A stretch of 64,000 nt of DNA. Source: Patescibacteria group bacterium (GTDB lineage: Bacteria; Patescibacteriota; Patescibacteriia; Patescibacteriales; WJLG01). Positions 1 to 64,000 of the stretch are shown one piece after another. Every line of letters starts with the position of its first letter. Positions within the stretch are counted from its first letter, which is position 1. The position numbers and the translations under genes are program-made. The DNA lies in contig JAQTUZ010000001.1 of assembly GCA_028707065.1 (NCBI GenBank), positions 1,551 to 65,550 on the forward strand. Reading direction: 5' to 3'. The notes beneath the pieces were generated by a model. It had not been told where the DNA came from. It saw nothing but the letters and a program-made list of their open reading frames with translations, and searched no databases.

Positions 1-247
1 CAAGGCCGCGGATTTTTTCCCACCAATCGGGCATCAAATCGCCGTCGCGGTCAGAACTGTCAACCGTTGCTTCTTTCGCCAAAGCAACATTGTTCAGTCT
101 TTTTGCCGCTGACAAAGAATTTATTTCCGCCCGATGCTTCAGGATCAATACGCTATCCGCGGCCTTAATTTGGGCCAAATCAACCTTTGCGGCGCCGATG
201 GAAACAAAAAGAAGAAGTGACAAGAAACAGGAAATCGCGAGCTTCAT
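1..247 (-). CDS. Partial CDS with its start at 247 and the C-terminus beyond the window edge; secreted hypothetical protein with an N-terminal signal peptide and a D-x-DGD calcium-binding-like motif
   Basis: The minus-strand ATG at 245-247 is preceded by AAGGAGG. The reading frame stays open to the window edge, and the N-terminus is hydrophobic (MKLAISCFLSLLLFVSIGAA). Confidence 0.45.
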   Translation of the reverse strand, partial: MKLAISCFLSLLLFVSIGAAKVDLAQIKAADSVLILKHRAEINSLSAAKRLNNVALAKEATVDSSDRDGDLMPDWWEKIRGL

Positions 248-480
248 ACCCGCCTCCTTTTTTTAAGTTATGGGTTTTGTTTTCGGACTTTTTTGCTCGA
301 TTTTAAAGAGCAAAAGAACCTTTTTTGTTATCAAACCTTACCGCTTTCGGCAAGCTTTGTCAATTAAAAATCCGGAGGATTATCTCTTAAAAATCCGCCT
401 ACTGCTTGCGGCACGATCGTCTCTGGCCGGCCCGGGCAAAAAGTCCGGCGGGAAAACAGTTATCTCAATACAAAAATAAA

Positions 481-508
481 AAAGCGAGGCTGCAATGTCC
501 TCGCTTTT
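481..508. terminator. Intrinsic terminator hairpin
   Basis: GCGAGG-9nt-CCTCGC followed by a T-run, directly downstream of the minus-strand CDS that ends at 513. Confidence 0.45.
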
Positions 509-512
509 GAAA

Positions 513-965
513 TTATCCCTTTCGCCCGGCGACATTGATTATGACGGCGGCAATTGCCCAATCTTTTAAGATTTCCGGCTCGCCGCCGGTATCGTCAGTT
601 CTTTTTATTGCTTCACGGCACTCTCCCCATCTTGTCTCCCAGCGGTATTCGGTTGCTCCGATCAGTCCGGCCAGTTCCGTACGATCCGCCTCGGCCTTGG
701 CCGCGGCAAATTTCTTTTTGTACGTTTGCAGCAGCGTATAGGTCGTTCTGAGCCTTTGGGGAAGATAGCCGACAACCCGGCGACTGCCGTTTTTAAAATC
801 TTTGGCCGATTTTTTGCTCGGCGGAATAAGAGCTTTTTTCCCTTTGGCCAGCAGACGATTTTCGTCGCCAATAATTTTATTTAGGACACCCACATTCCCT
901 CCTTTTTTAAACCTTGTTAAACATGCGGATTTCCCCGCCTGGATTTTTTTCTCCAGATCATCCAA
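513..965 (-). CDS. Hypothetical protein, paralogous to the next gene (shared FKNGxRR-x2-G-x-LP-x2-LR motif, possibly an HTH)
   Basis: 150-aa ORF with a motif shared with ORF 917..1351. It overlaps the upstream gene by 49 nt, so the true start may be a downstream non-ATG codon. Confidence 0.45.
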   Translation of the reverse strand: MDDLEKKIQAGKSACLTRFKKGGNVGVLNKIIGDENRLLAKGKKALIPPSKKSAKDFKNGSRRVVGYLPQRLRTTYTLLQTYKKKFAAAKAEADRTELAGLIGATEYRWETRWGECREAIKRTDDTGGEPEILKDWAIAAVIINVAGRKG

Positions 966-1351
966 GAATCATCGACACAAAGAGCCATAATGTCATCGCG
1001 CGAACATTTTCCCAGCTGCGGTTCTAACTGCAGCTGCAGAGTTTCTATAATGGTCCGTTTTTTCTCTGACTCAACCATCTTCCGGATTTCATTTGCGGCT
1101 TTCAAATCCCTGTACTCAATCCAAAGCAGCCAAATTTTTCTCAACTCTTCCGGCAGAAGGCCGGCCCTTTTCCGGCCGTTCTTGAAATTCAGCGGCGGAG
1201 TCGGCGCCTTAATGTTCGCTTTGCTTATTCGCTGCGAATCATCGGCTAATTCCCTGAACGCCTGGCTCAACGGGTTAGTCCCTTCTTGCTTCACGTTTTC
1301 CTCCTCTTTTTTTTCCGGGTTAGTTAAATAAAAAATTACAAATATCTCCAT
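917..1351 (-). CDS. Hypothetical protein, paralog of 513..965
   Basis: 144-aa ORF sharing the KNGxRR..G.LP..LR motif; the start overlaps the ychF 3' end. Confidence 0.4.
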   Translation of the reverse strand: MEIFVIFYLTNPEKKEEENVKQEGTNPLSQAFRELADDSQRISKANIKAPTPPLNFKNGRKRAGLLPEELRKIWLLWIEYRDLKAANEIRKMVESEKKRTIIETLQLQLEPQLGKCSRDDIMALCVDDSWMIWRKKSRRGNPHV

Positions 1352-2381
1352 CGCTGATAACGTATTCTTTGCCCTCCGTTCTGATCAAGCCTTTTTCCCG
1401 GGCTTTAGTTTCGCCGCCGACCGCGACAAAATCTTTCCAATTGATTATTTCAGCGCGGATGAATCCTTTTTCAAAATCGGTATGGATTTTTCCGGCAGCC
1501 TCGGGCGCGGTCGCGCCTTTATGAACTGTCCAGGCTCGGGTCTCGTCCGGCCCGGTGGTAAAAAAAGTGATCAGACCGAGCAAGCGATAAGCTTCGCGGA
1601 TCAATTTGTCCAAGCCGCTCTCGTTCAAACCCAGCTCTTTAATATACTCCGCTTGCTCATTTTCGGGCAAGGCCGCTATTTCCTGTTCTAATTTCGCATT
1701 CAACTTAATGGTATTCTGCGGCCACTGAACAAGATCGACCGGGGCTTCCGTGTCGGAAATATTCAAAACATACATGATCGGCTTGGCAGTCAGAAAACAA
1801 TTTTGCTTGACGATTTTTTTATCATCTTCATCTGATTCCATTTTCCGAATCGGCTGTTCCGATTCCAGGGCGGCTTTAATTTTGCCGAATAATTCTTTCA
1901 ATTTTATTTCTTCTTTTTTCCCGCTTTTGGCCGAGCTCTCGGCATTGCGATAAAGTTTTTCCGCCACGGCAAGATCGGCCAGGATCAATTCCGTATCGAT
2001 CGTGGCGCGATCCTCGTCCGGATTTATTTTTCCAGGCACATGGATAATGTCGGAATTTTCAAAATCCCTCACCACCTCGCAGATCGCGTCGCACTCCCTG
2101 ATGTGCGACAAAAATTTATTGCCCAAGCCCTCGCCTTCGTTGGCGCCTTTGACCAGGCCGGCGATATCGATGAATTCGATCGTCGTATTAATGATTTTTC
2201 CCGGCTTAGAAATTTCCGCCAACGCCAAAAGCCGTTCGTCAGGAACTTTGACGACGCCGACATTGGGGTCAATCGTGCAAAACGGATAATTTTCCGCCGC
2301 GACCTGCTTTTTAGTAATAGCGTTAAATAAAGTGGATTTGCCCACATTGGGCAAGCCGACAATACCGATCGAAAGAGACAT
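1320..2381 (-). CDS. ychF: Ribosome-binding ATPase YchF (Obg-family GTPase)
   Basis: N-terminal GLPNVGKST P-loop, TGS-like C-terminus, 353 aa. Confidence 0.9.
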   Translation of the reverse strand: MSLSIGIVGLPNVGKSTLFNAITKKQVAAENYPFCTIDPNVGVVKVPDERLLALAEISKPGKIINTTIEFIDIAGLVKGANEGEGLGNKFLSHIRECDAICEVVRDFENSDIIHVPGKINPDEDRATIDTELILADLAVAEKLYRNAESSAKSGKKEEIKLKELFGKIKAALESEQPIRKMESDEDDKKIVKQNCFLTAKPIMYVLNISDTEAPVDLVQWPQNTIKLNAKLEQEIAALPENEQAEYIKELGLNESGLDKLIREAYRLLGLITFFTTGPDETRAWTVHKGATAPEAAGKIHTDFEKGFIRAEIINWKDFVAVGGETKAREKGLIRTEGKEYVISDGDICNFLFN

Positions 2382-2570
2382 TAAAATTTATTTTACGATT
2401 AATAATTATGAGTTATCTTATAATACCTAAAGAAATAAAGCAATAATTCGTTGATTATCGGCGAATTTGCCTTTTCCCCGAAACTTTGAACCAAAGATTG
2501 CGGCGTGGTATAATTAATAATGTATTCGAATTTCTTTTAAACGGTAATTTTATAAATTTAACATAAAATT

Positions 2571-4025
2571 ATGACTTTAAAAAAATCTGCAAAAATTGGC
2601 GGCAACAAAGCAAGACCTGGAAAAAATTCCACTTTAAACTGCCAACCGGATAATCTTAGCCGCGGATCGGTTAAAATGGGTTTGATGCTTGCTCTCGTGA
2701 TCATCGCCGTCGTTTTGGCGTTCGCGGCCGCGGCTTATTATCTGTATCCGCAGTTAGCCGGCATTAAAAAACCGGCGGCGGAAAAAAATGCCGCCACCTC
2801 GACTCCGGTCACCATCACCTATATCTCCAATCAGCCTCTGGTCGATCCTACCGACGCGGCAATCATTAACCTGGATAATATTATCGCCGATTTCACCAAA
2901 CAAACCGGCATCAAAGTCAACCGGATCAAGCCGCCGCAAGCGGTGGAAAATTATTCCGACATCAGCATCTATTTGCGGGATATTCTCCGCTCGGATCAGT
3001 CCAAGTTCGACGTCACGATGGTTGATGGCCCGTGGACCGGCATGTTCGCGCCTTATATGCTTGAGCTTACTCCGTATTTTAAAAATCGGCTGACGGAATT
3101 TTTTCCTGAATTGATCGCCAACGGCATGGTTGACGGGAAATTGATCGCCATACCGTATTTCCAGGACATGACCGTTTTGTTTTACCGTACCGATCTCTTG
3201 AAAAAATACGGCTATGCCAATCCGCCGCAGACCTGGGATGAATTGGAACAAATGGCCAAAGTGATCCAGACCGGCGAAAGAAAAATCCACGATAATTTTT
3301 GGGGCTATGTCTGGGCGGCCGATGAAAGCGAATCTTTGACTTGCACCGCCCTCGGGCTGCAGGCTTCCTATGGCGGCGGAACCATCATCGATAACGGAGT
3401 GATCACGGTTGACAATCCCCGCACCGCCCAAGCTCTGGAAAAAGCCATTGGCTGGATCGGAACAATTTCTCCGCCCAATATTTTAAAGTCCACCGAAGAC
3501 GACATCATCATGGCCTGGGATATCGGCAACGCGGCCTTTATGCAAAACTGGCCCGATTCTTACCAGATCAGCGAAGAGTCCATAATCAACGGCGAATACC
3601 AAATAACCGCTCTGCCTTCGGGCGGCTTCAAGCATTCCGGAGTCTATGGCGGAGAATATCTGGGCATTGACAAGCGCACGGCGCATCCTCGCGAGGCGGC
3701 GATGTTTTTGCAATATATGACCAGCCCGGAGGTGCAAAAAAAGCGGGCCATGGAAGATGTTTGGTCGCCGGTTCTTCTGGCCTTATATTCCGATCCTGAT
3801 CTGGCCAAAGCGCAGCCGGTCTATAATTACATAAGTTCGGCAATTTTTGCCCAAGGAGTGGAGCGCCCCGGATCGCAGATCAAAAATATCTACGATAGCG
3901 TGGCATCCGCATACTTTACCAATATCCACGCGATCCTGGCCAAAAAGGTCAGCATCAAAAACGGGCTGAAAGAATTGGAAACGGAATTGATCAATCTTAC
4001 CGGCTTGCCGGCGAGCAATGATTAA
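2571..4025 (+). CDS. ABC transporter substrate-binding protein, family 1 (sugar/maltodextrin-type), membrane-anchored
   Basis: 484 aa with an N-terminal TM segment; carries the PYFQDMTVLFYRTDLL and WGY.W motifs typical of SBP family 1. The true start may be the internal Met near 2676. Confidence 0.8.
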   Translation: MTLKKSAKIGGNKARPGKNSTLNCQPDNLSRGSVKMGLMLALVIIAVVLAFAAAAYYLYPQLAGIKKPAAEKNAATSTPVTITYISNQPLVDPTDAAIINLDNIIADFTKQTGIKVNRIKPPQAVENYSDISIYLRDILRSDQSKFDVTMVDGPWTGMFAPYMLELTPYFKNRLTEFFPELIANGMVDGKLIAIPYFQDMTVLFYRTDLLKKYGYANPPQTWDELEQMAKVIQTGERKIHDNFWGYVWAADESESLTCTALGLQASYGGGTIIDNGVITVDNPRTAQALEKAIGWIGTISPPNILKSTEDDIIMAWDIGNAAFMQNWPDSYQISEESIINGEYQITALPSGGFKHSGVYGGEYLGIDKRTAHPREAAMFLQYMTSPEVQKKRAMEDVWSPVLLALYSDPDLAKAQPVYNYISSAIFAQGVERPGSQIKNIYDSVASAYFTNIHAILAKKVSIKNGLKELETELINLTGLPASND

Positions 4026-5460
4026 TTTGCTCCCGAAAAATAAATTAAAATATTCAATCAAGAAAATCATGAACAACAAAATAAAAAATTTCAATCAGCC
4101 GCCAAGTAAAAAAAATTCGCTTGGGCCGATCATTATCGCGCTGATCATTGTTGTTTTGGCGGCAACCGCTTATTTTCTTTATCCCCAATTATTCGGCCAT
4201 AAAAAATCAGCTCAAGAAAATCATATCACTCCCGCCGCCCCGGTCACCATTACTTATATCTCCAATCAGCCGTTGGTCGATGCCGGCGATGGCGCGGTTA
4301 ATCGCTTAAATAATATTATCAACACCTTCACCAAGCAGACGGGAATTAACGTGGAAAGGGTCATCCCGCCGCAATCGGTCGTAACCTATTCGGACATCGG
4401 CCTGTATTTGAAAGATACTTTGAAATCCGGCCAGTCAGTTTTTGACATAACCATGGTTGATGGCCCCTGGACCGGCATGTTCGCCCCCTATCTGCTTGAT
4501 CTGACGCCATATTTCAAAGATCGGTTAAAAGATTTTTTTCCTGACTTGATCGCCAATGCCACGGTAGACGAAAGATTAGTGGCCATGCCGTATTTTCAAG
4601 ACATGACGGTTTTATTTTACCGCACTGATCTTTTGGAAAAATACGGTTACGAAAATCCGCCGCAAACCTGGGATGAATTGGAGCAAATGGCCAAAGTGAT
4701 CCAATCGGGCGAAAGAAAAACTAATTCCAAATTTTGGGGGTATGTCTGGGCGGCCAACGAAAGCGAATCTTTGACCTGCACCGCGCTCGGGCTGCAAGCT
4801 TCTTATGGCGGCGGCACTATCATTGATAACGGCAAAATAACGGTTAACAATCCCGAGGCAATAAAAGCTTTCACCAAGGCAACCGGCTGGATCGGAACCA
4901 TTTCTCCGGTAAGCGTTTTACAATCATCCGAAAGCGATATTTTGACGACTTGGCAAAATGGCAACGCGGCTTTTATGCAAAGCTGGCCGGGCTCTTTCGC
5001 CATGGGCGCTAATTCCGTGATTAGCGGCGACTACCAAATAACCGCCCTGCCTTCGGGCGGCTTCAAGCATTCCGGAGTCTATGGCGGAGAATATCTGGGC
5101 ATTGATAAGCGCACCGCGCACCCCAAGGAAGCCGCGATGTTTTTACAATATCTTTCCAGCCCGGCCGTGCAAAAAGAGCGAGCCAGGGAAGATCTCTGGT
5201 CGCCGGTTCTTCCGGCCCTGTATTCCGATCCTGATCTGGCCAAAGCGCAGCCGGTCTATGAATTTATCAGTTCGGATATTTTTTCCCAAGGCGTAGCTCG
5301 TCCCGGCTCTCAAGCGGGAAATGTTTACGATCAATTGGCAAACGCTTATTTCTCCGATATCCACGCGATCTTAGCCAAGCAAATCAGCGCCCCGGCCGGA
5401 CTCGCGAAATTGGAATCGCAACTGCATGAAATTACCGGATTGCCGATCGCCACAAAATAA
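4018..5460 (+). CDS. ABC transporter substrate-binding protein, family 1; tandem paralog of the previous gene
   Basis: 480 aa, roughly 65-70% identical to the upstream SBP (tandem duplication); no permease or ATPase genes are adjacent. Confidence 0.8.
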   Translation: MINLLPKNKLKYSIKKIMNNKIKNFNQPPSKKNSLGPIIIALIIVVLAATAYFLYPQLFGHKKSAQENHITPAAPVTITYISNQPLVDAGDGAVNRLNNIINTFTKQTGINVERVIPPQSVVTYSDIGLYLKDTLKSGQSVFDITMVDGPWTGMFAPYLLDLTPYFKDRLKDFFPDLIANATVDERLVAMPYFQDMTVLFYRTDLLEKYGYENPPQTWDELEQMAKVIQSGERKTNSKFWGYVWAANESESLTCTALGLQASYGGGTIIDNGKITVNNPEAIKAFTKATGWIGTISPVSVLQSSESDILTTWQNGNAAFMQSWPGSFAMGANSVISGDYQITALPSGGFKHSGVYGGEYLGIDKRTAHPKEAAMFLQYLSSPAVQKERAREDLWSPVLPALYSDPDLAKAQPVYEFISSDIFSQGVARPGSQAGNVYDQLANAYFSDIHAILAKQISAPAGLAKLESQLHEITGLPIATK

Positions 5461-5607
5461 ATGGCATCAACCGCAGGGCAAGCCCTGCACCCATCTTTTC
5501 TAAAAGGTATCCTCGCCGCAAGCGGATGAGGTATTTATCATCGCTCGCTCGGAAATAATCTCCGCGCGGCGCGGGATTATTTCGCTCGCTTCGCTTGATA
5601 ATAAATA
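5454..5607. repeat. Repeat family 1, copy a: a ~150-bp intergenic module containing a near-perfect 32-bp palindrome (GAAATAATCTCCGCGCGGCGCGGGATTATTTC, 5552..5583)
   Basis: Near-identical copy at 8103..8256; both end a few nt before an ATG start codon. Confidence 0.8.
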
Positions 5608-7647
5608 ATGGCCACCAATCCTTCCGCCAAGAATCAGCGGTTAGATTTTTTCACCAAAAATCAACCGATCAGAAAAATCCTGATAGTCGGATCTATCGGC
5701 GTGCTTATTTTCGCCTTTGCGCTGACCTTGGTGATCGTGATCATCAGCGCCAACCAATTTTTAACCACCAAAACCGGCAAATCATTCTTAGCTTTAGCCC
5801 AATCCAATAGCCAGCAATTCAGCGACGAGATCGCGAGCGAGATGAGCCTCTTGGGCACTTTGACGCAAAACGACATGGTCTACATGTATCTGCGCGATGA
5901 ATTTGATCCGGAAATCGCCAATTTATCAAAAGTTGAGCGCCAGGCCCTGATCCTCCAGCGCGAGCAAAAATGGCTGAATAATGACCGAGAGGTTCGCGAT
6001 TCGGTCACGAACAATATCTTAAGCCAAGGCTTTACCGCGTTTATCAGGAAGAATTTCGGCGTTAGCGAGATCGTTTTAGTTGACAAAGAAGGAAGAGCAA
6101 TCGCCTCCGGCGGGACAATGCCGGATCATTATTATTTCGGCGAGCAAAAATGGTTCAAGGATGTCAGTAACGGAATGAGCGATATCTATCTTGAAGAACC
6201 GGCCGTCAGCTCCGGCCAAAATAAATCCGAAGTGGAAATTATTTTATCGGTCAATCTCCCGTCGTTCAGCGTCTCGCGGGGATATTTATACGCCAAATAC
6301 GACATCAGCCAGTTAAAATTATTTTCCACCATTTTATTGGGCGATCCCAACGTTCACATGTCATTAGTTAATCAAAACGGGCTGGTTCTTTTTGATACCG
6401 TGGCCGGTCAGATCGGCGGCAATTTATCGGCGGTGATGACCAGACAGACCAGCCAAGAAGCCGCGCCAAATTGGCATCTCGGCCAAGATGCTTCCCGCAC
6501 TCCGCTTATTTATAGTTACGCGCCGATCTACTTCAACGACTTATCGATCAATCATCTTTCTTGGTCGATCTTTGTCAGAGAAACAAGCGCCCAAGCTTTT
6601 TCTTTCTTGACCGTGCTGTCCTTGACCATCTTTTTTATCGCCATTTTTATCTTTATCCTGTCTTCGCTGGTGATCTTCTGGCTGGCTTCGGGAATTACCC
6701 GCCCGATCACCAATCTCTTGGGCGTAGTGGAAGAATTTACCGCGGGCAATTATTCCCAGCGCGCCGAAGAATCCGGACCGTACGAATTCAAACTTTTAGG
6801 CGCTTCTTTCAATAAAATGGTTGATAGCATCTTGGCGGCAGAGAAAAAACGCTTGGAAGCGGAAAGGATAAAGAGAGAAGCGGCGGAAAAATACGCAAAA
6901 AAATTGGAAGATCTGGACAAGACGAAGGACAATTTCATCAATATTGTCACTCATGAGCTTAAAACTCCGTTGATACCGATCCTCGGCTTGACCGACGTGA
7001 TGGTGCAAAAGAAAAAAACTTTGTCGGCCGATTTTCAAAACTATGTCGATATCATCCACGACGAAGCGATCAAGCTTTCCGACCTGATCAAACAAATGCT
7101 CACCACCACCAGAATCCAGAATAACATGAAAATTCAAGAAGAAACTTTCAAGATCGACGAATTTATTTCAGGGAATCAAACCGCCTTGAATGAGTTAACG
7201 AAAAGAACTGGTTCAAAAATTGAATACAAAATCAACGCGGCCAACGTGATGATCTCCAGCGATAAAGAAAGGATTTCCCAGGTTATTTACAATTTGGTGG
7301 ACAATGCGGTAAAATACGGGCCAGTGGGGCAAACCATCACCATTACCTTGAGCCAGCCCGACAGCCAATCAGTTAAAGTGGAGGTAGCGGATCAGGGCAA
7401 GGGGATCCCCGTCGAACTTCGAGACAAATTATTCTTGAAATTTTCCCAGCTTGATCCGGCCGCTTCCCGCGCCGGGGAAGGCGTCGGATTGGGATTATAC
7501 ATCTGCAAGCAAAATATCGACCACTTGGGCGGACGGATCGGTCTGGAGAGCGAAGTCGGCCATGGTTCAAAATTTTATTTCGTCTTGCCTTTGCGACATG
7601 AGCTAAAAGATAATATTTCAAACGCGGCGAATAAAAGCAGCGGTTAA
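5608..7647 (+). CDS. Sensor histidine kinase (two TM segments flanking a ~290-aa extracytoplasmic domain, then HAMP, HisKA and HATPase_c)
   Basis: HELKTPL H-box and N/G1/G2 ATP-lid motifs (DNAVKYG, GEGVGLGLYIC). Confidence 0.85.
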   Translation: MATNPSAKNQRLDFFTKNQPIRKILIVGSIGVLIFAFALTLVIVIISANQFLTTKTGKSFLALAQSNSQQFSDEIASEMSLLGTLTQNDMVYMYLRDEFDPEIANLSKVERQALILQREQKWLNNDREVRDSVTNNILSQGFTAFIRKNFGVSEIVLVDKEGRAIASGGTMPDHYYFGEQKWFKDVSNGMSDIYLEEPAVSSGQNKSEVEIILSVNLPSFSVSRGYLYAKYDISQLKLFSTILLGDPNVHMSLVNQNGLVLFDTVAGQIGGNLSAVMTRQTSQEAAPNWHLGQDASRTPLIYSYAPIYFNDLSINHLSWSIFVRETSAQAFSFLTVLSLTIFFIAIFIFILSSLVIFWLASGITRPITNLLGVVEEFTAGNYSQRAEESGPYEFKLLGASFNKMVDSILAAEKKRLEAERIKREAAEKYAKKLEDLDKTKDNFINIVTHELKTPLIPILGLTDVMVQKKKTLSADFQNYVDIIHDEAIKLSDLIKQMLTTTRIQNNMKIQEETFKIDEFISGNQTALNELTKRTGSKIEYKINAANVMISSDKERISQVIYNLVDNAVKYGPVGQTITITLSQPDSQSVKVEVADQGKGIPVELRDKLFLKFSQLDPAASRAGEGVGLGLYICKQNIDHLGGRIGLESEVGHGSKFYFVLPLRHELKDNISNAANKSSG

Positions 7648-7673
7648 ATATTTATTATTCTAATATTGCGCTT

Positions 7674-8060
7674 ATGAAAATCATAATTATCGACGATGAA
7701 ATGAATGTCGTCACTACCATCAAAGCATTCCTCGCCGAGTTGAGCTCGGAGGTCGATTTCGCTTACAGCGGACAGGCGGGGATAAAAAAAATCGAGGCCG
7801 CTCCCGACTATAGCCTGTTAATTCTTGATTTTATGATGTCGGGAATGAGCGGGCTGGATGTTTGCAAAGTAATGAGTGAGGATGAAAAAATGAAAAAAAT
7901 TCCGGTTTTGTTGATTTCGGCCCTGCCGGTCACTTCTCCCGAGTTGCATGAACTCCTCGAAGAATTCAACGAAACTCACATGGTAAAAGGCGTGCTGGAA
8001 AAACCGTTCGGCAAAGACGTTCTTTTGGAAGAAGTAAAAAAAATAGTGAAGGCAGACTAA
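7674..8060 (+). CDS. Single-domain response regulator (receiver only, CheY-like)
   Basis: 128 aa with a DD acidic pocket and a phospho-acceptor Asp in LLILDFMMSGMSG; no output domain. Confidence 0.8.
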   Translation: MKIIIIDDEMNVVTTIKAFLAELSSEVDFAYSGQAGIKKIEAAPDYSLLILDFMMSGMSGLDVCKVMSEDEKMKKIPVLLISALPVTSPELHELLEEFNETHMVKGVLEKPFGKDVLLEEVKKIVKAD

Positions 8061-8102
8061 GCGATCTTGAACGGGAAACCCTTTAACCGGCGAGCGATCA
8101 TA

Positions 8103-8256
8103 AAATAAATGGTATTCAACCGCAGGACAGAGCCCGGCACCCATCTTTTCTAAAAGGTATCCTCGCCGCAAGCGGACGATATCTTTATCATCGCTCGCTC
8201 GGAAAGAATCCCCGCGAGGCGCGGGATTATTTCACTCGCTTCGCTTGATAATAAAA
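8103..8256. repeat. Repeat family 1, copy b (palindrome-bearing module)
   Basis: Roughly 90% identical to 5454..5607; ends 16 nt before the ATG of the acidic-protein gene. Confidence 0.8.
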
Positions 8257-8272
8257 AATAATTTTTAAACCC

Positions 8273-8560
8273 ATGGACGAAATATCGCAACTTATTTTGG
8301 AACTGGCCAAAACCAAAATGCGCGAAGCCGGCAACTTCAGCCGCGAAGCTTTCCGCGATTTTATCGAGGAAAGCATCGAATATTATTATGAGATCGGCCG
8401 CCTCTCGGAAGAAGATGATCTGGACGCGCTCAAAGAAGAATTAATGGAAACGTACAACGAAATCGAAAACGAAGAAGTCGAGGAACGGGAATTAAACGAC
8501 GAGGATGAAGCGGAACGTAAAGAAAAAAACGAAGAGCTCGAAGAAGAAAAAGAAGAATAA
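8273..8560 (+). CDS. Hypothetical highly acidic protein (Glu-rich C-terminus)
   Basis: 95-aa ORF preceded by repeat family 1 copy b and followed by a strong terminator. Confidence 0.5.
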   Translation: MDEISQLILELAKTKMREAGNFSREAFRDFIEESIEYYYEIGRLSEEDDLDALKEELMETYNEIENEEVEERELNDEDEAERKEKNEELEEEKEE

Positions 8561-8580
8561 CCGACAATTTCATAAAACAT

Positions 8581-8614
8581 AAAACTCCCGAGTTGAAAAC
8601 CTCGGGAGTTTTTT
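8581..8614. terminator. Bidirectional intrinsic terminator
   Basis: CTCCCGAG-9nt-CTCGGGAG followed by TTTTTT; sits between convergent genes. Confidence 0.7.
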
Positions 8615-8738
8615 ATTCGACGAAAGCGCATTGCCTGGCATTGAAACTAAAGACAAAAAATCAAAGCGGCAGCCCTTCATCAGGAGGCTGCCGCTCAGCA
8701 AAAAACGTTGCGCGTTACGGGCTATGAGTCATGCGAAA

Positions 8739-10565
8739 TCAAACTTTAATCACTACCGGCAACACCATGGGGCGGCGCTTGGTTTTGGAGAAAAGGAATT
8801 GGCCGACCTCGTCGCGGATCTTATTCTTGATATGATCGACGTCGGCGGAAGTGCGCGAGTCATGCGATTCCACCATTTTTTTCACTTTCATTCTGGTCGC
8901 TTCGATCAGTTCGCGGCTGTCTTTCATATAGACGAAGCCGCGGGAAATAATATCCGGATTGCCGATTGTCTTACCATGTTCGGAATCGATGGTGGCGATG
9001 ATCACAATCATCCCGTCCTCGGCCATGACGCGGCGGTCTCTTAAAACAATATTGGAAACGTCGCCCACGCCCAGACCATCAACCATGACATAATCGGTCA
9101 CGACTTTTTCTTTGGTCAAGCGGCCAACCGTAACGCCGGTTTCATTTTTAGAAAATTCCACCACTTGCCCGTTATCGGCGATAAAAGTTTTTTCTTTGGG
9201 AATGCCCACGGCGCGAGCCAGATCGCCTTCGGCTTTCAGCATAAAGTGATTGCCCTCGATCGGCATAATATATTCCGGCTTTAATAAGCGCATCATCAAT
9301 TTCAAGTCTTCCTGCTTGGCATGGCCGCCGGCGTGCACGTCCATCATTTCATAATGAATAACATCAGCGCCCTGGCGGGTGATCATATCTTTCAAGCTTT
9401 GGATCGTGCGCTCATTGCCCGGGATGACCGAGGAAGAAAAGATCACTGTATCACCCTCCTTGAGATGAATGGTTTTATGCTCGTGCGAAACCACCCGCAC
9501 CAAAAAAGCATTGGACTCGCCTTGCGCGCCCGTGCCCAAAATCAAAACTTTATTATCGGGCAAGCGGTTCAATTCATTGTCCGTCACCAAAATGCGCGGA
9601 TTGAATTTCATATAGCCGATCTGGTGGGCGATCTCGACGTTATCGTTCATGCTCCGGCCCTGGAGATAAACACGGCGGCCGTACTTTTCCGCCAGATCGA
9701 ATAATTTTTGCACGCGAGCCAATTGCGAAGCGAAAGTGCCGATGATGATCCGCCCGTCGATCTTCTCAAAAATTTTATCCATTTCATTGCCGATGGCCGA
9801 TTCGGAAAGCTGATAGCCCGGATGAGTGGAGTCGGTGGAATCGGACATCAAGAGCATTACTCCTTCCGAACCGATCTGGGCGATGCGCTGCAAGTCGGCC
9901 GGCTTATCGTTGACCGGCGAATAATCGATCTTAAAATCCCCGGTATGAATGATACGGCCGACCGGCGTATCGACGATCACGGCGAAACAATCAGGAATGG
10001 AATGATTGACTCTTAAAAATCCAATTCGAAAGGCCCGGCCCAGCCGCAAAACCGAATTTTCATCGATGATCTGGTCATTTAATTTGGGGCAGTCGCGGTA
10101 TTCGGCGCATTTCTTTTTTACCAGCCCGGCTGTCAGCTTGCCCATGAAGATCGGCGGATTGCCGATCTCGCCCATAATATGAGGAATGCCGCCGATATGG
10201 TCATAATGGCCATGAGTAATGATCACGCCCTTAACCCATTCCGCCTTGTCTTTCAGATAGCTGACATTGGGAATGATGTAATCGATGCCCGGCATATCTT
10301 CTTCGGGAAATTGCAGGCCCATATCGATAATAATGATCTCCCGCTCGTATTCGATGAGAGTCATATTCCGGCCGACTTCTTCCAATCCGCCCAAGACGAT
10401 AATTTTTAATTTACCGTCCGGGCTGGTGATGATTTGTTCGGCCGGCGTCTTCGGCGCCGTTTGAGTCGGACGCGGTCCGTGATAGGAAGAAAAAAACTTC
10501 CTCTTTTCCCCTCCCGCGCCTCGCGGCGGCTGATGAGAGGTTCTTGGTTTGTACTTGGTGTTCAT
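8739..10565 (-). CDS. rnj: Ribonuclease J (metallo-beta-lactamase, beta-CASP and C-terminal domains) with a basic N-terminal extension
   Basis: HGHYDHIGG motif and beta-CASP architecture, 608 aa. Confidence 0.85.
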   Translation of the reverse strand: MNTKYKPRTSHQPPRGAGGEKRKFFSSYHGPRPTQTAPKTPAEQIITSPDGKLKIIVLGGLEEVGRNMTLIEYEREIIIIDMGLQFPEEDMPGIDYIIPNVSYLKDKAEWVKGVIITHGHYDHIGGIPHIMGEIGNPPIFMGKLTAGLVKKKCAEYRDCPKLNDQIIDENSVLRLGRAFRIGFLRVNHSIPDCFAVIVDTPVGRIIHTGDFKIDYSPVNDKPADLQRIAQIGSEGVMLLMSDSTDSTHPGYQLSESAIGNEMDKIFEKIDGRIIIGTFASQLARVQKLFDLAEKYGRRVYLQGRSMNDNVEIAHQIGYMKFNPRILVTDNELNRLPDNKVLILGTGAQGESNAFLVRVVSHEHKTIHLKEGDTVIFSSSVIPGNERTIQSLKDMITRQGADVIHYEMMDVHAGGHAKQEDLKLMMRLLKPEYIMPIEGNHFMLKAEGDLARAVGIPKEKTFIADNGQVVEFSKNETGVTVGRLTKEKVVTDYVMVDGLGVGDVSNIVLRDRRVMAEDGMIVIIATIDSEHGKTIGNPDIISRGFVYMKDSRELIEATRMKVKKMVESHDSRTSADVDHIKNKIRDEVGQFLFSKTKRRPMVLPVVIKV

Positions 10566-10671
10566 AAATTAGAAGCAAATTTAATAAAAATTATTTTGGA
10601 GTTCAAATTTTTAATTTGTTTGCTTAGATTAATATTGTTAGATTGTTAAATTGTTATGTTGTTGAGCATTT

Positions 10672-10708
10672 TTGGCTCTGGCAGAGTCTCGCATCAGCGG
10701 ACTCTGCC
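10672..10708. repeat. Repeat family 2, copy a: 37-bp hairpin element TGGCTCYGGCAGAGTCTCGC-NNN-AGCGGACTCTGCC
   Basis: 9-bp inverted repeat GGCAGAGTC/GACTCTGCC; other copies at 11476..11512 and 34694..34729. Confidence 0.8.
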
Positions 10709-10722
10709 ACTGACTTCAAAAT

Positions 10723-11454
10723 TTATTTTAAGCCTTTTTTAAACGGATTATAATAAACATCGTGGGTAGTCATAATATATGTGGCTCTCTTTTTGTAAAT
10801 ATTCTTTTCCTGTTTTTTGATTTTTGAATATTTTTGGCTATTGGAAACGGATTTATTTTTTAGCATCCGCGTTTTTATGTTTGGAGTATAATACCAGCGA
10901 ATATTTTGCGTCGCCGCCCTTCGGCAATAATCCGCATCCTCATGTCTTCTTATTCGGTCATAAAAATACCCAAGTTTTTTAAAAACAAATTTTGGAATGG
11001 AAAAAAATCCTCCGGCCAGTGTCCAAAACGGAAAGACATCTCCAAAAATCATTCTTCCCTTTTTGAATTCAAAACCTTTTTGATTGATTTTTCCTCCCAG
11101 AATAGCTTTATTATCCCAAATTTTATGAGCCTTCAACAAAACGTCGTTCCAATTTTTGGTTAAAACTTTTACATCGCGATCAATTATGGTAATGAAGTCC
11201 GCATCTTGATTTAAATTAATTATTTTATTTATACTTTTCGGTTTTCCAATATTTTTATTATTTCTAAGCAAGTTGATTCCAGAATTTATTTCCAAAAATT
11301 TTTTTAAATACTCGCTTGTTTGTTTATCACTCCCATCATCAATAACGTAAGTAATGCAACCTTTAAGATTGGTATTTTTTATATAGGCGGTGAGTGTTCT
11401 TTTTACAATTTGTAATTTATTGTAAACCGGAATAATAATCAGATGTTTTGTCAT
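10723..11454 (-). CDS. Glycosyltransferase family 2
   Basis: PVYN and DDGSD motifs; conspicuously AT-rich against the flanking DNA; flanked by direct copies of the family-2 hairpin repeat. Confidence 0.8.
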   Translation of the reverse strand: MTKHLIIIPVYNKLQIVKRTLTAYIKNTNLKGCITYVIDDGSDKQTSEYLKKFLEINSGINLLRNNKNIGKPKSINKIINLNQDADFITIIDRDVKVLTKNWNDVLLKAHKIWDNKAILGGKINQKGFEFKKGRMIFGDVFPFWTLAGGFFSIPKFVFKKLGYFYDRIRRHEDADYCRRAATQNIRWYYTPNIKTRMLKNKSVSNSQKYSKIKKQEKNIYKKRATYIMTTHDVYYNPFKKGLK

Positions 11455-11475
11455 ACTAATCTAAATAATGATTTT

Positions 11476-11512
11476 TTGGCTCCGGCAGAGTCTCGCGCCA
11501 GCGGACTCTGCC
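11476..11512. repeat. Repeat family 2, copy b
   Basis: Same 37-bp hairpin element in the same orientation as copy a, on the other side of the GT2 gene. Confidence 0.8.
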
Positions 11513-11536
11513 GCCGAAAACGACTGCTATCCCGGA

Positions 11537-12151
11537 TTAACATTGTAAATCGAAAGAATAATCTGCCTCATTGTTTTCCGAAATATCATCGAAAAAATAA
11601 GCTATCTTGAATCTTACCCTGCCGCCCCATAAAATATTTTCCAGTCTACAGCTGCCAAAATCCGATAAAGTTTCAAAAGTGAAATTTTTCGGAACTCTGC
11701 TGACGATATTAGGCGTGATATATCGCTTGGTCAAATCAAACATTTCTCTCAAACTTGGCCGCGTATCATCAAGCGTTGTCGCGTGGGCAGATTTTTCCGT
11801 TCCCGAAATGATTCTCCAATCAGGATCCAAAATAGCCACTTCGGCCGATAGATTTTTTAGTAAATTTTCATCGAGCACATCGCCAACAATAAAATTAATT
11901 TTATTATCAACGCCATATAGTTTGGCATTTTTTTTAGCATCATCGATCCTGCTTCGGTCAATGTCAACCGCAGTAACTTTATTCATCTTCTTGGCGAGCT
12001 GTATGGCGAGCATGCCAACGGCGCAACAAAGCTCAACTGCCGAACTAAAACGTGATAATTGGTTGGCGATGTGCTGGCCAACCACCTCGGGACAACTCAT
12101 ATAATAAGCGTCTTGATCAGCAAAGATGTCTTTTGAAAATTTCTGTTTCAT
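11537..12151 (-). CDS. Class I SAM-dependent methyltransferase
   Basis: VELCCAVG glycine-rich SAM-binding motif, 204 aa. Confidence 0.65.
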   Translation of the reverse strand: MKQKFSKDIFADQDAYYMSCPEVVGQHIANQLSRFSSAVELCCAVGMLAIQLAKKMNKVTAVDIDRSRIDDAKKNAKLYGVDNKINFIVGDVLDENLLKNLSAEVAILDPDWRIISGTEKSAHATTLDDTRPSLREMFDLTKRYITPNIVSRVPKNFTFETLSDFGSCRLENILWGGRVRFKIAYFFDDISENNEADYSFDLQC

Positions 12152-12299
12152 GATTTTATTTCGGTTATCGTAAAAAGATCACCTGTTCAGTAAACAAATT
12201 TGTATAAAATAGATCCTTCTCCGCCCGGGGCGGATCAGGATGACAAAAAACTGGAAAGCGCAACAACTAAGTACCTAATCAACTAATTGACTAATAGAC

Positions 12300-14303
12300 T
12301 TACCATTCGAGCCTTTCTCCCGTCTTCACGTACCAATTGAAAACGTCGGAGAAGCGGTCGGCGGGAGAGGCGATGCTTTTGACCGCGAAGCCTTTGATTT
12401 TTTTATTTTGCACGTAATTATAGTAAGGCGAGAAAAGGAAAACCGCCGGCGCGTCATTGGTCAACAAGGTTTGAAATTGCTGGTAATCGGCGATCCGCTG
12501 GTTGCGATCCAGGCTCAAGCGCCCCTCTTCCAAACTTTTATCAACCTCTTCGTTCTTGTAGTTGGCCAAATTCAAACCGCCGGCTCCGGCTTGCGTCGAA
12601 TGCCAAAAAACATAAACATCGGGATCGTTGCCGACTTGTTCGCTAAACAACAACACTTCATAATTTTTCGGTTTGACCACGCTGGCTTGGATTTCCTTGG
12701 CCGGAACCGGCGTAATAGCGACTTTGGCGCCGATCTTTTCCCAGCTATCTTTGACGATCTGGGCGATTTTGGCATTTTCCTCGTCAGCGCTGATCGACAA
12801 ATTAATGATCAAATAATTTCTTACCGCTGGCGTTGTCGTCTTGGTTTTTGTCGTGGCGGTTTTGCTCGCCGGCTCTTGATAAAGCCAGGTCCCTGCTCCC
12901 AGCGCAAGCTCGGATTTTTCAATATCGGTTAAAGAGGGCTTGGTCGTTGAAGCTTTTTTGGTCTCCAGCGCTTTAATCATTTCGTCGGTGACGATATCTT
13001 TTTTCCATCCCGCGGCATCTAATACGGATGCGGCTCGGGCCAGATCAAAATCATATTTCTGTATATTGGGATTATAGGCATAATTATCATCCAAGATCGG
13101 GCCGTTAACGATTCGGGCATTGCCTCCCTCAACTTGATCGATTATTTGTTGTTTGGGCGTGGCATAAGACAAAGCTTGCCGTACTTTCGCGTCTTTTAAA
13201 AGGGAATTTTTATCCTGATTGAAAAAAATCGCTTTTAATTGCGGCTGATCGAGCTGATAAAAATTCAAAGTATTTTTAGCGATCAAATTTTCCCGGTCAG
13301 TATTGGACAAATAACTCAAGCCATCAACGCTGTTATCGTTCAAAGCGTTGAGAGCTTCGGCGGCATCGGCGTAAAATTTAAAAACAATCTCTTTCAAATA
13401 AGGTTTCCGGCCGTAATAATTTTTATTGGCCGTCAAAGTATAACTCTTGATATTTCCGCTCTTATCCTTGACCAATGACTTGAATTGGTAAGGGCCGGAA
13501 CCGATCGGTTTTAAATTAGGCTCGGCCACCGGCGCGGACTCCGGAGCGACTTGGCCCCAAACCGATTGCGGCATAATGCCAAAGGTCAGCAAGCCCAAAA
13601 ATGGCGCGTAGTTCTCCGACAAAGTGAAGACCACGGTCTGATCATCTTGCCGGGTCGCGTCCACGCCGGCAAGACCGAATCGCAAAGGAGAATTATAAGC
13701 CGGATTGGCAATATCTTCGAAGGTAGAAACAACATCGTCGGCTGTAATTTTTTCACCGTCCTGCCAGCGGGCGTCACTCCTCAATTTTATCGTGTAGGCT
13801 TTGCCATCGGCTGAAACCTGATAGCTTTCCGCCAAATCGTTTTCCAGCTGTCCGTTGCCGTCATACTTAAAAAGAGCTGAGTAGATCAAATGGCCAAGAT
13901 CATCATCCACGTCGGAGAGCGTCGCGTAAAGCGGGTTGATATGCGCGGGGCTGCCGATCAATCCTTCGGCATATTGCCCCCCCGCTACGGGCATCACGCG
14001 CAAATGTTTCTGGGCCGCGTTAAAACCCAGCCAGCCTAAATTCAAAACGATAAAAATTATCAATAAATTGATCAGCCAAATTTCCCGCTTATGCAAAGTT
14101 TTACCCAAATGCTTAAGCTGGCGAAGCGAAGGAATTTTCGATTTCGACAAAGAATAAACTAATTTTTTGTCCAAATTTGCATTAATCATGATAACTTTCG
14201 GCCGTCGGGGACCAAAAATCTTACCGATAAAAAACAAGGAGTCGGCAAAAAATTTTCTGACCATGGCCAATAGCGGTAAAATTTTACTTTTTAATAAACC
14301 CAT
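12300..14303 (-). CDS. ABC transporter substrate-binding protein, family 5 (OppA/DppA-like), N-terminally membrane-anchored
   Basis: 667 aa with family-5 SBP-like architecture after an N-terminal TM helix; no cognate permease genes nearby. Confidence 0.7.
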   Translation of the reverse strand: MGLLKSKILPLLAMVRKFFADSLFFIGKIFGPRRPKVIMINANLDKKLVYSLSKSKIPSLRQLKHLGKTLHKREIWLINLLIIFIVLNLGWLGFNAAQKHLRVMPVAGGQYAEGLIGSPAHINPLYATLSDVDDDLGHLIYSALFKYDGNGQLENDLAESYQVSADGKAYTIKLRSDARWQDGEKITADDVVSTFEDIANPAYNSPLRFGLAGVDATRQDDQTVVFTLSENYAPFLGLLTFGIMPQSVWGQVAPESAPVAEPNLKPIGSGPYQFKSLVKDKSGNIKSYTLTANKNYYGRKPYLKEIVFKFYADAAEALNALNDNSVDGLSYLSNTDRENLIAKNTLNFYQLDQPQLKAIFFNQDKNSLLKDAKVRQALSYATPKQQIIDQVEGGNARIVNGPILDDNYAYNPNIQKYDFDLARAASVLDAAGWKKDIVTDEMIKALETKKASTTKPSLTDIEKSELALGAGTWLYQEPASKTATTKTKTTTPAVRNYLIINLSISADEENAKIAQIVKDSWEKIGAKVAITPVPAKEIQASVVKPKNYEVLLFSEQVGNDPDVYVFWHSTQAGAGGLNLANYKNEEVDKSLEEGRLSLDRNQRIADYQQFQTLLTNDAPAVFLFSPYYNYVQNKKIKGFAVKSIASPADRFSDVFNWYVKTGERLEW

Positions 14304-14367
14304 AAGTTAAAAATCAGAAATTCTAAACTAGAAATCCTAACACGCCCCGTCTCGCGCTCTAGAGCCA

Positions 14368-14383
14368 CCCCCCCCCCCCCCCC
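14368..14383. repeat. Homopolymeric C16 tract (simple sequence repeat) ~65 bp upstream of the OppA-like start codon
   Basis: 16 consecutive C read directly from the sequence. It is embedded in a ~60-bp motif (C-tract-CGCATCGCT..GCTTT.CGGG.CAGGCAAG.GGGGA) that recurs at 38770..38820 with a shorter C-run. Confidence 0.85.
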
Positions 14384-14579
14384 GCGCATCGCTTCGCTTT
14401 GCGGGACAGGCAAGCGGGGACTAAATTCGAAATTCTAAGCACAAAATTCAAAACAACTCCTAATAAAAAACATAAAATCTAGAACTGTAGTTGTTTCGGA
14501 TTTCGGATTTTGTGCTTCGGATTTGTAAACCCCTTAGTCAAATCTAATTCTGGGCTTGAAGATTAAAAATGAAAAAAAA

Positions 14580-14792
14580 TTATAACAAGAAGATAATTAA
14601 TGAGACCACGAAAAAAATGACGGCTAAAACAATGGAGCCGTAAAAGAGAACTTTATCAAAACCTCGCTTGGAAAGATAAACATTGCCCGAGCCGCCGAAA
14701 ATTCCGGAAAGAGACGCTCCTTTATTTTGCAATAAAATAGCCAGCATCAATAAAATAGCGGTGACAATTTGGAGTATTTTAAGTAAAAACAT
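14580..14792 (-). CDS. secG: Preprotein translocase subunit SecG
   Basis: 70 aa with two TM helices and the LLQ..KG..LSG.FGG signature. Confidence 0.7.
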   Translation of the reverse strand: MFLLKILQIVTAILLMLAILLQNKGASLSGIFGGSGNVYLSKRGFDKVLFYGSIVLAVIFFVVSLIIFLL

Positions 14793-14864
14793 AAAACGGA
14801 AATTGGAAATTTGAAATTAGAAATTTGAAGACAAAAAACTTTATACAAAATATTTCCGGCAGAA

Positions 14865-15212
14865 TTATTTTTTTACAGCCTCAATGATCTTAGCAAAAAT
14901 TTCTTTGTTATGCTCCGCCAAATCGGCTAAAACTTTTCTATCCAGATCGATTTTATTGGCATGAAGGGCGCCGATTAATTTGGAATAAGACATTCCCAAT
15001 TCTTTGGCGGCAATGCCGATCTTGATCTGCCAAAGCGCGCGATTGACTCTTTTTTTCCGGCGGCGGTCGACAAAAGCATGGACTCCGGCCTTAACAATAG
15101 CCGTGGCTCCGGTGCGAATGGTATTCTTGCGGTTCCATTTGAAACCTTTGGTTTTCCGAAAAAGTTTTCTTCTTTTTTTAACGTGGGTTGTACCTCTCTT
15201 TACTCTGGACAT
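14865..15212 (-). CDS. rplT: 50S ribosomal protein L20
   Basis: Strong similarity to L20 (MSRVKRG..., AIVKAG..A..DRR.KKR). Confidence 0.95.
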   Translation of the reverse strand: MSRVKRGTTHVKKRRKLFRKTKGFKWNRKNTIRTGATAIVKAGVHAFVDRRRKKRVNRALWQIKIGIAAKELGMSYSKLIGALHANKIDLDRKVLADLAEHNKEIFAKIIEAVKK

Positions 15213-15346
15213 ATGAAATAATATTGCTTTTAATAATACTTATTCTAGGTGAAATAAAAACTTCGCAATGCAGAACAAAGAGCAAGGATCAAAGAGCAAT
15301 TTTTAAATTATTTTGTTCTTTGCTCTGTGTTCCATGTTCTTTGACT

Positions 15347-15544
15347 TTAATTATAAGGAATGAAGCTCTGAATATTGCGAGTTTCAGTTTTATGAATATT
15401 AACATCACGGCGCTTATTCCGGCCGGTATTGCCCGTTTCCTTGGCGTTAAAATGATCCTGGCCGGCTTTTCTTTTCTTCACCGATCCTTTTTTGGTGATG
15501 AAATATCTTTTGGCAGTGGCCTGATGAGTCTTAATTTTTGGCAT
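15347..15544 (-). CDS. rpmI: 50S ribosomal protein L35
   Basis: MPKIKT... N-terminus, 65 aa, basic. Confidence 0.9.
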   Translation of the reverse strand: MPKIKTHQATAKRYFITKKGSVKKRKAGQDHFNAKETGNTGRNKRRDVNIHKTETRNIQSFIPYN

Positions 15545-15551
15545 AAAAAAA

Positions 15552-15662
15552 TATAATCCGAATACTACAAATTATATCCGAATACTACGAACTCCACGAA
15601 CCGAACAAATTTTCGTTAAAATGTTCGTGGTATTCGGATATTTCGTAGGTTCGGATTATAAA
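15552..15662. mobile_element. Repeat family 3, copy A: ~110-bp MITE-like element with terminal inverted repeats (ATAATCCGAATACTAC ... GTAGGTTCGGATTAT) and internal CGAATACTACGAAC/GTTCGTGGTATTCG arms
   Basis: Sits between infC and rpmI and ends 7 nt from the rpmI start codon; related copies at 23878..23979, 42369..42493, 48414..48536 and 49058..49112. Confidence 0.75.
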
Positions 15663-15707
15663 TTTCTGTTGAATATAAAAATCAGGCGGTAGGCCTGAAG
15701 AAGGCGA

Positions 15708-16265
15708 TTACTTCTTGTTCATTAAGACTATATTAAACCTTCCGCCCATTTTTGTCAAGTTCTGCTCAACCGTAGCATTGATGCCGGGAGTTGCCTTCAA
15801 AAGATCAATGAATTTGTAGATCACCTCTTCCGCTTTGGCCGGATGCTGTCTTTCACGGCCCTTAAGAACAACTTCGAGCTTAATCTTATCGCCTTCCTTG
15901 AGAAAATCTATCGCTTGATTTAAGCGAAAATTAAAATCATGTTCGCCGATCCTGACTGACAAACGAATTTCCTTGGTATCGATTTTCTTTTGGGCGACTT
16001 TCTGGCGGTGGGCCTTTTTTTCCGATTCATACTTTAATTGGCCTAAATTCACCATTTTCGCCACCGGCGGTTCGGCCTTGGGATTAACGATAGCCAGATC
16101 CAGATCAGCCTCTTGAGCCATCCGCAAAGCTTCGGCCGTGGAAATCTTGCCGACGCTCACCCCCTCATCATTAATCAAAAAAACTTCCGGAACCCGGATC
16201 TTATCATTAGCTACATATTCTTTTACTTCTTCTTTCGGCTTGAATCTCTGCCAGTGATGACGCAT
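15708..16265 (-). CDS. infC: Translation initiation factor IF-3
   Basis: Full-length similarity to IF-3. The ATG at 16265 (MRHHWQRF...) is a candidate start, but infC often uses unusual start codons, and the ORF track extends to 16292. Confidence 0.85.
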   Translation of the reverse strand: MRHHWQRFKPKEEVKEYVANDKIRVPEVFLINDEGVSVGKISTAEALRMAQEADLDLAIVNPKAEPPVAKMVNLGQLKYESEKKAHRQKVAQKKIDTKEIRLSVRIGEHDFNFRLNQAIDFLKEGDKIKLEVVLKGRERQHPAKAEEVIYKFIDLLKATPGINATVEQNLTKMGGRFNIVLMNKK

Positions 16266-16498
16266 AGATACAGAACAAAGATCATAGAACAAAGATCAAG
16301 TGTCAAAGATTGCTCTTTGTTCTTTGCTTCATATTCTTTTAAACTTCATGGCGCCAGAAAACCGACGCCCTTTAAAACTCTTTAATAATAATCAAATTAT
16401 GCCAGCCAGTCAAGATTGAGGTCAGTCTCGCGCTTCCAACTGTCATTATACTCTTTTTAGTCCCTTACTTCAAATCTTGCTCTAATATAAGAATAATT

Positions 16499-18157
16499 CT
16501 AAGCTAAGTCAGCTTTTAGCTGCGGCACAATCTTTGTCAGACCGATATCAACCAGCTCGGCGGCGCGGGCTTTGGAATCGGCGACCGAATAACACCTCAT
16601 CTCCGGCGCGTTGGCCGATTCCCTTAAATGGATAACCTCCTTGTTTTCGGTAAAAATTCTTAACCCATCCGTATAAACAAAAGACATAATTTTTGTCATG
16701 CCGTTGGGAAGCAAATATTTTTCCTCAAATATTTTTTTCTTTTCCAGCCATTCATTCCAGAAAGCCGAATCTTTTTTCATCGTTTCAACTGCGCCGTCTT
16801 TATGCGTGACTAGAATTTCCTCGGGGTAAAATTCAATTTTGTCGATTCGGCTGTCTTCGGGTGAATATTTTGTATTGATTTTTTCGGCAATTTCAAAAGG
16901 AAAATCTTTTATTTTATTGATGTCGGTATATCTTTTGGGCAGCCCGTTCATTATTTCCGAGAGCGTCGTGTTCTTCTCGATCGCTGAAAGGATGATGCAA
17001 AGCAGCGGCAAGACCGCGTCTCTGGTCGGCAGAGCCGCCAGTTTCTTGCCGTAAAATTCAAAATCGCTGTAAGTCATAAATCCGCCGTTGACTTCCCAGC
17101 CGGCGATCTTTTTAAACCCTTGCTTAGCCGCGTCCATCATTTTTTCTATCACATACGGCGAGCCGATCTTAGTCTTAACCAATTTTGCTTTTGACTCAAG
17201 GATCGTATCAACCGCATCGCTCACTGTTATCGGCACCGCGCCGAAATCAGCTCCCAAATATAAGATCATCAATCCGCCCAGCACGCCGCCGGGCAAAAAT
17301 TCACCATATTCATTGGATAGCCAGGGACGGTCGCAATCGCCATCGAAAGAAATCAGGGCGAAAGGATGATGTTTTTCCGCCCACTCCCGCATCAATTTTA
17401 TGTCATTTTCTTTCAGCGCCTCGGTGTCGACGGAGACAAACTGATCGGTCCGGCCTTCGATAACGATATCCGCGCCCAGTTTTCTGAATATTTCAGTGAC
17501 CGCGTCCCGCCCGACTGAAGAATGCTCATAGACCACGATCTTCTTGCCCTGCAAACAATCGGCCGGAAACACGTCCGTGTATCTTCTGATATAAATTTCC
17601 GCTTGGCTGGTATCGACCTCGGGCAGGGAAAAATCATCAATAAACATTCCGTCGGCGTTGAACTTTCCTTCCGGCTGGCCCAGCGTCGCGTAAATTTTCT
17701 CTCTCGCTTCGGCCACGCATTGCAGCATCGGCGCCTCATCGTATTTTAAAATTTCGCCATGAGTCTTGTTCGGTTTGATGCCGTTCCGGTCTTCCGGAAT
17801 ATGGCTGCCGGTAACCATGACGCTGGCGCAATTATTACGCATGCCGCAATAGGCCACGGCCGGCGACGACATGTTGCCGCAATTTCTTATCGCGCAGCCG
17901 GAATCCGCGGCGGCTCGGGCGATCGCTTTCATAATGCGAGGCGTGCTCGGCCGGAAATCACCGGCCAGATAAATTTCCGCGCCTTCTTTGATTCCGCCGT
18001 CCTCAGGGCTGATATTTTTTAAAAACTCAATAAACCCCCGCGTGTTGACATAACATTCCAGGTCGGTCAGATCGACCGCGGTACCCCGCATCCCGCTGGT
18101 GCCGAATTTTACCGGCGGCGGTTCTCGTTTTAAAAATGCTTTTCCGATTTGATCCAT
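16499..18157 (-). CDS. Phosphoglucomutase/phosphomannomutase family protein (alpha-D-phosphohexomutase)
   Basis: GTSGMRG active-site serine loop, 552 aa, four-domain architecture. Confidence 0.8.
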   Translation of the reverse strand: MDQIGKAFLKREPPPVKFGTSGMRGTAVDLTDLECYVNTRGFIEFLKNISPEDGGIKEGAEIYLAGDFRPSTPRIMKAIARAAADSGCAIRNCGNMSSPAVAYCGMRNNCASVMVTGSHIPEDRNGIKPNKTHGEILKYDEAPMLQCVAEAREKIYATLGQPEGKFNADGMFIDDFSLPEVDTSQAEIYIRRYTDVFPADCLQGKKIVVYEHSSVGRDAVTEIFRKLGADIVIEGRTDQFVSVDTEALKENDIKLMREWAEKHHPFALISFDGDCDRPWLSNEYGEFLPGGVLGGLMILYLGADFGAVPITVSDAVDTILESKAKLVKTKIGSPYVIEKMMDAAKQGFKKIAGWEVNGGFMTYSDFEFYGKKLAALPTRDAVLPLLCIILSAIEKNTTLSEIMNGLPKRYTDINKIKDFPFEIAEKINTKYSPEDSRIDKIEFYPEEILVTHKDGAVETMKKDSAFWNEWLEKKKIFEEKYLLPNGMTKIMSFVYTDGLRIFTENKEVIHLRESANAPEMRCYSVADSKARAAELVDIGLTKIVPQLKADLA

Positions 18158-18221
18158 TTTTTTGTTAACATTAAATAATCTGAAAAATATTACTATTTCA
18201 GATAATCATATTATAGCATAA

Positions 18222-27080: not shown

Positions 27081-27941
27081 CTACTCAAAGATGATACTGC
27101 CCATCTCCCGGGGCACGTTCACTCCGCTTTCCTTCCGGCTTGGAGAAAAGACATTATTGGGGTGAAAACCATAGTCATCATTATAGGTCGCCGGCTTTTT
27201 GTTGTAGTTAAGGTAATCAAGATTAAACTTCATCGGCTGATGATTATTGATCTTGGCGATCAGCAGCTTGCGGACATCGCCCCGCTCGAGTTTCAAACTG
27301 TCGGCTCTTTTAAAAGCGGCCAGCGAAATGCGCGTTTGGCATTTCCAGGAACGATTCGCCGTCCAAGTGGCAACCGCAATATCGCCGGAAGAAATTAATC
27401 CGTCATTCCGATATCCGGGCAAATGATCAACCCATTTTCCCGTGGCCTTAGCCGGTATTTCCAGCTGGAAAAAACTGTGGTAGGGGTGAGACAGCAGGCT
27501 GTGAAAATCCATTCTCGCATCGAAATTATCCCCGGCAAAAAATAGTTCAAGGCAATCGCCGTCGTAAGGCGATCCATAAGAAGACGCCACGATATCGTCA
27601 TCTTTGATATCCGCCGCCACATACCAAAACGAATCGTCATAGGCCATGTAAACCTTGATCTCGATCTGATTGCGCTTTAACGATGCTGGCAGGCGGCCCC
27701 TGACATTCTTCCACTGGCTAATTTTGGCGTTAGCGCTATCAACCGCGAAAACAAGATATGACGCATCCCAATCTTTAAGCAAACTGTCATTGGCGGCGAT
27801 GCATTTGCCGGCCGGTAAATGTTTGACCTTAAAAATAACCGGCGAACTTACTTCTTTATTGACTGAACAAGACAGCAAGCTGACCACCATTAACACTAAT
27901 CCTGAAAGACTGGCGAATCGAACCGATCTTTGAGCAAGCAT
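27081..27941 (-). CDS. Secreted or lipoprotein hypothetical (possible carbohydrate-binding/DOMON-like fold)
   Basis: Signal peptide with a lipobox-like LLSC, 286 aa; the domain call is weak. Confidence 0.5.
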   Translation of the reverse strand: MLAQRSVRFASLSGLVLMVVSLLSCSVNKEVSSPVIFKVKHLPAGKCIAANDSLLKDWDASYLVFAVDSANAKISQWKNVRGRLPASLKRNQIEIKVYMAYDDSFWYVAADIKDDDIVASSYGSPYDGDCLELFFAGDNFDARMDFHSLLSHPYHSFFQLEIPAKATGKWVDHLPGYRNDGLISSGDIAVATWTANRSWKCQTRISLAAFKRADSLKLERGDVRKLLIAKINNHQPMKFNLDYLNYNKKPATYNDDYGFHPNNVFSPSRKESGVNVPREMGSIIFE

Positions 27942-28083
27942 ACAAAACTCCTTTGTTAAAGAACCGGGAAAAAATAAGCGCGATTATCCGATAAAAGATT
28001 AATGCTTTAGGTTAATTTTGTCAAATAAAAAGGCCCGCGGTTGATCTGCCGCGGGGCCTGAGTTTTCGTTAATTGCTATTGGG

Positions 28084-28437
28084 TCATTCCTCGCCAATTG
28101 GCACAGTGAAAGAACGTTTTTTTTCTTTGGGCTTGGGGGGATTCCCGCAAATTAAAAGGGTGAATAGTTTCTCGTCATGCACTTGATGTTCGTCGAGTTC
28201 AGTAAATACCCCGTATTTGTGCCAAATTTTTAGTCTGACTTCCTTGGGCGTGATTTTTCTGTTGCCAAATAAACCACAATAAGCTTCGGCCGGACCGGAA
28301 TATTCTTTCCAGCGGCGAACGCCATGCCCGTCGGCAAAAATATGAATTTTTTTTTCATCGACCCTGACGCATATTTGATCAGTCAAGAGCAGGATGTCAG
28401 GGGCGACCTGCTTCTTGATTTCGATGACTTCGGGCAT
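28084..28437 (-). CDS. Hypothetical protein
   Basis: The start at 28437 (MPEVIEIKK) has an AAGGAGG SD 6 nt upstream; the longer ORF-track start absorbs that SD. Confidence 0.45.
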   Translation of the reverse strand: MPEVIEIKKQVAPDILLLTDQICVRVDEKKIHIFADGHGVRRWKEYSGPAEAYCGLFGNRKITPKEVRLKIWHKYGVFTELDEHQVHDEKLFTLLICGNPPKPKEKKRSFTVPIGEE

Positions 28438-28575
28438 CTCTTCCTCCTTAGTTGAGTTGAAGAACGGCTGTCCGCGATAGCCGCAAAACACGTTTATTAT
28501 TTTAAAAACGCCCCAAAGTGGGCGCTTGCTTACTTCAATCTATCAATAATATCTTATCTCGTCAAGACCGACCGA

Positions 28576-29577
28576 TTAAATCAATTTGTTTTCTTGATAA
28601 AATTTGATCGCTTTGGCCATGCTATCTTTAAAATCAACTTTCGGCCGCCAACCCAATTCAGTTCTTGCCTTGGTTGAATCAAAATAGCGGAATTTAAAAG
28701 TGAAATTCAGAGCCGAGGGAGAAAGCACGGGCTTTTTTTTAAAAACCAACAAGACCTTTTCCCAAAAATTCAAAAATAATTTTGCCGGAGCCAAAATCCA
28801 TTTTGGCGTCAACCGCTTAATCGGCTGGGAGCCCAAAAGTTTCGCGATCCGGCCGAACATCTCCTTATAAGCGATAAATTCATCGGCAAAAATATAATTT
28901 TCTCCCGGCCGGCCATTGGCCATAACTAAAAGATGCGCATCCACCACATCATCGACCGAAACGACCGCGTTGCCGCCCGGCGGGGCAAACCGCAATTTAT
29001 TTTCTTTTATTTTTTTAACTACTTTTCCCACGTGCATTTGCAAATCGCCCTGGCCATAGATCGTCGTCGGCGAGACAACCGAAACATCCAATCCTTCGCT
29101 GGCAAACTTTTTACAAAGCTCGATCGTTAAGTGTTTGGAATACATATACATCACCTTTTGATATTTTTTAAAATCAAAGGGCGCGCTTTCATCCAACGGC
29201 CTGGTTTTGTCTTCCGGAATGCCGATACCGGCGGTGGAAGCGGTCACGACGACCTTCTTAACGCCCAGTTCGCGCGCGGTTTCCAAAACATTCTTCACGC
29301 CATCAACGTGCGTAGTATACATATCCTTGTTATCCAGCAAATTATAAGACACCACCCCGGCCACCTGATAAACAAAATCACAACCCTTCATGGCCGCGAG
29401 CACCTCCTGCTTATTCCTGATATCGCCGTAAAAAACATTAAGCTTCAGGCCGTCAAGAAACGGATGCCAAGTGCCGGGTTTGATTAAAATATTGATATTG
29501 TGTTTTCCCCCGGCAAGCCTTTTGGTCAGGTTTGAACCGACACAGCCGGCCGCTCCGGTGATTAAAATGTTGCTCAT
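28576..29577 (-). CDS. NAD-dependent epimerase/dehydratase (SDR family)
   Basis: TGAAGCVGSNL Rossmann motif, 333 aa. Confidence 0.8.
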   Translation of the reverse strand: MSNILITGAAGCVGSNLTKRLAGGKHNINILIKPGTWHPFLDGLKLNVFYGDIRNKQEVLAAMKGCDFVYQVAGVVSYNLLDNKDMYTTHVDGVKNVLETARELGVKKVVVTASTAGIGIPEDKTRPLDESAPFDFKKYQKVMYMYSKHLTIELCKKFASEGLDVSVVSPTTIYGQGDLQMHVGKVVKKIKENKLRFAPPGGNAVVSVDDVVDAHLLVMANGRPGENYIFADEFIAYKEMFGRIAKLLGSQPIKRLTPKWILAPAKLFLNFWEKVLLVFKKKPVLSPSALNFTFKFRYFDSTKARTELGWRPKVDFKDSMAKAIKFYQENKLI

Positions 29578-30536
29578 TTTATTGAATTTATCGCGTCTTT
29601 TATGGTTTGAGACAAGTTGTATTTTGGCGCCCAGCCAAGCTGCCTGATTTTTTCCGAACTGTGAACCCGTTCTTTAAATGACATAAAAACATTTTCATAA
29701 GTTAGGGGAGAATTTTTAAATAGCCTTTCGGAAAATAAGGCTGCCGCCGAGGCAAGGGGCGCCATAAATTTCGGCGCGGTAAAAACCGGCGGCCTTGAAT
29801 TCAATTCTTTGGCGATGACCGAATTCAATTCTTTAAAAGAAAAATTTTCCGAAGCAACGATGAAGCTCTCGTTCTTAATGTCTTTGTCCAAAAGCAAGAT
29901 AATCGCGCTCACGAGATCGCGCACGTCAACATACGAATTTCTTCCCGGAGGATTGAAGGGCAATTTTTTATCTTTTACCGCGTCGATCAATTGCCGGGTA
30001 TTTTTCTTATCTCCCGGGCCGAGAACCAGGGGTGAATAGATTATTATCTGTCCGACTTGGCCTTTTTTTATTTCCGAATCAGCCAAAGACTTGGAATGAG
30101 AATAGACGCACCTTTTATTATCAGCCCAATCAAAGCAAAAATTTTCATCGATGATTTTATCTGAAAATCCCAGCGCGGCAGTCGAACTTAAATGGATCAA
30201 TTTTTTAACTGAATTATTTTCGCAGGCCCGCAAAACATTCAGCGCCCCCTGGCAATTATTTTTTTCCAATTCTTCCTTGTCTTTCTGCCGGAAAGAAACA
30301 AGTCCGCCAAGATTGACGACCATGCCGATATCTTTGAAATATTTTCCCAGCGCCGGATAATCCAAAATATCAACATTATAAAAAATCTTAACGCCGGGTA
30401 TTCGCTCAATATCGATATATTCGCCATATCTTCTTTTCCTGCAAATCACCGAAATATCATAACCTCTTGTTTGCAATTCTTCAATCAGATGCTGTCCGAT
30501 AAATCCAGTTCCGCCGACAATCAAAATTTTTGTCAT
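29574..30536 (-). CDS. NAD-dependent epimerase/dehydratase (SDR family), second tandem copy
   Basis: VGGTGFIGQHL motif; 4-nt overlap with the downstream gene (operon). Confidence 0.8.
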   Translation of the reverse strand: MTKILIVGGTGFIGQHLIEELQTRGYDISVICRKRRYGEYIDIERIPGVKIFYNVDILDYPALGKYFKDIGMVVNLGGLVSFRQKDKEELEKNNCQGALNVLRACENNSVKKLIHLSSTAALGFSDKIIDENFCFDWADNKRCVYSHSKSLADSEIKKGQVGQIIIYSPLVLGPGDKKNTRQLIDAVKDKKLPFNPPGRNSYVDVRDLVSAIILLLDKDIKNESFIVASENFSFKELNSVIAKELNSRPPVFTAPKFMAPLASAAALFSERLFKNSPLTYENVFMSFKERVHSSEKIRQLGWAPKYNLSQTIKDAINSIK

Positions 30537-30576
30537 ATTATTGCTGTTATCCGCCCTTTTACCCTTATTCCAACGG

Positions 30577-31269
30577 CTATTTCGTCAAAACCAAATAATA
30601 ATTAAAATTGTCCTTAAATATTTTTTTAATCTTGAGGCCGGATTTTTTTACCAATTTTTTCAATTCACCCCGATAAAAGACATGGTAGTAGCGCTTGCTC
30701 ATCTGGCTATTGGGCGCGCGCCAATCAAACAAAACATCATTCCAGTCCATTTTATTCTTGCCGAAAATTTTTAAGAGCGAAAATTTATAGATCATCTTCC
30801 GATATTTTTCCAGCGGCCACATATTCCAGACGGTCAGAATTATTTTCCCGCCGACTTTTATCTTGTTTTTTAATTGCTTCAAGGCTTGCACGCGCAGATC
30901 TTTTCCCGGCAGATGTTGCAAGACGGCGATGCAAAAGACATAATCAAAATCATAATCAGGCAATTCTCCCAGATTCAAAATATCCTCGACCGCGAATTTA
31001 TATTCCGGATATTTATCTTGGCAAATTTTTATCAAGCTTTCACTTTGATCTACGCCGATATACTTAGCGTGTCTTTCTGTTAAAATTTTTAATGTTCTTC
31101 CGTTGCCGCAGCCCACATCCAAAACTTTTACTCCTAGCTCCACTTTGTTGAGAAAATCCGAAAGCGGCGGCAAAATAAACTTCTCCCGCGTCTCGTCAAA
31201 GGTCCGAGCGTCATCTTCGTAATTCTTGCGCACGATCCTCAATAATTCCTTCTGCGTGTCTTTATTCAT
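30577..31269 (-). CDS. Class I SAM-dependent methyltransferase
   Basis: VLDVGCGNG motif, 230 aa. Confidence 0.7.
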   Translation of the reverse strand: MNKDTQKELLRIVRKNYEDDARTFDETREKFILPPLSDFLNKVELGVKVLDVGCGNGRTLKILTERHAKYIGVDQSESLIKICQDKYPEYKFAVEDILNLGELPDYDFDYVFCIAVLQHLPGKDLRVQALKQLKNKIKVGGKIILTVWNMWPLEKYRKMIYKFSLLKIFGKNKMDWNDVLFDWRAPNSQMSKRYYHVFYRGELKKLVKKSGLKIKKIFKDNFNYYLVLTK

Positions 31270-31295
31270 AATTTCAGATTATCAAAACCCCGCCC

Positions 31296-31437
31296 TTTTG
31301 TCATCCCGCCCCATTGTCATTGCGAGCGCCGCGCGAAGCAATCTCGCCCCTGGCGGAAAAACACTTCGCTATCGCGAGACGCGGGATTGCTTCGTCGTCC
31401 GCCCAAGGCGGACTCCTCGCAATGACAAAAATAAAAG
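31296..31437. repeat. Repeat family 4, variant copy: TIR element TGTCATTGCGAGCGCCGCGCGAAGCAATC ... GATTGCTTCGTC..CTCGCAATGACA
   Basis: Same architecture as the TGTCATCCTGAGCG copies, but with compensatory substitutions in both stem halves. Confidence 0.75.
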
Positions 31438-31489
31438 GCCCCGACACATTTCTGCGCGAGGCCAAGAACAAACAAACAATTTTCTCAGG

Positions 31490-32152
31490 TCACGTTGTAA
31501 TTGCTGCCAGGCAGTTAGCGTTTAAGGCGCAGGCGACAAAGCTGTAGGACCATTCCCGCCGTGAACCGGCCCAGTGGAAGCAACGGACATAGAGGTTGCC
31601 GCCAGTCTTGCAATAAATGGTGCCCCAGAAAAAAATCCATGCTTCATTTTTGAATTCTTCCGTAATAAATTCGGGGAATTCCACCAAGGCATCAAGAATA
31701 TTCGCATTAAGTACTGATTTGTTAGCAAGCTCTTTACGAATCTCGAATCCCTTAATCGTTTTGCCGATTTGCTGACGGTCAGAACGAAAAAAAATGACTT
31801 TCCGGCCATCAAGATACAATCCGTCCGGCCTTTTTTCCAAAACAGCCAGGCCCCTTCCTGAATGCGATTCGATCCCGTAACCTTCTTTAACCGGCTTCGG
31901 CGTCAAGCCTAAATTGACGATCAGCGTCGTATCATTAATCTTCCTGACCAACGGCTGTATGGCAATATATTCATCGCCGAGCGTTTGCAGGAATTTAATG
32001 AAACTTTCCTTCCCTTCGCCCATGAGCCAAGGAATTATTTCCAGCCCGATTTTCATCTGGCTGAAAGTTTCCCTGATGAGCGAGAACAAACTGATGACGT
32101 TCGACATGAGCTTGCCCAAATCCGCCCAATCCAACGACCGTTTCGCTGACAT
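31490..32152 (-). CDS. Hypothetical protein
   Basis: 220-aa ORF with no recognisable motifs. Confidence 0.4.
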   Translation of the reverse strand: MSAKRSLDWADLGKLMSNVISLFSLIRETFSQMKIGLEIIPWLMGEGKESFIKFLQTLGDEYIAIQPLVRKINDTTLIVNLGLTPKPVKEGYGIESHSGRGLAVLEKRPDGLYLDGRKVIFFRSDRQQIGKTIKGFEIRKELANKSVLNANILDALVEFPEFITEEFKNEAWIFFWGTIYCKTGGNLYVRCFHWAGSRREWSYSFVACALNANCLAAITT

Positions 32153-32313
32153 ACATCCTCCTTTGCCGCCTCATTGCCAAAATCCGCCCAAAGCGGACCG
32201 GCGCCGACTTAGCATTGGTTAAGGTTGAAAAAGTGCCTTTTTGCGGTCATTTAACCGCAAAAAACATAACCCGATATTAGCACAAAATTATTTTCCTGTC
32301 AACCTCACCTCAT

Positions 32314-32494
32314 TTGTCATCCTGAGCGCCGCGCGAAGGATCTATTATAGGAGATGCTTCTAAAAACATCAGCAAACATTAGAACGAACAAGTAAAAAAT
32401 ATCATCGATAAAAAAATTGGCAGTAGTAATTCAAGTTTTGCCTAGAATAGATCCTTCGTCGTCAGCCGAGGCGGCCTCCTCCTCAGGATGACAA
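32314..32494. mobile_element. Repeat family 4, copy 1: 181-bp MITE-like element with ~30-bp TIRs (TTGTCATCCTGAGCGCCGCGCGAAGGATCTATT / AATAGATCCTTCG..CTCAGGATGACAA)
   Basis: Near-perfect terminal inverted repeats with an AT-rich core; lies immediately downstream of the recQ stop. Confidence 0.8.
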
Positions 32495-32508
32495 AAAAAT
32501 GTTGTCTG

Positions 32509-34755
32509 CTACTTGTTACCTGATACCTGTTTGAATTTCGCCCGCGCAATTTTAATTTCTTCCCAAGAATAATCATCGCCAAGTTCGTCTTTGATCGGCG
32601 TCAGTTTTTCAAAGCCGACTTTTTTAATGGCGGCGAAAATCTTGTCCTGTTTTTTAGAACTCACCAATTTATCGATGTCTTTTATCAAGCCTTTTTCAAT
32701 TAAAAATACTAAGTGGTTATAAATCGTTTCAACGGTGAAGCCGCGCGCGCCGGCGATCCCGGCCGGATTGTAATTCTTGTTGAACAATTCCAAAGTTTCC
32801 AATTGCGTCAATTTGGTATTCAAAGTTTTCTTCTCCACCTTTATTTCTCCAAAATCCACCTTTAACACACCCCGGCGCTCCGAGACGTCGCGCCACCCCT
32901 CTCGAGAGGGGACTTTTTTAAAATCTTTTCGTGCGTAGCGATTCCCCTCTGGAGAGGGGTGGCTCGCGCCTCGCGAGACGGGGTGTGTGACGTCCGAAGC
33001 TCCGCCCAAACAATTATCGCACTTGCCGCAGTGTTCAACGTCGTATTCGCCGAAGTAATTCAGAATATATTCCGGACGGCAACTGAAATGATAGACATAA
33101 TCTTCCATCTCGTCTAATTTACTGTAAGCCCGGGCGGCTTTTTCGCGCATCGCCGAAAAATCTATCTTGACTTCGGATCGCGGAACGCGTTTCAAAATTT
33201 GGATTTCCGTACCGCGCTTAGGCGGATTATATTCGACCAGCTCGGCTTTTTTCCAGGCATTAATCGAGCGCACCAAAGCTTCGCGGCCGACTTCGATAGT
33301 TCCGGCCACTTCATCCAGATCAAATTCCCAGCCCTCGAACAACTCGGTGGCAAACCGCGCGTTCAATTTATTCAAGATTTCCACCTGCTTCTTGGCTTGT
33401 TTGGAAACAAAATCCAAAGTCGTCTGATGATTATTGATCATCCTTAAAAATGCCGGCGAAGTTTTTTCGCTCGAGCGGGCGATATAACCTTCTTTTTCCA
33501 GAATTTTCAAACAGGTGCCGACGGCCATGTCCGGGACTTTGTCCGACAAATTTTCCATCAGCTCGGCATAAGTCGTAAAAATCCGGTCGGTTTCATAGTT
33601 AGTCAAAACTTCGTAAATTTCCAGAACTGTTTCCGGCGCCGGGTTATCGCCCTTGATAAAAAATTCCCGCAAGAACCGATCCTTGGGCGCAAAAAATAAA
33701 AGACAAAGCGAAGGCGCGCCATCGCGACCGGCCCGGCCGGCCTCCTGATAATAGGCCTCGATCGTCCCCGGCATATCGTGATGAATCACGAAGCGCACGT
33801 CTTTTTTATCAATCCCTAAGCCGAAAGCGTTGGTGGCAACGATTATTTTAGTTTTGCCTTTCAGAAAATTTTCCTGCGTCCAAGAACGGCTTTCCGGATC
33901 CATCCCGGCGTGATAAAAAACCGCTTCCAAACCGCGCTCTAGTAATACGTCGGTAACTTCTTCAGCTTTGGCGCGCGTGCCGGTGTAAATTATCCCACAG
34001 CCTTCGACGCTTTCGGCCGCGTCAGCGATCAGCGATAATTTTTGCGCGTCCGGCGCTTTGATCACGCCGAATTGCAGATTCGGCCGGGTAAAGCCGGTGA
34101 TTATTTTTTTCACCCCAGTCATATTTAGCTGCTTCACAATATCCTCTTTTACTTCAGGTGTAGCTGTAGCTGTAAGCGCAACTATGGGAGGGTGACCGCA
34201 AAGTTCGATCGCTCTGCCCAATCTCATATAGCTGGGCCGGAAATCATGACCCCATTGCGAAATGCAATGCGCTTCGTCCACTGCGAATAATTTCACTTTC
34301 AACTGAGCAAGCTGTGAAACAAATTCATCATTATAAAATCTTTCCGGTGCGATATATAAAAGTTTATAAAATTCTTTTTTGACCAACTCCAACCTCTCTT
34401 TGGCCTCGTCGGGCGAGATCGAAGAATTGATGAAAGTCGCGGGCACGCCGATCTTATTCATCGAATCAACCTGATCTTTCATCAAGGCGATCAGCGGCGA
34501 AACCACGATTGCCACGCCGTCCAATACCAAAGCCGGCAATTGAAAAATCAAAGACTTGCCGCCGCCGGTCGGCATCACGACTAAAACGTCTTTGCCGTCC
34601 AAGATGGCGTCGATCGCTTCTTCCTGCCCGGGCCTAAATTTATCAAAACCATAATGGATTTTGAGCAATTCGACCGCCTGCTTCTTTTTTTGACTGGCTC
34701 CGGCAGAGTCTCGCGTAGCGGACTCTGCCGTTAAATTCGTATTTTCGGTATTCAT
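32509..34755 (-). CDS. recQ: ATP-dependent DNA helicase RecQ family with in-frame repeat-element insertions
   Basis: Helicase motifs (VVMPTGGGKS, DEAH) and a zinc-binding CGKCDNC. Family-7 elements at 32862..32911 and 32944..32989 and a family-2 hairpin at 34694..34729 are in-frame without stop codons. The true N-terminus is uncertain. Confidence 0.85.
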   Translation of the reverse strand: MNTENTNLTAESATRDSAGASQKKKQAVELLKIHYGFDKFRPGQEEAIDAILDGKDVLVVMPTGGGKSLIFQLPALVLDGVAIVVSPLIALMKDQVDSMNKIGVPATFINSSISPDEAKERLELVKKEFYKLLYIAPERFYNDEFVSQLAQLKVKLFAVDEAHCISQWGHDFRPSYMRLGRAIELCGHPPIVALTATATPEVKEDIVKQLNMTGVKKIITGFTRPNLQFGVIKAPDAQKLSLIADAAESVEGCGIIYTGTRAKAEEVTDVLLERGLEAVFYHAGMDPESRSWTQENFLKGKTKIIVATNAFGLGIDKKDVRFVIHHDMPGTIEAYYQEAGRAGRDGAPSLCLLFFAPKDRFLREFFIKGDNPAPETVLEIYEVLTNYETDRIFTTYAELMENLSDKVPDMAVGTCLKILEKEGYIARSSEKTSPAFLRMINNHQTTLDFVSKQAKKQVEILNKLNARFATELFEGWEFDLDEVAGTIEVGREALVRSINAWKKAELVEYNPPKRGTEIQILKRVPRSEVKIDFSAMREKAARAYSKLDEMEDYVYHFSCRPEYILNYFGEYDVEHCGKCDNCLGGASDVTHPVSRGASHPSPEGNRYARKDFKKVPSREGWRDVSERRGVLKVDFGEIKVEKKTLNTKLTQLETLELFNKNYNPAGIAGARGFTVETIYNHLVFLIEKGLIKDIDKLVSSKKQDKIFAAIKKVGFEKLTPIKDELGDDYSWEEIKIARAKFKQVSGNK
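32862..32989. repeat. Repeat family 7, copies ii and iii (inverted relative to each other) inside recQ coding sequence
   Basis: TTAACACACCCCG..CCACCCCTCTCGAGAGGGGA at 32862..32911 and its reverse-orientation relative at 32944..32989. They encode KKVPSREGWRDVSERRGVLK and DVTHPVSRGASHPSPEGN in the RecQ frame. Confidence 0.8.
34694..34729. repeat. Repeat family 2, copy c (37-bp hairpin) within the annotated recQ N-terminus
   Basis: CTGGCTCCGGCAGAGTCTCGCGTAGCGGACTCTGCC. Confidence 0.8.
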
Positions 34756-34828
34756 CTAATTCATCTTATAAAAAATACCGGCTATGCGCAAGCCGGGAAA
34801 TGTTTCATAAAAATAAGTGGTTCTTGTT

Positions 34829-34980
34829 TTGTCATCCTGCCTGCCCGGCCAGGGAGCGCGTCGCGAAGGATCTATTACACGCGAAGCGCGAACATCGTTG
34901 ACAAAAATTTTTATCGTATTGATATGGGCCTCATGAGTAATAGATCCTTCACTCCGCTCCGCTGCGTTCAGGATGACAAA
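34829..34980. mobile_element. Repeat family 4, copy 2 (152 bp) between recQ and the GIY-YIG gene
   Basis: TIRs TTGTCATCCTG..CGAAGGATCTATTA / TAATAGATCCTTC..CAGGATGACAA; the right TIR supplies the last codons of the GIY-YIG ORF. Confidence 0.8.
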
Positions 34981-35221
34981 AAATTTTTGCCAATTTTAAC
35001 TTTTCCGCTCTGGATAATTTCTTAATTTTACTTTCCGCCTTAGCCGCCGCGGACCGGTTGCGGAATTTTTTGGAGTAAACGATTTTCACCGGCCTTCTGG
35101 CGCGGGTATATTTCGCGCCCTTTTTCGATTCGTTATGCTCCTTAACTCGCCGCGCCAAATCAACCGTGATCCCGGTATATAAAGTCTGATCCGCGCATTT
35201 TAAGATATAAAGATAGTACAT
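34949..35221 (-). CDS. GIY-YIG nuclease domain protein (small, UPF0213-like)
   Basis: YYLYILKC..LYTGIT..L..R..EHN GIY-YIG motif, 90 aa; the C-terminal ~11 aa are encoded by the repeat TIR. Confidence 0.6.
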   Translation of the reverse strand: MYYLYILKCADQTLYTGITVDLARRVKEHNESKKGAKYTRARRPVKIVYSKKFRNRSAAAKAESKIKKLSRAEKLKLAKIFCHPERSGAE

Positions 35222-35299
35222 GAATTTATTATCGCACTTTTAAACAAAAAAAGGCAGACGCTCTGGTCTGCCGTTACTTAATGAAAAGGCGGATTTGTT

Positions 35300-35656
35300 T
35301 CAGGCCAAGGGACTGTCCTTGCCGAGACTCGCGATTATTTCCGCCGCCTCGTCCACCAATGGCCGTAAACTTTCGTCATGGGTAAAGACCAGCAGCCTGG
35401 TTCCGCGCTGAGCGCCCAAGGCGGATAATTCCAAGACATTAATAGCGTCAGCTTCGGCGCCGGTATCGGTCCGACAGACGGTTATTTTTCCCGGCTCGAC
35501 TTTTTTCTCCCGCATCCTGGCGGCAATGACCATGCAGGCCAGCTCTCCCAGCCCGCTCTTCGCCGAGACATCGCAAAATTCTTCGTACGTCGGTAATTTC
35601 CCTCTAATATTGGTTTTCCCGATCTTTTTTAAAGTCATTTTGCCCTCCCGTAGCAT
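35300..35656 (-). CDS. Hypothetical protein
   Basis: 118-aa ORF with no confident motif. Confidence 0.4.
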   Translation of the reverse strand: MLREGKMTLKKIGKTNIRGKLPTYEEFCDVSAKSGLGELACMVIAARMREKKVEPGKITVCRTDTGAEADAINVLELSALGAQRGTRLLVFTHDESLRPLVDEAAEIIASLGKDSPLA

Positions 35657-35710
35657 TAAAAAGATCCTGAATGTTCGGCCTCCAGAATCACTTTGCGCCT
35701 TTATACAAAA

Positions 35711-36589
35711 TTAGTCAACTTTTCTGCTCTTCCAGATTTCCACGGTATTTTTGAGCGCCGCGGCAATAGTTATCGGCCCGACTCCGCCCGGCACCGGCGT
35801 GAGATAACCGGCTTGGTCCTTGACGCTTGCGGCGTTCACATCGCCGCGAACTTTATCATCTTCTTTGCTGATGCCAATATCAATAATCACCGCGTCTTTT
35901 TTTATCATCTCGCCGGTTATCAAATCAGGTTGGCCCACCGCCGTAACCAAAATATCCGCCTTAGCCGTTTGCTCGGCCAAATCTCCATCGGCAGGCGTTA
36001 CGATTTTTGTCAGCGCGCCGTGCAATTCCAAAATTTTGGCGAGCGCCAGGCCGAATATTTCCGAATTGACCACAATGCAAGCCGACCTACCTTCGGGATT
36101 AAATTTTATTTCTTCAAAAATTTCCAAGATCACCTGGCAGACCGGCGGCAAAATTTCCTCGTCGCCCGCCATTAATTTTTTCAAATTCTCCGGATGAAAA
36201 CGATCCACATCCTTGGCCGGATCCATTAAAGCGATTATTTTATCCGTGTTGAAATTATCCGGCAGCGGCAATTGCAATAAAATTCCGTCCGTCGCCGTAT
36301 CATTATTCAAAAACTTGATCATTTCTTCCAGCTCGGCTTCAGCCGCATTGGCCGGCAATTTATAGAGCGTCGTATCCACGCCGACTTTTTTCGCCTCTTT
36401 TTCTTTGAGCGAAACATAAAGCTGCGAATCCGGCCGGTCGCCAACTAAAATAATTGCGAGCATCGGGCGCTTGGGCGCGCAAATATCGTTCTGATTGCGC
36501 AACAAAATCTCGGCGACAATCTCGTCCTTGATCTTATCGGCTATTTTTTTTCCATCGATAATTTTCACGTAACATGGAGCACACAACAC
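35711..36589 (-). CDS. folD: Bifunctional methylenetetrahydrofolate dehydrogenase/cyclohydrolase
   Basis: Full-length FolD similarity (ILVGD.PDSQLYV, GGVGP.T). Confidence 0.85.
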   Translation of the reverse strand: MLCAPCYVKIIDGKKIADKIKDEIVAEILLRNQNDICAPKRPMLAIILVGDRPDSQLYVSLKEKEAKKVGVDTTLYKLPANAAEAELEEMIKFLNNDTATDGILLQLPLPDNFNTDKIIALMDPAKDVDRFHPENLKKLMAGDEEILPPVCQVILEIFEEIKFNPEGRSACIVVNSEIFGLALAKILELHGALTKIVTPADGDLAEQTAKADILVTAVGQPDLITGEMIKKDAVIIDIGISKEDDKVRGDVNAASVKDQAGYLTPVPGGVGPITIAAALKNTVEIWKSRKVD

Positions 36590-36766
36590 GTAACAAATCT
36601 TAAAAAATTCGTTACCTGCTACGGGCTATTAATTAGTTCTAGTAGAATCTCTGCCGGCGATCTCCGCTAAGGTTGCCGTTATATTTGAATTTGACGGTGC
36701 AAATAATCGGGTATATATTATAGTGTTGCGGGTCCGAAATTTTTTCACTTTTTCAGGGAGGTACTG

Positions 36767-37078
36767 ATGATAAGTCCCGAAACCGTATTTGATTATTGCG
36801 TCAGGAAGCTGACCGAGCAAATCCGCGAATGCACTTTCAAGCCCCGGCTCCCCGATTCCGAAGGAATTGTTGATGAGGCAATCGCCAAAGCTTATCTCAA
36901 ATTACGCGAAGCCGCAGTGGTCGGACCCATCTATAAAGCATTACGGGACAAAAATCCGGATGAATACGGTTACCATGAGTTCGACCGCGATTACGGGAAA
37001 TACATCTGGGACAAGGGATACCAGTGGGTCAAGGGGATCATCGGCGAAGAACCTCTGTACGTAATCCACTTTCGATAA
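36767..37078 (+). CDS. Hypothetical small protein (paralog family with 37263..37586)
   Basis: GGGAGG SD; shared motif K.P(D/E).Y.(Y/F).(E/D)F(D/E)(R/K).(Y/F)G...WD. Confidence 0.5.
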   Translation: MISPETVFDYCVRKLTEQIRECTFKPRLPDSEGIVDEAIAKAYLKLREAAVVGPIYKALRDKNPDEYGYHEFDRDYGKYIWDKGYQWVKGIIGEEPLYVIHFR

Positions 37079-37262
37079 AGAAATAGGGGAATAAAGGGTT
37101 GTTTGGAATTCCAAGCGACCTTTTTTATTTTCTACTTATTCGGTCTCGATTACGGATTTTAACCATGCGGACCATTTGACAGTTTTAAGGGAAAAGACTA
37201 AGGTAAATTGAAAACTTAATCGCTCCTTTTGCCCTAAAATCTTTTTCCCCGAGAGGTGTTTT

Positions 37263-37586
37263 ATGGTTACCAAGGAAATTATTCGCCGCTTTTTCATCCA
37301 AAAACTGGCGAGCATAATCAGCCAACATTCGGAAAAAGGATTGCCGTTCTCTCCGGAAGAATCAGTCAAAATCGATTGGTGGATGGCTGAAAGGTGCATC
37401 GACCGTTATTTTCCCCATCTGGTGGAAGAAACTCTCCAAAAGATAAACGAAGAAAAACCGGAAAAATACGACTTTGCAGATTTCGAAAAAGGCTTTGGGT
37501 TCATGGTCTGGGACACGCTTTTCATAAGAAACGTCTCAGTCTGCCTGACCGCTCCTTTTTACGAAAACGTCTGGATTTACAAATAA
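37263..37586 (+). CDS. Hypothetical small protein, paralog of 36767..37078
   Basis: GAGAGG SD; shared KPEKYDFADFEKGFGFMVWD motif. Confidence 0.5.
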   Translation: MVTKEIIRRFFIQKLASIISQHSEKGLPFSPEESVKIDWWMAERCIDRYFPHLVEETLQKINEEKPEKYDFADFEKGFGFMVWDTLFIRNVSVCLTAPFYENVWIYK

Positions 37587-37651
37587 TAATTCCGGCCGCT
37601 ATTTACCCGAAGTTACTTAGGCAACTAAGTAACTTTTTTATTTTCCTTTAT

Positions 37652-38737
37652 TTATTTTAGGGATTTTCTTATTATATTCTCTTCAACGGCAAAAGCAAAT
37701 TGTCCTTCCTTTTGTTTAACTGTTCCGATTTTTATCGGCAGAACAAAACGCGGACTGCCGGATTGCGCTTTTTTATCATACTCCATTATCTCAACGAGCT
37801 TATTAATATTACCTTTATAAACAGTAGGCAACCCAGCGGAATGAATAAGTTCATTCTGACTGCTCAAGTCAGCGTCGCTTAAAAGCCCGAGCAAATTAGA
37901 AATTTTTCCTTCAAAAACCATCCCCAACGCGACCGCCTCACCATGAGAAATCTTATAGTTCTCAATCGTTTCAATGGCATGGCCGATAGTGTGGCCGTAG
38001 TTCAAAATTGTTCTTTCCCCAGATTCTTTTTCGTCTTTGCTGACAATCGCCGCTTTAATTTTGGCCGCTCTTTCAATAATTTCCACCAATTCTTTTTCTC
38101 CAAGATTTGAATAATTATTTTGTAAAAATTCATATAATTTAGCATCTTTGATCGTTCCGTATTTTATCAATTCCGCCAAACCATTTTTAATTTCTTTTTT
38201 CGGCAAAGTGTTTAAAAAATTTATAGCGGTAATCACGGCGACCGGCTGATAAAAAGCGCCGAATAAATTTTTTCCTTCGGGCATGTCCACTCCGGTTTTT
38301 CCGCCAATACTACTGTCCACTTGAGCCAGCAAAGTTGTCGGTATTTGAATAAATTTAATTCCTCTTTCGAAAATAGAAGCCAAAAATCCGGCTAAATCAC
38401 CAACCACTCCGCCACCCAAAGCGATTATCATCGATTCTCTACCAAAACCATTTTTAATCATTTTTCGGCCAAGAGAAATAACCGTGGCGAATGTTTTTGA
38501 TTTCTCGCCAGCTGTAAAACTAAATACTTTTGAAAACAAGCCGGCTTGATTAAGTTTTTTTCCCAAATCTACGGCATAAAGCTTCCCGACATTCGAATCT
38601 GTAATGATAGCAAATTTACCGCAGCCGAATTTTTTGAAATTTTCTTCAGCAACAATACCTTTTCCGATTTTTATCGGATAACTATTATTTTCAAGATTTA
38701 CAATTATTTCAACCATAAATGTCAGGAATAAACCCAC
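37652..38737 (-). CDS. aroB: 3-dehydroquinate synthase
   Basis: GGGVVGDLAGF and metal-binding motifs, 361 aa. Confidence 0.85.
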   Translation of the reverse strand: MGLFLTFMVEIIVNLENNSYPIKIGKGIVAEENFKKFGCGKFAIITDSNVGKLYAVDLGKKLNQAGLFSKVFSFTAGEKSKTFATVISLGRKMIKNGFGRESMIIALGGGVVGDLAGFLASIFERGIKFIQIPTTLLAQVDSSIGGKTGVDMPEGKNLFGAFYQPVAVITAINFLNTLPKKEIKNGLAELIKYGTIKDAKLYEFLQNNYSNLGEKELVEIIERAAKIKAAIVSKDEKESGERTILNYGHTIGHAIETIENYKISHGEAVALGMVFEGKISNLLGLLSDADLSSQNELIHSAGLPTVYKGNINKLVEIMEYDKKAQSGSPRFVLPIKIGTVKQKEGQFAFAVEENIIRKSLK

Positions 38738-38769
38738 CCTTCCGCCAGCTGGCGGATCGCCGGGCTCGG

Positions 38770-38820
38770 CACCCCTCCCCCACGCATCGCTATTGCTTTA
38801 CGGGGCAGGCAAGAGGGGAA
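38770..38820. repeat. Repeat family 8, copy B (C-tract motif CACCCCTCCCCCACGCATCGCT..GCTTTACGGGGCAGGCAAGAGGGGA)
   Basis: Related to 14361..14420. The palindrome TCCGCCAGCTGGCGGAT at 38741..38757 is identical to one inside family-3 copy C (42459..42475). Confidence 0.6.
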
Positions 38821-38850
38821 TTAAAAACGTTACGCATTATGAGTTATGAG

Positions 38851-40104
38851 TTATGCGTTACGCGAGGTGGGCAGCGGAAATTTTCCGCAAAGTTTTTTCA
38901 CTTCTTTTTTCAGCTCGGCCAATTTCGTTTCGTCATTTTTATTCATTATCGCCTGGTCGATCCACTCGGCGATTTTCGTCATTTCCGCTTCTTTCATGCC
39001 GCGGGTGGTAATCGCCGGCGTGCCCAGGCGGATCCCGGAAGGATCCATGGGCGAGCGGGGATCATCCGGCACCATATTTTTATTGACCGTGATTCCGGCC
39101 TTATCTAAAGCGATTTGCGCCTCTTTACCGCTGATATTTTTATTGGTGACATCGATCAACAATAAATGATTGTCAGTTTGCCCGAAACAAATACGATAAT
39201 CGCGTTTCTTAAATTCTTTTTCCAAAACTTTGGCGTTCGCCATTATCTGGCGGGCATATTCTTTAAAACTCGGCTCGAGCGCTTCCTTAAAAGCCACAGC
39301 CTTGGCGGCAATATTATTTTCATGCGGGCCGCCCTGAAATCCGGGGAAGACCGACTTGTCGATCGCCTTGGCGAACTTTTCTTTGCACATGATCATGCCG
39401 CCGCGGGGGCCGCGCAAAGTTTTGTGCGTGGTCGTGGTAACAATATCGAGGATCGGCACCGGATTATTCATCGCCCCGCCGGCAATCAGCCCGGCGATGT
39501 GAGCGATGTCAGCCATGGTAATGGCGCCGACTTCATCGGCAATCGCTTGAATTTTTTGATAATCGATTTCGCGCGAATAAGCGCTATAGCCCACCAAAAT
39601 TAATTTCGGTTTATGCTCGATCGCCATTTGGCGGAGATTATCCAGATCGATCACACCCGCGGCGTTCGTCTTATAGCGGACAAAATTAAAAATTTTCGCC
39701 ATATAAGTTACCGGGTGGCCGTGCGTCAGATGTCCGCCATGCGATAAATCCATGCCCAAAATCGTATCGCCCGGTTCAAGCAAGGCAAAATAGACGGCAA
39801 TATTGGCCGGCGCGCCCGAAAGCGGCTGGACATTGACGTGCTCGGCGCCAAAAATTTTCTTGGCCCGCTCGATCGCCAGCGTTTCGACTTCATCGATAAA
39901 TTGGCAGCCGCCATAATAACGCTTGCCGCAATAACCTTCGGAATATTTATTGGTCAGCACCGAGCCGAGCGCTTCCAGCACGGCCGGTGAAACGAAATTT
40001 TCCGATGGGATCATCTCCAGACCCTCTTCCTGCCGCTTGGTTTCTCTGGCCAAGGCCGCGTAAATTTCCTGATCCTCTTTTTTTAAATTTTTATATTTAA
40101 ACAT
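38851..40104 (-). CDS. glyA: Serine hydroxymethyltransferase
   Basis: Full-length SHMT similarity with the PLP-lysine region, 417 aa. Confidence 0.95.
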
Positions 40105-40323
40105 AGCAAAGAATTGTTAAAAATTATTAAAATCCGGCTAATTGCCGCCTATTACACCATAAGGCCCAAAATTATGACTAATGTCTTAATATTACAGCCT
40201 AAAATTCGCTCTGTCAAAACTAAAAATCCAAAAAAACAATAATTTCTTTGACAAATTATTTTTTATAAATTATTATATTTAGTTCCCTGTTTTTTCACTT
40301 ACCAAAAAAGAAAGGTCGTATCC

Positions 40324-40758
40324 ATGGATCAAACAAAAGCTGTTGCCCGGCAAAAAACTTCCCCGGGATCCGTGGCAGAGGCGATTGTCTTTGCTCCGGG
40401 TAAAACGATGTGTTCGATTTTTTTTCTTCCCAAATCCTGCCGCGATCGCGCCGTAGTCCCGATAGTTTATGAATATTTCTATGACGACGAAAATCTTGCC
40501 GCTCTGTTGAGAGCCAACTCGCGGGAGCAAAACGTCGTCAGACAAATTATTTTGCTCGGCGGCAAATACCTTGTTTCGACCGCCACCGGGACGATCATGG
40601 ATTTTAACCTGCCCGGGCTGCCCAAAACCGAACAGCTCGATTATTGTTCTTTTTCCAAAAAAAATATCGAGGCCGCCAAACGATTGGTAATGGCCGCGGA
40701 GATTGAACAGGCGGTGGCCGCCCTGATCTACTGGCCAAAAACGCAGGGCGAAGCATAA
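40324..40758 (+). CDS. Hypothetical protein
   Basis: 144 aa with an SD-like AAAGAAAGG and a convincing downstream terminator; the overlapping minus-strand ORF is rejected. Confidence 0.5.
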   Translation: MDQTKAVARQKTSPGSVAEAIVFAPGKTMCSIFFLPKSCRDRAVVPIVYEYFYDDENLAALLRANSREQNVVRQIILLGGKYLVSTATGTIMDFNLPGLPKTEQLDYCSFSKKNIEAAKRLVMAAEIEQAVAALIYWPKTQGEA

Positions 40759-40789
40759 GCAATCCCGGCTCAATCTATTTTTCGTATTA

Positions 40790-40830
40790 CAAAACCGTTA
40801 AACCCCGGCCAGGCTTAACGGTTTTTTCTT
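40790..40830 (+). terminator. Intrinsic terminator
   Basis: AACCGTTAA-13nt-TTAACGGTT followed by TTTT. Confidence 0.65.
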
Positions 40831-40839
40831 TTAGCCGCT

Positions 40840-41436
40840 TTATTGTCCGGTCGAATCCTGCGGGATAATTTCGAACCGAGCGGCCATTTCCGCAAAGATC
40901 GCGTCATATTGGCAAGAATTTTCCACGCAATAATGCTGCAATTTATAGAGAATGTCGCCGGAGACGGCGTTGATCTGGGTAATGGAAATCCTTTTGCCGA
41001 TAATTTGATTGACGTATTTTTCCTCCCGGCCCAAAAGCGGCCCGACTTTGACCGGCTCGGTCGAAGTAACAAATTGCAAGCCCGGAATGCCTTTTTGATT
41101 ATTGGCAAAATCCTCTTTCATAAATTCCGCCAGAGTAGTGGTGCTGTTCTTGGGCAGGGAATAAACGGAGATTACCACTTTTTCCGCCACGGTATTGGTC
41201 GCGATCGAACCCGGCGGCAAATAAAAAAGAAACATTCCCTGCTTTTGTTCCTGCCAATCGCCCGGAATGTAAACGCTCAAAGTTTTGTGCGTCATCTTTT
41301 GGGGATTCTTAATCGCGCCAAAATCATGCCCGTTTTTGTCGGCCGTATTTTGCTGCGGTAAAAAATTAATAAAAGCGCAGCCGCTAAGCGAGAGCGCCAG
41401 AAAAAAAATCACGGTTAAAAAAATTTTATTTTTCAT
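40840..41436 (-). CDS. Lipoprotein, hypothetical
   Basis: Signal peptide with lipobox LSLSGC, 198 aa. Confidence 0.5.
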   Translation of the reverse strand: MKNKIFLTVIFFLALSLSGCAFINFLPQQNTADKNGHDFGAIKNPQKMTHKTLSVYIPGDWQEQKQGMFLFYLPPGSIATNTVAEKVVISVYSLPKNSTTTLAEFMKEDFANNQKGIPGLQFVTSTEPVKVGPLLGREEKYVNQIIGKRISITQINAVSGDILYKLQHYCVENSCQYDAIFAEMAARFEIIPQDSTGQ

Positions 41437-42361
41437 TTGCTTTTAATGATATTTTTTTAAGATGATGGCATGATTTAAGGAAAAAATAGCCGACCACCGC
41501 GAAAGTCACCAGCGGCGAAAGGTAATTCGGGATATTCACTCCGAAAGAATCGAAGAGCATGATGGCGCCGAGAAAAAAAATCGAATACATCGCTCCGTTT
41601 TTCAAAAATAAATATTTTTTTATTCTTTCAATATTGCTGATGGTAAATTTTCTCACCACATAAGCGCCCAAACCGTTGCCCGCGATGATCAGCGGCACCG
41701 AAAGAGTAAAGGCAAAAGCGCCCAGCACGCCGTCGATGGAAAAAGTCGCGTCGATTATTTCCAAAAACATTATTTTGCTCACATCGGACAAGCCGCTGCC
41801 GGATAATTTCCGTTCGCTTTCTTCGGCGTTTTGCTTAAAACCATGGGTGATAAAAAAGGCGGTGGAACCGACCACGGCGCCAAAAGCGAGCATCGGACTC
41901 TCCTTCAGGGCAAACCAGACGATCACCGCCAATAAAAAAGAAACGACGGCAAAAAACCAAACGCCCTGGGACTCGATGAATTTTTCGCCATACAGGCCGT
42001 AATTCTTCGGCTCCAAAAAGAGCCAATGAAAAAATAAGAATATCAAGAATACGCCGCCGCCGATCAAAAGCGTCGGCGCGGAAAGTTCGATCGCCCTAAG
42101 GACGGAAGGGTCGTTGGAAAAGGACGCCACCAGCGCGCCAACCGGTCCGAGCGACGGCGTTACTCCCCAAACGATCGCCCAAGGCAGCAAGCCCCTGACC
42201 ACAAAGACCGCGAAGATCAAGCCCCAAAGCAAAAACCACCGGCGGGCGCGGGCGCCCATCGTGGAAAGAACTTGCGCATTGATAATGGCATTATCAATGC
42301 TGGAAATCGTCTCAAACAGACAAAGTCCGACAATGATGATTAGGATAGAAAATAAATCCAT
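41426..42361 (-). CDS. TerC-family integral membrane protein
   Basis: Multi-TM protein with the N-terminal ISSIDNAI motif characteristic of TerC/YjbE. Confidence 0.75.
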   Translation of the reverse strand: MDLFSILIIIVGLCLFETISSIDNAIINAQVLSTMGARARRWFLLWGLIFAVFVVRGLLPWAIVWGVTPSLGPVGALVASFSNDPSVLRAIELSAPTLLIGGGVFLIFLFFHWLFLEPKNYGLYGEKFIESQGVWFFAVVSFLLAVIVWFALKESPMLAFGAVVGSTAFFITHGFKQNAEESERKLSGSGLSDVSKIMFLEIIDATFSIDGVLGAFAFTLSVPLIIAGNGLGAYVVRKFTISNIERIKKYLFLKNGAMYSIFFLGAIMLFDSFGVNIPNYLSPLVTFAVVGYFFLKSCHHLKKISLKANEK

Positions 42362-42368
42362 AAAAATA

Positions 42369-42493
42369 ATATAATCTGAATACTACAAATTGTATCCGAA
42401 TTCTACGAACTCTACAAATCGAAAAATTTTCCGTAAAAAACGTTCGTAGTATTCGGTCCGCCAGCTGGCGGATTTCGTAGGTTCGGATTATAT
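42369..42493. mobile_element. Repeat family 3, copy C
   Basis: TIRs ATAATCTGAATACTACAAATT ... TTTCGTAGGTTCGGATTATAT; ends 8 nt upstream of the terC start. Confidence 0.75.
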
Positions 42494-42496
42494 TTT

Positions 42497-42865
42497 TTAT
42501 CGAGCTAAGCTTCCAATATAATATTGTTCCAAGGTCTGCCGGTCGATGTCAAAATTAGGCTGACCGGAATTTTTCTCGTCGGCATCAAAAACGGCGGTGG
42601 CGTCGCGGCCGCAATAAGCCGCGATAGCCGCTTCTTTGTCCGGATTAGGCGCGACATGATCGGTGATGTTGTAAATATTATTATTGACCACCAGCCAGCA
42701 ATCGGTCGACGAATTATGCTCAGCCACGGTCAAGAAGGGAATGCCGGTTTTCACCGCCGGTGCCGGAACGACAACCGATTTTTTCGCGCCGCAAGCGGAA
42801 ACCAAGCAAAGAACAAAGAACAAAGAACAAAGAACAAGAATTTTTCTCTTACTCATAGCTGGCAA
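42497..42865 (-). CDS. Secreted protein with a cytochrome b5-like heme/steroid-binding-like domain
   Basis: Signal peptide and an AEHNSSTDCWLVVNNNIYNITD segment resembling the cyt-b5 fold, though the HPGG motif is absent. Confidence 0.4.
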   Translation of the reverse strand: MPAMSKRKILVLCSLFFVLCLVSACGAKKSVVVPAPAVKTGIPFLTVAEHNSSTDCWLVVNNNIYNITDHVAPNPDKEAAIAAYCGRDATAVFDADEKNSGQPNFDIDRQTLEQYYIGSLAR

Positions 42866-42874
42866 ATTTAAAAA

Positions 42875-43954
42875 TTATTTTAATCGTTTCTGCAACTTTT
42901 TGATCGTTTCGCTGAAACTTTCTTTGAAAAAATTATAAGCTTTGTATTGCGAAGGCCGGCCGACCAATTCGAGAAATCCAAAACCTGACGCTTTCCGATT
43001 GCCAAAATAGCCGGAAACGGCCAGCGGTCCTTCCCAATAATTGATCGTGCCAAAGATCATTTCCTGATTTTTAATCAGCGGCGCGACTCGCAATTTTATT
43101 TTTTTCGCCGGTATTTCAATCAGCCAATTGAGCGGATACTTGGCTTTGGTCTTCGGGCTGGCCCACGCTTTGCCGATCGGCGTGAAAATAACTTCGGTCA
43201 AATGTTCAGTCTTGCCGTTAGGATAAGAAATATCAGCCAAAGTCATTTTTTTATTCTGGCTCGATAACTCGAAACAAACCATTTCCGTATTATCATCCAG
43301 CTGCAGCGAAAACCAATTCCACTCATCTTTAGCATAGGGCGCATTCGCCCATTGGTGATCCATCCAGGATTTGCCCGTCACTTTTATTTTCTGGCCGCCG
43401 ATCTTGATCTCGCCTTCAGTTTTTAAGTTGGTCAACGAATAATAATAGCTGCTCCTTTTACCCAGATCAAGCTGGCCCTGGCCGCCCTCCAAAAGCGGTT
43501 TTTTGGTCGAGGTTAAAATCAAATCAAAATTTTGGGATTTAATTTGATATTTAAACGGCGCGGTTTCCACCATTGCCGAAACAAGATACCCGTCAAGAAA
43601 ATTAGTGTCAATATAATTGACGAACAAAAGCGGCTGGCGAAAACTGTCCCGCGAGATGAGAGAAACATAATCGATCACCGGATAGGATTTTTGTTTTTTG
43701 ATATCCGACAGAATTGAATGCGAAAAATAAGCTTTGGCAAACGGCATTTTTATGAACGGCAAATTGACCTTTTTCGGTTTGGCCTGAAAAAGGCAGTCCA
43801 TAAAAGCATAACGGTTACCCGCCTTGTCTTGGAGGTTGCCGTTCCAATACCACCACTCGATTATCTTGTCGTGCGCGAGCTCGTCTTGCGGAAACTTTAT
43901 CGCGTAACTCATAACGCGTAACGCGTAACGGAAAATCGTAAATCCGATTTTCAA
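42875..43954 (-). CDS. Hypothetical protein (possible AttH/CrtC-like lipocalin-fold hydratase family)
   Basis: 359 aa with a WYWNGNL motif; weak family guess. The N-terminus is encoded through a CGCGTAACGCGTAACG repeat. Confidence 0.35.
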   Translation of the reverse strand: MKIGFTIFRYALRVMSYAIKFPQDELAHDKIIEWWYWNGNLQDKAGNRYAFMDCLFQAKPKKVNLPFIKMPFAKAYFSHSILSDIKKQKSYPVIDYVSLISRDSFRQPLLFVNYIDTNFLDGYLVSAMVETAPFKYQIKSQNFDLILTSTKKPLLEGGQGQLDLGKRSSYYYSLTNLKTEGEIKIGGQKIKVTGKSWMDHQWANAPYAKDEWNWFSLQLDDNTEMVCFELSSQNKKMTLADISYPNGKTEHLTEVIFTPIGKAWASPKTKAKYPLNWLIEIPAKKIKLRVAPLIKNQEMIFGTINYWEGPLAVSGYFGNRKASGFGFLELVGRPSQYKAYNFFKESFSETIKKLQKRLK

Positions 43955-44083
43955 TAATTGATTACGTTGGCGTTTTTATACCTCCATTATACCACAAAAC
44001 ACCATTAAAAATCTTTTGGATAAAAAATCCTCTTGCTGTCAAAGACAAGCAAGAGGAGGGGTTAAAGAAAAAAGTGACAAGTT

Positions 44084-44665
44084 TTAAACTGTTACGGAAC
44101 GGGAACGAAGAGTGTCATGGGAGAAGGACGGATCGTGCCGGTAGACCTCAACCTCATCGATGCCGAAGAAGACGTGCGGCACGCGGCCATCAGAATAGCG
44201 CGAACCCGGGCACAAAGAAATACTATTAACATCGATTGGGGCTCCGCACGTTAGAAAATTCTCGAGGGAAAACTGCGAGACCTCAAGCGAGGTCATCGTT
44301 TCAATGCCGCGTTCCCAGATTTTTTCCGCTGAAAGCAATTTTAGCTCTGCGTCGCCCTTATTCGCTTCGCGATGGCCGCCGTGACGGATAATATAACTTT
44401 GATCCGGCCAACGGTCGTGTTTAGCTTTCCCTAAAATATCAAGTTCGGGTGAAAAAGAATAATCAATACCCAATTTTTCCCGGAAAACTTTTTGGATCAA
44501 CGCATGAGTAAACCCTCGGGGGACGATCAAAAACGGCAAAGATAAACCGTTTTTTTCAATCGATTTTTCCATCACCGCCTGCAATACAACGATTTCCCCT
44601 AGGCGCAACCCATAAATTAGCCGGCAAAAATCATCCTTTTCTTGCAAAAACAGCCTGCAATCCAT
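44084..44665 (-). CDS. Hypothetical protein
   Basis: 193-aa ORF. Confidence 0.4.
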   Translation of the reverse strand: MDCRLFLQEKDDFCRLIYGLRLGEIVVLQAVMEKSIEKNGLSLPFLIVPRGFTHALIQKVFREKLGIDYSFSPELDILGKAKHDRWPDQSYIIRHGGHREANKGDAELKLLSAEKIWERGIETMTSLEVSQFSLENFLTCGAPIDVNSISLCPGSRYSDGRVPHVFFGIDEVEVYRHDPSFSHDTLRSRSVTV

Positions 44666-44750
44666 AATAAACCGCCTTTCTTTTTTATTTCTTAATTTTA
44701 AAAATGTTCAAACGAAATTTACCCGAATTTAGCATAAAAAATAAAATCTG

Positions 44751-46559
44751 TCAATTCTGCCCATTTTTTTTAACCATATATCCTTCTTCAAGGCGATAGC
44801 CGAGCTTTTTATAATAACCGCGCGTGCCGATCCCGGCGATAACCGCAATTTGATTAAAATTATTCTGTCGGGCGATCTTTTCCGCTTCGGCCAAAAGTTT
44901 TCTTCCCAATCCGCCGTGCTGGATTCCCCCCTCCTTTTCAAGGAGGGGTTTGGGGGTGGTTCTCCCGCCGACCGGCACCAGCTCGCCATACACATGCAAC
45001 TCTCTAACTATTGCCGAATTATTTAAAAAAGAATATTTTTCATCCGCTATCTTTTTGTCATCCTGAGCGCCGCGCGAAGGATCTATTGTCCGAGAAATTT
45101 TCAATTTCGCAATAAAAAATTTTGATTGAATAAAATCGGCGTTCTTACAAAATAGATCCTTCGTCAGGGACTCAGGATGACAAAGAAACGGAAGGCGTAA
45201 ACGGCAAAAACCGTAAAGCGTTTTCCCGTCTTGTGAATCAAAAGAAATGAAATATTCCTGTCCGCCCGACGCGGGATATTCTTGAATATTCAATTTCAAC
45301 TTTCCAGCTTTAATAGTTTTATCTTTAACTTCGCGGCAGCGGATGCAGCGGCAGCGCGCGCCTTCCTGCTGCATAACCTGGCGCAGATTAGTGATCGTGT
45401 TTCCCGCTTCGATCGATTCGCCGGGAATATCGCGGATCAATCTGATAATCCGGACATATTCGGGCACTGCTTTTTTGCAATCGATAATTAGCTGACGCAA
45501 AACTTTATCGGAGTACGGGCGATATTTGCCAGCCTTCCACCATCGATAAAGTTTTGAACCCTTAGTCACGACTGTCGGATAAAATTTTATCTGGTCCGGC
45601 TGGAAGCGCTCGTCAGAAAATGATTGCTTGAACATCGCCAGATCTTTTTTAGCCGTCGCGCCGGGCAAGCCCGGCATCAGATGATACGTGACTTTGAACC
45701 CAAAATTTTTCAGCAGTTCGGTCGCGCGGACAATTTCGGCCACGCCGTGACCGCGATTATTTTTCGCCAAAATTTTATCATCGACCGCCTGCACGCCCAA
45801 CTCGACCCGCGTCGCGCCCAGCTCGCGCATTTCGATCAATTCTTTCTCATCAATATAATCGGGCCTCGTCTCCAAAGTAATACCGATAATCTTATATTTT
45901 GCTTTTTCGTTTTTCTTCTGCTCGGAAAATAATTGCTTTTTAGTTTCTTCCAGCTTTAACACACCCCGTCTTGCGCGGCGCAAGCCACCCCTCTCGAGAG
46001 GGGACTTCTTATTTAATGCCCCGTCGCAGTCTCCGCCGCGGGACTGCGACGAAAACTCATTTGCCGCGCGGAAGCATTCTTTGATAAACCAAAATTTATA
46101 AGCGCGGGGCAAGACGCTCCAAGTTCCGCCGATCACGATCAGTTCGATCTTTTCCGGGCGATGGCCATTGATCTCCAAAGCTTCCAAGCGCGTCCGCACC
46201 TGCTCGTACGGATCATATTTATTACGGATCGCCCGCATCACGGCCGGCTCGTTAGACAAATAACTTTTTGGCACGTTTTTTTCCGTGGGGCAAAACGCGC
46301 ACTTGCCCGGACATTTCCAAGGCTTGGTCAAAACCGCCACCGGCGCCACGCCGGAAAGCGTGCGCACGGCGCGCCGCTTTAACAGCCGCGCGAATTTTTC
46401 ATCGAATTTAACCCGGCCGCTTTTTACCAAAAGCAAATACTCCCGCCACAGTTCCGAATGCCGGGGAAGTTCTTCACCTTTTTTGACCAATTTCCGCTTC
46501 AGGGCCATCAATTCTGCGGCGGTTTTTGGTTTTTGCTTAATAATTTCACCGATCATCAT
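44751..46559 (-). CDS. Elp3-family radical SAM/GNAT protein (tRNA wobble-uridine modification homolog) carrying two in-frame repeat-element insertions
   Basis: CPGKCAFCP radical-SAM cysteine cluster. The C-terminal GNAT region (FCRLRLP..VRELHVYG..QHGGLGRKLL.EAEKIAR) resembles Elp3. Element copies at 45055..45183 and 45956..46004 sit in-frame. Confidence 0.75.
   Translation of the reverse strand: MMIGEIIKQKPKTAAELMALKRKLVKKGEELPRHSELWREYLLLVKSGRVKFDEKFARLLKRRAVRTLSGVAPVAVLTKPWKCPGKCAFCPTEKNVPKSYLSNEPAVMRAIRNKYDPYEQVRTRLEALEINGHRPEKIELIVIGGTWSVLPRAYKFWFIKECFRAANEFSSQSRGGDCDGALNKKSPLERGGLRRARRGVLKLEETKKQLFSEQKKNEKAKYKIIGITLETRPDYIDEKELIEMRELGATRVELGVQAVDDKILAKNNRGHGVAEIVRATELLKNFGFKVTYHLMPGLPGATAKKDLAMFKQSFSDERFQPDQIKFYPTVVTKGSKLYRWWKAGKYRPYSDKVLRQLIIDCKKAVPEYVRIIRLIRDIPGESIEAGNTITNLRQVMQQEGARCRCIRCREVKDKTIKAGKLKLNIQEYPASGGQEYFISFDSQDGKTLYGFCRLRLPFLCHPESLTKDLFCKNADFIQSKFFIAKLKISRTIDPSRGAQDDKKIADEKYSFLNNSAIVRELHVYGELVPVGGRTTPKPLLEKEGGIQHGGLGRKLLAEAEKIARQNNFNQIAVIAGIGTRGYYKKLGYRLEEGYMVKKNGQN
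45055..45183. mobile_element. Repeat family 4, copy 3, inserted in-frame in the GNAT domain of the Elp3-like gene
   Basis: TIRs TTGTCATCCTGAGCG.../...CTCAGGATGACAA; translated on the minus strand as LCHPESLTKDLFCKNADFIQSKFFIAKLKISRTIDPSRGAQDDK with no stop. Confidence 0.8.
45956..46004. repeat. Repeat family 7, copy iv, in-frame in the radical-SAM domain of the Elp3-like gene
   Basis: TTAACACACCCCGTCTTGCGCGGCGCAAGCCACCCCTCTCGAGAGGGGA encodes KSPLERGGLRRARRGVLK. Confidence 0.8.
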
Positions 46560-46700
46560 TGTTTAATTATACTGCTATCATATAAAACCACAAAACGTTG
46601 CTTGACAAATCGCAATTGCTATTATAAAGTAAGGGGATTTTTGAACCTTGCCAATTAAAATGGAAAATTTCATTTACCATCAACCAACAGAGGAGGCCTT

Positions 46701-47699
46701 ATGCCTTATCTATTCCTTTTTTTGGGTTTGCTGTTAGCGAGCCCGATCGCGGCGGCGGGTGATAGCATCGCCTGCCCGACTTCCAAAGGATTGACTTCGC
46801 TGACGGATTCCCTGATCAAACAGGGCAAGGACGGCAAATGGGGCCTATACGGACTGACCACCAGAACGAGAAACTATGATTCAGTTAATTCGGCCAATCG
46901 GTACGAGATCGATGACACGCGCAAGACTCTGCGTAAGCGGGATATGGTGATTGTCAATGCGGGAATCACCGCCGAGCAGGCCACGCTGGCCCTGCATCAT
47001 CCCGATTCGCTGACCTCGGCAACCACAGTAAGCAAGTATGATGGCTGGCAATTTTGGCTGACAGAAAAAAAATCAGCCACCGGCATCGCTTATCATGGTG
47101 ATGAGCAAAAGACGGTCCAGAGGCAGACCAACGAGCTGGAGTCAAAAGTGTCTTGGAAGCTTGCGCTTTGCCTCTTCCTTATAAGCCTCTTCAGCGTTCT
47201 CTGCGCCCTGGATCTTTCCAAAAATACGCGGTTTAGAAACTCGAAGCACTTGATTTTCGCGAGTCTCTACTGTCTGGCGGTGATGGCCGTTCTGGTCAGC
47301 GAAGCAGTTGCCCTTTTCCAGACTCCGGCAATTACCTGGCCCAGAAAATTGCTGCTCGTGAACCTGGGGGCGTCCTTCCTTTTTATGGTCCTGATTGCCT
47401 TCAGCTTCAAAGATCAGCTGAAAATCCTGGTTAAGCCCAAGCTTAAGTTCGAAATCAAAGGAGCAGTCAGAGAATGGGTTTTGCCGCTGGGAATTTTCAC
47501 GATCGCGGAATTGGTGATTTACGCCGGCATGATCACCAACAGCTCTTTTGCTTTGTTGGGCTATGCGGGCGTTGCCGTCGCGTTTTTTCTTATTTTCGCC
47601 GGGCTCCCGGCCGGAATTGATGGCTTTAAAAATTGGCGGAGCAAAAAAAAGCCCGTCAAAACCGCACAACCACCCCAACAACCGCCTCGGAAGCAATGA
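46701..47699 (+). CDS. Membrane protein, hypothetical (signal peptide, extracytoplasmic N-domain, ~4 TM, Pro/Gln-rich tail)
   Basis: AGGAGG SD 6 nt upstream; hydrophobicity pattern. Confidence 0.55.
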   Translation: MPYLFLFLGLLLASPIAAAGDSIACPTSKGLTSLTDSLIKQGKDGKWGLYGLTTRTRNYDSVNSANRYEIDDTRKTLRKRDMVIVNAGITAEQATLALHHPDSLTSATTVSKYDGWQFWLTEKKSATGIAYHGDEQKTVQRQTNELESKVSWKLALCLFLISLFSVLCALDLSKNTRFRNSKHLIFASLYCLAVMAVLVSEAVALFQTPAITWPRKLLLVNLGASFLFMVLIAFSFKDQLKILVKPKLKFEIKGAVREWVLPLGIFTIAELVIYAGMITNSSFALLGYAGVAVAFFLIFAGLPAGIDGFKNWRSKKKPVKTAQPPQQPPRKQ

Positions 47700-47968
47700 T
47701 GAGTCAAAGCGAACAGTACTCCTGTTCGCTTTTTTATTTACCTTATGATTAAATTGGCCGGCGACCACCTCGCGTATTTGCGGATGGAAGAACATAATGC
47801 GAAACTACGTTTCTTACTTCTAACTTCTTACTTCGTTCCGGTTTCTCTTGCTTTTTCCGGCCTATCGTGTTATCTTTATTGTATCTTTAAAAATTAACTG
47901 TTTACCCCAACTTGGTTGCGGCAGAGGCTCTTTGAGCCTTAACCGTTTCTCGGCTGGGGAAAAAGCCA

Positions 47969-48346
47969 ATGTTAGACAAAAAAATCAAAGAAAAGATCAT
48001 CAAAAAGTTTCAGGAACATGCCAACGATACCGGTTCGCCGCAAGTGCAGATCGCCATTTTGACCGAAGAGATCAAACAATTGACCAAGCATTTGCAGGAA
48101 CACCGCAAAGATTTCTCTTCCCGCCGCGGTTTATTGAAGAAAGTCAGTGAACGCCGAAAACTTTTGAAATATCTGCAGAAAGAGAATGAAAAAGCTTTCA
48201 AGGACGTGGCGGAAAAATTAAAGTTGAAGATCGCCAAAAAAATGGAAGACGATAAAGAAAGGGAAGATGAACTGGCTCGCCTGGCCGAAGAAGGCCACGA
48301 GGAAGACCTGTTGAACGAAGCCGAGATCGCCGAAAAAAACGAATAG
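47969..48346 (+). CDS. rpsO: 30S ribosomal protein S15 with an acidic C-terminal extension
   Basis: [16 protein letters not shown]...[25 protein letters not shown] matches S15; an extra ~35-aa Glu/Asp-rich tail follows. Confidence 0.85.
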
Positions 48347-48413
48347 TTTTTATAATATAGGCCCAGCTTTTGGGTCTATATTTGTTAAGAGGCTTTTTAC
48401 AAATTTTCAAGTC

Positions 48414-48536
48414 AGTATATAATGCGAATACTACAAATTGTGCGCGAATACTACGAACGGATTTAACGAATTAAAAATAATTCGATAAATAATTTGCGGT
48501 ATTCGCGAATAATTCGTTGTATTCGCATCATGTCAT
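48414..48536. mobile_element. Repeat family 3, copy D
   Basis: TIRs TAATGCGAATACTACAAATT ... AATTCGTTGTATTCGCATCA; abuts the NYN gene start (6 nt). Confidence 0.75.
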
Positions 48537-49034
48537 ATGATAAAACATAAAGAACAGAGGGTTGGGGTGCTTGTTGATGCCTCCAATATGTATCATTCGG
48601 CGAGAAATCTTTTCGGCGCGCATCTAAATTATAAAGAAGTTTTGGACGTCGCGGTCGCCGGCCGGAAATTGATCCGGGCGATAGCTTACGTGGTCAAAAC
48701 CGAAGGCGAAGAAGAAACGCCGTTTTTTGAAGCTTTGTCGCAGTTGGGTTTTGAAATTAATATGAAAGACTTGCAAATTTTCCCGGGCGGAATGAAAAAA
48801 GCCGACTGGGATGTCGGTCTTTCGGTCGACGCGATCAAGCTGGCGGAAAAATTGGATGTGATTGTTTTGGTTACCGGCGACGGCGACTATCTGCCTTTAG
48901 TTGAATATCTGCAAAACACCAAAGGCTGCCTCGTCGAAGTCCTCGCCTTCCGCAAATCCGCCTCATCCAAACTGATCGAAGCCGCCGATGATTTTATTGA
49001 TTTGAGCGAGAATAAAAAATTCTTGATTCGCTAA
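48537..49034 (+). CDS. NYN-domain (LabA-like/DUF88) putative ribonuclease
   Basis: VGVLVDASNMYHSAR...VLVTGDGDYLPLV conserved acidic residues typical of the NYN/PIN-like fold. Confidence 0.65.
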   Translation: MIKHKEQRVGVLVDASNMYHSARNLFGAHLNYKEVLDVAVAGRKLIRAIAYVVKTEGEEETPFFEALSQLGFEINMKDLQIFPGGMKKADWDVGLSVDAIKLAEKLDVIVLVTGDGDYLPLVEYLQNTKGCLVEVLAFRKSASSKLIEAADDFIDLSENKKFLIR

Positions 49035-49057
49035 TTTTTTATAACCAGCTTGCTCAT

Positions 49058-49112
49058 ATAATGCGAACCTACGAATTGTACGCGAATACTACGAACAGTT
49101 TAACGAAGTTTA
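49058..49112. repeat. Repeat family 3, partial copy E (left-end half)
   Basis: ATAATGCGAACCTACGAATTGTACGCGAATACTACGAAC matches the left ends of copies A to D; no right TIR. Confidence 0.6.
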
Positions 49113-49131
49113 TTCGACTATTAATAAACCT

Positions 49132-49644
49132 ATGAAAAAAATTATTTTCCTTTTCGTTTCCGTTTTATTATTAGCAGGATGTGATTATAAAATTGTCAAA
49201 GAGCAACCAACTCAAAATTTTACAATACCGTCTATCGGCCAAATACAAACGAGCTCTCGGGCAACGCCAGAAACTAATACACAAACTAAGCAAAGTAATT
49301 TAACCTTACAAGCTAAATGTTCAAAAGATGCTGAAAATTTTTTTAATCTACATTGGCGCAAATCCATTCCTACCGGAATGTTAGCCTTAGATTATCAAAA
49401 TCATTACAACAAAACTCTTGATAAATGCTTTATACTAATAATATTCAATTTCAAAACTGACATAGGCGACGGATCTCCGGCGTCATACACAAATGATAAA
49501 TTTTTATATGACGTTTACGAGAATGTTCAATATGGAACAATAGATATTACAGACAAAATTTTACAAAAGTGTGAAGTTTCTAGTAAAAAATGTGTTTCCC
49601 TCGATGATTTTAATAATTTATCCGAATCATACATGAATAATTAA
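49132..49644 (+). CDS. Lipoprotein, hypothetical (AT-rich)
   Basis: Signal peptide with lipobox LLAGC, 170 aa; base composition much more AT-rich than the flanks. Confidence 0.5.
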   Translation: MKKIIFLFVSVLLLAGCDYKIVKEQPTQNFTIPSIGQIQTSSRATPETNTQTKQSNLTLQAKCSKDAENFFNLHWRKSIPTGMLALDYQNHYNKTLDKCFILIIFNFKTDIGDGSPASYTNDKFLYDVYENVQYGTIDITDKILQKCEVSSKKCVSLDDFNNLSESYMNN

Positions 49645-49664
49645 ACCTATCGATGTTTAATACT

Positions 49665-49829
49665 ATGAAAAAGTGTCCACGATGCCATTCGGAAAAAATA
49701 GAAAACTTACACATGGCCATTCTTCGCCGAGATGGTAAACCAACAAAATTTATGGGAGAGGCTGATTTTGTTAATTGTCAATGTGGAAACTGTGGCGAAA
49801 AATTTAAAATTCCTTATAGCGAGCATTGA
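49665..49829 (+). CDS. Small zinc-ribbon protein (CxxC-x31-CxCGNC); not in the supplied ORF track
   Basis: Manual translation gives MKKCPRCHSEKIENLHMAILRRDGKPTKFMGEADFVNCQCGNCGEKFKIPYSEH*. Confidence 0.4.
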   Translation: MKKCPRCHSEKIENLHMAILRRDGKPTKFMGEADFVNCQCGNCGEKFKIPYSEH

Positions 49830-50104
49830 AAAATTTTGGAAATGACGCGCAGCGTAGAGGCCGTGCAAAATTGCGTTGTCCGAAGTCCCGCTTCATTATT
49901 ACAATTTTATAAACGAAGGCGGGCAAGTATAGCAATTTTGCTAGGCTTCATAGCGGAGCGGCCCAAAATTTTTCCTGCGAGCAGTTTTTGCGCCACTTTT
50001 TTAAAAAAGTGGCAAAAGATATTTTAATTAATTTAAATAACGCCTGGTCGCCAAACATGCAGTTCCCAATCGGACTGAAGTTTGTCGGCCAAGCACAAAA
50101 GAAA

Positions 50105-52369
50105 ATGTCAGAAAAATTTCAAGAACAAAGAGTGTCCGGACCATGGCTTGGCCGGGAACTCTCCTTGCGCGCCGGTAAAGTGGCGCTGCAGGCCGATGCG
50201 GCCGTCATCGCCCAATATGGCGAGACCGTCGTCTTAGCCACCGTCGTCGAAGCCCAGGAAGAGCGCAACATCGATTATTTCCCGCTGACCGTTGATTTTG
50301 AAGAACGGCTTTATGCCGCCGGCATCATCAAAGGTTCGCGCTGGATCAAACGAGAAGGCCGCCCGACCGATGAATCGATCTTAAACGGCCGGATGGTCGA
50401 CCGTTCTTTGCGTCCGCTTTTTTCAGGTGTTTCGCGCAAAGATACGCAGATCGTCTGCACCGTGCTCTCTTATGACACGGAAAATAATTACGACATCGTC
50501 GGCTTAGTCGCCGCTTCGGCCGCGCTTTCCATTTCCGGAGTGGAATGGAAAGGCCCGGTTGGCGGAGTCAAAGTCGGCTTGATCGATGGCAACATAATTT
50601 TCAATCCGACTTACTCGCAAATGGCGACCAGTCAGATGGAATTGACTATCGTCGGCACCAAGGAGCGCACGATTATGATCGAAGCTTCCGCCAACGAAGT
50701 AAAGGAAGAAATAATGCTGGATGCGATCAGCCAGGCGCAAATCGAAATGCAGCCGGCGATCGAATTGATCAACGCCTTTAAGAAAAAAGTCGGCGTCAAA
50801 GAAAAAATAGAAAAAACCCAGCTGCTTTCCCCGGAACAGATCCAAAAATCCGAAGAAAAGAAAAAATTGATCGCTATTGCCGAAGGCTGGCTCAAGAAAA
50901 ATGTTTATCCCATTCTTTTTGACAAGCAATATTACACCAAGGGTGATAGAAAATTAGCCGTGGCCAAGATCGAAGCCGACCTGGATAAATTTCTTTTCGA
51001 CCAAGGCATCGACGAAGATCAACGCGGCTTTATCGTCGGCCAAACCGTCGAAGGCGCAGTCTATTCCGAAATAACCAAACAACTTTTGGATAACGAACGC
51101 CGCGTCGACGGTCGCAAGCTTGACGAGATCCGTCCGCTTTATTCGGAAGTAAATTTATTGCCGCGCAACCACGGCTCAGGTCTATTTATGAGAGGCGAGA
51201 CCCAGATCTTGTCCATCATCACTTTGGGCGCTCCGGGCTTGGAACAAAACCTGGAAGGATTGGAAGGCAAGAGCACTAAGCGCTTTATGCATCATTATAA
51301 TTTTCCTTCTTACTCGGTCGGCGAGACCGGACCGAACCGCGGACCGGGCCGCCGCGAGATCGGCCATGGCGCTTTGGCGGAAAAAGCCTTGCTCCCGGTC
51401 GTTCCGGAAAAAAATGATTTCCCTTATACCATCCGCGTCGTTTCCGAAACCATGGGTTCGAACGGCTCGTCTTCGATGGCTTCAACCTGCTGCGCTTCAT
51501 TATCCTTGATGGATGCGGGCGTACCGATCAAGCGTCCGGTCGCGGGCGTGGCCATCGGTTTGGCCTCCAATGCCGATATGAGCCAATGGAAAGTCTTAAC
51601 CGATATCCAGGATCTGGAAGATGGCCAAGGCGGGATGGATTTTAAGATCACCGGCACGTCAGTTGGCATCACCGCGATTCAACTTGATACCAAAACCGAT
51701 GGTTTGACCATGGAAATAGTCGAAGAAGCTTTGGAGCGCGGCCGCAAAGGCAGAATGCAAATCCTTGAAGTCATGACTCAGGCTATTCCCGCGCCAAGAG
51801 CTGAATTATCCAAATATGCTCCGCGCGTGGTCAGCTTCGCGATCAATCCGGACAAGATCCGCGACGTGATCGGCGCCGGCGGCAAGATCATCAACAAGAT
51901 TATCGAAGAGCATGAAGTTGAAATTGATATTGAAGACGACGGTATGGTCTTTGTCACGGGTTCGAAAGCCGAGCAAGTGGCCAAGGCGGTCGATTGGATC
52001 AAAAATATCGCCCACGAATTCAAGGTCGGCGAAATCTTCACCGGACCGGTGGCGCGCATCCTGGACTTCGGCGCTTTTGTCGAATTAACTCCGGGCAGCG
52101 ACGGCATGGTCCATGTTTCCAAATTGGCGCCGTATCGCGTCGGCCGTCCGGGCGACTTGCTTGATCCGGGAATGATGGTCACGGTCAAGATCGACGAGAT
52201 CGATGAAATGGGCCGCATCAATCTTTCGATGAAAGATTGCCCGGAAAATGCCCATCTCTGGGTTGACAAGAAAGGCGAACAGAAAGGTGATTTCAATACC
52301 GGCTTCCGCCCGCGCCGAGACTTCGGCGACCGCGGCGGCAATCGCGGACCAAGACGAGAGCGGAGATAA
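50105..52369 (+). CDS. pnp: Polyribonucleotide nucleotidyltransferase (PNPase) with an Arg/Gly-rich C-terminal tail
   Basis: Two RNase PH domains, KH and S1 domains; the likely start is the Met at 50105 (MSEKFQEQ...), while the ORF-track start at 49988 is an upstream extension. Confidence 0.9.
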   Translation: MSEKFQEQRVSGPWLGRELSLRAGKVALQADAAVIAQYGETVVLATVVEAQEERNIDYFPLTVDFEERLYAAGIIKGSRWIKREGRPTDESILNGRMVDRSLRPLFSGVSRKDTQIVCTVLSYDTENNYDIVGLVAASAALSISGVEWKGPVGGVKVGLIDGNIIFNPTYSQMATSQMELTIVGTKERTIMIEASANEVKEEIMLDAISQAQIEMQPAIELINAFKKKVGVKEKIEKTQLLSPEQIQKSEEKKKLIAIAEGWLKKNVYPILFDKQYYTKGDRKLAVAKIEADLDKFLFDQGIDEDQRGFIVGQTVEGAVYSEITKQLLDNERRVDGRKLDEIRPLYSEVNLLPRNHGSGLFMRGETQILSIITLGAPGLEQNLEGLEGKSTKRFMHHYNFPSYSVGETGPNRGPGRREIGHGALAEKALLPVVPEKNDFPYTIRVVSETMGSNGSSSMASTCCASLSLMDAGVPIKRPVAGVAIGLASNADMSQWKVLTDIQDLEDGQGGMDFKITGTSVGITAIQLDTKTDGLTMEIVEEALERGRKGRMQILEVMTQAIPAPRAELSKYAPRVVSFAINPDKIRDVIGAGGKIINKIIEEHEVEIDIEDDGMVFVTGSKAEQVAKAVDWIKNIAHEFKVGEIFTGPVARILDFGAFVELTPGSDGMVHVSKLAPYRVGRPGDLLDPGMMVTVKIDEIDEMGRINLSMKDCPENAHLWVDKKGEQKGDFNTGFRPRRDFGDRGGNRGPRRERR

Positions 52370-52407
52370 GTAAAAAGTAATAAGTAAAAATATATAAAGA
52401 AAAGCCG

Positions 52408-52441
52408 TTCGGAGAAATCCGAGCGGCTTTTTTGTTAACCA
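52408..52441 (+). terminator. Intrinsic terminator of pnp
   Basis: GCCGTTCGGA-GAAA-TCCGAGCGGC followed by TTTTTT. Confidence 0.7.
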
Positions 52442-52865
52442 TTATTTGCTTGATTAACAATGTGATGTTAGGTACCCCATCAACAGTATGATTACTGCCA
52501 CGATGATGGTCACTACCCAATCCTTTCTTGTCATCTTTTTTTGCTTCTTTTTTCCTTTTCCTTGTTCGATGTCCCCGTCTTGGGGGGCGCTTGAGTTAAA
52601 CATTGTAAATAACTCCTTTTTATTGGTGAAAAAACAGTTTATTTCTGTTTATATCTTAGCACCATTTTACCTTTTTGTCAATAGCCAAAAAACACCGCCT
52701 TTTTCTGCTTTTTTGAGTTTTATCAGAATCTCCCCTCTCTCGATGAACTCAAGACAGGGCGCAAGGCATCCTGACGCGGTCCACGGCGATATTCTGCCGG
52801 GACCAAACTAAAAATAAAAAAACACTTACCTCCCGGTAAAGTGTCGTTGGATTTTTGGCCAATTA

Positions 52866-53033
52866 TTTTTCACCATGGCCATGACGAGAAATAAGCGACG
52901 GCAGCCTGGCAGCCGAAGTAGCAAAGTGCCGCTAGCGCCAGGATGATGACGCCGAGGATGAGATACTTGCGCGCCTTGCCGCAACTCTTTTCCTTCTTGT
53001 CGGTCTTGAAATAATTCTCATGGTCGTGCATAC
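52866..53033 (-). CDS. Small C-terminally anchored membrane protein; not in the ORF track
   Basis: GGAGGT SD then ATG; manual translation MHDHENYFKTDKKEKSCGKARKYLILGVIILALAALCYFGCQAAVAYFSSWPW*. Confidence 0.35.
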
Positions 53034-53260
53034 GACCTCCTTTATAAAAAAGAATTGAAAATTTTCAATTGTTTGTAGCTTAGCGCTATTTTATCCGTTT
53101 GTCAACAAACAACGCTAAAAATTCTTTAAATCCCCTTTTTGTCTCTGGTTGCTGACCCGTCCTTATTTTTTAGCAGCCCTTCTCTGATTATGTTATAATA
53201 AGCTTAGCTTGACGTTATATTATTTTAAAGGTAATATATTTGCTTGTCTTCCAATAATTT

Positions 53261-56200
53261 ATGAATTTTCAACAAACCTGGTCTTCTAAGAAGGCCAACC
53301 ACACTCCGATGAACAACGGTTCCAATTGGCAATCGAAAAACAAGAAAGGCTTTTCCCTTGCCAAAATTATTTTCAATAAAACTTTCTTCAAGATCATCGC
53401 CGTCCTCTTTTTACTGGGCGTGGTTTCGCTGTTCGCCGTGTTCGCCTGGTTTTCCCGCGACCTGCCCAATCCGAATCAGCTGATGGACCGCCAGGTGGCG
53501 CAAAGCACCAAAATCTATGATCGCACCGGCCAAAATATCCTTTATGATATCCACGGCGACCAGCAACGGACATTGGTAGAGCTGAAAGATATTCCCAACT
53601 ATGTAAAATGGGCGACGGTGGCCGTGGAAGATAAAAATTTTTACGAGCACAAAGGCTTCAGCTTTTGGGCGATCTTCCGCACCATCGCCACTAACATTCT
53701 TTACCACAAAAAAGCGGGCGGCTCCACTTTAACCCAGCAATTCATCAAAAACGCGGTTTTGACCAATGAAAAAACTTACACGCGCAAGATCAAAGAATTG
53801 ATTTTGGCCTACAAGATGGAAAAGAAATTTTCCAAGGACCAGATCTTGCAGCTGTACCTGAACGAGATCCCTTACGGTTCGACCGCTTATGGCGTGCAGG
53901 CGGCCAGCCAGCGCTATTTTAAAAAAGACGTCAAGGATCTGACTTTGGCCGAAGCCGCTGTCTTGGCGGCGCTGCCGCAATCGCCGACGGTTTATTCCCC
54001 TTACGGCTCGCACAAGGACGCGCTGATCAAGCGCCAGCAATATATTCTGGGCCTGATGGCCGAGCAAGGCTATATTACCAAAGATGAAGCCGAAGCGGCA
54101 AAAAAAGAGCAGCTCAAATTCGCGCCGAACACGGAGAATATCACCGCGCCGCATTTTGTCATGTATGTCAAAGAATTGTTGACGGAAAAGTACGGTGAAA
54201 AAATGGTTGAGCAGGGCGGCTTGAAGATCACCACCACGCTTGATCTTTCCAAACAAAAAGCGGCCGAGCAGGCCATCGGCGATTGGTGGAACAAAACCAA
54301 AGTAATTGATAAAAAAACCGGCAAGGAAAGCAGCTATAATAGTTTTGGCGCTTCCAACGCCGCCCTGGTTTCCCTTGACCCCAAAACCGGGCAAGTGCTC
54401 GCGCTGGTGGGTTCCCGGGATTTTTTCAACGAAGAGATCGATGGCCAGGTCAACGTCGTCACTTCCTTGCGCCAGCCCGGTTCATCGCTTAAGCCCCTGG
54501 TTTATTCGGCTCTTTTTTTGAAAGGTTATACTCCCAACACCATCCTTTATGACGTCTTGACTAATTTTTCTTCTGATCCGAAAAAACCCTACACTCCCAA
54601 GGATTTCACCGGCAACGAGCTGGGCCCGGTTACCATTCGCACGGCTCTCGCCGGATCGCTGAATATTCCGGCGGTCAAAGCTACTTATTTGGCCGGTCTG
54701 GACAATATCATCAGCCTGGCCAAGACTTTCGGCTATACCAGCTTGAACGATCAAAGCCGCTTTGGCTTATCGCTGGCTTTGGGTGGCGCGGAAGTTGAAT
54801 TGCTGGAACATGCCAATGCTTACGGAGTTTTTGCCCAAGAAGGCATTTATCATCCGGTGGCTTCGATCTTAAAAGTCGAGGACAAGGATGGAAAAATCTT
54901 GGAACAATGGCAGCCCACGGAACAAAATGTTTTGGATCAAAATGTGGCCAGAGAAATCAATGATATTTTATCTGATAACAATGCCCGCGCTTTCATGTTT
55001 GGCGAACGTAATAATTTAATTTTGCCCAATCGGCCGGTCGCCGCCAAAACCGGCACCACCAACGACTATCATGACGCTTGGACAATGGGCTACACCCCTT
55101 CCTTGGTGGCGGGCGTTTGGGTGGGCAATAGCGACAACAAGGCGATGAACAAGGGAGCTTCGGCCGCCAACGCCGCCGGCCCGATCTGGAACGGATACAT
55201 GAAAACAATTTTAAACAATACGCCGGTGGAACAGTTCACCAAGCCGAACATTCCCGTAACGGGCAAGCCGATCTTAGACGGCATAATTCCGGGGCAAACG
55301 GTCAAGATCGACAAAGTCACCGGCCTCTTGGCCACCGACCTTACTCCTCCGGAAATGATCGTGGAAAAAACTTTCCAGCAAAATCACGATATTCTTTTTT
55401 ACGTCAACAAAGATGACCCTACCGGCCCGGTGCCAACCGATCCGGCTAGCGACCCGCAATTCGCCGAATGGGAAAAAGACTTGCAGGCCTGGACTGCCAA
55501 GCAAGCCGCCAGCTCCACGCTTGCTTTATCGACCGGCACGCCGCCGACTTTATACGACAACGTGCACACCCAGGAGAACAAACCAACCATAAAAATTATC
55601 GGTCCGATCAACAACGCGATCCTCACGGGAAATTTATTAACGACCGACGTCCAGGCTGACGCGCCGCGCGGAGTCAGTTCGGTAAAATATTACATCAACG
55701 ACAATCTCTTTGCCGCCAAAGAAGGGCATTTCTTTAATTTAAACAATCAGCCGCTGGCTTTCTTGGCCAATGGTTATCACAATCTCAAAGTAATGGCTTG
55801 CGACGACGTGGGCAATTGCTCCTCCGACTCCGTGGAAATCAATCTGGTCGGCGGCAGCGAAAATATCAACGCTGCTTTTTCCGCGGCCATTGCCTGGCCG
55901 TCAAGCGGTCTGGCTTTGGGGGAAGGAGAATTGCCGGCCAATCTTAAATTCCAATTATCCAATCCCGGCCAAGTCGGCCGCGTCGATGTTTACGCCCGCG
56001 CCAACGGCGGTGAAGATTCCTTCTTGGGTACGATCAATTCAGTCACCGGCAGTGAAGTTTCGTTCCGCTGGCCCGGCCCGGATCAGTCAGGAACTTACAC
56101 TCTTTTCGGCAAAGCCTATAGCTGGGAAGGCGATCTGGTAAAAACCAACGAAACAACGGTAACGATCACGCGCACGCCCGCCACCGTCGCCTTGCCTTAA
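53261..56200 (+). CDS. Penicillin-binding protein 1A family (bifunctional glycosyltransferase/transpeptidase) with a ~250-aa C-terminal extension
   Basis: N-terminal TM, GT51 motifs (EDKNFYEH, GGSTLTQQ) and transpeptidase motifs SSLKP, SLN, KTGT. Confidence 0.85.
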   Translation: MNFQQTWSSKKANHTPMNNGSNWQSKNKKGFSLAKIIFNKTFFKIIAVLFLLGVVSLFAVFAWFSRDLPNPNQLMDRQVAQSTKIYDRTGQNILYDIHGDQQRTLVELKDIPNYVKWATVAVEDKNFYEHKGFSFWAIFRTIATNILYHKKAGGSTLTQQFIKNAVLTNEKTYTRKIKELILAYKMEKKFSKDQILQLYLNEIPYGSTAYGVQAASQRYFKKDVKDLTLAEAAVLAALPQSPTVYSPYGSHKDALIKRQQYILGLMAEQGYITKDEAEAAKKEQLKFAPNTENITAPHFVMYVKELLTEKYGEKMVEQGGLKITTTLDLSKQKAAEQAIGDWWNKTKVIDKKTGKESSYNSFGASNAALVSLDPKTGQVLALVGSRDFFNEEIDGQVNVVTSLRQPGSSLKPLVYSALFLKGYTPNTILYDVLTNFSSDPKKPYTPKDFTGNELGPVTIRTALAGSLNIPAVKATYLAGLDNIISLAKTFGYTSLNDQSRFGLSLALGGAEVELLEHANAYGVFAQEGIYHPVASILKVEDKDGKILEQWQPTEQNVLDQNVAREINDILSDNNARAFMFGERNNLILPNRPVAAKTGTTNDYHDAWTMGYTPSLVAGVWVGNSDNKAMNKGASAANAAGPIWNGYMKTILNNTPVEQFTKPNIPVTGKPILDGIIPGQTVKIDKVTGLLATDLTPPEMIVEKTFQQNHDILFYVNKDDPTGPVPTDPASDPQFAEWEKDLQAWTAKQAASSTLALSTGTPPTLYDNVHTQENKPTIKIIGPINNAILTGNLLTTDVQADAPRGVSSVKYYINDNLFAAKEGHFFNLNNQPLAFLANGYHNLKVMACDDVGNCSSDSVEINLVGGSENINAAFSAAIAWPSSGLALGEGELPANLKFQLSNPGQVGRVDVYARANGGEDSFLGTINSVTGSEVSFRWPGPDQSGTYTLFGKAYSWEGDLVKTNETTVTITRTPATVALP

Positions 56201-56207
56201 AATAGTC

Positions 56208-56280
56208 AATAAGATGGTTACAAAATAGTTTTGTAACCATCTCAATTTAAAAACCGTCGTCTTAAAGGGGCGGCGGTTTT
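56208..56280. terminator. Two hairpins (a perfect 14-bp-stem palindrome, then a GC hairpin with T-run) terminating the PBP gene; possibly bidirectional
   Basis: GATGGTTACAAAAtagTTTTGTAACCATC and AACCGTCGTC..GGCGGCGGTTTTT. Confidence 0.6.
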
Positions 56281-56287
56281 TCGTTTT

Positions 56288-56440
56288 TTATTTCTTGATT
56301 GCTTTTTTTCGGATTTTTTTTGGATATAGCGCGGCCTTCCATTTTCTAATTTCCCGCATGCTTAGCTCCCTGTCCAACCATGGCCGTTTTTTTGCCGGGG
56401 TTTTGCCGCAACGTATCGCCACTGACTCGCCATGACCCAT
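56288..56440 (-). CDS. Small basic hypothetical protein (50 aa); not in the ORF track
   Basis: Perfect AAAGGAGGA SD 4 nt before the ATG; manual translation MGHGESVAIRCGKTPAKKRPWLDRELSMREIRKWKAALYPKKIRKKAIKK*. Confidence 0.4.
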   Translation of the reverse strand: MGHGESVAIRCGKTPAKKRPWLDRELSMREIRKWKAALYPKKIRKKAIKK

Positions 56441-56451
56441 TTCGTCCTCCT

Positions 56452-57594
56452 TTATTGTTTAATAGGCATAATAATATATAAATATCCTTTTTCACCCAGC
56501 GGCTTGATCAGGCACGGCGTATTGCCGTCAATCACTTCCAGCTTGATCGTTTCTTCGTCGATATTATTCAAGCCGTCCAATAAATATTGATAGTTGATGA
56601 TAATGCCGTTGTCAATGCCGTTGGTTTCAGCTTCAATCTTGACGATATTTTCGCCGGTAGTGCCGGAGGCCGAAGAAACGATCACTTGATTTTTTCCTTC
56701 GGGAAAGTCCAGATTAATATCATTGATGCCGCTTTTGGAAAAAAGCGCCGACGCCTTAATGGCCCTGATCAATTCAAAACGGTTCAGCACGGCCGTGGTT
56801 TTTCCGGCCGCGGGAATAATCTGTTTATAATCGGGATATTGCCCCTCGATCAGGCGAGAAATCAATTCGGTATTATCGACCGCGAATAATATTTGATTGT
56901 CGTTGATGTAAAAATTAATTTCCTTTTTACCCCCCTCGCCCTGGTCCAGGCCGGCCAAAATTCTTAATATTTCCTGAATGGTCCGGGCCGGAACAATGAC
57001 CTTTTGCTCTGGAACGGCCTTGTCTTTCCCCTCGCTACCCTCCTCTTTGATCTCCAATTCTTTTTCCGCCAAGCGATAGCTGTCCGTCGCCGCCAAAACC
57101 AATTTGTTCTGGCCAATCGTCATTAAAACTCCCGACAACTCGATGCGCGATTCACTGTTAGCCGCGGCAAAAACCACCTTGGCCAGCGCGTTCTTCAAGT
57201 CCGCGATCTTGACGGTTTTCTTATTTTTTTTCTCAATTTGCGGAATCAAAGGAAAATCCTCGCTCGCCTCGGTTTTTATTTTTGTCTTGAAATTTTCACA
57301 CTCCACGCGTAAGACCCCGTCTTCCTTGATCAGATCAATTTTTTTATTAGGTAAAAGGTTGATGTAATCGGCAAAAATTTTGGCATCTACCGTAAAACTT
57401 CCTTCTTTTTCCACTTTCCCCCGGATAAAATGAGTAATACCCACTTCCAAATTCGTCGTCATCAGCCGCACACCCTCTTTTTTAACCTCCACTAAAATAT
57501 TATTTAAAATCGGCAAGTTGGCATTTTTGCCGGCCAAGTGGCTGACAATAAATAACCCTTGTTTTAAATTTTCTTTTAGGATCGAGAGGTTCAT
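56452..57594 (-). CDS. dnaN: DNA polymerase III subunit beta (sliding clamp)
   Basis: 380 aa; three-domain clamp similarity; immediately downstream of dnaA. Confidence 0.9.
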   Translation of the reverse strand: MNLSILKENLKQGLFIVSHLAGKNANLPILNNILVEVKKEGVRLMTTNLEVGITHFIRGKVEKEGSFTVDAKIFADYINLLPNKKIDLIKEDGVLRVECENFKTKIKTEASEDFPLIPQIEKKNKKTVKIADLKNALAKVVFAAANSESRIELSGVLMTIGQNKLVLAATDSYRLAEKELEIKEEGSEGKDKAVPEQKVIVPARTIQEILRILAGLDQGEGGKKEINFYINDNQILFAVDNTELISRLIEGQYPDYKQIIPAAGKTTAVLNRFELIRAIKASALFSKSGINDINLDFPEGKNQVIVSSASGTTGENIVKIEAETNGIDNGIIINYQYLLDGLNNIDEETIKLEVIDGNTPCLIKPLGEKGYLYIIMPIKQ

Positions 57595-57840
57595 ATCTTT
57601 TATTAATTTAATATCTTTATTTAATAATAGTAATAAGCGAGTGGATAAGATTGGAAGAAAAAAATTATTGGTTAATATTAAATTGTTTATTCGTATAAAG
57701 CGGTGAATAAGGGTGGGGATGGAGTGTTGAAGGGTTTTAACGGTTTGGGGAAAAGTCCGCTCCGGCGGGACTTATCCCGAAACTGTAAAAAATTATGCGG
57801 TGGTTGTTAACCGTGTTTGGCGGCCTTGTTCACAGCTTGC
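57595..57840. promoter_or_regulatory. Candidate oriC segment in the dnaA-dnaN intergenic region: DnaA-box-like 9-mers plus an AT-rich stretch
   Basis: AGTGGATAA and GGTGAATAA (8/9 and 7/9 matches to TGTGGATAA) with a neighbouring AT-rich run (AAAAAATTATTGGTTAATATTAAATTGTTTATT). Confidence 0.4.
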
Positions 57841-59214
57841 TCACAAAGGCGAACTATAAAGAATTTGCCTGATCGACTCGATCTCCTGGATAACCTTTTC
57901 ATTTTCCTTTGATTCAACTTCGTCCAAAATTTTATTATAAGCATGCATGGCCGTGGTGTGATCGCGCCCGCCCAATTCCGCTCCGATGGTCGGGTAGGAA
58001 TAATTGATCTCCTTGCGCATCAAATAAATGGAAATCTGGCGCGGCCAGACCAGCTCTTTCTTGCGGCCCTTGCCGACCAGATCCTTATTTTCAATGCTAT
58101 AAAAACGGCAAACAGCCTCCATAATATCGCGGGGGGAAATTGAGCGGGCCTGCGTTGAAACGATCAGGTCGTTGAGGATGCTCTTAACGGTTTTTAGAGT
58201 CGGAGCGGTATTGTTGAACTCGTGATAGGCGACTACTTTATTTAGGGCGCCCTCCAGCTCGCGGATATTATTTTTAATATTGGTTGCGACATAATGGAGG
58301 ATTTCCGTATCAAGCAGATAATTTTTTTCCCGAGCCTTTCTTTCCAGGATGGCCACCTTGGTTTCGATGTCCGGCTGGCCGATATCGGCCACCATGCCCG
58401 ACTCAAAGCGCGAGGCTAACCGCGTTTCCAGCGCCGGAATCAGTTTCGGAGGTTTGTCGGAAGTGAGAATTATTTGTTTGTCGGCTTGCTGCAGTTCGTT
58501 GAAGGTATGGAAGAATTCTTGCTGGGTGCCGTCTTTGCCGCCCATGAATTGCACATCATCGATCAAGAGCAGATCAACATTGCGATAGCGGTCTTTAAAA
58601 TCCTTGGCTTTGCCCGACCGGACCGAGTTGACATAATCGTTGGTGAAATTTTCGCTGGTGGTATAGAGAACTTTATTGGTTCTTTTGGCGATCTCATTGC
58701 CGATAGCCTGCAAAAGATGAGTTTTTCCCAAACCGACGCCGCCATAAATGAATAAGGGATTATAAACGCGGCCGGGGTTGTTGGCCACCGCCTGGCAGGC
58801 GGCATGAGCCAGTTCGTTGCCGCGGCCGACGACGAAAGATTCAAAAGTATATCTGGGATTGAGCCCGAAGCGATTGACGGAAGAAACTATTTCGCCGGTT
58901 TCGCCGTTTTCTTTTTTCTTTTTGAGATGAATTTTTTCCAAGAGTCCGACGCCCGGGGAAGATTTTTTAAGCTCGACTTTATACAAAATTTCTTTGATCT
59001 TTTGGTTGACGACATGCTCCAGGGCGCTGGCTATTTCTTTGTGATATTTTGTTTCCAGCCATGATTTGGTAAAAGCGTTGGGAACGCAGAGGATCGCCTT
59101 GCCTTCTTCGAAAGAAGAAACAAAAGTATTTTTAAACCAAGTGGTGAAGTTCGCTTTGGACAAATTCAATTCGATTTCGCCCAAGGCCGCTTGCCAAATT
59201 TGCTCGTTATTCAT
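57841..59214 (-). CDS. dnaA: Chromosomal replication initiator DnaA
   Basis: AAA+ Walker A GGVGLGKTHL, sensor motifs and a C-terminal DNA-binding domain, 457 aa. Confidence 0.95.
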   Translation of the reverse strand: MNNEQIWQAALGEIELNLSKANFTTWFKNTFVSSFEEGKAILCVPNAFTKSWLETKYHKEIASALEHVVNQKIKEILYKVELKKSSPGVGLLEKIHLKKKKENGETGEIVSSVNRFGLNPRYTFESFVVGRGNELAHAACQAVANNPGRVYNPLFIYGGVGLGKTHLLQAIGNEIAKRTNKVLYTTSENFTNDYVNSVRSGKAKDFKDRYRNVDLLLIDDVQFMGGKDGTQQEFFHTFNELQQADKQIILTSDKPPKLIPALETRLASRFESGMVADIGQPDIETKVAILERKAREKNYLLDTEILHYVATNIKNNIRELEGALNKVVAYHEFNNTAPTLKTVKSILNDLIVSTQARSISPRDIMEAVCRFYSIENKDLVGKGRKKELVWPRQISIYLMRKEINYSYPTIGAELGGRDHTTAMHAYNKILDEVESKENEKVIQEIESIRQILYSSPL

Positions 59215-59339
59215 AGAAGCAAAGAGTTTTTTAAAGTGGTTATATCTTAAGGTAAGTAAAAATTTTTTGCAATAGCATCCCGAAAATCGCAGGCCGCGAC
59301 AAGTAATTAGTATATCAGAGGCGAGTAAATTAAAGAAGG

Positions 59340-59380
59340 CTGTAAATGTTCATAAGGTGTTGATAAGAGGTGGATAAAAG
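59340..59380. promoter_or_regulatory. Two tandem DnaA-box-like sites upstream of dnaA (TGTTGATAA, GGTGGATAA)
   Basis: 8/9 matches to the consensus TGTGGATAA, spaced ~9 bp apart. Confidence 0.4.
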
Positions 59381-59561
59381 AAATTGGTTAATTAGGTAAT
59401 TAGGAGATTGGTTGTTCGGCTAAAGTCTTGACTGTTGTCTGGTTTTTTGATAATGTTTTTATTAATGAAAGCGAAAAAAATTCGTTTTTTGTTTTTTAAT
59501 GATATAATAAGGTAGTCCTTCGACTGCGCTCAGGACAATTTTTGAGCGTAGCTCAAAAATT

Positions 59562-59635
59562 GGAGTGGTAGTTCAGTTGGTTAGAACGCTTCCCTGTCAC
59601 GGAAGAGGTCGCGGGTTCGAGTCCCGTCCACTCCG
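59562..59635 (+). tRNA. tRNA-Asp (GTC)
   Basis: Manual cloverleaf: acceptor GGAGTGG/CCACTCC, anticodon loop CTGTCAC, T-loop TTCGAGT. Confidence 0.9.
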
Positions 59636-59641
59636 CTCAAA

Positions 59642-59680
59642 ATAAAACAGACGGCATCAGGCCGTCTGTTTTATTTTGAG
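59642..59680 (+). terminator. Intrinsic terminator after tRNA-Asp
   Basis: AAAACAGACGGC-ATCAG-GCCGTCTGTTTT followed by T-run. Confidence 0.7.
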
Positions 59681-59685
59681 TAGAT

Positions 59686-60140
59686 TGAGGAAGCGGGACT
59701 CGAACTAGGCAGGAGCGAGACAAGTTTGCCGCCGCAATTCCGGCGGCGGTAAACGTAGTCGAGCGTCCGCCGACCAGCCGGGGGCTGGTCGGCGCTGCCT
59801 CTGGACAAGTGAGCGGAGCGGAAGCGACGCGAGCGCGACAACCGTTTGTTAAAATTGAACTGCTTGGCTCGGCGAGGGACTCGAAAGCCGGAGCGATGCC
59901 AGCCGAGCTTTCCGGCGAGGCTGGCCGCGAGGCGGGGTCGCGACCGAGCGAGCGGAAGCGAGCGAGAGTTGTGACCGAGTCCCGTCCAGAGCGACGAATA
60001 ATCGAGCGACGCCGGCCTTTCGGGAAAAGGCTGCCGCCAACCCTGGACAAGAGAGCGAGCCGCTTTCCGGCGGCGAGCGAACGCGGAAGTCCAGTCTATT
60101 GCCAACTGCTTGGCTCGGCGAGGGACTCGAAAGGCTCAAG
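59686..60140. repeat. GC-rich repeat array downstream of tRNA-Asp containing direct and inverted copies of the tRNA-Asp 3' end (GGGACTCGAA x3, CGAGTCCCGTCCA)
   Basis: Also holds a duplicated 30-mer ACTGCTTGGCTCGGCGAGGGACTCGAAAG and a ~100-bp module (59883..59997) shared with the tRNA-Ala locus. The 137-180-aa ORFs predicted here are artefacts. Confidence 0.7.
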
Positions 60141-60261
60141 CGTTGTGCGGCGGGCTTTTTGGGGCCCGCCGCACCGCGAGCCGCCTGACCAATTTTGGAT
60201 AAAAAAAGAGGTCCGCGTTTTTGCGAACCCCGTTATTTGTTATAGCCGTTTTTCCGGCACA

Positions 60262-60608
60262 TCATGTAAAACTCATTATCCTTCCGAGACACCCGAGGTA
60301 TTTTATTTCCCCGGAGTTTACCGAATATTGCAAAGTTGCTCCGCCGCCTGACAGACAGGCGATATCCGCGAAAGAAATAGTGGCCAGTTCTAGGCTGACG
60401 GTAAAGTCGGTGATCGTAAACCCCCCGTTTCTTTTACCCTGAGAGTATTTTTCGAAGATGGTTTCGATCTTTGCTTCTGTTTCCAGATCATCCGGGACAT
60501 AGAATCCGCCCGGCCTTTCTTTTTTGTTGATGAGGAGATCTTTCAAGATGCCCCGAAACGTTGCTTCGTTGCTTTTAGCAACCGGTAAATAATTATTTAC
60601 CCCATTCA
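60262..60608 (-). CDS. Hypothetical protein
   Basis: The start at 60608 (MNGVNNYLP...) has an AAGGGG SD-like sequence; the longer ORF-track N-terminus is unlikely. Confidence 0.4.
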
Positions 60609-60764
60609 TGGTTAGCCCCTTCCCAAGTAAAAGATGATTAATATATAAATTTAAAGACACGGTTTTTATTTAAGTGAGATTATCACATCTTTCTCGGTTT
60701 GTCAATAGCACAATATTTACGGTGAAACAAAAAAATAGCCAGATCTTAAAAAACTGGCTATTTG

Positions 60765-61010
60765 CTAAAAGTCGCTTCCTATTTCTTGCACGTAGAATTC
60801 CCCTTTAAACAGATCGCAGAAAGTGATTTTATAACGGACCATTTTTCCACTTTCATTCTCCTGGGAAAATGACATCATGACGTCCGTTTGGTCTTTCAGA
60901 ATGACTTCGCCGATTTCCGTGCCCTTTATGTTCACCAACCGTAATTTTTTTCCGGCGGGAAGCAAGCGAGGAATAGCGGGCAGGGCAAACTTAATAAGCC
61001 GTTTATCCAT
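60765..61010 (-). CDS. Hypothetical small protein
   Basis: The start at 61010 (MDKRLIK...) has an AAGGAGGG SD 6 nt upstream. Confidence 0.4.
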   Translation of the reverse strand: MDKRLIKFALPAIPRLLPAGKKLRLVNIKGTEIGEVILKDQTDVMMSFSQENESGKMVRYKITFCDLFKGEFYVQEIGSDF

Positions 61011-61113
61011 AAAGCCCTCCTTAAAGGACAAAAATATTTAACTCTAATAATATCGCGAGTGCTAAAAATGTCAAGTAGTTTCGCCAGAAAACATAAAAGC
61101 CGCTTTAAGGCGG

Positions 61114-61833
61114 CTAAATGGTTCTTTCTTTTCCCACGATTATTTTTATTTTTTCATCACCCACCTTTATCCGAGCCGGCGTCTTGATTTCCAGGGCGTT
61201 ATCAGTCACAACCAGCCCGTTTTTATTGACAATCAGCAGATCTTGGAAAAAAAACAGGCTTTCCCCCTTCTCGTCGCGCACCACCATTTTTAATTTTTTT
61301 TCCGCCAATTTGTCCTCGGGCCAAGTGGGAATATTTTTAATTTGGATTGCCGAAGGCTTTTGATTGTGGATCAGATAATTTTTATCAATTTCCAAAATAG
61401 TTTCCGGCGCCTGCATGGCCGCGCTAAATAAAAAAAAGCCATTGTTAATACTGGCTAACCGAAAGCTTTGCAGGCGGCGGGCAAGCAAAATTTCGCAAGC
61501 GCTGCTGATGGAATTGATGCCAAAAGTTCTGGCGATATCATTCCCCTTTTCTACGATCGGCACTATCCCTAAGGTCACTAAATGATGCTCGTCGCTTTTA
61601 TTTCCGGCAATGGCGTTGATGATCTGGGCGACCGTGCGGTCATTGCCTACGGCTACGATCGTTCTTGTCCCTTGCCTGATCTCGTCGTCCACGGCGACTT
61701 TGACATTTTTGGAAATACCGAGCCGGATAATTTTTCCATTCAAGCTAAGGTCAGTAAGCCGCTTTTCTATTTTATAGAGAAGCTTGCCGTATTTTGCTTC
61801 ATTAGTGAAGCTGTCGTAGATATATGCGTACAT
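61114..61833 (-). CDS. Diacylglycerol/lipid kinase catalytic-domain protein (DAGK_cat-like, degenerate GGDGT motif)
   Basis: TIVAVGNDRTV where DAGK_cat proteins have VAVGGDGT, followed by LGIVP..GNDIAR. Confidence 0.5.
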   Translation of the reverse strand: MYAYIYDSFTNEAKYGKLLYKIEKRLTDLSLNGKIIRLGISKNVKVAVDDEIRQGTRTIVAVGNDRTVAQIINAIAGNKSDEHHLVTLGIVPIVEKGNDIARTFGINSISSACEILLARRLQSFRLASINNGFFLFSAAMQAPETILEIDKNYLIHNQKPSAIQIKNIPTWPEDKLAEKKLKMVVRDEKGESLFFFQDLLIVNKNGLVVTDNALEIKTPARIKVGDEKIKIIVGKERTI

Positions 61834-61881
61834 AAAACAAAAAAACTGCCTAAGGGCGCTATATTTTAGAGTTCTTAAAAA

Positions 61882-62361
61882 TTATTTTTCGTCTTCAATT
61901 TCTTCGATGATTTTTTCCTCCTTTTTTTCCGGTTTTTCCACGGGCAGATTTTTAGTCATCACAATTTTGCCATTGATCACCGCGCCGGCCTCAACGGACA
62001 AAGAAGCGCATTCGATATCACCGAAAACTTTGGCTGAAGCAACGATTTGCAATTCCCCCTCGATCTTGATGTTGCCGCGGAGTTCGCCGCCGATCCGCGC
62101 GGTTTTGGCCTCAACGTCGGCCGTGATATTGGCCCGATCGCCAATATAGACATTGCCCGCGGTTTTGACGCCTCCTTTTAAGACGCCTTCAATGACGATA
62201 TTTCCCGAACTGTTGAAATTTCCCTTGACTATTACTGAAGGGCCGATGATAGTTTCGGCGTCCTTAAAATTTTCTCTGGTTTCCTGCTTGAACATAATTT
62301 TATTATGGTCAATCGATGAATCGCCGCGAGCGAATAACCAATTGAGTGCTTTTAGAGACAT
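61882..62361 (-). CDS. Bactofilin-family cytoskeletal protein with an acidic C-terminal tail
   Basis: Repetitive beta-helical G.V.G.I pattern (IEGVLKGGVKTAGNVYIGDRANITADVEA...). Confidence 0.6.
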   Translation of the reverse strand: MSLKALNWLFARGDSSIDHNKIMFKQETRENFKDAETIIGPSVIVKGNFNSSGNIVIEGVLKGGVKTAGNVYIGDRANITADVEAKTARIGGELRGNIKIEGELQIVASAKVFGDIECASLSVEAGAVINGKIVMTKNLPVEKPEKKEEKIIEEIEDEK

Positions 62362-62547
62362 AAATATTTTTTAAAATTTATAATAATATTTCAAGATTTA
62401 TGGTAAATAGCCGGAACTTTATTATTTATCTTACTGCACTATTGACATTGTGTCAAAGAGCTATATAATAAAAATAGCCATAAAAGCCCACATTTGCGGG
62501 CTTTTAAATTCTATTGGTCAGGACGAAAATATTTTAGCGATAATATT

Positions 62548-62619
62548 GTCCCCATAGTTCAACGGATAGAACGAGGATCTCCTAAGTCCTAAATCCATGT
62601 TCGATTCATGGTGGGGACA
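62548..62619 (+). tRNA. tRNA-Arg (CCT)
   Basis: Manual cloverleaf: acceptor GTCCCCA/TGGGGAC, anticodon loop CTCCTAA, T-loop TTCGATT. Confidence 0.85.
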
Positions 62620-62866
62620 CAGGGAAATTAAAAATTACAAATTAAGAATTAAAAATTTAAGGGTTAATGGTTATAACATGTAATTGTCAAGATTAAATTA
62701 CCGGACTTTAGTCCACGATATTGTGTACTAAAGTTAATGGTGATTATAAATATAGGCTAATATTAAATAAAATATATATTAATAGCTAATATTAAACAAG
62801 ATATTACGGTTTTTCAAAAAACAAACAATTTGTAATTTATAATTTTTAATTTATAATTGATTAAGA

Positions 62867-62940
<74 letters not shown>

Positions 62941-62949
62941 CATAAATTT

Positions 62950-62980
62950 TAAAAGCCTGACCTGCGTCAGGCTTTTAAAA
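62950..62980 (+). terminator. Intrinsic terminator after tRNA-Ala
   Basis: AAAAGCCTGAC-CTGC-GTCAGGCTTTT. Confidence 0.65.
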
Positions 62981-62989
62981 TTTATTCTG

Positions 62990-63520
62990 AACAAGGAGGC
63001 TTGAAAGCCGGAGCGATGCCCGAGGCGCAATTTCGGCGCCGAGGGCCGCGAGGCGGGGTCGCAACCGAGCGAGCGGAAGCGAGCAAGAGTTGTGACCAAG
63101 TCTCCTTGGGTCCACCTTCGCCCGCCAAAGCGGGCTACGGTGGACGCAGTCCACTACTCCTGCGAAGGAGGGAAAACAAAAACCGCGGTTTTCCGCGGTT
63201 TTTGCTTTGTCCAAGGAGACTTGAACTAAAGGGGTGTTAGGGGAAAGAATTTCCCCTAAGATTTGGGGGAGGTACTGGAGGGGCGGAAGTCCCTCCAGAG
63301 AGGAGCGGAAGCGACGATTCAAGTCTCCTTGGGTCCACCTTCGCCCGCCGGAGCGGGCTACGGTGGACGCAGTCCACTCGTGTCTGCGAAGGCGGGATTC
63401 GCCCGCCGGAGCGGGCTTCGGTCGCACGCCGCCATAGCTTCGGCGACGGCGCGTGGACGCAGTCCACTAAAGCCGCGAAGGAGGGAAAACAAAAACCGCG
63501 GTTTTCCGCGGTTTTTTAGT
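62990..63520. repeat. GC-rich repeat array downstream of tRNA-Ala with three or more extra copies (direct and inverted) of the tRNA-Ala 3' end (AAGTCTCCTTGGGTCCACC), two ~100-200-bp tandem units ending in the AAAACCGCGG-TTTT-CCGCGGTTTTT terminator hairpin, and a ~100-bp module shared with the tRNA-Asp locus
   Basis: Copies at 63098..63118, 63207..63225 (inverted) and 63320..63340; shared module at 63003..63114 against 59883..59997. Confidence 0.7.
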
Positions 63521-63526
63521 ATGATA

Positions 63527-63976
63527 CTATTTTTGTTTATCGCTAATATTAGGCCCATCTCCATTGGCCGGAATATCAGTTTTTGAGTTTTCATCGGCCA
63601 ATTCTCGATTTACAAATATCATCCAGACGAGTAATCCAGCTATAAAAACAGCAAAAATAAGAATATTCAATGTTTTTTTGTGGCTATCATTAGATAAATT
63701 ATTACTAATAGTTTTTTGAAAAACCAAATTAGACGACGAGTTTGACGCGATATTATCAATTTTGGTTGAATCCTGCATGTCAATGCTTGCGGGCGTGGTT
63801 GTGGCAATAATCTGGGGGGAACTAATGCAAAAAGGCAACGTGTTTGATCTGCGACTCTTGTTTCCTTTTTTATCTTGTGCGATTGCGTAAACGAGATGGT
63901 TTCCTCTTTCCAGCGACGCCTTTGGCGAGTAACTAAAAAATGAGGTGCCGGATGATTCATTGCCGGTCGGAACCAC
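63527..63976 (-). CDS. Hypothetical membrane-anchored Ser/Asn-rich protein (AT-rich; may extend beyond the window)
   Basis: ORF with one TM segment and low-complexity sequence. Confidence 0.3.
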   Translation of the reverse strand: MVPTGNESSGTSFFSYSPKASLERGNHLVYAIAQDKKGNKSRRSNTLPFCISSPQIIATTTPASIDMQDSTKIDNIASNSSSNLVFQKTISNNLSNDSHKKTLNILIFAVFIAGLLVWMIFVNRELADENSKTDIPANGDGPNISDKQK

Positions 63977-64000
63977 AGAAAATAGCTTATTGTCAATGTA

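Follow-up and report, generated by a model that had tools for sequence, protein, structure and literature searches.

Hairpin repeats beside a glycosyltransferase gene in a Patescibacteria genome resemble the REP sequences of a REP/RAYT system

Gene content of the locus and copies of the hairpin

The window, meaning the whole 64-kb stretch of DNA analyzed, carries on its minus strand a GT2 family glycosyltransferase gene (10723-11454, 243 aa, Pfam Glycos_transf_2) placed between the RNase J gene (8739-10565, minus strand) and a Methyltransf_15-type methyltransferase gene (11537-12151, minus strand, 204 aa), with the SBP_bac_5 solute-binding protein gene (12300-14303, minus strand) lying beyond the latter. 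RNase J and the solute-binding protein form the conserved flanks on the two sides of a variable segment (10709-12195) composed here of the methyltransferase gene, one copy of a hairpin element and GT2. The AT-richness of GT2 relative to its neighbors, remarked on in an earlier note made from this DNA, is clear from a GC content of 0.303 compared with 0.501 for RNase J, 0.398 for the methyltransferase gene and 0.45 for the window.

Three near-identical elements of about 38 nt are present in the window (10671-10708, 11475-11512 and 34693-34729), two of them intergenic and one in the 5' end of recQ; all share one orientation, and every neighboring gene is on the minus strand. Copy 1 (10671-10708, minus strand) reads GGCAGAGTC-CGC-TGAT-GCG-A-GACTCTGCC followed by the tail AGAGCCAAA and is positioned 14 nt past the GT2 stop codon and 107 nt ahead of the RNase J ATG. 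Copy 2 (11475-11512, minus strand) has the same hairpin with the loop TGGC and the tail GGAGCCAAA, and lies 24 nt past the methyltransferase stop codon and 22 nt ahead of the GT2 ATG. The hairpin of copy 3 (34693-34729, minus strand) is again the same, with the loop TAC and the tail GGAGCCAGT, and is found within the recQ helicase gene (32509-34755, minus strand) near its 5' end, where it is in frame, forms codons 9-20 of the open reading frame and encodes AESATRDSAGA.

The hairpin pattern described in the earlier note is real, with exact 36-nt matches at 10673-10708 and 11477-11512 on the plus strand and none in 100 dinucleotide-preserving shuffles, and GT2 does have a hairpin on both sides in the same orientation, with gaps of 14 nt on the stop side and 22 nt on the ATG side. 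The third hairpin reported at the 5' end of recQ was likewise recovered, as a pair at 34702-34729, which the NNN form of the pattern misses because the loop is one base shorter. The 9-mer GGCAGAGTC occurs six times in the window as three palindromic pairs, compared with 0.09 occurrences expected. Copies 1 and 2 are alike until approximately 4 nt 5' and 12 nt 3' of the hairpin; the repeat is therefore a unit of about 40 nt, and a larger duplicated block around the two copies is ruled out. A CRISPR repeat was also considered and dropped, since the two copies are separated by 804 nt that include a gene and form no array. When three copies are placed among the 49 intergenic gaps, two fall in adjacent gaps by chance in approximately 12% of cases, and the bracketing of GT2 by two hairpins is by itself statistically unremarkable.

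Fold of the hairpin and RAYT genes in related genomes

Read on the gene-sense minus strand, the unit is GGCAGAGTC-CGC-(3-4 nt loop)-GCG-A-GACTCTGCC, then (G/A)GAGCCAAA. It is composed of a 9-bp outer stem formed by GGCAGAGTC and GACTCTGCC, one A that bulges from the 3' arm, an inner stem of 3 bp, a free loop of 3-4 nt and a conserved unpaired tail (GGAGCCAAA). All three copies fold into a hairpin of 28-29 nt that has 12 bp and a single bulge; the folding energies are -24 to -28 kcal/mol on the minus strand and -23 to -31 kcal/mol on the plus strand, and the z-scores for the two strands together range from -3.5 to -5.9. The element is thus a short imperfect palindrome with a stable stem-loop, in keeping with the 20-40 bp of REP sequences.

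Hairpins from public data were chosen by the tail alone (GCCAAA-like or GC[AG]ACG) so that the comparison of stems would not be circular. Among 46 distinct hairpins selected in this way, 44 show both the bulged A and pairing at three inner positions, and the inner stem varies in a compensatory manner (C-G/G-C/C-G, C-G/T-A/C-G, C-G/C-G/T-A and other types), the second pair being G-C, T-A or C-G and the third C-G, T-A, G-C or A-T. The retention of the bulge together with a covarying inner stem means that the element is constrained as a folded nucleic acid, as is expected for the substrate of an HUH enzyme recognized on single-stranded DNA. The tail is GGAGCCAAA, or GCAACGG in a sister subfamily, and the element lacks the conserved GTAG or CGTC tag that classical REPs carry (PMC3733652). 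Inverted REPIN/BIME doublets were not found among the window copies, which are singletons, whereas doublets are present in loci L002, L004, L022 and L105.

No match to Rfam was obtained at the hairpins, either at the gathering threshold over the whole window or at E<=1 over 10500-11700; the only match in the latter region was a chance one to mir-553, situated inside GT2. The sense strand continues 3' of the hairpin with GGAGCCAAAAA and has no U-tract there, and the terminator/promoter scan did not call the hairpins as terminators, on which grounds a canonical intrinsic terminator was rejected.

A scan of one genome per species with the exact pattern, which is a sample rather than a census, returned five loci, four of them (L002, L003, L005 and L006) in the Candidatus Falkowbacteria MAG CAVVFV01 and the fifth (L004) in a MAG labeled Gammaproteobacteria. 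The Falkowbacteria MAG has five strict matches and, in its four loci, seven copies. With three copies in the 64 kb of the window and five strict matches in the related MAG, the copy number appears small for a REP family. When metagenomes were scanned for the outer stem only (GGCAGAGTC-N9-12-GACTCTGCC), at least 120 loci were returned, and the public scans, having demanded exact outer stems, under-sample the hairpin family. An unrelated palindromic family sharing the outer stem (CGGAAATGAACAAAC-GGCAGAGTC-...-GACTCTGCC-GTAAYTTTGTTCGGG, as in a human-gut metagenome contig) was removed by the tail and by the structure of the inner stem, as were chance matches.

At L003 two inverted hairpins with their tails directed outward enclose a 185-aa HUH/Tyr open reading frame, which matches the NCBIfam model NF047646 (REP-associated tyrosine transposase) with an E value of 1.3e-21 and 77.1 bits. 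This open reading frame carries one in-frame TGA. An intact homologue of 181 aa with 56% identity to the L003 protein is located at L004 with a hairpin doublet on each side. Among the matches listed, RAYT homologues adjoin hairpins at L072, L094, L098, L037 and L058 and lie about 1 kb away at L016, and at L072 and L094 the RAYT gene is placed between inverted copies with the tails outward. A further intact Falkowbacteria/Patescibacteria RAYT (P0127, locus L136) has on its two sides inverted arms of 53 nt that carry the same bulged hairpin with compensated variants of the outer stem (CCAGAGTC/GACTCTGG and GTCAGAGTC/GACTCTGAC). A RAYT gene flanked by inverted REP copies is the defining layout of a REPtron (PMC6006769), and this arrangement is observed in the relatives at L003, L072, L094 and L136, and in the form of doublets at L004.

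The intact RAYT proteins score 80.4, 86.4 and 86.4 bits against the curated NF047646 equivalog cut-off of 80 bits, compared with only 14-17 bits for the NCBIfam IS200 model against a cut-off of 55. They are 181-185 aa in length with the motifs NHLH/NHIH and YIH[HKN]NP invariant in the alignment, and E. coli TnpA_REP (4ER8), with which the HuH and YIxxNP motifs align, is their sole PDB relative. A profile search places them in a clade of more than 4000 protein clusters, many of which are named 'REP element-mobilizing transposase RayT' or attributed to Patescibacteria/Falkowbacteria. No RAYT was detected in the 64-kb window by tblastn with two RAYT queries (nothing below E=4); by comparison with the relatives, a cognate RAYT would be expected in the window organism itself.

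The RNase J, recQ and GT2 loci in related genomes

The region upstream of RNase J was compared with two relatives in which GT2 is absent. The gene order at L006 is solute-binding protein, GNAT acetyltransferase, hairpin and RNase J (89% amino acid identity), and at L059 it is a different methyltransferase, hairpin and RNase J (84% identical). In both, 7-11 nt separate the hairpin from the stop codon upstream of it and approximately 115-125 nt from the RNase J ATG that follows, and copy 1 is orthologous to this hairpin. The blastn homology between the window and these two loci starts at the base of the copy 1 stem (10708/10710) and continues through RNase J, from which copy 1 is seen to go with the RNase J upstream region and not with GT2. 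On the other side, homology with L006 extends beyond the stop codon of the solute-binding protein gene for about 65 nt (blastn) to about 105 nt (MAFFT), and the border of the variable segment is formed there by a different repeat (GTCATCCTGA...GGATC) and not by the hairpin.

The methyltransferase gene belongs to the segment missing from L006. A methyltransferase with 85% identity is encoded on the P0027 contig in the order methyltransferase, orf71, orf273 and RNase J, and as it directly abuts orf71, copy 2 is no old companion of the methyltransferase gene. Copy 2 was found only in the window lineage and in an identical Logan contig (L001). The slot immediately upstream of the hairpin and RNase J, or of RNase J, therefore has four different contents in four related genomes.

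Copy 3 is orthologous to the recQ copy at L005, with a 9-nt in-frame indel beside the L005/window copy. The window and the Falkowbacteria MAG differ by other gene indels that are located away from the hairpin, two small open reading frames in L005 and a 220-aa open reading frame at 31490-32152 being examples. Further copies of the element follow an acetyl-CoA synthetase gene, precede a pilin gene and surround RAYT genes. The RNase J and recQ copies are, with good probability, old and vertically inherited residents, with the copy between the methyltransferase gene and GT2 being specific to its lineage.

Homologues of GT2 with 82%, 76%, 73% and 61% identity occur in unrelated contexts, the 76% homologue following a methyltransferase gene and preceding an EamA gene, the 73% homologue following dnaJ and the 61% homologue adjoining an AHSA1-domain gene. 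None of the four has such hairpins beside it. Each homologue examined is lower in GC than its own locus, and the foreign appearance of GT2 is upheld by this low GC in every genome examined and by a neighborhood that is different in each. GT2 is probably a horizontally acquired accessory gene situated in a gene-turnover slot beside a resident hairpin.

The layout alone, one gene with a hairpin in direct orientation on each side, is what speaks for a gene cassette with attC-like ends, or for an IS200/IS605-type transposon with GT2 as its passenger. Sites of the attC type are 57-141 nt in length, for which the 38-nt element is too short, and a GTTRRRY-like core (GTTAAAT) is present beside copy 3 only, one of the three copies. 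No cassette array accompanies the single gene, and no match to the integrase family (Pfam Phage_integrase) was obtained among 20 window open reading frames (16 of them 250-460 aa), which matched only housekeeping families; four of the 20 had no Pfam match at E<=1e-4, and two of these rescanned at E<=1e-3 gave only a weak CBM9_1 match. No Y1 transposase was found with the two RAYT queries, either inside the unit or elsewhere in the window. Copy 1 persists without GT2 at L006 and L059, where a different gene is held beside the RNase J hairpin, and the unit of hairpin, GT2 and hairpin is repeated nowhere among the homologues examined. The cassette idea of the earlier note had been set against two possible observations, relatives with GT2 and no flanking hairpins and hairpins occurring regardless of gene content; with the homologues at 82-61% identity lacking hairpins and the element placed at sites as unrelated as recQ, acetyl-CoA synthetase, pilin and RAYT genes, both have largely been made, and such a cassette or transposon is extremely improbable. 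The REP analogy in the same note was apt, as the hairpins are a genuine repeat family with the character of REPs and have a cognate RAYT in relatives.

A different possibility is that the RNase J hairpin is a recombination site at which genes are swapped, through strand transfer by the RAYT on single-stranded DNA or through recombination between hairpins over short homology, with copy 2 as a scar or second site. Consistent with this are the four contents of the slot across four related genomes, the end of homology within a few nucleotides of the stem base, the lineage-specific copy 2 that co-occurs with GT2, and the foreign composition of GT2. The hairpins at the ends of IS200/IS605 elements are in direct orientation, and the two copies around GT2 are direct in the same way. 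The break point is constrained in any case, however, because the stop codon of the upstream gene is only 7-15 nt from the hairpin, and on its other side the variable segment is bordered by the different repeat near the solute-binding protein gene. Close GT2 homologues are without hairpins, so there is no traveling unit of hairpin, GT2 and hairpin; furthermore, the other indels that distinguish the window from the Falkowbacteria MAG lie away from the hairpin, the recQ copy is in stable synteny, and the adjacency of two of the three copies has the chance of about 12% noted above. Swapping assisted by the hairpin is on balance unlikely. For the RNase J hairpin to be an active site at which single accessory genes are exchanged in a fixed slot, by a RAYT-type HUH enzyme or by short-homology recombination, is doubtful, although it would if true amount to hairpin-guided single-strand cassette exchange in CPR bacteria that is functionally parallel to integrons and based on REP/RAYT, with GT2 as a freshly captured cassette.

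The conserved positions upstream of RNase J in three genomes and at the 5' end of recQ in two could also point to a cis-regulatory RNA element of the host, in which the hairpin is kept as a processing site, protein-binding site or attenuator in transcripts such as those of RNase J and recQ, and the link with RAYT is secondary. The stem covariation fits an RNA structure, and copies with the GCCAAA tail are mostly on the sense strand of co-directional flanking genes. Genes in the window run in the direction of replication, as dnaA and dnaN are located at 56.4-59.2 kb, and a bias toward transcription is therefore inseparable from a bias toward the lagging strand. Against a host RNA element, the orientation is mixed, with several copies antisense and those around RAYT genes inverted; the flanked genes are functionally unrelated, Rfam has no match, and the hairpins lack a U-tract and were not called in the terminator scan. 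The recurrent REPtron architecture points instead to recognition at the level of DNA, and an RNA element as the primary role is highly unlikely.

Interpretation and relation to known systems

The elements of about 38 nt are very likely repetitive extragenic palindromes, or REP sequences, which are dispersed by a domesticated transposase (RAYT), and they would belong to a REP/RAYT system in a Falkowbacteria-like Patescibacteria genome. The cognate HUH/Y1 RAYT (TnpA_REP) would be encoded elsewhere in such genomes between two inverted hairpins. By analogy with E. coli TnpA_REP and the biology of IS200/IS605 elements (PMC6006769, PMC3479197), this enzyme would recognize the folded hairpin and tail on single-stranded DNA, cutting and rejoining the strand, and this activity may seed and maintain copies in intergenic DNA. 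The low-GC GT2 gene, probably acquired horizontally, would have landed in a turnover slot bordered by the resident RNase J REP, so that the direct-repeat bracket is likely a by-product and does not mark the ends of a cassette. The variable slot coinciding with the REP border leaves room for REP-assisted recombination. As the copies lie 7-27 nt past stop codons and mostly on the sense strand (an orientation tally made with a crude ORF caller), they are probably transcribed as stable 3' stem-loops, and from this position the transcribed hairpins may stabilize or attenuate mRNAs.

REP/RAYT systems are known, and the present one stands out by its CPR host and its atypical tag. Patescibacteria genomes are approximately 1 Mb in size, and one would not expect them to tolerate selfish or domesticated repeats. 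A limited full-text literature search found no paper describing REP/RAYT systems in Patescibacteria. The identification of a well-defined REP family and its RAYT partner, with an atypical tag and in an unusual host, provides an explanation for a recurrent intergenic motif ignored by annotation pipelines, and the hairpin is usable as a marker of orthologous positions between Falkowbacteria genomes. One gene-turnover slot beside a resident REP has been flagged, and it could serve to examine a role of REPs in gene exchange. A new kind of mobile cassette is not revealed, and the practical value is modest.

The resemblance to an integron attC site lies in a folded single-stranded hairpin with extrahelical bases beside a single gene that appears promoterless, but no IntI was found among the 20 open reading frames scanned, the size is wrong, there is neither a conserved R'/R'' core nor an array, and the hairpin occurs at housekeeping genes whatever the content. 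IS200/IS605 elements share with the present system a related HUH/Y1 enzyme family and direct sub-terminal hairpins recognized on single-stranded DNA; the gene bracketed here is, however, a glycosyltransferase and not a transposase, and the unit is not repeated.

Within the RAYT enzymes, the closest likeness in length and motifs is to TnpA_Y1 subclass 2.6 (Bertels RAYT group 5), with 181-185 aa here compared with a mean of 179 (PMC6006769, Table 1), and the assignment is one of resemblance only. The HuH motif NH[LI]H, the Tyr motif YIH[HKN]NP and the atypical flanking structures without GT[AG]G are as in subclass 2.6, and atypical tags or structures have been described for both this subclass and class 3 (PMC6006769). 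In place of the WQ dipeptide there is FE/FQ, and the host phylum is different, subclass 2.6 being mostly from Bacteroidetes (PMC6006769, Table 1).

The elements differ from classical REPs in the flank, which is GGAGCCAAA (or GCAACGG in the sister subfamily) and not GTAG/CGTC, and in the low copy number seen, with singletons and not doublets in the window. The host is an ultra-small CPR genome, unlike the RAYT-bearing genomes described, which are reported to be larger than average (PMC6006769). In several other features the system corresponds to the REP/REPIN-RAYT systems of E. coli and Pseudomonas (PMC6006769, PMC3116915, PMC3479197), with a bulged short palindrome and a conserved unpaired flank, a cognate HUH/Tyr gene placed in relatives between inverted copies, and copies at orthologous positions across genomes. 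The few copies seen appear to be dispersed and mostly just downstream of open reading frames, and the occasional one lies inside a repair gene, here recQ, as is described for REPs, which are mostly downstream of open reading frames and at times within repair genes (PMC3733652).

Direct repeats that bracket genes or lie close to tRNA genes

The histidine kinase gene (5608-7647) and the response regulator gene (7674-8060) lie between two direct copies of a composite multi-hairpin repeat of ~160 nt (5452-5612 and 8100-8262, ~90% identity), and the pair forms the second instance in the window of structured intergenic direct repeats bracketing genes. A shorter direct repeat of 59 nt with 98% identity (20789-20847 and 20985-21043) follows tRNA-Leu (20133-20217) and precedes the tmRNA gene (21065-21448) in the numbering of the window, and could be an att-like duplication. 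Just past dnaA (57841-59214) and dnaN (56452-57594), GC-rich direct repeats of 59-72 nt and 89-97% identity (59910-59981/63031-63102 and 63097-63516) surround tRNA genes, a location close to the probable origin region.

In the locus L130 (and likewise L131) a homologue of the low-GC glycosyltransferase gene GT2, with 61% identity, is located between direct repeats resembling tRNA 3' ends (GGTTCGAAAYTCGTYCCAYCCTGCGAGC; ~5880-5925 and ~6740-6785 in L130), a possible att-type integration signature for GT2 in another genome.

Dispersed palindromic families and differences in gene content

A further palindromic family, TTTGTCATCCTGAGCG...GCGAAGGATCTATT with the complement ...TCAGGATGACAAA, is present in the window at 12219-12250, 32313-32354, 34828-34884, 34952-34983 and 45054-45096/45142-45184. 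One copy is positioned at the border of the variable segment on the side of the SBP_bac_5 gene and is kept in L006, a locus of the related Candidatus Falkowbacteria MAG, and another occupies the extra DNA in the interval between the GIY-YIG gene and recQ. Intergenic DNA also contains, in either orientation, copies of a ~40-77 nt repeat family based on CGAATACTAC(A/G)AATT units (15545-15621, 42363-42439, 48411-48487, 23865-23983 and 49069-49125).

Comparison of the window with the related MAG shows additional gene indels at window positions 31316-32508 and 35222-35245 and at 2830-3685 of the MAG locus L005. The window has an extra ORF of 220 amino acids (31490-32152) with no match in Pfam, and L005 has two additional small ORFs of 92 and 142 amino acids relative to the window. 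The SBP_bac_1 solute-binding proteins encoded at 2571-4025 and 4018-5460 are tandem paralogues with a DNA identity of 67-78%.

A longer palindromic element, CGGAAATGAACAAAC-GGCAGAGTC-CCGCNAACGG-GACTCTGCC-GTAAYTTTGTTCGGG, is unrelated to the REP hairpin and has the same 9-bp stem. Among the matches listed it is found at a minimum of ~30 metagenome loci (L007, L011, L014, L019, L027, L030 and ~25 others), at least one of which comes from a human-gut assembly.

REP and RAYT in other genomes, and a REP within recQ

The gene for the REP-associated tyrosine transposase (RAYT) of the Falkowbacteria MAG (L003 6028-6582) contains one in-frame TGA, which may mark a pseudogene or may be an assembly or sequencing error. 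The same REP, together with a RAYT of 56% identity, is present in L004 (CAYHIM010000006.1), a contig from a MAG labelled uncultured Gammaproteobacteria, adjoining very large Pro/Thr-rich surface-type proteins; its occurrence under that label may be due to mis-binning or to horizontal transfer.

At the 5' end of recQ a REP is embedded in-frame at codons 9-20 (34693-34729). The in-frame copy is found in two genomes, that of the window and that of L005 (4009-4036), which together give the peptide AESA[T/L]RDSAGA, and is adjoined by a 9-nt in-frame indel between the two. Candidate translation starts for recQ are located upstream of the embedded REP or at a downstream TTG/GTG. Repair genes have been reported to contain REPs (PMC3733652).

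Follow-up and report, generated by a model that had tools for sequence, protein, structure and literature searches.

A family of palindromic repeats, each ~110 nt long, occupies the spacers immediately upstream of unrelated genes in a Patescibacteria genome and recurs in related genomes. It was characterized in a 64-kb window (i.e., the whole stretch of DNA that was analyzed). The reading that we favor, and to which we give roughly an even chance, takes the element to be a palindromic repeat that is non-autonomous, spreads by copy and paste, and would act on DNA as a portable promoter/operator cassette, in the manner of the Correia elements.

Copies of the repeat in the 64-kb window

The repeat family is real. 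As originally predicted, the window carries four full copies (c1 to c4) and one half copy; the limits of c2, c3, c4, and the half copy were refined here. Full copies are ~105 to 125 nt long and contain no ORF, and their arms (33 to 41 nt) are 85 to 90% complementary. All five copies (5/5) lie in intergenic gaps between co-directional genes. The copies, their arms, the neighboring start codons, and the flanking genes (from the ORF list and Pfam) are as follows.

15552-15662: c1, full copy, c1/c3 subfamily, flanked by the infC terminator and by rpmI (repeat finder D4, I9); upstream gene IF3 (infC), downstream gene L35, then L20
15552-15592, + strand: c1 strong arm, TATAAT-C-CGAATACTAC-N10-CGAATACTAC-GAAC
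15623-15662: c1 weak arm
15544-15542, - strand: ATG of rpmI, 7 nt past the c1 strong-arm end
23876-23983: c2, full copy, c2/c4 subfamily, occupying the whole DHH/tig spacer (I2, I3, I19); upstream gene DHH/DHHA2 protein, downstream gene trigger factor (tig)
23943-23983, read on the - strand: c2 strong arm, with TATAAT
23876-23908: c2 weak arm, terminating in CATCATG
23865-23863, - strand: ATG of tig, 9 nt past the c2 weak arm
42370-42493: c3, full copy, c1/c3 subfamily, occupying the spacer 5' of terC; upstream gene cyt-b5-like protein, downstream gene TerC/DUF475
42361-42359, - strand: ATG of terC, 8 nt past the c3 strong arm
42492-42487, - strand: distal TATAAT of c3, with TTGGAA 18 nt upstream of it
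48418-48531: c4, full copy, c2/c4 subfamily, after the rpsO terminator and before the NYN gene (I2, I3, I23); upstream gene S15 (rpsO), downstream gene NYN protein
48418-48458: c4 strong arm
48499-48531: c4 weak arm, terminating in GCATCATG
48537: ATG of the NYN gene, 4 to 5 nt past the c4 weak arm
49055-49112, + strand: half copy, one arm plus the left part of the center (TTTAACGAAGTTTATTCG); upstream gene NYN protein, downstream gene lipoprotein

The arm of the half copy reads TATAAT-G-CGAACCTAC-N-CGAATACTAC-GAAC and is directed at the gene of the 170-aa lipoprotein (ATG at 49132). With at most one mismatch allowed, the window has 15 occurrences of the 10-mer CGAATACTAC, where 1.93 would be expected; this count was reached in 0 of 100 shuffles. 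The concentration of 13 of these 15 occurrences in the five intergenic elements led us to drop a DNA-uptake sequence as an explanation. The repeat finder recovered the family as D4, D8, and I2/I3/I9/I11/I19/I23, with arms of 33 to 64 nt that were 85 to 91% complementary. A resemblance of some copies to a T7-like promoter (TAATACGA...) was put down to coincidence.

Arm anatomy and conserved boxes

The arm consensus, M, consists of TATAAT, 1 nt, CGAATACTAC, RAATTnTATs, a second CGAATACTAC, and RAAy. In a full copy, M is followed by a variable center (8 nt to >60 nt) and then by its own reverse complement, and the TATAAT boxes form the outer tips; the TA at each tip belongs to TATAAT/ATTATA. There is a slight asymmetry to the element, one arm being strong and the other weak.

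For the scan of other genomes (one genome per species), we used the pattern CGAATACTAC-N10-CGAATACTAC and left the flanks unconstrained. The six bases 5' of the first 10-mer were then scored in the 44 cases with enough flank, drawn from the 39 loci detected and the window copies. The consensus bases were found in 28 (T), 30 (A), 39 (T), 37 (A), 43 (A), and 42 (T) of the 44 cases, i.e., TATAAT. Because this hexamer lies outside the scan pattern and is conserved nonetheless, it belongs to the conserved unit.

The two CGAATACTAC boxes of an arm recur with a 20-bp period, and CRAAT pentamers are located at positions 0, 9, 20, and 29. Both the 10-mer and the 20-nt unit are asymmetric direct repeats and not palindromes, with the tetranucleotide CTAC inside the box. 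The 10-mers are invariant, and the spacers and the center vary. Some elements have other repeats nested in them: a GC-rich palindrome in loci L019 and L120 and a mini-hairpin within an arm in c3 (weak arm, GC-rich, TCCGCCAGCTGGCGGA), L025, and L039. The original prediction had proposed the motif TACGAAC..GTTCGTA as a factor-binding site, which was not borne out: the LexA-type (Cheo) box CGAAC-N4-GTTCG is absent, with 2 one-mismatch matches versus 2.5 expected, and within the element the CGAAC and GTTCG halves lie 20 to 60 nt apart.

Occurrence in other genomes

The scan detected 39 loci in ~14 species-level Patescibacteria metagenome-assembled genomes (MAGs). These were assigned to Falkowbacteria, Paceibacterota, and "Parcubacteria," together with some MAGs that were taken to be mislabeled. 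Up to eight loci were matched per genome (eight each in CAIUCZ01 and CAVVFV01). A profile search of the window and these loci yielded 78 to 84 arms, of which ~24 pairs were full copies and many were true singles. Of 80 NYN loci in related metagenomes, only 3 carried the family. The nearest relative of the window was contig_48026 of ERZ25039473, in which tig and L20 were 92% identical; look-ups of L35 and tig for identical proteins gave no match.

Viral contigs gave 0 matches to the repeat, and a phage origin was rejected. None of 40 loci had a tRNA gene beside the copy. The literature searched contained no description of Patescibacteria MITEs or promoter motifs.

Turnover at orthologous junctions

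Comparison of synteny in relatives had been suggested as a way of recognizing insertions, and it revealed filled and empty sites at DHH/tig, infC/rpmI, terC, and rpsO/NYN. Orthologous junctions were compared in relatives at 83 to 92% protein identity (72 to 80% DNA identity). At DHH/tig, where the window carries c2, one relative (L122/L123; tig 87% identical) has no element and a spacer of 5 nt, TAA-aaatt-ATG, and another (L120/L121; 92%) has a variant array of GCTAAT/GCGAAT units, into which the GC-rich palindrome mentioned above is nested. At infC/rpmI, the window carries c1, L127 carries a c2/c4-like full copy, L125 and L126 (JAQUPS01) have none, and L124 retains only a right-half remnant ending in GCATCATatat-ATG. 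The same 92% relative (L124) has a c1-type copy between secG and an SBP gene, ~1 kb away from the c1 site of the window; this copy is 85.6% identical to c1 and has the same orientation. In L042, terC is preceded by an ordinary TGaTATAAT promoter, and the element is absent. Most of the 80 rpsO/NYN loci are empty. L095 has the terminator only, L041 a different GC-rich repeat, and L043 a c1/c3-type copy at the junction where the window carries c4. The ortholog of the half copy after the NYN gene precedes an unrelated small gene in L041, and L040 and L043 lack both the half copy and the lipoprotein gene.

Similarity between copies extends over their whole length, center included. Within the window, at unrelated sites, c2 and c4 are 86% identical and c1 and c3 are 76% identical. 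Between genomes, c4 or c2 and a copy upstream of rplL (CAVVFV01, L028) are 89% identical, and c1 and a copy upstream of atpF (JAQUPS01, L012) are 87% identical. The description of the family as a MITE-like dispersed element thus held up, since copies at non-homologous sites share 76 to 89% whole-length identity while orthologous junctions are empty, hold another subfamily, or retain a remnant.

These data bear on a reading in which no mobile element is involved and a conserved global regulator of translation and housekeeping genes uses the boxes as its operators, which are gained and lost as ordinary sites. Such a regulon would account for invariant 10-mers set among variable spacers, for the fixed 20-bp spacing of the boxes and the positions of the CRAAT pentamers, for the recurrence of NYN, rplC, and rpmI in different genomes, and for the common functional theme of the neighboring genes. 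It would not account for elements at unrelated genes that are 86 to 89% identical throughout, spacers and center included. Whole-length identity at unrelated genes implies that sequence was copied between sites, and independent, de novo evolution of binding sites cannot yield it. Relatives as close as 83 to 92% in protein identity lack the site or have another subfamily or other units at the same junction, and the rarity of the family among NYN loci (3/80) is likewise at odds with a conserved regulon. We therefore consider this reading very unlikely.

The sequence comparison instead indicates copy-and-paste turnover of the element between sites. Copies in different species are as alike as copies within the window, a pattern unlike that of a recent burst in a single genome. 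This equal likeness counts against the cassette reading, which does not explain the mode of spread. No duplicated flank (i.e., target-site duplication) was seen at filled/empty pairs, the boundaries being blurred at 72 to 80% DNA identity (~75 to 80% for the DHH/tig and rpsO/NYN comparisons). No transposase or RAYT/Y1 gene was found among 50 ORFs of the window, and in the loci examined no pair of arms enclosed a transposase-sized ORF that could represent an autonomous partner.

Placement relative to genes

In the window, the distance from the terminal ATTATA/ATCATG of the element to the ATG is 7, 9, 8, and 4 nt for c1, c2, c3, and c4, respectively, and the observation that the elements close just before start codons was reproduced elsewhere. 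At 23 of 78 arm ends, an ATG that starts an ORF of ≥60 aa lies 3 to 9 nt beyond ATTATA, and never 0 to 2 nt beyond it; in a control, 4% of random positions had such an ATG within 0 to 12 nt. The predicted bias toward start codons is thus present, but it is not specific to starts, since upstream stop codons are equally near. Stops lie 0 to 12 nt from 17 arm tips, and in the 18 cases in which a stop, an element, and a start follow one another, the start is nearer in 9 and the stop in 9. In c2, the DHH stop codon is 8 nt from the end opposite tig, and in c3 the stop codon of the upstream gene is 3 nt from the end opposite terC. Because stops are as near as starts, the element fills the whole spacer; any room left over is usually taken by a terminator next to the stop. 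Given the equal nearness of stops, genome compaction alone could account for the short distance to the ATG, and this is an observation against the cassette.

The original prediction had the same end of every full copy facing the gene. This was not the case: rpmI and terC abut the strong arm, and the NYN gene and tig abut the weak arm, with c1, c3, and c4 (+) and c2 (-) being co-oriented. Among 18 full copies elsewhere, the gene-proximal arm was the stronger in 7, the orientation relative to the gene was mixed, and the match to TATAAT averaged 5.1/6 for proximal and 5.1/6 for distal arms.

Single arms were also found next to genes. In those directed at a gene (L022 [L24], L031, L006, L023, L041, and the window copy at 49055), the ATG follows the second box by 2 to 38 nt. 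Outward single arms lie 5 to 8 nt before gyrA (L008) and before rpsC/S3 and rplE/L5 (L020). Since single arms precede genes in both orientations, they argue for a function on DNA and not through an RNA sequence.

The neighboring genes include those for eleven ribosomal proteins (L35, L3 [twice], S3, S19, S18, L5, L22, L18, L24, and L7/L12) as well as RRF, ThrRS, Asn/AspRS, trigger factor (tig), SecA, RpoD, GyrA, AtpF, ScpA, XerC/D, TerC, and, in four genomes, the NYN protein. Translation genes make up ~40% of the neighboring genes, where ~10% would be expected from typical gene content (our own estimate). Within the S10-spc cluster, the junctions that hold an element vary from genome to genome. 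Different subfamilies recur at the same genes, namely, at rpmI (3 of 5 relatives), NYN (4 of 5 family-positive genomes), and tig (2 of 3).

An alternative is that the element is purely selfish, i.e., a MITE/REPIN-like repeat with no role in expression that survives only in the scarce non-coding bases. It would then inevitably abut both stop and ATG, and the TATAAT ends would be transposase or cleavage sites that resemble -10 boxes by chance. The stops near 17 ends, the 9-to-9 split, the random orientation of the element relative to the gene, the presence/absence and subfamily replacement at orthologous sites, and the nesting of other repeats in the element (L019, L120, c3) all fit this alternative, as does the lack of -35 enrichment described below. 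It explains less well why c1 and c4 should take up all the room that separates a conserved terminator from a gene that is essential or highly expressed, where a promoter is probably located barring read-through. The excess of translation-apparatus neighbors, the repeated hits on rpmI, NYN, and tig by different subfamilies, the sharp bounds on start distances (3 to 9 nt), and a whole-length identity that is as high between species as within a genome also speak against it. On balance, we regard a selfish repeat as rather unlikely, and we retain the promoter/operator cassette as the preferred reading.

Terminators, promoter signals, and Shine-Dalgarno sites

The following features flank the window copies.

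15682-15698, - strand: infC intrinsic terminator, TCAGGCCTACCGCCTGA then TTTTTAT
~48355-48386: rpsO terminator, preceding c4
48396-48423, + strand: sigma-70-like match, TTTACA (flank)-16-TATAAT (c4 distal end), pointing at the NYN gene

The element had been said to split the infC-rpmI operon. The infC terminator argues otherwise, as it is kept in 5/5 relatives whether the element is present or not. Both c1 and c4 occupy all of the space between a conserved intrinsic terminator and the ATG of rpmI-rplT and NYN, respectively. Because these copies directly follow terminators, the promoter of rpmI-rplT and that of NYN probably lie inside the element, assuming little terminator read-through.

Candidate promoters were identified by a scan with the sigma-70 consensus. 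The match at c4 agrees with the consensus at 11 of 12 positions and is the best in the region, and c3 has TTGGAA-18-TATAAT; both matches use the distal, inward TATAAT. In single arms directed at a gene, there is no other candidate -10 box. No enrichment of a -35 box was detected upstream of the inward TATAAT (outside the arm), and the arm itself has none that is suitably spaced to serve the outward box. The conservation of the hexamer fits neither direction as a textbook -10 box (A2 or T6, depending on direction, is only ~69% conserved), and a facing pair of TATAAT boxes would give convergent transcription. The suggestion that the element supplies a promoter is plausible: TATAAT boxes at both ends, the location of c1 and c4 after terminators, and the sigma-70 matches at c4 and c3 are in its favor, and the lack of -35 enrichment is not.

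The hexamer preceding the ATG is TATATT-N5 in c1, TATATT-N6 in c3, CATCAT-N5 in c4, and CATCAT-N10 in c2, with several registers being possible. Throughout genomes of the lineage, TAnnnT peaks 6 to 8 nt before the ATG, and elsewhere in the window a -10-like box clearly precedes the ATG at 20691 (TGATATAAT-N6-ATG) and at 46559 (TATAAT-N6-ATG). On this basis, it is plausible that the proximal tip of the element gives rise to a leaderless start.

As had been noted, rpmI, tig, terC, and the NYN gene lack a Shine-Dalgarno (SD) sequence. The use of this absence as an argument for the element did not survive comparison. An SD core (GGAG, GAGG, or AGGA upstream of the gene) is present in only ~10 of 65 genes of the window and in 7.7% of 817 long ORFs from ~1 Mb of related loci, and virtually none of the 80 orthologous NYN loci, the majority of them free of the element, has an SD before the NYN gene. 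SD absence is a property of the lineage and is not peculiar to these four genes. This SD-poor lineage appears to use leaderless expression for part of its genes.

Proposed mode of action

In the mechanism that we propose for the cassette, the element would insert into, or replace, the short spacer before a gene in either orientation. Each arm would present a -10-type box (TATAAT inward, xATTAT outward) and then two phased 10-bp boxes, which are most likely putative binding sites of one protein, either a regulator or the mobilizing enzyme. Transcription of the downstream gene would begin at a -10 box supplied by the element, by either of two routes. The distal inward TATAAT may be used, in which case the element would form the 5' leader, necessarily so for gene-directed half copies. 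Alternatively, the proximal outward box, 3 to 9 nt before the ATG, may be used and would give a leaderless or near-leaderless mRNA. For outward single arms, either the outward box (xATTAT) or an upstream operon would have to serve.

RNA structure

Folding energies for both strands of the element are -44 to -48.5 kcal/mol (z-scores, -6 to -10), and a transcribed copy would form a hairpin of ~45 bp. An RNA function is thus a further alternative. The hairpin could undergo cutting or protection by RNase III, as in Correia elements, stabilize the upstream cistron, as in REP sequences, or juxtapose stop and AUG and so keep coupling across 110 nt. The stem of c2, c3, and many other copies indeed has the stop codon at one foot and the start codon at the other, the nested inserts are small palindromes that leave the main stem intact (c3), and elements are located within ribosomal-protein operons.

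The evolution of the arms points the other way. In an alignment of 10 copies (RNAalifold), the covariation term was -0.21 kcal/mol and most pairs were invariant. The likeness at variable positions was 0.47 for the two arms of one element and 0.57 for arms drawn from different elements of a genome, and hence no greater within an element, and a conserved A-C mismatch and a G-U pair persist in the c2/c4 type. There is no sign of selection on the hairpin as such, though any transcript would fold strongly, and the suggestion of a regulator-binding hairpin selected as a structure was accordingly not upheld. Half copies keep the same relation to the gene with no hairpin, and downstream of terminators, as in c1 and c4, coupling is irrelevant. 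At the gathering score, Rfam matched only tmRNA and tRNAs in the window and gave no match for the element; at a permissive threshold, the element gave only sub-threshold matches to plant-miRNA and generic miRNA hairpins. A structured RNA family was ruled out on the basis of Rfam at both thresholds and the RNAalifold result, and we think it improbable that the element functions as RNA in any of these ways.

Comparison with known systems

By its layout, the repeat resembles a known kind of system, i.e., promoter-bearing MITEs such as Correia elements, and would represent a new family and not a new type of system. Like the Correia elements of Neisseria (CREE/NEMIS), to which it is likened by layout and not by sequence, it is ~100 to 150 bp long, non-coding, and dispersed, has terminal inverted repeats starting with a TATA-type box, and is frequently positioned just upstream of genes. 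Correia elements are described as having a promoter at either or both ends, as being mobilized, and as interacting with RNase III (PMC2649163). With regard to -10 boxes at the tips of the element, TATAAT is conserved at the Patescibacteria tips and c4 and c3 have sigma-70-like matches, which makes them putative promoters. The Patescibacteria family differs in its host phylum and in its arms, which have two phased 10-bp direct repeats (IR-DR-like), and a TA target-site duplication was not seen for it in relatives at 72 to 80% DNA identity.

REP/BIME/REPIN sequences are inverted doublets of a short unit, mobilized by RAYT (Y1) transposases, with palindromic units next to GTAG. The present family is similar in that an inverted doublet gives a long hairpin, singlets can be viewed as decayed copies, positions in operons are intercistronic, and the conserved unit contains a CTAC/GTAG tetranucleotide. 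In contrast to REP sequences, its units are not palindromes, it has TATAAT ends, its copies lie 5' of genes and not 3' of them or between convergent genes, and no Y1_Tnp/RAYT gene is encoded among the 50 ORFs of the window.

The putative mobile promoters of Matus-Garcia et al. (2012) are reportedly homologous promoter segments upstream of non-homologous genes. The same upstream cassette before unrelated genes, within and across genomes, is also seen here; the Patescibacteria family differs in being palindromic with internal phased boxes, and its promoter activity is putative. Promoter-bearing MITEs have been reviewed (PMC10969869). Leaderless-mRNA promoters have been described in Deinococcus and Mycobacterium (PMC4007540, PMC4633059). 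The likeness to these lies in a -10-like box fixed a few bases before the ATG with no SD sequence, and in the TAnnnT peak 6 to 8 nt upstream; unlike them, the Patescibacteria box forms the tip of a repeat, its spacing is wider (3 to 9 nt), and the c2/c4 type ends in CATCAT and not in TAnnnT.

Phased arrays of short operator repeats include MetJ metboxes, MraZ boxes, omega-protein heptads, and plasmid iterons. The asymmetric boxes in helical phase, both direct and inverted and overlapping a putative core promoter, are reminiscent of such arrays. The difference is that the whole Patescibacteria element was copied between sites, not the boxes alone.

Implications for Patescibacteria gene expression

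To our knowledge, almost nothing is known about the start of transcription and translation in Patescibacteria (CPR), which have tiny genomes and few regulators. A cassette before ribosomal-protein, tig, aminoacyl-tRNA synthetase, secA, and rpoD genes would provide a handle on their promoters: candidate positions for transcription start sites, a 10-bp bait for a binding protein, and a test of leaderless expression. The element could also be used to trace micro-evolution among closely related MAGs. Even as a purely selfish repeat, it would reveal positions at which a compact genome tolerates 110-bp insertions. Annotation should be read with care, as gene callers carry ORFs on through arrays of this kind (e.g., L35 called as 99 aa in L124).

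A wider feature of SD-poor, ultra-small bacteria may also be at play, namely, fast-turnover palindromic or tandem arrays of 7- to 10-nt units set exactly in the gap that separates the start codon from the terminator or promoter, with the CGAATACTAC element as their best-defined member. Such arrays might form a copy-and-paste cis-code read by one lineage-specific DNA-binding factor, or stems that juxtapose stop and start and thereby maintain coupling. We consider this a speculative reading with a low probability; if it is true, the translation apparatus would be coordinated by one factor in organisms with very few regulators. In close relatives, different unit sequences are found at the same genes (rpmI, tig, NYN, and nusA). 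Arrays are also located just upstream of tmRNA and tRNA genes.

Repeat arrays between leaders and start codons

Palindromic and tandem arrays were compared between the window and loci from related metagenome-derived genomes (L-numbers), at the following positions.

Window 26477-26588; L120 7286-7440; L122 7440-7552: nusA leader region
Window 47969-52369; 80 loci (L040-L119): NYN locus

At nusA, three relatives conserve both the promoter (TTGACA-17-TAATAT) and, in the leader, a hairpin (caggctagttgttcttcggacaagtagcc). The stretch between hairpin and ATG carries an AT-rich palindromic or tandem array in the window and in L120, differing between the two, and L122 has no array there. The nusA array is therefore a hypervariable insertion in the 5' untranslated region, just 5' of the start codon.

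The highly conserved gene for an NYN-domain (PIN-like) nuclease is flanked by pnp and by rpsO, whose product, S15, has a long E/K-rich tail at this locus. Among the 80 loci, the spacer upstream of NYN is a hot spot of palindromic arrays of many unit types, including TACAAAT, GCGAAT, CACAAAT, and ACGAATT (L049, L053, L054, L057, L083, L092, L102, and L104). On the 3' side of NYN, orthologous half copies of the main element (the palindromic repeat of about 110 bases, CGAATACTAC type) are followed by unrelated small genes in the window (49132-49644) and in L041 (1798 onward), which encode a membrane protein or lipoprotein; both the half copy and the small gene are missing from L040 and L043. The post-NYN site resembles a small cargo slot of variable content, with the repeat as its boundary.

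Start signals and gene calls

Across the window and about 1 Mb of sequence from related loci, only about 8 to 15% of genes have a Shine-Dalgarno core ahead of them. In the same sequences, TAnnnT, as well as exact TATAAT, peaks 6 to 8 nt 5' of the ATG, a leaderless-type signature in this Falkowbacteria-related lineage of Patescibacteria. Repeat arrays of this kind mislead start-codon prediction, since the deposited L35 call at a relative's infC/rpmI locus (L124 2196-2495) comprises 99 aa rather than 65, the open reading frame (ORF) having been stretched upstream through the array.

Other arrays and dispersed repeats

Further repeats were observed as follows (window, unless a locus is named).

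24918-25016: palindromic array of 8-nt units (TAGTTAAT / AACTAATT) upstream of the DHH gene
21455-21487, 20043-20079, 62827-62858, 62625-62657, 14798-14829, 14304-14335, 42807-42837, 43901-43930, 38837-38860: tandem arrays of 7-nt units
32943-32988, 45959-46004, about 21530-21570, about 14340-14400; L041 1160-1210, L019 170-230, L120 9905-9952: GC-rich palindromic family (CCCCTCTnnGAGAGGGG...CGCGAG.CGGGGTGTGT)
32313-32354, 34828-34884, 45054-45096, 45142-45184, 12219-12250, 34952-34983: TTTGTCATCCTGAGCG...CGAAGGATC family

The 8-nt-unit array, which ends 2 nt before the DHH ATG, shares the architecture of the main element with a different unit sequence. The 7-nt-unit arrays (GAATTAA, CAAATTA, AATTTAT, GGAAATT, CAAAGAA, CGCGTAA, and others) lie immediately 5' of genes: one stops 7 nt short of the tmRNA 5' end, those at two tRNA genes stop 5 to 8 nt upstream, and some terminate immediately ahead of ORF starts. 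Ahead of the tRNA at 62867, the array itself spells TTGTAA-16-TATAAT. Copies of the GC-rich family are scattered across the window; in relatives, they are nested within CGAATACTAC-type elements or inserted immediately 5' of the NYN ATG. Some TTTGTCATCCTGAGCG...CGAAGGATC copies form inverted pairs.

Other window content

56452-59214, 20221-20691, 14368-14383, 2571-5460: other features

No transposase was found among 50 window ORFs scanned. Both dnaN and dnaA are present, and the window therefore spans the origin region. It also holds an HNH endonuclease gene between tRNAs and the tmRNA, a homopolymer run of 16 C, and two paralogous solute-binding protein genes in tandem.

Follow-up and report, generated by a model that had tools for sequence, protein, structure and literature searches.

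Repeat copies and other features of the analyzed window

The window, i.e., the whole analyzed stretch of 64,000 nt from a Patescibacteria group bacterium, carries four full copies (A–D) of an element with inverted terminal arms, a solo truncated copy, and a module remnant. Copies A–C lie between co-directional genes, and copy D is intragenic, hence all four are expected to be transcribed; the RecQ stop codon is 16 nt before copy B. The features are as follows (no strand is given for whole doublets and the central segment):

12208..12245, - strand: solo truncated copy, AATAG plus right module TGTC-ATCCT-GA-TCCGCC CCG GGCGGA-GA-AGGAT-C, without left arm (grammar, folding)
31299..31312, + strand: truncated module remnant TGTCATCCCGCCCC, directly upstream of copy A (read from sequence)
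31315..31427: copy A, TGC/GCA-type doublet, 113 nt, ends TGTCAT...ATGACA (sequence, grammar, fold)
31315..31343, + strand: copy A left hairpin module, TGTC-ATTGC-GA-GCG CCG CGC-GAA-GCAAT-C (grammar fit; folds alone)
31344..31384: central segment of copy A, GC-rich, with ends CTCGC/GCGGG that pair as the inner stem (one T.G pair)
31385..31427, - strand: copy A right hairpin module, TGTC-ATTGC-GAGGAG-TCCGCC TTG GGCGGA-CGACGAA-GCAAT-C as read on the - strand (grammar, folding)
32315..32493: copy B, CCT/AGG-type doublet with AT-rich centre; modules 32315–32342 (+) and 32450–32493 (-)
34830..34978: copy C, CCT/AGG-type doublet; modules 34830–34872 (+, nested GC hairpin) and 34943–34978 (-)
44751..46559, - strand: Elp3 gene (essential, tRNA modification) carrying copy D, an insert of about 43–44 aa
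45056..45182: copy D, CCT/AGG-type doublet, in frame inside Elp3; modules 45056–45083 (+) and 45155–45182 (-)

Copy A reads, in order, TGTCATTGCGAGCG...GAAGCAATC...GATTGCTTCG...CTCGCAATGACA, with the segments TGTCAT-TGC-GAGCG..GAA-GCA-ATC on one side and GAT-TGC-TTCG..CTC-GCA-ATGACA on the other. Copies B and D read TGTCATCCTGAGCG...GAAGGATCTATT...AATAGATCCTTC...CTCAGGATGACA, with CCT/AGG at the four triplet places of copy A; copy C has the same triplets as B and D and altered apical sequence, with left end TGTCATCCTGCCTG, containing the nested GC hairpin, and right end CGTTCAGGATGACA. The matched changes in both arms of copy A relative to B, C, and D, which the first-pass annotation had pointed out, are indeed present in the sequence. 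The ends it quoted for the three other copies are correct for B and D but not for C; the four full copies it counted are complemented by the fifth, truncated one, which it missed; and the start it gave for the element, 31296, should be moved to 31315, as the earlier start takes in the remnant.

The repeats are non-random. A 14-mer search with up to 3 mismatches yields 10 matches in the window vs. 3.07 ± 1.67 in shuffles, and none of 100 shuffles reached 10. Whole copies fold far better than shuffled sequences, with z-scores from -4.8 to -8.8 (copy A, -7.0 on the + strand and -4.8 on the - strand); each arm also folds alone.

Several other features are seen in the window. The dnaN and dnaA genes lie together at 56452–59214 (-), which places the replication origin probably near 59.3 kb; with this origin, all element copies would be on one replichore, in one shared orientation. 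Tandem AT-rich heptamers, (AATTACA/AATTAAG)n, occur at 14793–14838, 20044–20089, 21442–21502, 26477–26588, and 62625–62658; several of these arrays adjoin tRNA and tmRNA genes, and Elp3 orthologues have repeats of this type within their translated sequence. A repeat of about 77 nt with TATAAT and two CGAATACTACRAAC, partly palindromic, is found near gene starts (15545–15621, 42363–42439, and 48411–48487), with inverted copies at 23865–23983, 48479–48542, and 49069–49125; it could be a promoter or leader motif. A 59-nt direct repeat, 98% identical (20789–20847 and 20985–21043), lies just past the 3' end of the tmRNA gene (21065–21448, -) and is possibly an att duplication of a small integrated element; related GC-rich repeats are seen near tRNA genes at 59.8–60.1 kb and 63.0–63.5 kb. 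Two tandem paralogous genes of about 480 aa (2571–4025 and 4018–5460, +; DNA 67–78% identical) look like extracellular solute-binding proteins.

Structure of the module and the doublet

All nine arms of the window fit a single hairpin grammar: a foot (Y)TGTC; a 5-bp basal stem AT-NNN/N'N'N'-AT, with three variable inner pairs; a closing C; and, above the basal stem, tandem G.A mismatches (GA..GA) followed by a GC-rich apical stem, short but of varying length, that ends in a triloop. Each of the nine arms, taken alone, folds to the predicted hairpin with both RNA and DNA parameters; e.g., in the left module of copy A the 5-bp stem is followed by a 2x2-3 GA internal loop and then by a 3-bp apical stem capped with a triloop.

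Two such small hairpin modules, inverted relative to each other, make up the element. In this doublet they face outward (TGTCAT...ATGACA) and are joined by an element-specific short stem and a hypervariable centre. The inner stem in the window is CTATT/AATAG in copies B–D and CTCGC/GCGGG in copy A. The centres are dissimilar among the window copies compared, and such unrelated centres within one genome argue against recent copy-and-paste of whole doublets.

The apices of the two arms of one copy differ (13 nt vs. 21–37 nt in the window), so the arms are not simple mirror copies. The window apical loops are CCG, CCT, or TTG, not GNA, as in the apices GCG-CCG-CGC, GTC-CCT-GAC, and TCCGCC-TTG-GGCGGA; GCGGAGC is seen solely in the right arm of copy C.

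Compensatory differences between the two ends are by themselves an insufficient argument for a hairpin, since any family of terminal inverted repeats with two ends copying one recognition sequence shows them, hairpin or not. More telling is a relation missed earlier: the outer and inner changes of one and the same arm are complementary, ATCCT..AGGAT being replaced by ATTGC..GCAAT, which makes every arm its own hairpin.

Covariation across the family

Public collections were scanned with regular expressions that fixed the foot, the loop, and ATC, and left both triplets as N; patterns fixing the loop sequence bias the sample toward conserved members, and the family counts treat related, hence not independent, sequences as separate. 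The genome-contig scan yielded at least 120 loci from Acidobacteriota, Chloroflexota, Nitrospirota, Bacteroidota, Desulfobacterota, Gemmatimonadota, Planctomycetota, Clostridia, Alpha- and Betaproteobacteria, Saccharibacteria, Gracilibacteria, and Uhrbacteria. Overall, the collection scans place family members in more than 10 phyla, with at least eight triplet types, among them CCT, TCT, TCC, TGC, GTT, CCC, TTC, GCT, CGC, and TGT. Viral collections gave 50 viral-contig loci with one pattern and at least 120 with another; the family is present in phage-like contigs.

The 3' triplet is the exact complement of the 5' triplet in 135/156 of the genome-contig matches listed, with 1/64 expected by chance, and in 113/122 of the metagenome-contig matches listed for an independent, long-arm pattern. 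In 38 distinct short arms, 94.4% of cells are paired, vs. 86.1 ± 1.0 in shuffles, and 36 cells are double-changed, vs. 13.6 ± 4.2; neither value was reached in 500 shuffles, and slid registers pair at only 15–55%.

Hence, the larger alignment does contain supported covarying pairs, and the earlier claim of pairing preserved while the sequence changes is borne out both across the window arms and in the collection scans. Selection on a hairpin, the conclusion then drawn, needs to be relocated: hairpin pairing is preserved, but the preserved helix lies inside each arm and not in a long arm-to-arm hairpin. Its extension, that selection acts on the hairpin rather than on primary sequence, is overstated, as YTGTCAT, GA..GA, and ATC are nearly invariant across phyla.

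Arms of the TGC type always carry an extra A (GAA-GCA), as in the window, and are found in Proteobacteria, Chloroflexota, and Patescibacteria. Given this spread, the window variant is a member of an old subfamily and not, as initially supposed, a compensated mutant of its neighbours; the TGC and CCT types are old subfamilies coexisting in this Patescibacteria genome and in many phyla.

In Rfam, the window matches only tmRNA and tRNAs at the gathering score, along with chance-level matches at E up to 10, and no match is found in 18 element-rich loci. Literature text searches with the repeat sequence or the encoded peptides returned only unrelated primers and proteins, and copies on replicons of Novosphingobium, Methylocystis, Methylosinus, Halomonas, and Aulosira have no annotation. 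Records with numerous copies include those of Nitrospirales, Dehalococcoidia, Novosphingobium, and Methylosinus. The cross-phylum hairpin-doublet family is apparently uncurated.

Local hairpins and the long arm-to-arm hairpin

In the window all four triplets of a copy agree, hence within-arm and arm-to-arm pairing are indistinguishable there. The arms of the window copies are largely complementary to each other, and nearest-neighbour calculations with RNA parameters favour the extended arm-to-arm hairpin over the four-way form by 20–27 kcal/mol.

The two pairings were compared in 100 two-armed elements from other genomes, taken among the matches listed and detected with no requirement for complementarity. 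All four triplets are concordant in 56 of them; 26 retain Watson–Crick pairs within both arms with arm-to-arm triplet pairing broken; and a single element pairs between the arms only. Hybrid doublets mostly combine CCT with TCT. The difference is a single transition in most of them, so that one of the two arm-to-arm stems would still hold a G.T pair; in some it involves two positions or a transversion. The apical length is unequal between the arms in 75/100 elements. A fold-back (inverted duplication) origin of the doublets was considered as well and is disfavoured by these unlike apices (75/100 of the doublets among the matches listed).

In the inner stem, at least 3 extra base pairs of element-specific sequence are formed in 55% of 121 doublets (among the matches listed) vs. 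6.8 ± 2.2% with shuffled partners; true arm-to-arm covariation is limited to the short variable stem just inside the arms, and the evolutionary signal, as read from the alignments, favours local hairpins. Within-arm pairing, the element-specific inner stem, and the invariant TGTC/GACA together argue strongly that the conserved fold is a four-helix junction with no unpaired junction bases, rather than one long hairpin; in this architecture P1 is TGTC/GACA, P2 and P4 the arm hairpins, and P3 the inner stem.

Copies inside genes and insertion history

A locus from another genome, L122, is syntenic with the window (Elp3, AttH, TerC, SHMT, FolD, GIY-YIG, and RecQ). In the window, the right module of copy C (34943–34978) replaces the stop of a 90-aa GIY-YIG ORF (34949–35221, -), which it lengthens by 10 terminal codons and closes with a stop of its own; in L122, the GIY-YIG gene (10396–10707) has its own stop, and the GIY-YIG/RecQ spacer is empty where the window has copy C.

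Structure and orthologue alignments place the copy D insert between the radical-SAM/linker part and the acetyltransferase domain of Elp3, with query residues 460–513 aligned to residues 370–379 of 5l7j. In orthologues this loop is occupied by a CCT-type element (L122), a TCT/CCT hybrid (L123), or, in a different reading frame, a TGC-type element (L121); others have a peptide derived from AT-heptamers (LQIKNYKLKIKD) or nothing there. The insert is retained in frame in L122 (Elp3 gene 2068–3855), where the 73-nt centre is collinear with that of the window and 89% identical, at 74% identity of the gene; the two inserts are orthologous. Of the differences in the centre, 7/8 are nonsynonymous, hence whatever constraint or more recent shared history lies behind the similarity does not concern the peptide. 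Between the window and L122 the two arms have traded their apical parts, and nested small GC hairpins are present in the L122 arms, which points to inversion or conversion between inverted repeats. The best non-self Elp3 in the protein collection is 78% identical, with no closer relative for an exact empty-site comparison.

Elp3 also carries other inserts. A second GC-rich palindromic repeat family (TCCCCTCTGGAGAGGGG...) is in frame in two genes, at 32943–32988 (RecQ ORF 32509–34755) and at 45959–46004 (Elp3 ORF), and a third small Elp3 insert (TTPKPLLEKEGG), at about 44928–44963, is absent from orthologues.

A search for target-site duplications found them in 3–7 of 66 elements (among the matches listed), vs. 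2.3–6.0 expected from shuffled flanks.

Placement, orientation, and the DNA or RNA level of action

Paired modules face outward in 71 cases and inward in 13, with a spacer mostly of 20–40 nt, and solo modules are found in 29 convergent, 31 tandem, and 8 divergent spacers (both counts among the matches listed). This distribution bears on the possibility that the modules are palindromic operator-like sites, bound as duplex by a dimeric host protein (nucleoid or regulatory), with half-sites co-varying with protein specificity. Each module is indeed an inverted repeat with conserved flanks, and modules are mostly intergenic; however, they are depleted from the divergent, promoter-side spacers (the 8 against 29 and 31 above), a single genome, and even a single doublet, may combine several types, and the G.A mismatches conserved between the half-sites would be meaningless in duplex DNA. 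The half-site spacing ranges from 7 to about 40 nt through apical insertions, and this variable spacing, with the unequal apical lengths, excludes a dimeric site of fixed spacing on duplex DNA. We consider operator-like sites extremely improbable.

Solo modules between co-directional genes are sense in 63 cases and antisense in 49, and whole loci may run either way; consecutive solo modules in a locus are co-oriented at 72:9. Among non-Watson–Crick intermediates, 7 T.G and 10 C.A are seen, with no strand bias (all among the matches listed). The G.A-rich form occurs with one arm on each strand. A tetranucleotide 5' of the hairpin foot is conserved, the foot being (Y)TGTC throughout the family, every window arm included. 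The two unconstrained bases of the apex are N-A in 141/156 genome and 115/122 metagenome matches among those listed, so that the apex, GCG-N-A-GC, has the consensus of the DNA mini-hairpin GCGNAGC, which is extraordinarily stable, melts at 76.5 C, and occurs in single-strand replication origins (PMC13037366).

These data have to be weighed against a cis element acting in RNA, i.e., hairpins in polycistronic mRNA serving as stabilisers, processing sites, or translational insulators, with the doublet making the function independent of orientation. Consistent with it, copies A–D would all be transcribed, given their positions; tandem G.A pairs are stable in RNA too, and folding with RNA parameters yields the hairpins; REPs have known effects on mRNA turnover (PMC3479197); and in the L248 contig described below eight solo modules in successive spacers are each followed by GGGCTAAAGAAGG and ATG. 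The inconsistent orientation relative to genes (63 vs. 49 among the matches listed) and the lack of G.U-type strand asymmetry (7 vs. 10 among the matches listed) are hard to reconcile with it, as is the apex, GCGNAGC being a DNA-specific triloop mini-hairpin and not a GNRA tetraloop (PMC13037366). Further, no U-run follows the hairpins, there is no Rfam match, and, with respect to the gene, the window and L122 have their arm apices interchanged. On this balance an RNA-level element seems unlikely. The N-A apex, the lack of wobble strand bias, the mixed sense, the co-orientation, the lack of duplication, and the spacer bias together are more similar to how REP and IS200/IS605-type repeats behave as single-stranded DNA than to a strand-specific RNA.

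L248, a phage-like IMG/VR contig, has eight same-strand solo modules in successive intergenic spacers (3340–7202 and 12714–12744), with one in nearly every spacer, and seven of the eight are directly followed by CTAAAGA(A/G)G, similar to a ribosome-binding site. This suggests RNA-level or local regulatory use there; the orientation coherence could also come from duplication of larger cassettes. In a Bacteroidaceae contig (L020, 3459–4217), a tandem array with a 105-nt period has one GTT/AAC-type module per unit and an open frame across the array.

Two specific RNA structures were considered and rejected. An intrinsic terminator does not fit the window copies, as no T-run follows the hairpins on either strand; nor does a hammerhead-like core (CUGANGA..GAA), because the triplet containing its CU varies freely (TGC, GTT, and other types).

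Search for a partner protein

We clustered ORFs all-against-all in 120 genome loci, 240 genome plus metagenome loci, and 166 viral loci (among the matches listed). No protein family recurs beside the modules in about 3.1 Mb of loci, where only generic families or phage structural genes were seen. Where outward-facing arms are 0.4–3.5 kb apart, only housekeeping ORFs, and no transposase, lie between them. E. coli RayT and IS200 queries detected no Y1/RAYT ORF, either in the window or in the 240 listed loci from genomes and metagenomes, and none is next to a module in the clustered viral loci either; the only IS200-like ORF detected, in L400, lacks bounding modules. The GIY-YIG gene was rejected as a mobilising nuclease, since a homologue is near 1/120 of the loci listed and L122 keeps the gene without the element.

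RAYT-like genes of Chloroflexota, cyanobacterial plasmids, and Acidobacteria-like contigs, two of the contigs being from the viral collection, are flanked by their own GTAG/GTGG-type REPs/REPINs and not by TGTCAT modules, at the following loci:

L124: 2890–3000 and 3560–3900
L125
L126
L371: 1050–1170 and 1815–1860
L406: 1200–1300

This holds even where TGTCAT doublets share the contig; in L371 and L406, with doublets and GTAG/GTGG REPINs together, two distinct hairpin repeat systems coexist. Association of the TGTCAT modules with RAYT is supported neither by the flanks of RAYT-like genes nor by the neighbour searches.

The arms could also be the terminal inverted repeats of an ordinary MITE, recognised as duplex DNA by a DDE transposase, with the matched differences due only to two transposase specificities; this would account for part of the data. 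Many DDE elements end in 5'-TG/CA-3', and the TGT...ACA ends are similar to such termini; outward-facing doublets are the main arrangement; and copy C is present in one and absent from the other of two syntenic genomes. Yet of the features of DDE-type MITEs only the terminal inverted repeats are found here: target-site duplications (3–7/66 among the matches listed) are as frequent as in shuffled flanks, and there is no parent IS with a transposase, either between distant outward arms or recurring nearby. Within-arm complementarity in at least eight types is needless for duplex binding; hybrid doublets combine unlike arm types; arm length varies; solo modules are common; and the centres are unrelated between copies of one genome. 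A MITE of this kind is therefore highly unlikely.

Comparison with known repeat systems

Similar to REP/BIME/REPIN–RAYT repeats, the TGTCAT modules are imperfect palindromes of 25–45 nt with stem mismatches, usually arranged as inverted doublets with a less conserved spacer; they are high-copy, lie mostly at gene 3' ends, and leave no target-site duplication. REP and IS200/IS605 have a conserved tetranucleotide 5' of the hairpin foot, GTAG in REP (PMC3479197), while the foot here is TGTC; and in REPIN–RAYT systems a single-copy RAYT gene is flanked by the same repeats (PMC5581495), while none of the searched loci has a RAYT gene beside a module, and one copy is intragenic. With a foot other than GTAG and no RAYT linkage, membership in REP/REPIN–RAYT is not supported. 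REP sequences are usually lineage-specific, whereas the same module sequence is seen across more than 10 phyla.

The ends of IS200/IS605 and PATE are hairpins recognised in single-stranded DNA, as proposed here; they too have a strand-coherent orientation, a 4-nt guide located 5' of the foot, and no duplication of the target site. However, the LE and RE hairpins of IS200/IS605 are on the same strand and are not inverted repeats, while the arms here are inverted copies of one module; and a Y1 transposase, normally nearby, was not found at the module loci searched.

Cyanobacterial SDR, which Elhai and coauthors are said to have described in Genome Research in 2008, are reportedly 21–27 nt long, hairpin-forming, with compensatory changes, and restricted to heterocystous cyanobacteria; they reportedly also show nested insertions and association with tandem heptamer repeats, doublets not being a hallmark. 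The TGTCAT modules share with them the very small hairpin size, compensatory changes, nested insertions, and tandem heptamers (abundant in the window), but the sequences differ.

The d(GCGNAGC) hairpin is known from the phage G4 origin, RSF1010 ssiA, and phage N4 hairpin promoters (PMC13037366). Most family members have the same apex, GCG-N-A-GC, in which A is fixed and N is free; each known case is a single functional site of a replicon, whereas TGTCAT modules are dispersed repeats, with other apices in the window.

MITEs inserting in frame include Rickettsia palindromic elements (RPE), QMITE, and ERIC (PMC10969869). Compared by description, RPEs are similar to copies D and C in being palindromes of about 100–150 nt in frame in protein genes, kept as extra peptide; they differ in the taxon, and a modular hairpin-doublet with intra-arm covariation has not been described for them.

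Interpretation and implications

We lean towards a REP-like, non-autonomous hairpin-doublet element acting in single-stranded DNA, and consider this reading somewhat probable, with moderate confidence in the single-strand, REP-like mechanism. The modules would act and spread as hairpins of single-stranded DNA, much as REP/REPIN or IS200/IS605-type ends do; they leave no target duplication, and are tolerated at gene 3' ends and, in this lineage, even in frame inside genes. What the data show are the anatomy, the covariation, the phylogenetic breadth, the lack of target-site duplication, the presence or absence of copies between syntenic genomes, and the in-frame retention; action at the level of DNA and not of RNA, a hairpin-specific enzyme for mobility, and any role for the host are what we infer here.

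More tentatively, and as something possible rather than probable, the TGTCAT modules may constitute a cross-phylum class of single-stranded four-way-junction hairpins, distinct from GTAG REPs, served not by RAYT but by another enzyme or host process, and of such age, or under such constraint, that Patescibacteria lineages have kept them in frame within an essential gene, with an insert centre better conserved than the coding DNA around it. If so, this would be a second large class of bacterial hairpin repeats beside REP/RAYT. One module sequence is common to Acidobacteriota, Chloroflexota, Nitrospirota, Bacteroidota, Proteobacteria, Firmicutes, Patescibacteria, and phage-like contigs, and this breadth implies very widespread recognition machinery or a structural DNA role not assigned so far.

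The modules also yield many spurious "hypothetical proteins" and inflate real ones (here, Elp3, RecQ, and GIY-YIG), hence a module model would improve annotation. Finally, a free 3-bp segment within a fixed hairpin, together with hybrid doublets and swapped apices, makes this family a natural system for the evolution of structured DNA repeats.

Follow-up and report, generated by a model that had tools for sequence, protein, structure and literature searches.

Three families of palindromic repeats as probable colonists of a RecQ-family helicase gene and its surroundings in a Patescibacteria genome

How can short palindromic repeats come to lie inside a housekeeping gene, be read in both orientations and in several frames, and leave the gene open? 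The question is raised by a recQ locus of a Patescibacteria group bacterium, which we studied within a stretch of 64,000 nucleotides of contig JAQTUZ010000001.1 (the window). An earlier note on this DNA had described repeats around and inside recQ and had proposed that one of them, family 7, is selected for coding-compatible insertion; all the features it described are present, with coordinates that agree to within a few bases. The reading that we favour, to which we assign a probability of roughly 80%, is that recQ and its surroundings have been colonised by three palindromic families of the REP/MITE type, and that copies in coding sequence survive where they are tolerated.

The helicase ORF (32509..34755, minus strand) specifies 748 aa, in which DEAD (residues 41-203), Helicase_C (248-346), RecQ_Zn_bind (534-583) and HTH_40 (650-738) domains are recognized; helicase core and RecQ zinc-binding domain are thus both found, the HRDC domain is missing and the C-terminus is formed by HTH_40 instead. 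The protein passes the family profile TIGR00614 (recQ_fam; 414 bits, cut-off 220) and remains below the cut-off of the equivalog TIGR01389 (512 bits, cut-off 640). Because of this lower score, and because HTH_40 replaces HRDC, the product is by its profile matches a RecQ-family helicase and not an E. coli-type RecQ. The ORF is intact over its 748 codons, with complete conserved domains on either side of the inserts described below, and the helicase that carries them is presumably still functional.

The most conspicuous insert consists of two family-7 units. Such a unit measures 44-48 nt (46-48 nt in recQ) and contains two hairpins. Unit B (32943..32988, minus strand) lies in forward orientation on the mRNA strand, as ACACACCCCG-[GC stem-loop]-CCACCCCTCTCCAGAGGGGA, and encodes residues 588-605 (DVTHPVSRGASHPSPEGN), read on the forward strand of the unit. 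It is followed by a 30-nt spacer (32913..32942, minus strand) of 9 codons, residues 606-614 (RYARKDFKK), and by unit A (32865..32912, plus strand), which has the reverse orientation on the mRNA and encodes residues 615-632 (VPSREGWRDVSERRGVLK), read on its reverse strand. The two units are inverted relative to each other and form a convergent doublet that begins 5 codons past the zinc motif CGKCDNC (residues 576-582) and, spacer included, accounts for 45 aa (residues 588-632), so that the inverted pair of about 45 aa that had been placed directly after this motif was indeed found. A third copy, reported earlier from an Elp3-like gene as read in another frame, was likewise located (unit C, 45959..46004, plus strand; Elp3 residues 186-202, SPLERGGLRRARRGVLK). 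Of the six frames, each of the three coding copies uses a different one: DVTHPVSRGASHPSPEGN is a forward reading, and VPSREGWRDVSERRGVLK and SPLERGGLRRARRGVLK are readings of two reverse frames. With an intergenic copy between smpB and the tmRNA gene, 8 nt past the smpB stop and upstream of tmRNA (unit D, 21516..21559, minus strand), which was missing from the earlier list, the window holds four copies of family 7, and further copies occur in relatives.

The second insert, of family 2, is a 45-nt segment (34693..34737, minus strand) that forms recQ codons 7-21 (NLTAESATRDSAGAS), with a hairpin core at 34702-34729 of the form GGCAGAGTC-N10-GACTCTGCC, in agreement with the hairpin noted before in the N-terminal region. 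This hairpin occurs three times in the window where none is expected; the other two copies are intergenic and on the plus strand, at 10680..10708 (15 nt after the stop of ORF 10723..11454) and at 11484..11512 (25 nt after the stop of ORF 11537..12151). In the related sequences L005, L007, P0007 and P0011 the insert is missing and the empty site is clean. Orthologs that lack the insert begin MNTENTQKKQQAVELL, which shows it to be an in-frame addition of 15 codons that follows codon 6, after a conserved MNTENT. The same orthologs settle the start of recQ, which had been left for ribosome profiling or proteomics to fix, in favour of the ATG at 34755; the predicted N-terminal peptide of the insert-bearing protein is MNTENTNLTAESATR.

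Family 4 lies on both sides of recQ, as the earlier observer had seen. One MITE-like element of about 184 nt (32313..32496) is situated 13 nt past the stop of recQ and another, of about 156 nt (34828..34983), between a GIY-YIG gene and recQ; their ends are TTTGTCATCCTGAG...CTCAGGATGACAAA. The sequence TGTCATCCTG was found 10 times in the window at up to one mismatch, as compared to 1.7 expected, and none of 100 shuffles reached 10. The window contains three full copies and one solo end of family 4, besides a sister family. With lengths of 127-184 nt, terminal inverted repeats of about 35 nt, an AT-rich core and no gene inside, family 4 fits the MITE form (terminal inverted repeats, 70-300 bp, gene-free). 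Each arm is itself a hairpin, and its stem ATCCT/AGGAT is replaced by ATTGC/GCAAT in the sister family, a compensatory change; the sister element of the window is at 31299..31427 (TTGTCATTGCGAG..GAAGCAATC / GATTGCTTC..CTCGCAATGACAA). Downstream of recQ, the same place is occupied in L001, L003 and L004 by an element of TGTCAT type with another interior. No target-site duplication could be defined for family 4 (flanking T-runs and A-runs may be part of the ends, and the empty sites of L001 are blurred), and no IS was found within the window. Between the upstream copy and the recQ start there is a hairpin resembling a terminator, CCGGCTTGCGCATAGCCGG with a T-run after it (34778..34796, minus strand), which is conserved in relatives.

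The upstream family-4 element also reaches into the neighbouring gene. The GIY-YIG ORF (34949..35221, minus strand) ends ...KLAKIFCHPERSGAE*, and its last 11 codons (IFCHPERSGAE) and stop lie inside the element, much as had been estimated; the protein has 90 aa, and 80 aa in L001. The family-4 copy is missing from all seven syntenic relatives. We considered the GIY-YIG gene as a partner of family 4 and rejected it, as the gene stands upstream of recQ in seven relatives, all without the element.

Are these segments really insertions? Alignment of RecQ orthologs, the check that had been suggested, gave a consistent answer, in that for every insert there are close orthologs without it. L003 recQ (its protein 89% identical) has the family-7 doublet as well, L004 recQ carries a different doublet, and L001/P0003, P0005, P0007, P0008 and P0010 (79-85% identical) have none, although the empty-site comparison is blurred here by the hypervariability of the linker itself. 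Nor is the insert conserved in distant RecQ proteins. Among 120 RecQ orthologs the length of this linker varies from 22 to 72 aa, and in at least 19 of the 120 it contains peptides derived from four unrelated repeat classes. In an AlphaFold model of the window protein (mean pLDDT 84), residues 1-5 and 586-646 are the only segments with values below 50. By this prediction the inserts are in linker or tail segments that are compatible with the fold, and the linker after the zinc motif, for which a loop position had been anticipated, is of low confidence in the model and hypervariable in orthologs, with HTH_40 as the next domain rather than the HRDC domain that had been assumed. These comparisons support the view that the segments are real insertions of dispersed repeats into coding sequence, in frame.

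It could be argued that the extra segments are native to the RecQ lineage, for example as a low-complexity linker, or that the repeats were derived from the gene, since in all RecQ orthologs of this type CDNC and TKLTQLE are separated by a linker of 22 aa or more. We consider this very improbable: the 46-nt unit recurs outside recQ, in intergenic DNA of the window as well as in other genes and many phyla, and the linker sequence is unconserved even among orthologs that are 80-85% identical. A mis-assembled metagenome bin or a decaying recQ pseudogene deserves equally little credence. The source is indeed a MAG, repeats are typical break points of assemblies, and many contigs with DUF559 genes (discussed below) are only 0.5-2 kb long, but the doublet is found at the same recQ site in L003, an independent JGI assembly, the ORF is intact with all its domains, and AlphaFold models the protein confidently except in the linker.

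RecQ is not the only protein affected. The Elp3 ORF (radical SAM/GNAT; 44751..46559, minus strand; 602 aa), which is 100% identical to the Patescibacteria MAG protein P0121 at NCBI, contains three in-frame repeats and stays open, with intact conserved domains around them. Apart from unit C, these are a complete family-4 element (45054..45188), read as residues 458-502 (FLCHPES...RGAQDDK), which with flanking bases amounts to 45 codons and is missing from the Elp3 of L001, and a hairpin CCCCTCCTTTTCAAGGAGGGG (44928..44948) in the GNAT part, which is read as PLLEKEGG and is common to the window and L001. Two loops of Elp3 are likewise repeat-prone and variable across 120 orthologs. In L068, family 7 occurs in frame in ArgRS and in GlyRS, with one repeat each. 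Intergenic repeat copies are located 5-25 nt past stop codons (5-20 nt for family 7 in relatives), and outside the recQ linker most family-7 copies of related genomes are intergenic, in a count of coding against intergenic copies that is small and biased, the related loci having been retrieved through recQ. Judged by such comparisons of sequence, families 7, 2 and 4 evidently multiply in these Patescibacteria genomes, mostly just past stop codons.

The occurrence of one element in several frames suggested to the earlier observer that selection has made family 7 open in all frames and on both strands, which would make its insertion into genes harmless. Stop codons are certainly rare: 194 copies have on average 5.18 of six frames open, most frames of most copies being stop-free, and all six frames are open in 44% of the copies, a share that drops to 28% after whole-element shuffling and to 5% in random segments of the window. 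Moreover, the commonest loop variant, TCAA, gives TGA on the reverse strand, and the coding copies have the variants TCGA and TCCA, which avoid it. Whole-element shuffles, however, retain 4.78 open frames, and the excess over this value stems from the constant C-runs and G-runs; as the search pattern fixes these, their openness is partly by construction. When only the variable middle is shuffled, the excess disappears (5.13 +/- 0.04). Unit lengths modulo 3 (65/81/48) reveal no enrichment of multiples of three, the loop variant seen most often itself puts a stop on the reverse strand, the copies of relatives are mostly intergenic once the recQ linker is set aside, and family 7 is tied to gene ends and DUF559 genes, not to coding DNA. 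The proposal of selection for coding-compatible insertion therefore finds no support in these data, and we regard it as unlikely. Most frames are open because the units consist of about 70% G+C, 10% T and 19% A. With frames open by composition, copies in either orientation and in several frames are what purifying selection after insertion should leave, and no mark of design; the in-frame copies need no explanation beyond such filtering and a GC-rich composition.

A further possibility is that the recQ hairpins have been exapted as nucleic acid, for antisense termination, for ribosome pausing between domains or as an RNase or recombination site. A single long hairpin is predicted for the doublet (-80.9 kcal/mol, z = -9.4), and the members of the family show covariation in their variable hairpin. 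Hairpin 1 of unit A, when read on the antisense strand, precedes ACTTTTTT and scored as terminator-like; this hairpin with T-run is found on the antisense strand only, and the sense strand of the doublet is without a terminator. Unit A is also strikingly preserved, with only 1 of 48 positions differing between the window and L003, whose proteins are just 89% identical. Against a role of this kind, unit B has changed at 8 of 46 positions, and close orthologs are free of any insert or have unrelated elements at the site. We hold such exaptation to be unlikely as well, if slightly less so than selection for openness. Since units A and B differ so much in divergence, simple vertical decay is inadequate as an explanation, and exchange with other copies may have contributed.

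The scheme that we prefer, colonisation followed by survival where tolerated, would run as follows. Three kinds of element would be involved, a REPIN-like convergent doublet (family 7 in recQ), a single hairpin (family 2) and a MITE-like element with terminal inverted repeats (family 4). A copy that lands in a gene would persist only if the protein tolerates extra residues, as it would in a disordered linker or tail rich in Lys, if the added length preserves the reading frame, if the frame that is used has no stop codon, and if the sense strand forms no terminator. The translated repeat peptides would then be passengers in the linker between the zinc-binding and HTH_40 domains. The agent of spread would have to lie outside the window, and the only recurrent neighbour of family 7 elsewhere is a DUF559 gene.

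Family 7, a short imperfect palindrome that is mostly extragenic and often arranged in inverted doublets, is nearly unchanged in many phyla; its constant ends, ACACACCCCG and CCCCTC-YCNA-GAGGGGA, are almost identical between them. The spacers of convergent doublets measure 10-63 nt, and the two halves of a doublet have different variable stems. When ORFs within 400 nt of a family-7 unit were clustered (120 loci), DUF559 (PF04480, Vsr-like) emerged as the only specific recurrent family, and no RAYT (Y1 transposase) gene was among these ORFs. In 14 of 14 loci examined, family-7 units bracket the small DUF559 nuclease gene, usually in the layout TCCCCTC..GGGGTGTGT-ATG...stop-ACACACCCC..GAGGGGA and often with full doublets outside. 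The DUF559 genes beside family 7 are free-standing, encode about 125 aa and are in no intron or intein; one of them sits between ftsA and ftsZ, and Runella defluvii (JACIBY010000005, 564449-567832) provides an example of a DUF559 locus. The window and the CPR-related loci L001-L069 yielded neither a DUF559 gene (by tblastn or HMM) nor a transposase gene, and tblastn of DUF559 against plasmids gave only matches below 40% identity, to other subfamilies. The arrays in L090 and L101 were considered as CRISPR and rejected, as the whole 82-nt period repeats and unique spacers are thus absent. Rfam contained no match for families 7, 2 and 4, with only chance miRNA-like scores far below threshold.

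A functional link between family 7 and DUF559 may be inferred from this arrangement. It is conceivable, and we put it forward tentatively, that family 7 is a cross-phylum two-hairpin unit of about 35-50 nt with a DUF559 partner of the Vsr-like PD-(D/E)xK type, a system resembling REPIN/RAYT but built on a different nuclease fold. The nuclease or its cassette would create or spread family-7 units and move between phyla, and in Patescibacteria the units would then seed disordered loops of housekeeping proteins. As in REPIN/RAYT systems, inverted doublets fold as one hairpin and a single small nuclease gene is bracketed, whereas the neighbour has a Vsr-like fold and is not a Y1/HUH tyrosine transposase, the constant parts are near-identical across phyla and the doublet halves differ in their variable stems. 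The EDxHD (Vsr-like) homing endonuclease I-Bth0305I (PMC3239194), to whose catalytic domain (3R3P) the DUF559 profile has a weak match (E = 0.002), shows that a Vsr-like fold can serve selfish, mobile nuclease genes. For homing by DUF559 itself, this weak match and the gene between ftsA and ftsZ are indirect hints. DUF559 differs from it in its free-standing genes of about 125 aa outside introns and inteins, and its nuclease activity is a prediction.

In-frame selfish palindromes as such are of a known kind, and it is the Patescibacteria host that is new. The Rickettsia RPEs (Ogata et al. 2000), as summarised in a later review (PMC10969869), resemble the present repeats in being short palindromes in frame in unrelated housekeeping genes of a small-genome bacterium, variably present among orthologs, at fold-tolerant spots and with several families together. 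RPE-1 is about 150 bp long and each copy is described there as encoding a conserved peptide, whereas the units described here measure 28-48 nt (family 4 about 130-180 nt), one and the same family-7 unit serves in more than one frame and on either strand, and the host is a member of the Patescibacteria, with family 7 spanning phyla instead of being lineage-specific. Intragenic GTAG/CGTC REPs and their dimers add 20-30 aa to DNA-repair proteins, helicases and aminoacyl-tRNA synthetases, most copies being downstream of ORFs and opposite-orientation dimers being common, and it was also argued that the inserts occupy flexible linkers (Di Nocera et al. 2013; PMC3733652). The gene classes hit, the position past ORFs, the inverted dimers and the linker placement are all shared with family 7, which differs in its two hairpins, the missing RAYT neighbour and the absence of a GTAG or CGTC tag (at most GGTG is seen on the reverse strand). 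Identity with the GTAG REP of O. terrae was rejected, the REP peptides (GTGVPPV, VGPALAAG and others) being unrelated to those of family 7, and PARCEL elements (PMC2996958), 25-residue tandem repeats in surface proteins, are different from the repeats of the window. Family 4 is similar to bacterial MITEs such as Correia/NEMIS, ERIC, RUP and Nezha (PMC10969869) in its terminal inverted repeats, its lack of genes, its position beside or inside ORFs and its in-frame fusions, and unlike them in that each arm is a hairpin and that neither a target-site duplication nor a parent IS could be assigned to it. In the literature, the core DNA strings of the repeats appear in no paper, and searches that combined Patescibacteria and MITE, DUF559 and a repeat or palindrome, or REP and Vsr returned nothing relevant.

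For the biology of Patescibacteria, the implication is that repeat-derived peptides in the linkers of essential proteins (RecQ, Elp3, ArgRS, GlyRS) are apparently common; the searchable literature holds no description of them in this group. Such inserts lengthen proteins, fragment profile matches, shift apparent starts and stops (the GIY-YIG protein gained 10 residues) and seed spurious 'hypothetical proteins', and they mark which protein loops are free of constraint. How repeats spread without a dedicated transposase is a question that was explicitly left open for the CGTC REPs (PMC3733652). If the link between family 7 and DUF559 is functional, it would provide a role for a large domain of unknown function and would bring a second class of enzyme into the REP/RAYT model of palindrome spread.

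The central gene is a RecQ-family helicase ORF on the minus strand (32509..34755, 748 aa) with DEAD, Helicase_C, RecQ_Zn_bind and C-terminal HTH_40 domains, which passed an NCBIfam subfamily model and failed the RecQ equivalog. The host lineage is Patescibacteria (CPR): homologs of its RecQ and of its Elp3 bear the names Patescibacteria or Falkowbacteria, and its Elp3 protein is 100% identical to that of an NCBI Patescibacteria MAG. The four repeat families of the earlier note were all recovered at their places, in copy numbers above chance. With at most one mismatch, TGTCATCCTG gives 10 matches in the window against 1.7 expected, and the family-2 hairpin occurs three times against 0 expected. 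The latter, GGCAGAGTC-N10-GACTCTGCC, codes for RecQ residues 7-21. Since orthologs P0007 and P0011 begin MNTENTQKKQQAVELL, ATG 34755 is likely the true start and the hairpin a 15-codon in-frame insert. Other hairpins occupy this spot in related loci L060 and L008, and the N-terminal tail measures 3-56 aa among 120 orthologs.

Family 4 is MITE-like, with TTTTGTCATCCTGAG-x-GAAGGATCTATT, an AT-rich core and AATAGATCCTTC-x-CTCAGGATGACAAAA in copies of 127-184 nt, in which every arm is a hairpin on its own; in a sister family (31299-31427) the arm stem is altered in a compensatory way. One copy lies 13 nt past the recQ stop codon. Another was thought to donate the end of the adjacent GIY-YIG gene and indeed replaces it, giving a new tail, IFCHPERSGAE, and 90 aa instead of the 80 aa in syntenic locus L001. 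The family-7 unit (44-48 nt) consists of ACACACCCCG, a GC stem-loop of variable sequence and CA-CCCCTC-YCNA-GAGGGG-A. In recQ two units, A (32865-32912, plus strand) and B (32943-32988, minus strand), converge across a 30-nt spacer and supply residues 588-632, 5 codons past CGKCDNC, which agrees with the 45 aa estimated earlier. As RNA, the 135-nt doublet folds into one long hairpin (-80.9 kcal/mol, z = -9.4). On the sense strand neither unit precedes a T-run, and the sole terminator-like arrangement is antisense.

Comparison with relatives indicates that the repeats in recQ, GIY-YIG and Elp3 are insertions. Locus L001, whose RecQ is 84% identical, lacks the GIY-YIG family-4 copy, the family-7 doublet and the Elp3 family-4 copy. 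The order GIY-YIG, terminator, recQ is kept in seven relatives, none of which has family 4 there. Among the relatives, L003 alone (89% identical) has this doublet too. The linker of L004 holds a different family-7-type doublet with a 10-nt spacer, those of L005 and L008 single variants, that of L023 an unrelated doublet of PLLGKERD type, and that of L014 a TGTCATTCCCGCGAAAGCGGGAATGACA palindrome. In L001, L006, L007 and L013 it contains GAATTAAGAATTAAG-type heptamer repeats read as ELRIKN or EVRSQK, and in L009 and L012 no repeat was recognisable. Alignment of 120 RecQ orthologs showed the insert to be absent from close orthologs and the linker to be hypervariable, at 22-72 aa with recognisable repeat peptides in at least 19. 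In an AlphaFold model built from 46 orthologs (mean pLDDT 84), values below 50 occur only at residues 1-5 and 586-646. On the earlier note's question of a loop position, the latter segment is predicted to be exactly the linker between the zinc-binding part (to 583) and HTH_40 (from 648), so that the insert would sit where the protein tolerates extra residues.

Unit A differs from its L003 counterpart at 1 of 48 positions, and unit B from L003 2255-2300 at 8 of 46, for the most part within the variable stem. The stem in L003 (CCTCGCC..GCTCGG) agrees with that of a subfamily present in L001, L107 and L127, so that a unit here may have been replaced by another copy instead of diverging by point mutation. 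Directly past the recQ stop, TGTCAT...ATGACA elements with different interiors occur in four related genomes (window 32496-32509; L001 12193-12340; L003 2731-2896; L004 3563-3742); they may mark a hot-spot site or an old element with a replaced core. A 220-aa ORF between recQ and a methyltransferase gene (31490-32152), without match in Pfam and NCBIfam, has a family-4 element (32313-32496) on one side and the sister-family element on the other; L001 lacks this ORF, and its gap is filled by a TGTCAT-type element only.

In-frame repeat insertion appears to be general in this Patescibacteria lineage, judging from the other genes affected. The Elp3 ORF has 602 aa, against 524-560 aa in orthologs, and contains three in-frame repeats: one unit of family 7, one full-length family-4 element (45 codons) and a PLLEKEGG hairpin. 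Among 120 orthologs two Elp3 loops carry family-7-, family-4- (VIAR...RNDK, CHSE...QDDK) or heptamer-type peptides, depending on lineage, and the shortest orthologs lack such peptides. Within the GNAT part (44925-44951), the PLLEKEGG hairpin is nearly identical in DNA to L001 ~715-745, its match being closer than that of the coding sequence around it, and is missing from almost all other orthologs. In locus L068 the genes for ArgRS and GlyRS have family-7 units in frame, in ArgRS immediately ahead of the HIGH region.

Intergenic copies lie 5-25 nt past stop codons. The window has one of family 7 and two of family 2; the family-7 counts in relatives (three in L001, two in L008, one each in L007 and L004) come from loci obtained via recQ or via the family-7 pattern, so that proportions are indicative only. 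The intergenic family-7 unit of the window separates smpB (21568..22032) from the adjacent tmRNA (21065..21448), both on the minus strand. Heptamer-period repeats (AATTAAGAATTACGAATT...) lie between genes at 20045-20077, 21442-21502 and 62626-62658; in the hypervariable loops described above, many RecQ and Elp3 orthologs carry this class in frame, read as ELRIKN, KLKIKN or EVRSQK. Further GC-rich repeat families, D10-D14, form clusters at 59910-60060 and 63030-63520, around the tRNA genes at 59562, 62548 and 62867.

The earlier note went further and proposed that family 7 is selected for coding-compatible insertion. Although the in-frame insertions are real, no sign of such design was found. 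On average 5.18 of the 6 frames are open (194 copies), against 4.78 +/- 0.06 in whole-unit shuffles and 3.58 in length-matched random window segments, but shuffles of the variable middle alone reach 5.13 +/- 0.04. The slight surplus thus comes from the constant parts (C-run and G-run), and these are fixed by the search pattern. Unit lengths modulo 3 (65/81/48) show no bias towards multiples of three, and the commonest loop, TCAA, yields TGA on the reverse strand. Base composition (A 19%, C 45%, G 26%, T 10%) and selection after insertion are sufficient to explain the in-frame copies.

Family 7 is not confined to this lineage. Scanning GTDB species genomes for CACCCCG-N10-26-CACCCCTCYCNAGAGGGGA (24 fully specified bases and one Y) gave at least 120 loci, and the matches listed include Verrucomicrobiota, Firmicutes (Pelosinus, Oscillospiraceae), Binatia, Planctomycetota, Cyanobacteria (with the isolate Nodosilinea PCC 7104), Bacteroidota (with an Allomuricauda isolate), Acidobacteria, Gemmatimonadales, Ignavibacteria, Zixibacteria, Propionibacteriaceae, Glassbacteria and Patescibacteria. 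Many are MAGs, where mis-binning could inflate the spread; for Bacteroidota and Cyanobacteria, at least, isolate genomes confirm it. Convergent doublets are a recurrent feature among the loci. The stem varies in sequence by copy while pairing is kept: in 43 different copies of 40 nt, pairing holds in 96% of cells (42-69% in slid controls), and double-sided changes number 25 where shuffles give 8.6; none of 500 shuffles reaches the observed value.

Family-7 units are associated with genes for DUF559 (PF04480, E ~1e-25), a protein of ~125 aa and the only specific recurrent ORF family within 400 nt of units, found beside them at 8 loci from 8 genomes among the at least 120. The annotated C-termini of 28 of the best 120 homologs run into a unit (...WIxEHTPxPSQEGN, ...NPPRPxATPPGRG), and ~50 more end in or just past ...EHTP/KHTP or a close variant; EHTP is coded by GAA CAC ACC CC, the 5' constant part of the unit. 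Six genes picked by protein similarity alone (from Runella defluvii, Trichothermofontia and four metagenomic or MAG contigs) all have adjoining family-7-type units, the typical layout being TCCCCTC..GGGGTGTGT-ATG...stop-ACACACCCC..GAGGGGA. Across loci L070-L195, DUF559 genes of many phyla are bracketed in this way, in most cases in a '< gene >' arrangement whose ACACACCCC ends point toward the gene (for example L194 660-1115; L195 665-1125; L125 5650-6212; L190 1398-1884), for which no paper was found in the literature. In L194 (1-1772), one of the six, the gene and its two units lie between ftsA and ftsZ. These normally adjoin in a conserved operon, which suggests a recent insertion. In a termite-gut Propionibacteriaceae MAG, tandem family-7 arrays with an 82-83-nt period stand on both sides of the DUF559 gene (L090 6500-7700; L101 4100-5100; L173; L182); they are not CRISPR arrays, because the entire period is repeated. 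The DUF559 profile matches PDB 3HRL (E = 1e-22) and, weakly, the Vsr-like homing endonuclease I-Bth0305I (3R3P, E = 0.002). A nuclease gene paired with palindromic units recalls REPIN/RAYT systems, and by this likeness DUF559 might make or move the units, a rather doubtful proposition; neither the window nor the CPR-related loci L001-L069 contain a DUF559 gene.

Precedents for such inserts exist. Rickettsia palindromic elements, reviewed in PMC10969869, present the same situation as recQ and Elp3. So do GTAG/CGTC REPs, which in repair genes, helicases and tRNA synthetases form single or dimeric inserts of 20-30 aa (PMC3733652); the gene classes, the dimers and the flexible-linker argument of those authors for intragenic copies (PMC3733652) all match. 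Assignment of family 7 to either group was nevertheless rejected, as it has no GTAG or CGTC tag, its peptides differ from those of O. terrae, Rfam contains no matching family and a literature search for its core strings returned no paper with them. The in-frame insertion of repeats seen here, in a phylum for which no prior description was found, is thus a further case of a known phenomenon.

Follow-up and report, generated by a model that had tools for sequence, protein, structure and literature searches.

The inspection of a 64,000-nt stretch of DNA from a Patescibacteria group bacterium (the window) identified a gene for the tRNA U34 cm5 enzyme Elp3 that holds four repeat-derived segments at three sites, all of them in-frame and free of stop codons. 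These are probably repeats of non-coding origin that were inserted in loops of Elp3, where they survive in an open frame and are translated as surface peptides. The original prediction, made from the same DNA, recognized two such elements; their in-frame, stop-free nature held, their number did not.

The host gene is an intact Elp3

The Elp3 CDS is a single unbroken ORF. It matched the Pfam models Radical_SAM and Radical_SAM_C, with GNAT appearing below cutoff only, and scored 536.2 bits with the NCBIfam Elp3 model TIGR01211 (cutoff 350), a match extending over both domains. A PDB search retrieved Elp3 chains with E values from 1e-84 to 3e-113, the latter for DmcElp3 (5L7J), and Foldseek aligned the core to solved Elp3 structures with TM scores of 0.80–0.89. 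The radical-SAM cysteines (C83/C87/C90, CxxxxCxxC), the equivalents of the DmcElp3 catalytic residues E386/H388 (E520/H522) and the acetyl-CoA motif QHxGxG (Q547-H548-x-G550-x-G552), all invariant in 120 homologues, were present, and the invariant zinc cysteines C403/C405/C408 were retained. The AlphaFold model had a pTM of 0.85; pLDDT values below ~65 were mainly confined to residues 171–200, 461–500 and 527–546. These three low-confidence stretches (pLDDT 37–64) correspond to the three insert sites, the rest of the model being confident. The unbroken ORF, the complete set of invariant residues, the score above cutoff and the confident core model together indicate that the gene is intact as an Elp3. 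Its surroundings (S15, hypothetical, Elp3, AttH/CrtC, TerC) are kept in orthologues. The enzyme core presumably stays functional despite the inserts, whose effect on the enzyme would be near-neutral.

Elp3 has been called rare in bacteria (PMC6367351), in agreement with the original prediction. This does not extend to Patescibacteria, where, judging from database matches, Elp3 is abundant: 7903 proteins matched at E ≤ 1e-30, and the top matches carrying an organism label came nearly all from Patescibacteria or CPR lineages.

Four repeat-derived segments at three sites of Elp3

The family-4 element of site 2 (Table 1) lies between the FCRLRLP and VRELHVYG segments, as predicted. A 129-bp MITE-like element with 30-bp terminal inverted repeats (45055..45183) had been proposed here; the element exists, with a length of 131 bp and 43-nt arms that are 79% complementary (45054-45096 and 45142-45184), while its classification as a MITE is doubtful (see below). 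It is read without stops, and only one of its six frames is open, the one used by the gene. The spacing from FLRLR to VRELHVYG (RLRL to RELH), given in the original prediction as ~62 aa against ~20 aa in yeast and archaeal Elp3, was 62 aa in the window Elp3, compared with ~18 aa in DmcElp3 and 11–26 aa in most relatives. This excess had been attributed to the element; the insert is indeed there, but it is not a pure addition, since it stands in place of ~7–10 codons of an AT-rich repeat found in the nearest orthologues. No counterpart of the element was found in P0003, P0005, P0007 or P0010. As RNA it is predicted to fold at −53.2 kcal/mol (z −6.9), and strong GC stems were predicted at the other two sites as well.

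The GC-rich palindromic element announced for the radical-SAM half (48 bp, 45956..46004) was confirmed as the family-7 unit of site 1. It was also found in P0002 and P0008 at the DNA level and in P0006 by its peptide, and was absent from P0003, P0005 and P0007. Site 1 contains in addition a perfect hairpin resembling the D20 hairpins found at 10679, 11483 and 34701. A 36-nt stretch at this hairpin is identical in the independent metagenome Elp3 L128, where it lies in the same loop but is shifted in position and read in a different frame (RRSPAAETATG).

The reversed family-7-like hairpin of site 3 lengthens the acetyl-CoA blocking loop by 30 bp (10 codons), translated as TTPKPLLEKEGG. A short 8-aa loop (GGKKKT) was present at this site in 106 of the 120 homologues, and P0010 carries a similar insert in the same place. 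Site 3 falls inside the region of the DmcElp3 390–406 blocking loop, which connects acetyl-CoA binding with tRNA binding and can be replaced by GSGSG (PMC6367351). Since the low-pLDDT segments match the insert sites, the core is confidently modelled and site 3 lies in a dispensable loop, all three sites appear compatible with the protein fold, in predicted surface loops.

Peptides predicted across the insert junctions include ...RLRLPFLCHPESLTK, ...GAQDDKKIADEK, ...SPLERGGLR and ...TTPKPLLEK.

Table 1. Repeat-derived segments and their host genes in the window
Feature	Position	Strand	Details
Elp3 CDS	44751..46559	-	radical-SAM + GNAT/KAT tRNA U34 cm5 enzyme; 602 aa, intact
Family-7-like hairpin, reversed, site 3 of Elp3	44924..44960	+	ATTCCCCTCC-TTTTCAA-GGAGGGG-TTT-GGGGGTGGT
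Family-4 element, site 2 of Elp3 (aa ~459-505)	45054..45184	-	inverted doublet of two GTCATCCTGAG...GAAGGATC stem-loops, AT-rich core between
Family-7 unit, site 1 of Elp3	45955..46004	-	~50 bp, GC-rich; TCCCCTCTCGAGAGGGG-TGGC-hairpin-CGGGGTGTGTTAAA, translated SPLERGGLRRARRGVLK
Perfect 30-bp hairpin, site 1 of Elp3	46022..46051	-	10-bp stem; translated SQSRGGDCDG
Solo family-4 end, intergenic	12210..12250	.	
Family-7 unit, intergenic	21513..21562	+	
Family-4 variant, intergenic	31312..31431	.	arm stem ATTGC/GCAAT replaces ATCCT/AGGAT
Family-4 doublet, intergenic	32313..32495	.	
RecQ-family gene	32509..34755	-	three in-frame repeat inserts
Inverted family-7 pair in RecQ-family gene	32855..32990	-	in-frame, directly after Zn motif CGKCDNCL
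D20-type hairpin near RecQ N-terminus	34701..34730	-	in-frame, translated LTAESATRDSAGAS
Family-4 doublet, intergenic	34828..34980	.	

Copies of the repeats elsewhere in the window

The 34-nt end of the family-4 element has an exact second copy at 32313, and its 11-mer TGTCATCCTGA was found seven times in the window against 0.4 matches expected. Family 7 has copies at 21517, 32896 and 32944 besides that in Elp3 (five matches in the window against 0.1 expected). As these counts statistically exceed expectation, the segments are read as repeats rather than as random matches. Family-4 elements were intergenic in four of five cases, in a window of which ~80% is coding, and the intergenic copies had 0, 2 or 3 open frames; the variant listed in Table 1 is predicted to fold at −63 kcal/mol (z −6.95). 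D20-type hairpins occur between genes at 10679-10709 and 11483-11513.

The neighbouring RecQ-family gene, as far as its sequence indicates, behaves like Elp3 toward repeat inserts. Its inverted family-7 pair (predicted RNA fold −80.9 kcal/mol, z −8.4) was shared with P0121 only (89% identity) among the 45 homologues listed, and its D20-type hairpin was missing from most homologues.

The same loops are occupied by different repeats in other Elp3 genes

The window Elp3 was compared with 120 homologous proteins and at 68 loci retrieved as DNA in which every anchor motif was found (60 obtained through DNA/tblastn, the window itself, and seven through called genes). The nearest orthologues, P0003, P0005 and P0007 (78–80% identity), lacked every Elp3 insert in a codon-level alignment, an absence that the original prediction had proposed as a check and that coincides with sites in low-pLDDT loops. 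All three sites were in-frame and free of stops in 68 of 68 loci, a figure in which broken genes may be under-sampled, the metagenome loci taken being the best 80 of 523 by score. One Elp3 locus that seemed to be frame-shifted (L152) proved to be a false anchor match.

Throughout this set, the three loops carry these repeat families in a patchy mixture and in differing reading frames, all of them open. By peptide signature, 12 of the 120 homologues have a family-4-type insert at site 2 and ~14 have one at site 1, with family 7 at site 1 in six; at the DNA level, family-4 doublets were detected in 8 of 68 loci, compared with ~1% expected by chance. P0002, the sister of the window Elp3, contains a different family-4 subfamily with another frame at its left end and its right junction displaced by 18 nt, and the genome of P0005 carries a family-4 unit elsewhere (L071) and none in its Elp3 (L001). 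The differences in subfamily, frame and junction in P0002, the shifted hairpin of L128 and the patchy distribution over the Elp3 tree argue for independent insertion events. Similar elements at the same Elp3 sites were also present in the independent metagenome assemblies L004, L006, L003, L128, L130, L136, L137 and L141, an architecture that argues against the chimeric assembly considered in the original prediction.

The family-4 core of the window Elp3 and that of P0004, which is not its sister, were 90% identical over 81 nt, at the same site and with the same junctions, whereas the flanking coding DNA was 67–83% identical (41–61% at third positions). The core is thus more conserved than its flanks, and the codon changes between the two cores were six nonsynonymous and two synonymous; a single ancient insertion followed by nothing but neutral drift does not account for this.

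Family 4 is a stem-loop present across many phyla

The family-4 unit has a (T)TGTCAT head and follows the pattern TTGTCAT-xy-TGAG...loop...GAAG-x'y'-ATC, forming an imperfect stem-loop of ~26–35 nt. The stem-loop of the family-4 end was present across many bacterial phyla, with about half of the units arranged in doublets of 58–182 bp. Covariation within the arms was pronounced: 54 of 60 partner arms paired, compared with 21 on average and 32 at most after permutation. Direct repeats of at least 4 bp did not exceed chance in 59 doublets, and no target-site duplication was visible at the junctions of the Elp3 element. Where pairs of family-4 ends lie 0.4–4 kb apart in a limited sample of 120 loci, ordinary genes and no transposase were found between them.

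At gathering thresholds, an Rfam scan of the window detected tmRNA and tRNAs only, with no intron or ribozyme in the Elp3 region and no match to RPEs (Rickettsia palindromic elements). With permissive settings, RF02625 (WsnRNA46) scored 26.1 bits on the family-4 element; membership of this family was rejected, the score being below its gathering threshold (65.3). Two plant miRNA-precursor hairpin models scored about alike (27.2 and 21.1 bits) and were set aside as noise from structure alone; generic hairpin shape thus accounts for some of the WsnRNA46 score too, and the resemblance is a lead only. Inteins and group I/II introns were discarded as candidates for the Elp3 inserts, which are far too small and have neither an Rfam intron nor splicing-domain motifs.

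Origin and fate of the inserts

The most coherent account is that several families of short hairpin-forming non-coding repeats populate this genome, mostly between genes, and that copies would have landed inside Elp3 too. Because Elp3 is needed, only insertions in structurally permissive loops that kept the frame and brought no stop codons would have survived. These would now pass through the transcript into the protein as additional surface peptides, probably disordered, translation being suggested by the conservation of frame. Family 4, as an inverted stem-loop doublet, is most likely mobilized as a single-stranded DNA hairpin by a putative trans-acting enzyme, in a REP/REPIN-like manner, rather than by cut-and-paste with target-site duplication. 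Some observations fit this account less well: a hairpin of −53 kcal/mol in the mRNA could impede ribosomes, neutral drift does not explain the core shared with P0004, and the distant paired ends enclose ordinary genes instead of a transposase.

The inserts might instead be present in the DNA and never translated, being cut out of the mRNA or passed over by the ribosome. Programmed translational bypassing has precedents in GC-rich mobile inserts of yeast mitochondria and in phage T4 gene 60, and hairpins belong to the known bypass signals; the very stable hairpins at all three sites would suit this. Inserts that are skipped or excised, however, would be under no need to stay in-frame or free of stops, and yet the inserts do both in 68 of 68 loci. 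The gene, moreover, uses the single open frame of the Elp3 family-4 copy, and no Rfam intron or ribozyme matches the region, which makes this reading very improbable. The position of site 3 in the blocking loop (PMC6367351), and the unusual conservation of the core shared with P0004, would suit inserted peptides that were co-opted and are kept by selection because they tune Elp3, for instance the entry of acetyl-CoA at site 3 or the binding of tRNA or a partner. We regard co-option as very improbable, given that the distribution is patchy, that sister lineages carry different inserts, that homologues use different frames for the same DNA, that nonsynonymous changes outnumber synonymous ones in that core, and that pLDDT is low at the inserts.

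A decaying pseudogene gathering junk insertions could be imagined, four insertions being many for one gene and CPR genomes being reduced, but the intact ORF, the retention of all catalytic, Fe-S and Zn residues, the Elp3 score and the confident core leave this extremely unlikely. Hardly more credible is that an assembler stitched repeat copies into Elp3: the genome was assembled from a metagenome, and repeats are well known to provoke misjoins, yet the Elp3 frame continues on both flanks of each insert and independent assemblies of other samples show similar elements at the same sites. A bolder proposal, which we hold to be rather unlikely, is that the family-4 unit represents an undescribed pan-bacterial class of structured hairpin that spreads without target duplication and prefers certain sites, acts with families 7 and H as a recurrent generator of loop diversity in Patescibacteria proteins, and owes its near-identical core and junctions in non-sister Elp3 genes to homing-like insertion or element-mediated gene conversion rather than to common descent. 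If so, this unit would recurrently diversify the loops of conserved proteins in these bacteria.

Under the favoured account, that of non-coding repeats surviving in permissive loops, the 'selfish DNA inside genes' phenomenon of Rickettsia would reach into the Candidate Phyla Radiation, a group with very small genomes that tend to be regarded as streamlined. The return of several repeat families to the same loops would map, by natural means, where Elp3 tolerates insertions, and this map takes in the acetyl-CoA blocking loop. The annotation and structure prediction of CPR proteins are affected as well: odd loop peptides of low complexity, among them CHPE...QDDK, VILS...LRMT, ...ARNDK, SPLERGG...RGVLK and KLKIKNYELRIKN, would be translated repeats instead of functional motifs particular to a lineage. 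That the family-4 hairpin is conserved across phyla merits separate study.

Comparison with known systems

A literature search on palindromic in-frame repeats in Patescibacteria, MITEs in CPR, Elp3 in Patescibacteria and the element ends found nothing relevant. Like classical MITEs, family 4 is small, has terminal inverted repeats and no ORF of its own, occurs in several copies and is occasionally fused in-frame to host ORFs, as reported for ERIC, Coxiella QMITE1 and Correia/NEMIS (PMC10969869, PMC5896051); unlike them, it shows no target-site duplication and, in the limited sample inspected, no parent insertion sequence sharing its ends. Its internal covariation and lack of target-site duplication make it resemble the doublets of the REP/BIME/REPIN system (RAYT, Y1 HUH transposases), whose superfamilies are described in PMC3733652, more than a classical MITE. 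Both are imperfect stem-loops of ~26–35 nt, solo or in inverted doublets with a variable spacer, and mostly intergenic. However, the family-4 head is not GTAG or CGTC, no RAYT turned up among the proteins scanned in the 64-kb window, the family-4 unit is conserved over many phyla while REPs are usually species-specific, and some copies lie in coding sequence while REPs are by name extragenic.

WsnRNA46 (Wolbachia small RNA 46) gave the strongest sequence-level Rfam match over the full length of family 4, sharing the ends UGUCAUCC..GAG / CUC..GGAUGACA. The GC-rich palindromic clusters and 'byp' elements of fungal mitochondrial genes are likewise mobile GC-rich hairpins inside protein-coding genes; these are bypassed or frame-indifferent, whereas the inserts described here hold strictly to the frame and avoid stops.

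The closest parallel is with RPEs (Ogata et al. 2000), as far as they are summarised in PMC10969869: short palindromic repeats of several families, lying in-frame in conserved genes that are unrelated to one another, in a bacterium with a reduced genome, and read through as extra peptides judged compatible with the fold. The elements described here also have several genomic copies, non-coding ones included, and are absent from orthologues, in-frame and free of stops. They differ in belonging to an unrelated lineage, in measuring 30 to 130 bp, in that the same DNA is read in differing frames and orientations, and in hitting the same three loops again across many lineages. The analogy drawn by the original prediction is supported by the absence from orthologues, the intergenic copies, the low-confidence loops and the independent assemblies; what is new is the lineage and the element families in which a known phenomenon appears.

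Repeat-derived segments in the Elp3 gene

The Elp3 ORF contained the Pfam Radical_SAM and Radical_SAM_C domains, matched GNAT weakly, and scored 536 bits against NCBIfam TIGR01211 (Elp3; cutoff 350). It matched every solved Elp3 structure, the best being that of Dehalococcoides mccartyi (DmcElp3, PDB 5L7J; E 3e-113), and the database holds an identical protein, annotated as Elp3, from a Patescibacteria MAG. None of the invariant Fe-S, Zn or catalytic residues was lost. The gene order (ribosomal protein S15, hypothetical protein, Elp3, AttH/CrtC lipocalin, TerC/DUF475) was the same at orthologues. The original prediction held bacterial Elp3 to be uncommon; it is indeed described as rare (PMC6367351), but is common in Patescibacteria (7903 database proteins at E<=1e-30). 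The Pfam domain of the neighbouring S15 spans residues 7-87 only, and its C-terminal extension (~38 aa) could likewise stem from repeat DNA that is read through.

Alignment to DmcElp3 gave three blocks (query residues 63-168, 215-460 and 514-597), with two long unaligned query stretches and an 8-residue gap inside the third block. The two repeat elements initially recognized in the gene, one of family 4 (inverted doublets of stem-loops) and one of family 7 (a GC-rich hairpin unit), are both real, but the count is four, two hairpins having been overlooked.

Features of the window discussed in the text
Feature	Position	Strand	Remarks
Elp3 gene	44751..46559	-	one unbroken ORF, 602 aa
Family-4 element in Elp3	45054-45184		AT-rich core of 45 nt between two 43-nt arms (79% complementary); fold -53.2 kcal/mol, z -6.9; exact second copy of a 34-nt end at 32313, intergenic
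Family-7 unit in Elp3	45955-46004		copies at 21517 (intergenic), 32896, 32944
Perfect hairpin in Elp3	46022-46051		30 bp; overlooked earlier
Family-7-like hairpin in Elp3	44924-44960		reversed; overlooked earlier
Family-4 copy	34828-34980		intergenic
Family-4 variant	31312-31431		intergenic; different arm stem
Family-4 solo end	12210-12250		intergenic
RecQ-family helicase gene	32509..34755	-	two in-frame repeat features
Inverted family-7 pair in RecQ	32855-32990		directly after Zn motif; fold -80.9 kcal/mol, z -8.4
D20-type hairpin in RecQ	34701-34730		near N-terminus, in frame
S15 ORF	47969-48346	+	125 aa
AT-rich repeat AATTAAGAATTACGAATTAAGAATT	20045-20077, 21442-21502, 62626-62658		intergenic, near tRNA and tmRNA genes
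77-nt AT-rich repeat family	15545-15621, 42363-42439, 48411-48487, 49069-49101, 23888-23920		CGAATACTACGAA motifs; intergenic, adjoining genes; possible promoter or operator
tmRNA gene	21065-21448	-
Five tRNA genes	19968-20038, 20134-20217, 59562-59635, 62548-62619, 62867-62940
Hairpins beside tRNA/tmRNA genes (examples)	19717-19759, 19926-19965, 59636-59680, 62942-62985		long, AT- or GC-rich
GC-rich direct-repeat pairs	59910-59981 / 63031-63102; 63097-63155 / 63320-63378; 63140-63203 / 63453-63516		89-97% identical
ORF, 150 aa	62975-63427		overlaps GC-rich direct repeats; probably spurious
Adjacent paralogous genes	2571-4025, 4018-5460	+	484 and 480 aa; DNA identity 67-78%, 1435-bp spacing

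Insertion into three variable loops

Window Elp3 was aligned at the codon level with seven orthologues. Since all four segments are missing from three of these (P0003, P0005 and P0007; 78-80% identical), in agreement with the absence from orthologues expected originally, the segments are insertions. The P0005 genome carries a family-4 unit elsewhere (locus L071), and none in its Elp3. The segments occupy three loops (sites 1, 2 and 3). Site 3 was the cleanest insertion: the consensus GGC GGG AAG AAA AAA ACC CAG CAC (GGKKKTQH) is 10 codons longer in the window, whose loop is thus unlike the short version seen in 106 of 120 homologues. Site 1 measures 45 residues in the window (modal length 28). 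At site 2 the family-4 element lies between RLRLP-FL and KIADEKYSFLNN, where relatives have ~7-10 codons of AT-rich repeat (KLQIKNYKL). The element has therefore taken the place of some of the loop; the excess length ascribed to it is correctly placed but is not a pure addition.

Across the 120 homologues the three loops held a patchy mix of recognisable repeat peptides. Family-4 ends read as CHPE...QDDK, VIAR...ARNDK or, in another frame, VILx...LRMT, family 7 as SPLERGG...RGVLK, and an AT-rich repeat as KLKIKNYELRIKN. These peptides were scattered over the neighbour-joining tree, so that sister sequences often differ. In P0002, the window's sister, site 2 contains a different family-4 subfamily; since its left end is in another frame and its right junction 18 nt further on, it represents a separate event. 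The 36-nt site-1 hairpin recurs unchanged in L128, an Elp3 from an independent metagenome, at the loop's opposite end and in a different frame (RRSPAAETATG versus SQSRGGDCDG in the window). In the DNA itself, complete family-4 doublets were present within Elp3 in 8 of 68 loci, versus ~1% expected per site from shuffles. In many homologues, translated AT-rich repeat (KLKIKNYELRIKN and similar) fills the 'empty' loops of Elp3 and RecQ, so that uninserted loops also look repeat-derived.

The family-4 core of the window (45079-45159) was 90% identical over 81 nt, with identical junctions, to that in the Elp3 gene of P0004 (locus L004, 3465-3545), although the two genes are not sisters in the neighbour-joining tree. 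Conservation is lower in the flanking coding DNA (67-83% identical; third positions 41-61%) than in the core, where the changes are mostly nonsynonymous (6 versus 2 synonymous). Neutral drift since a single old insertion does not fit these observations; recent transfer, targeted insertion, or constraint at the DNA or RNA level are candidate explanations.

Reading frame and placement of the inserts

Metagenome Elp3 loci were retrieved using a DNA pattern plus tblastn, rather than gene calls, and the 80 best-scoring of 523 were inspected for conserved anchor motifs on both flanks of each site. Every anchor was found in 68 loci (60 from metagenomes, the window, and seven fetched via called genes); in all 68 the three sites were in frame and stop-free, whatever the insert length. 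One apparent frame exception was rejected as a false anchor match. Were the inserts spliced or bypassed rather than translated, such conservation of frame and absence of stops would not be predicted; among these best-scoring 80 of 523 loci, the pattern is that which selection on a translated insert would predict. Of six frames, the Elp3 family-4 copy has one open, the gene's own, and intergenic copies have zero, two or three. Most frames of the short GC-rich elements are open, consistent with the higher share of family-7 hairpins lying in genes (4/5, versus 1/5 for family-4 elements).

An AlphaFold model made from the 120 homologues (mean pLDDT 81.8, pTM 0.85) reached target-normalised TM values of 0.80-0.89 against solved Elp3 structures. 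Low confidence was mainly confined to aa 171-200, 461-500 and 527-546, the three insert sites, so the model bears out the expected location of the extra residues in loops. Site 3 falls within the acetyl-CoA blocking loop of DmcElp3 (aa 390-406; numbering verified through E386 and H388 in the 5L7J alignment), and DmcElp3 with this loop swapped for GSGSG retains acetyl-CoA binding and hydrolysis (PMC6367351). Since the model matches Elp3 structures, the site-3 loop is replaceable in DmcElp3 and the invariant residues are present, the window Elp3 is most likely a working enzyme that bears the inserts as floppy additions on its surface.

Nature of the family-4 repeat

A scan for an exact pattern, with each species represented by one genome, detected at least 120 loci with a family-4 end (TGTCATCCTGA...GAAGGATCTATT). 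Among the matches listed, these ends occurred in more than 10 bacterial phyla (Bacteroidota, Bacillota, Pseudomonadota, Gemmatimonadota, Planctomycetota, Elusimicrobiota, Fibrobacterota, Cloacimonadota, Melainabacteria, Bdellovibrionota, Patescibacteria and others), solo or, for about half of the units, with an inverted partner 58-182 bp away. Covariation was scored in the partner arms, on which the pattern used for searching placed no constraint. In 54 of 60 cases, a variable dinucleotide (CC, TC or GC) had its complement inside the arm itself (permuted mean 21, maximum 32), so that each end is a stem-loop of its own.

Family 4 had been termed MITE-like. This label is doubtful, as no target-site duplication was found in 59 doublets and, in the loci listed, no transposase between distant ends. 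In anatomy family 4 resembles REP/REPIN doublets more than a classical MITE, but its head sequence is different, and no RAYT turned up among the scanned proteins of the 64-kb window. The sole sequence-level resemblance in Rfam was a sub-threshold, full-length match of window 45039-45201 (-) to the Wolbachia sRNA WsnRNA46 (26 bits versus a gathering score of 65; E 0.004-0.02), which shares the UGUCAUCC...GGAUGACA ends with family 4 and may derive from a related hairpin repeat. The remaining permissive matches were plant miRNA hairpin models. No published description of these elements was found in the searchable literature.

Other repeats in the window and relation to known systems

The RecQ-family helicase gene contains in-frame repeats too, and its homologues have a hypervariable linker (52-102 aa) full of repeats of these kinds. 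In-frame repeat insertion is thus characteristic of the genome rather than of Elp3. Elsewhere in the window, several tRNA/tmRNA genes have hairpins alongside, GC-rich direct repeats cluster at ~63.0-63.5 kb, and two adjacent paralogous genes look like a tandem duplication.

The proposal of in-frame repeats within Elp3, akin to those of Rickettsia, was real and essentially rightly interpreted, judging from their absence in orthologues, their frames and their position in loops. The phenomenon has known precedents in the palindromic elements of Rickettsia and in other MITE insertions that keep the frame (PMC10969869), and is found here in a new lineage and with new element families; what goes beyond these precedents is how strikingly the inserts recur at three defined loops, and a hairpin unit distributed across phyla.
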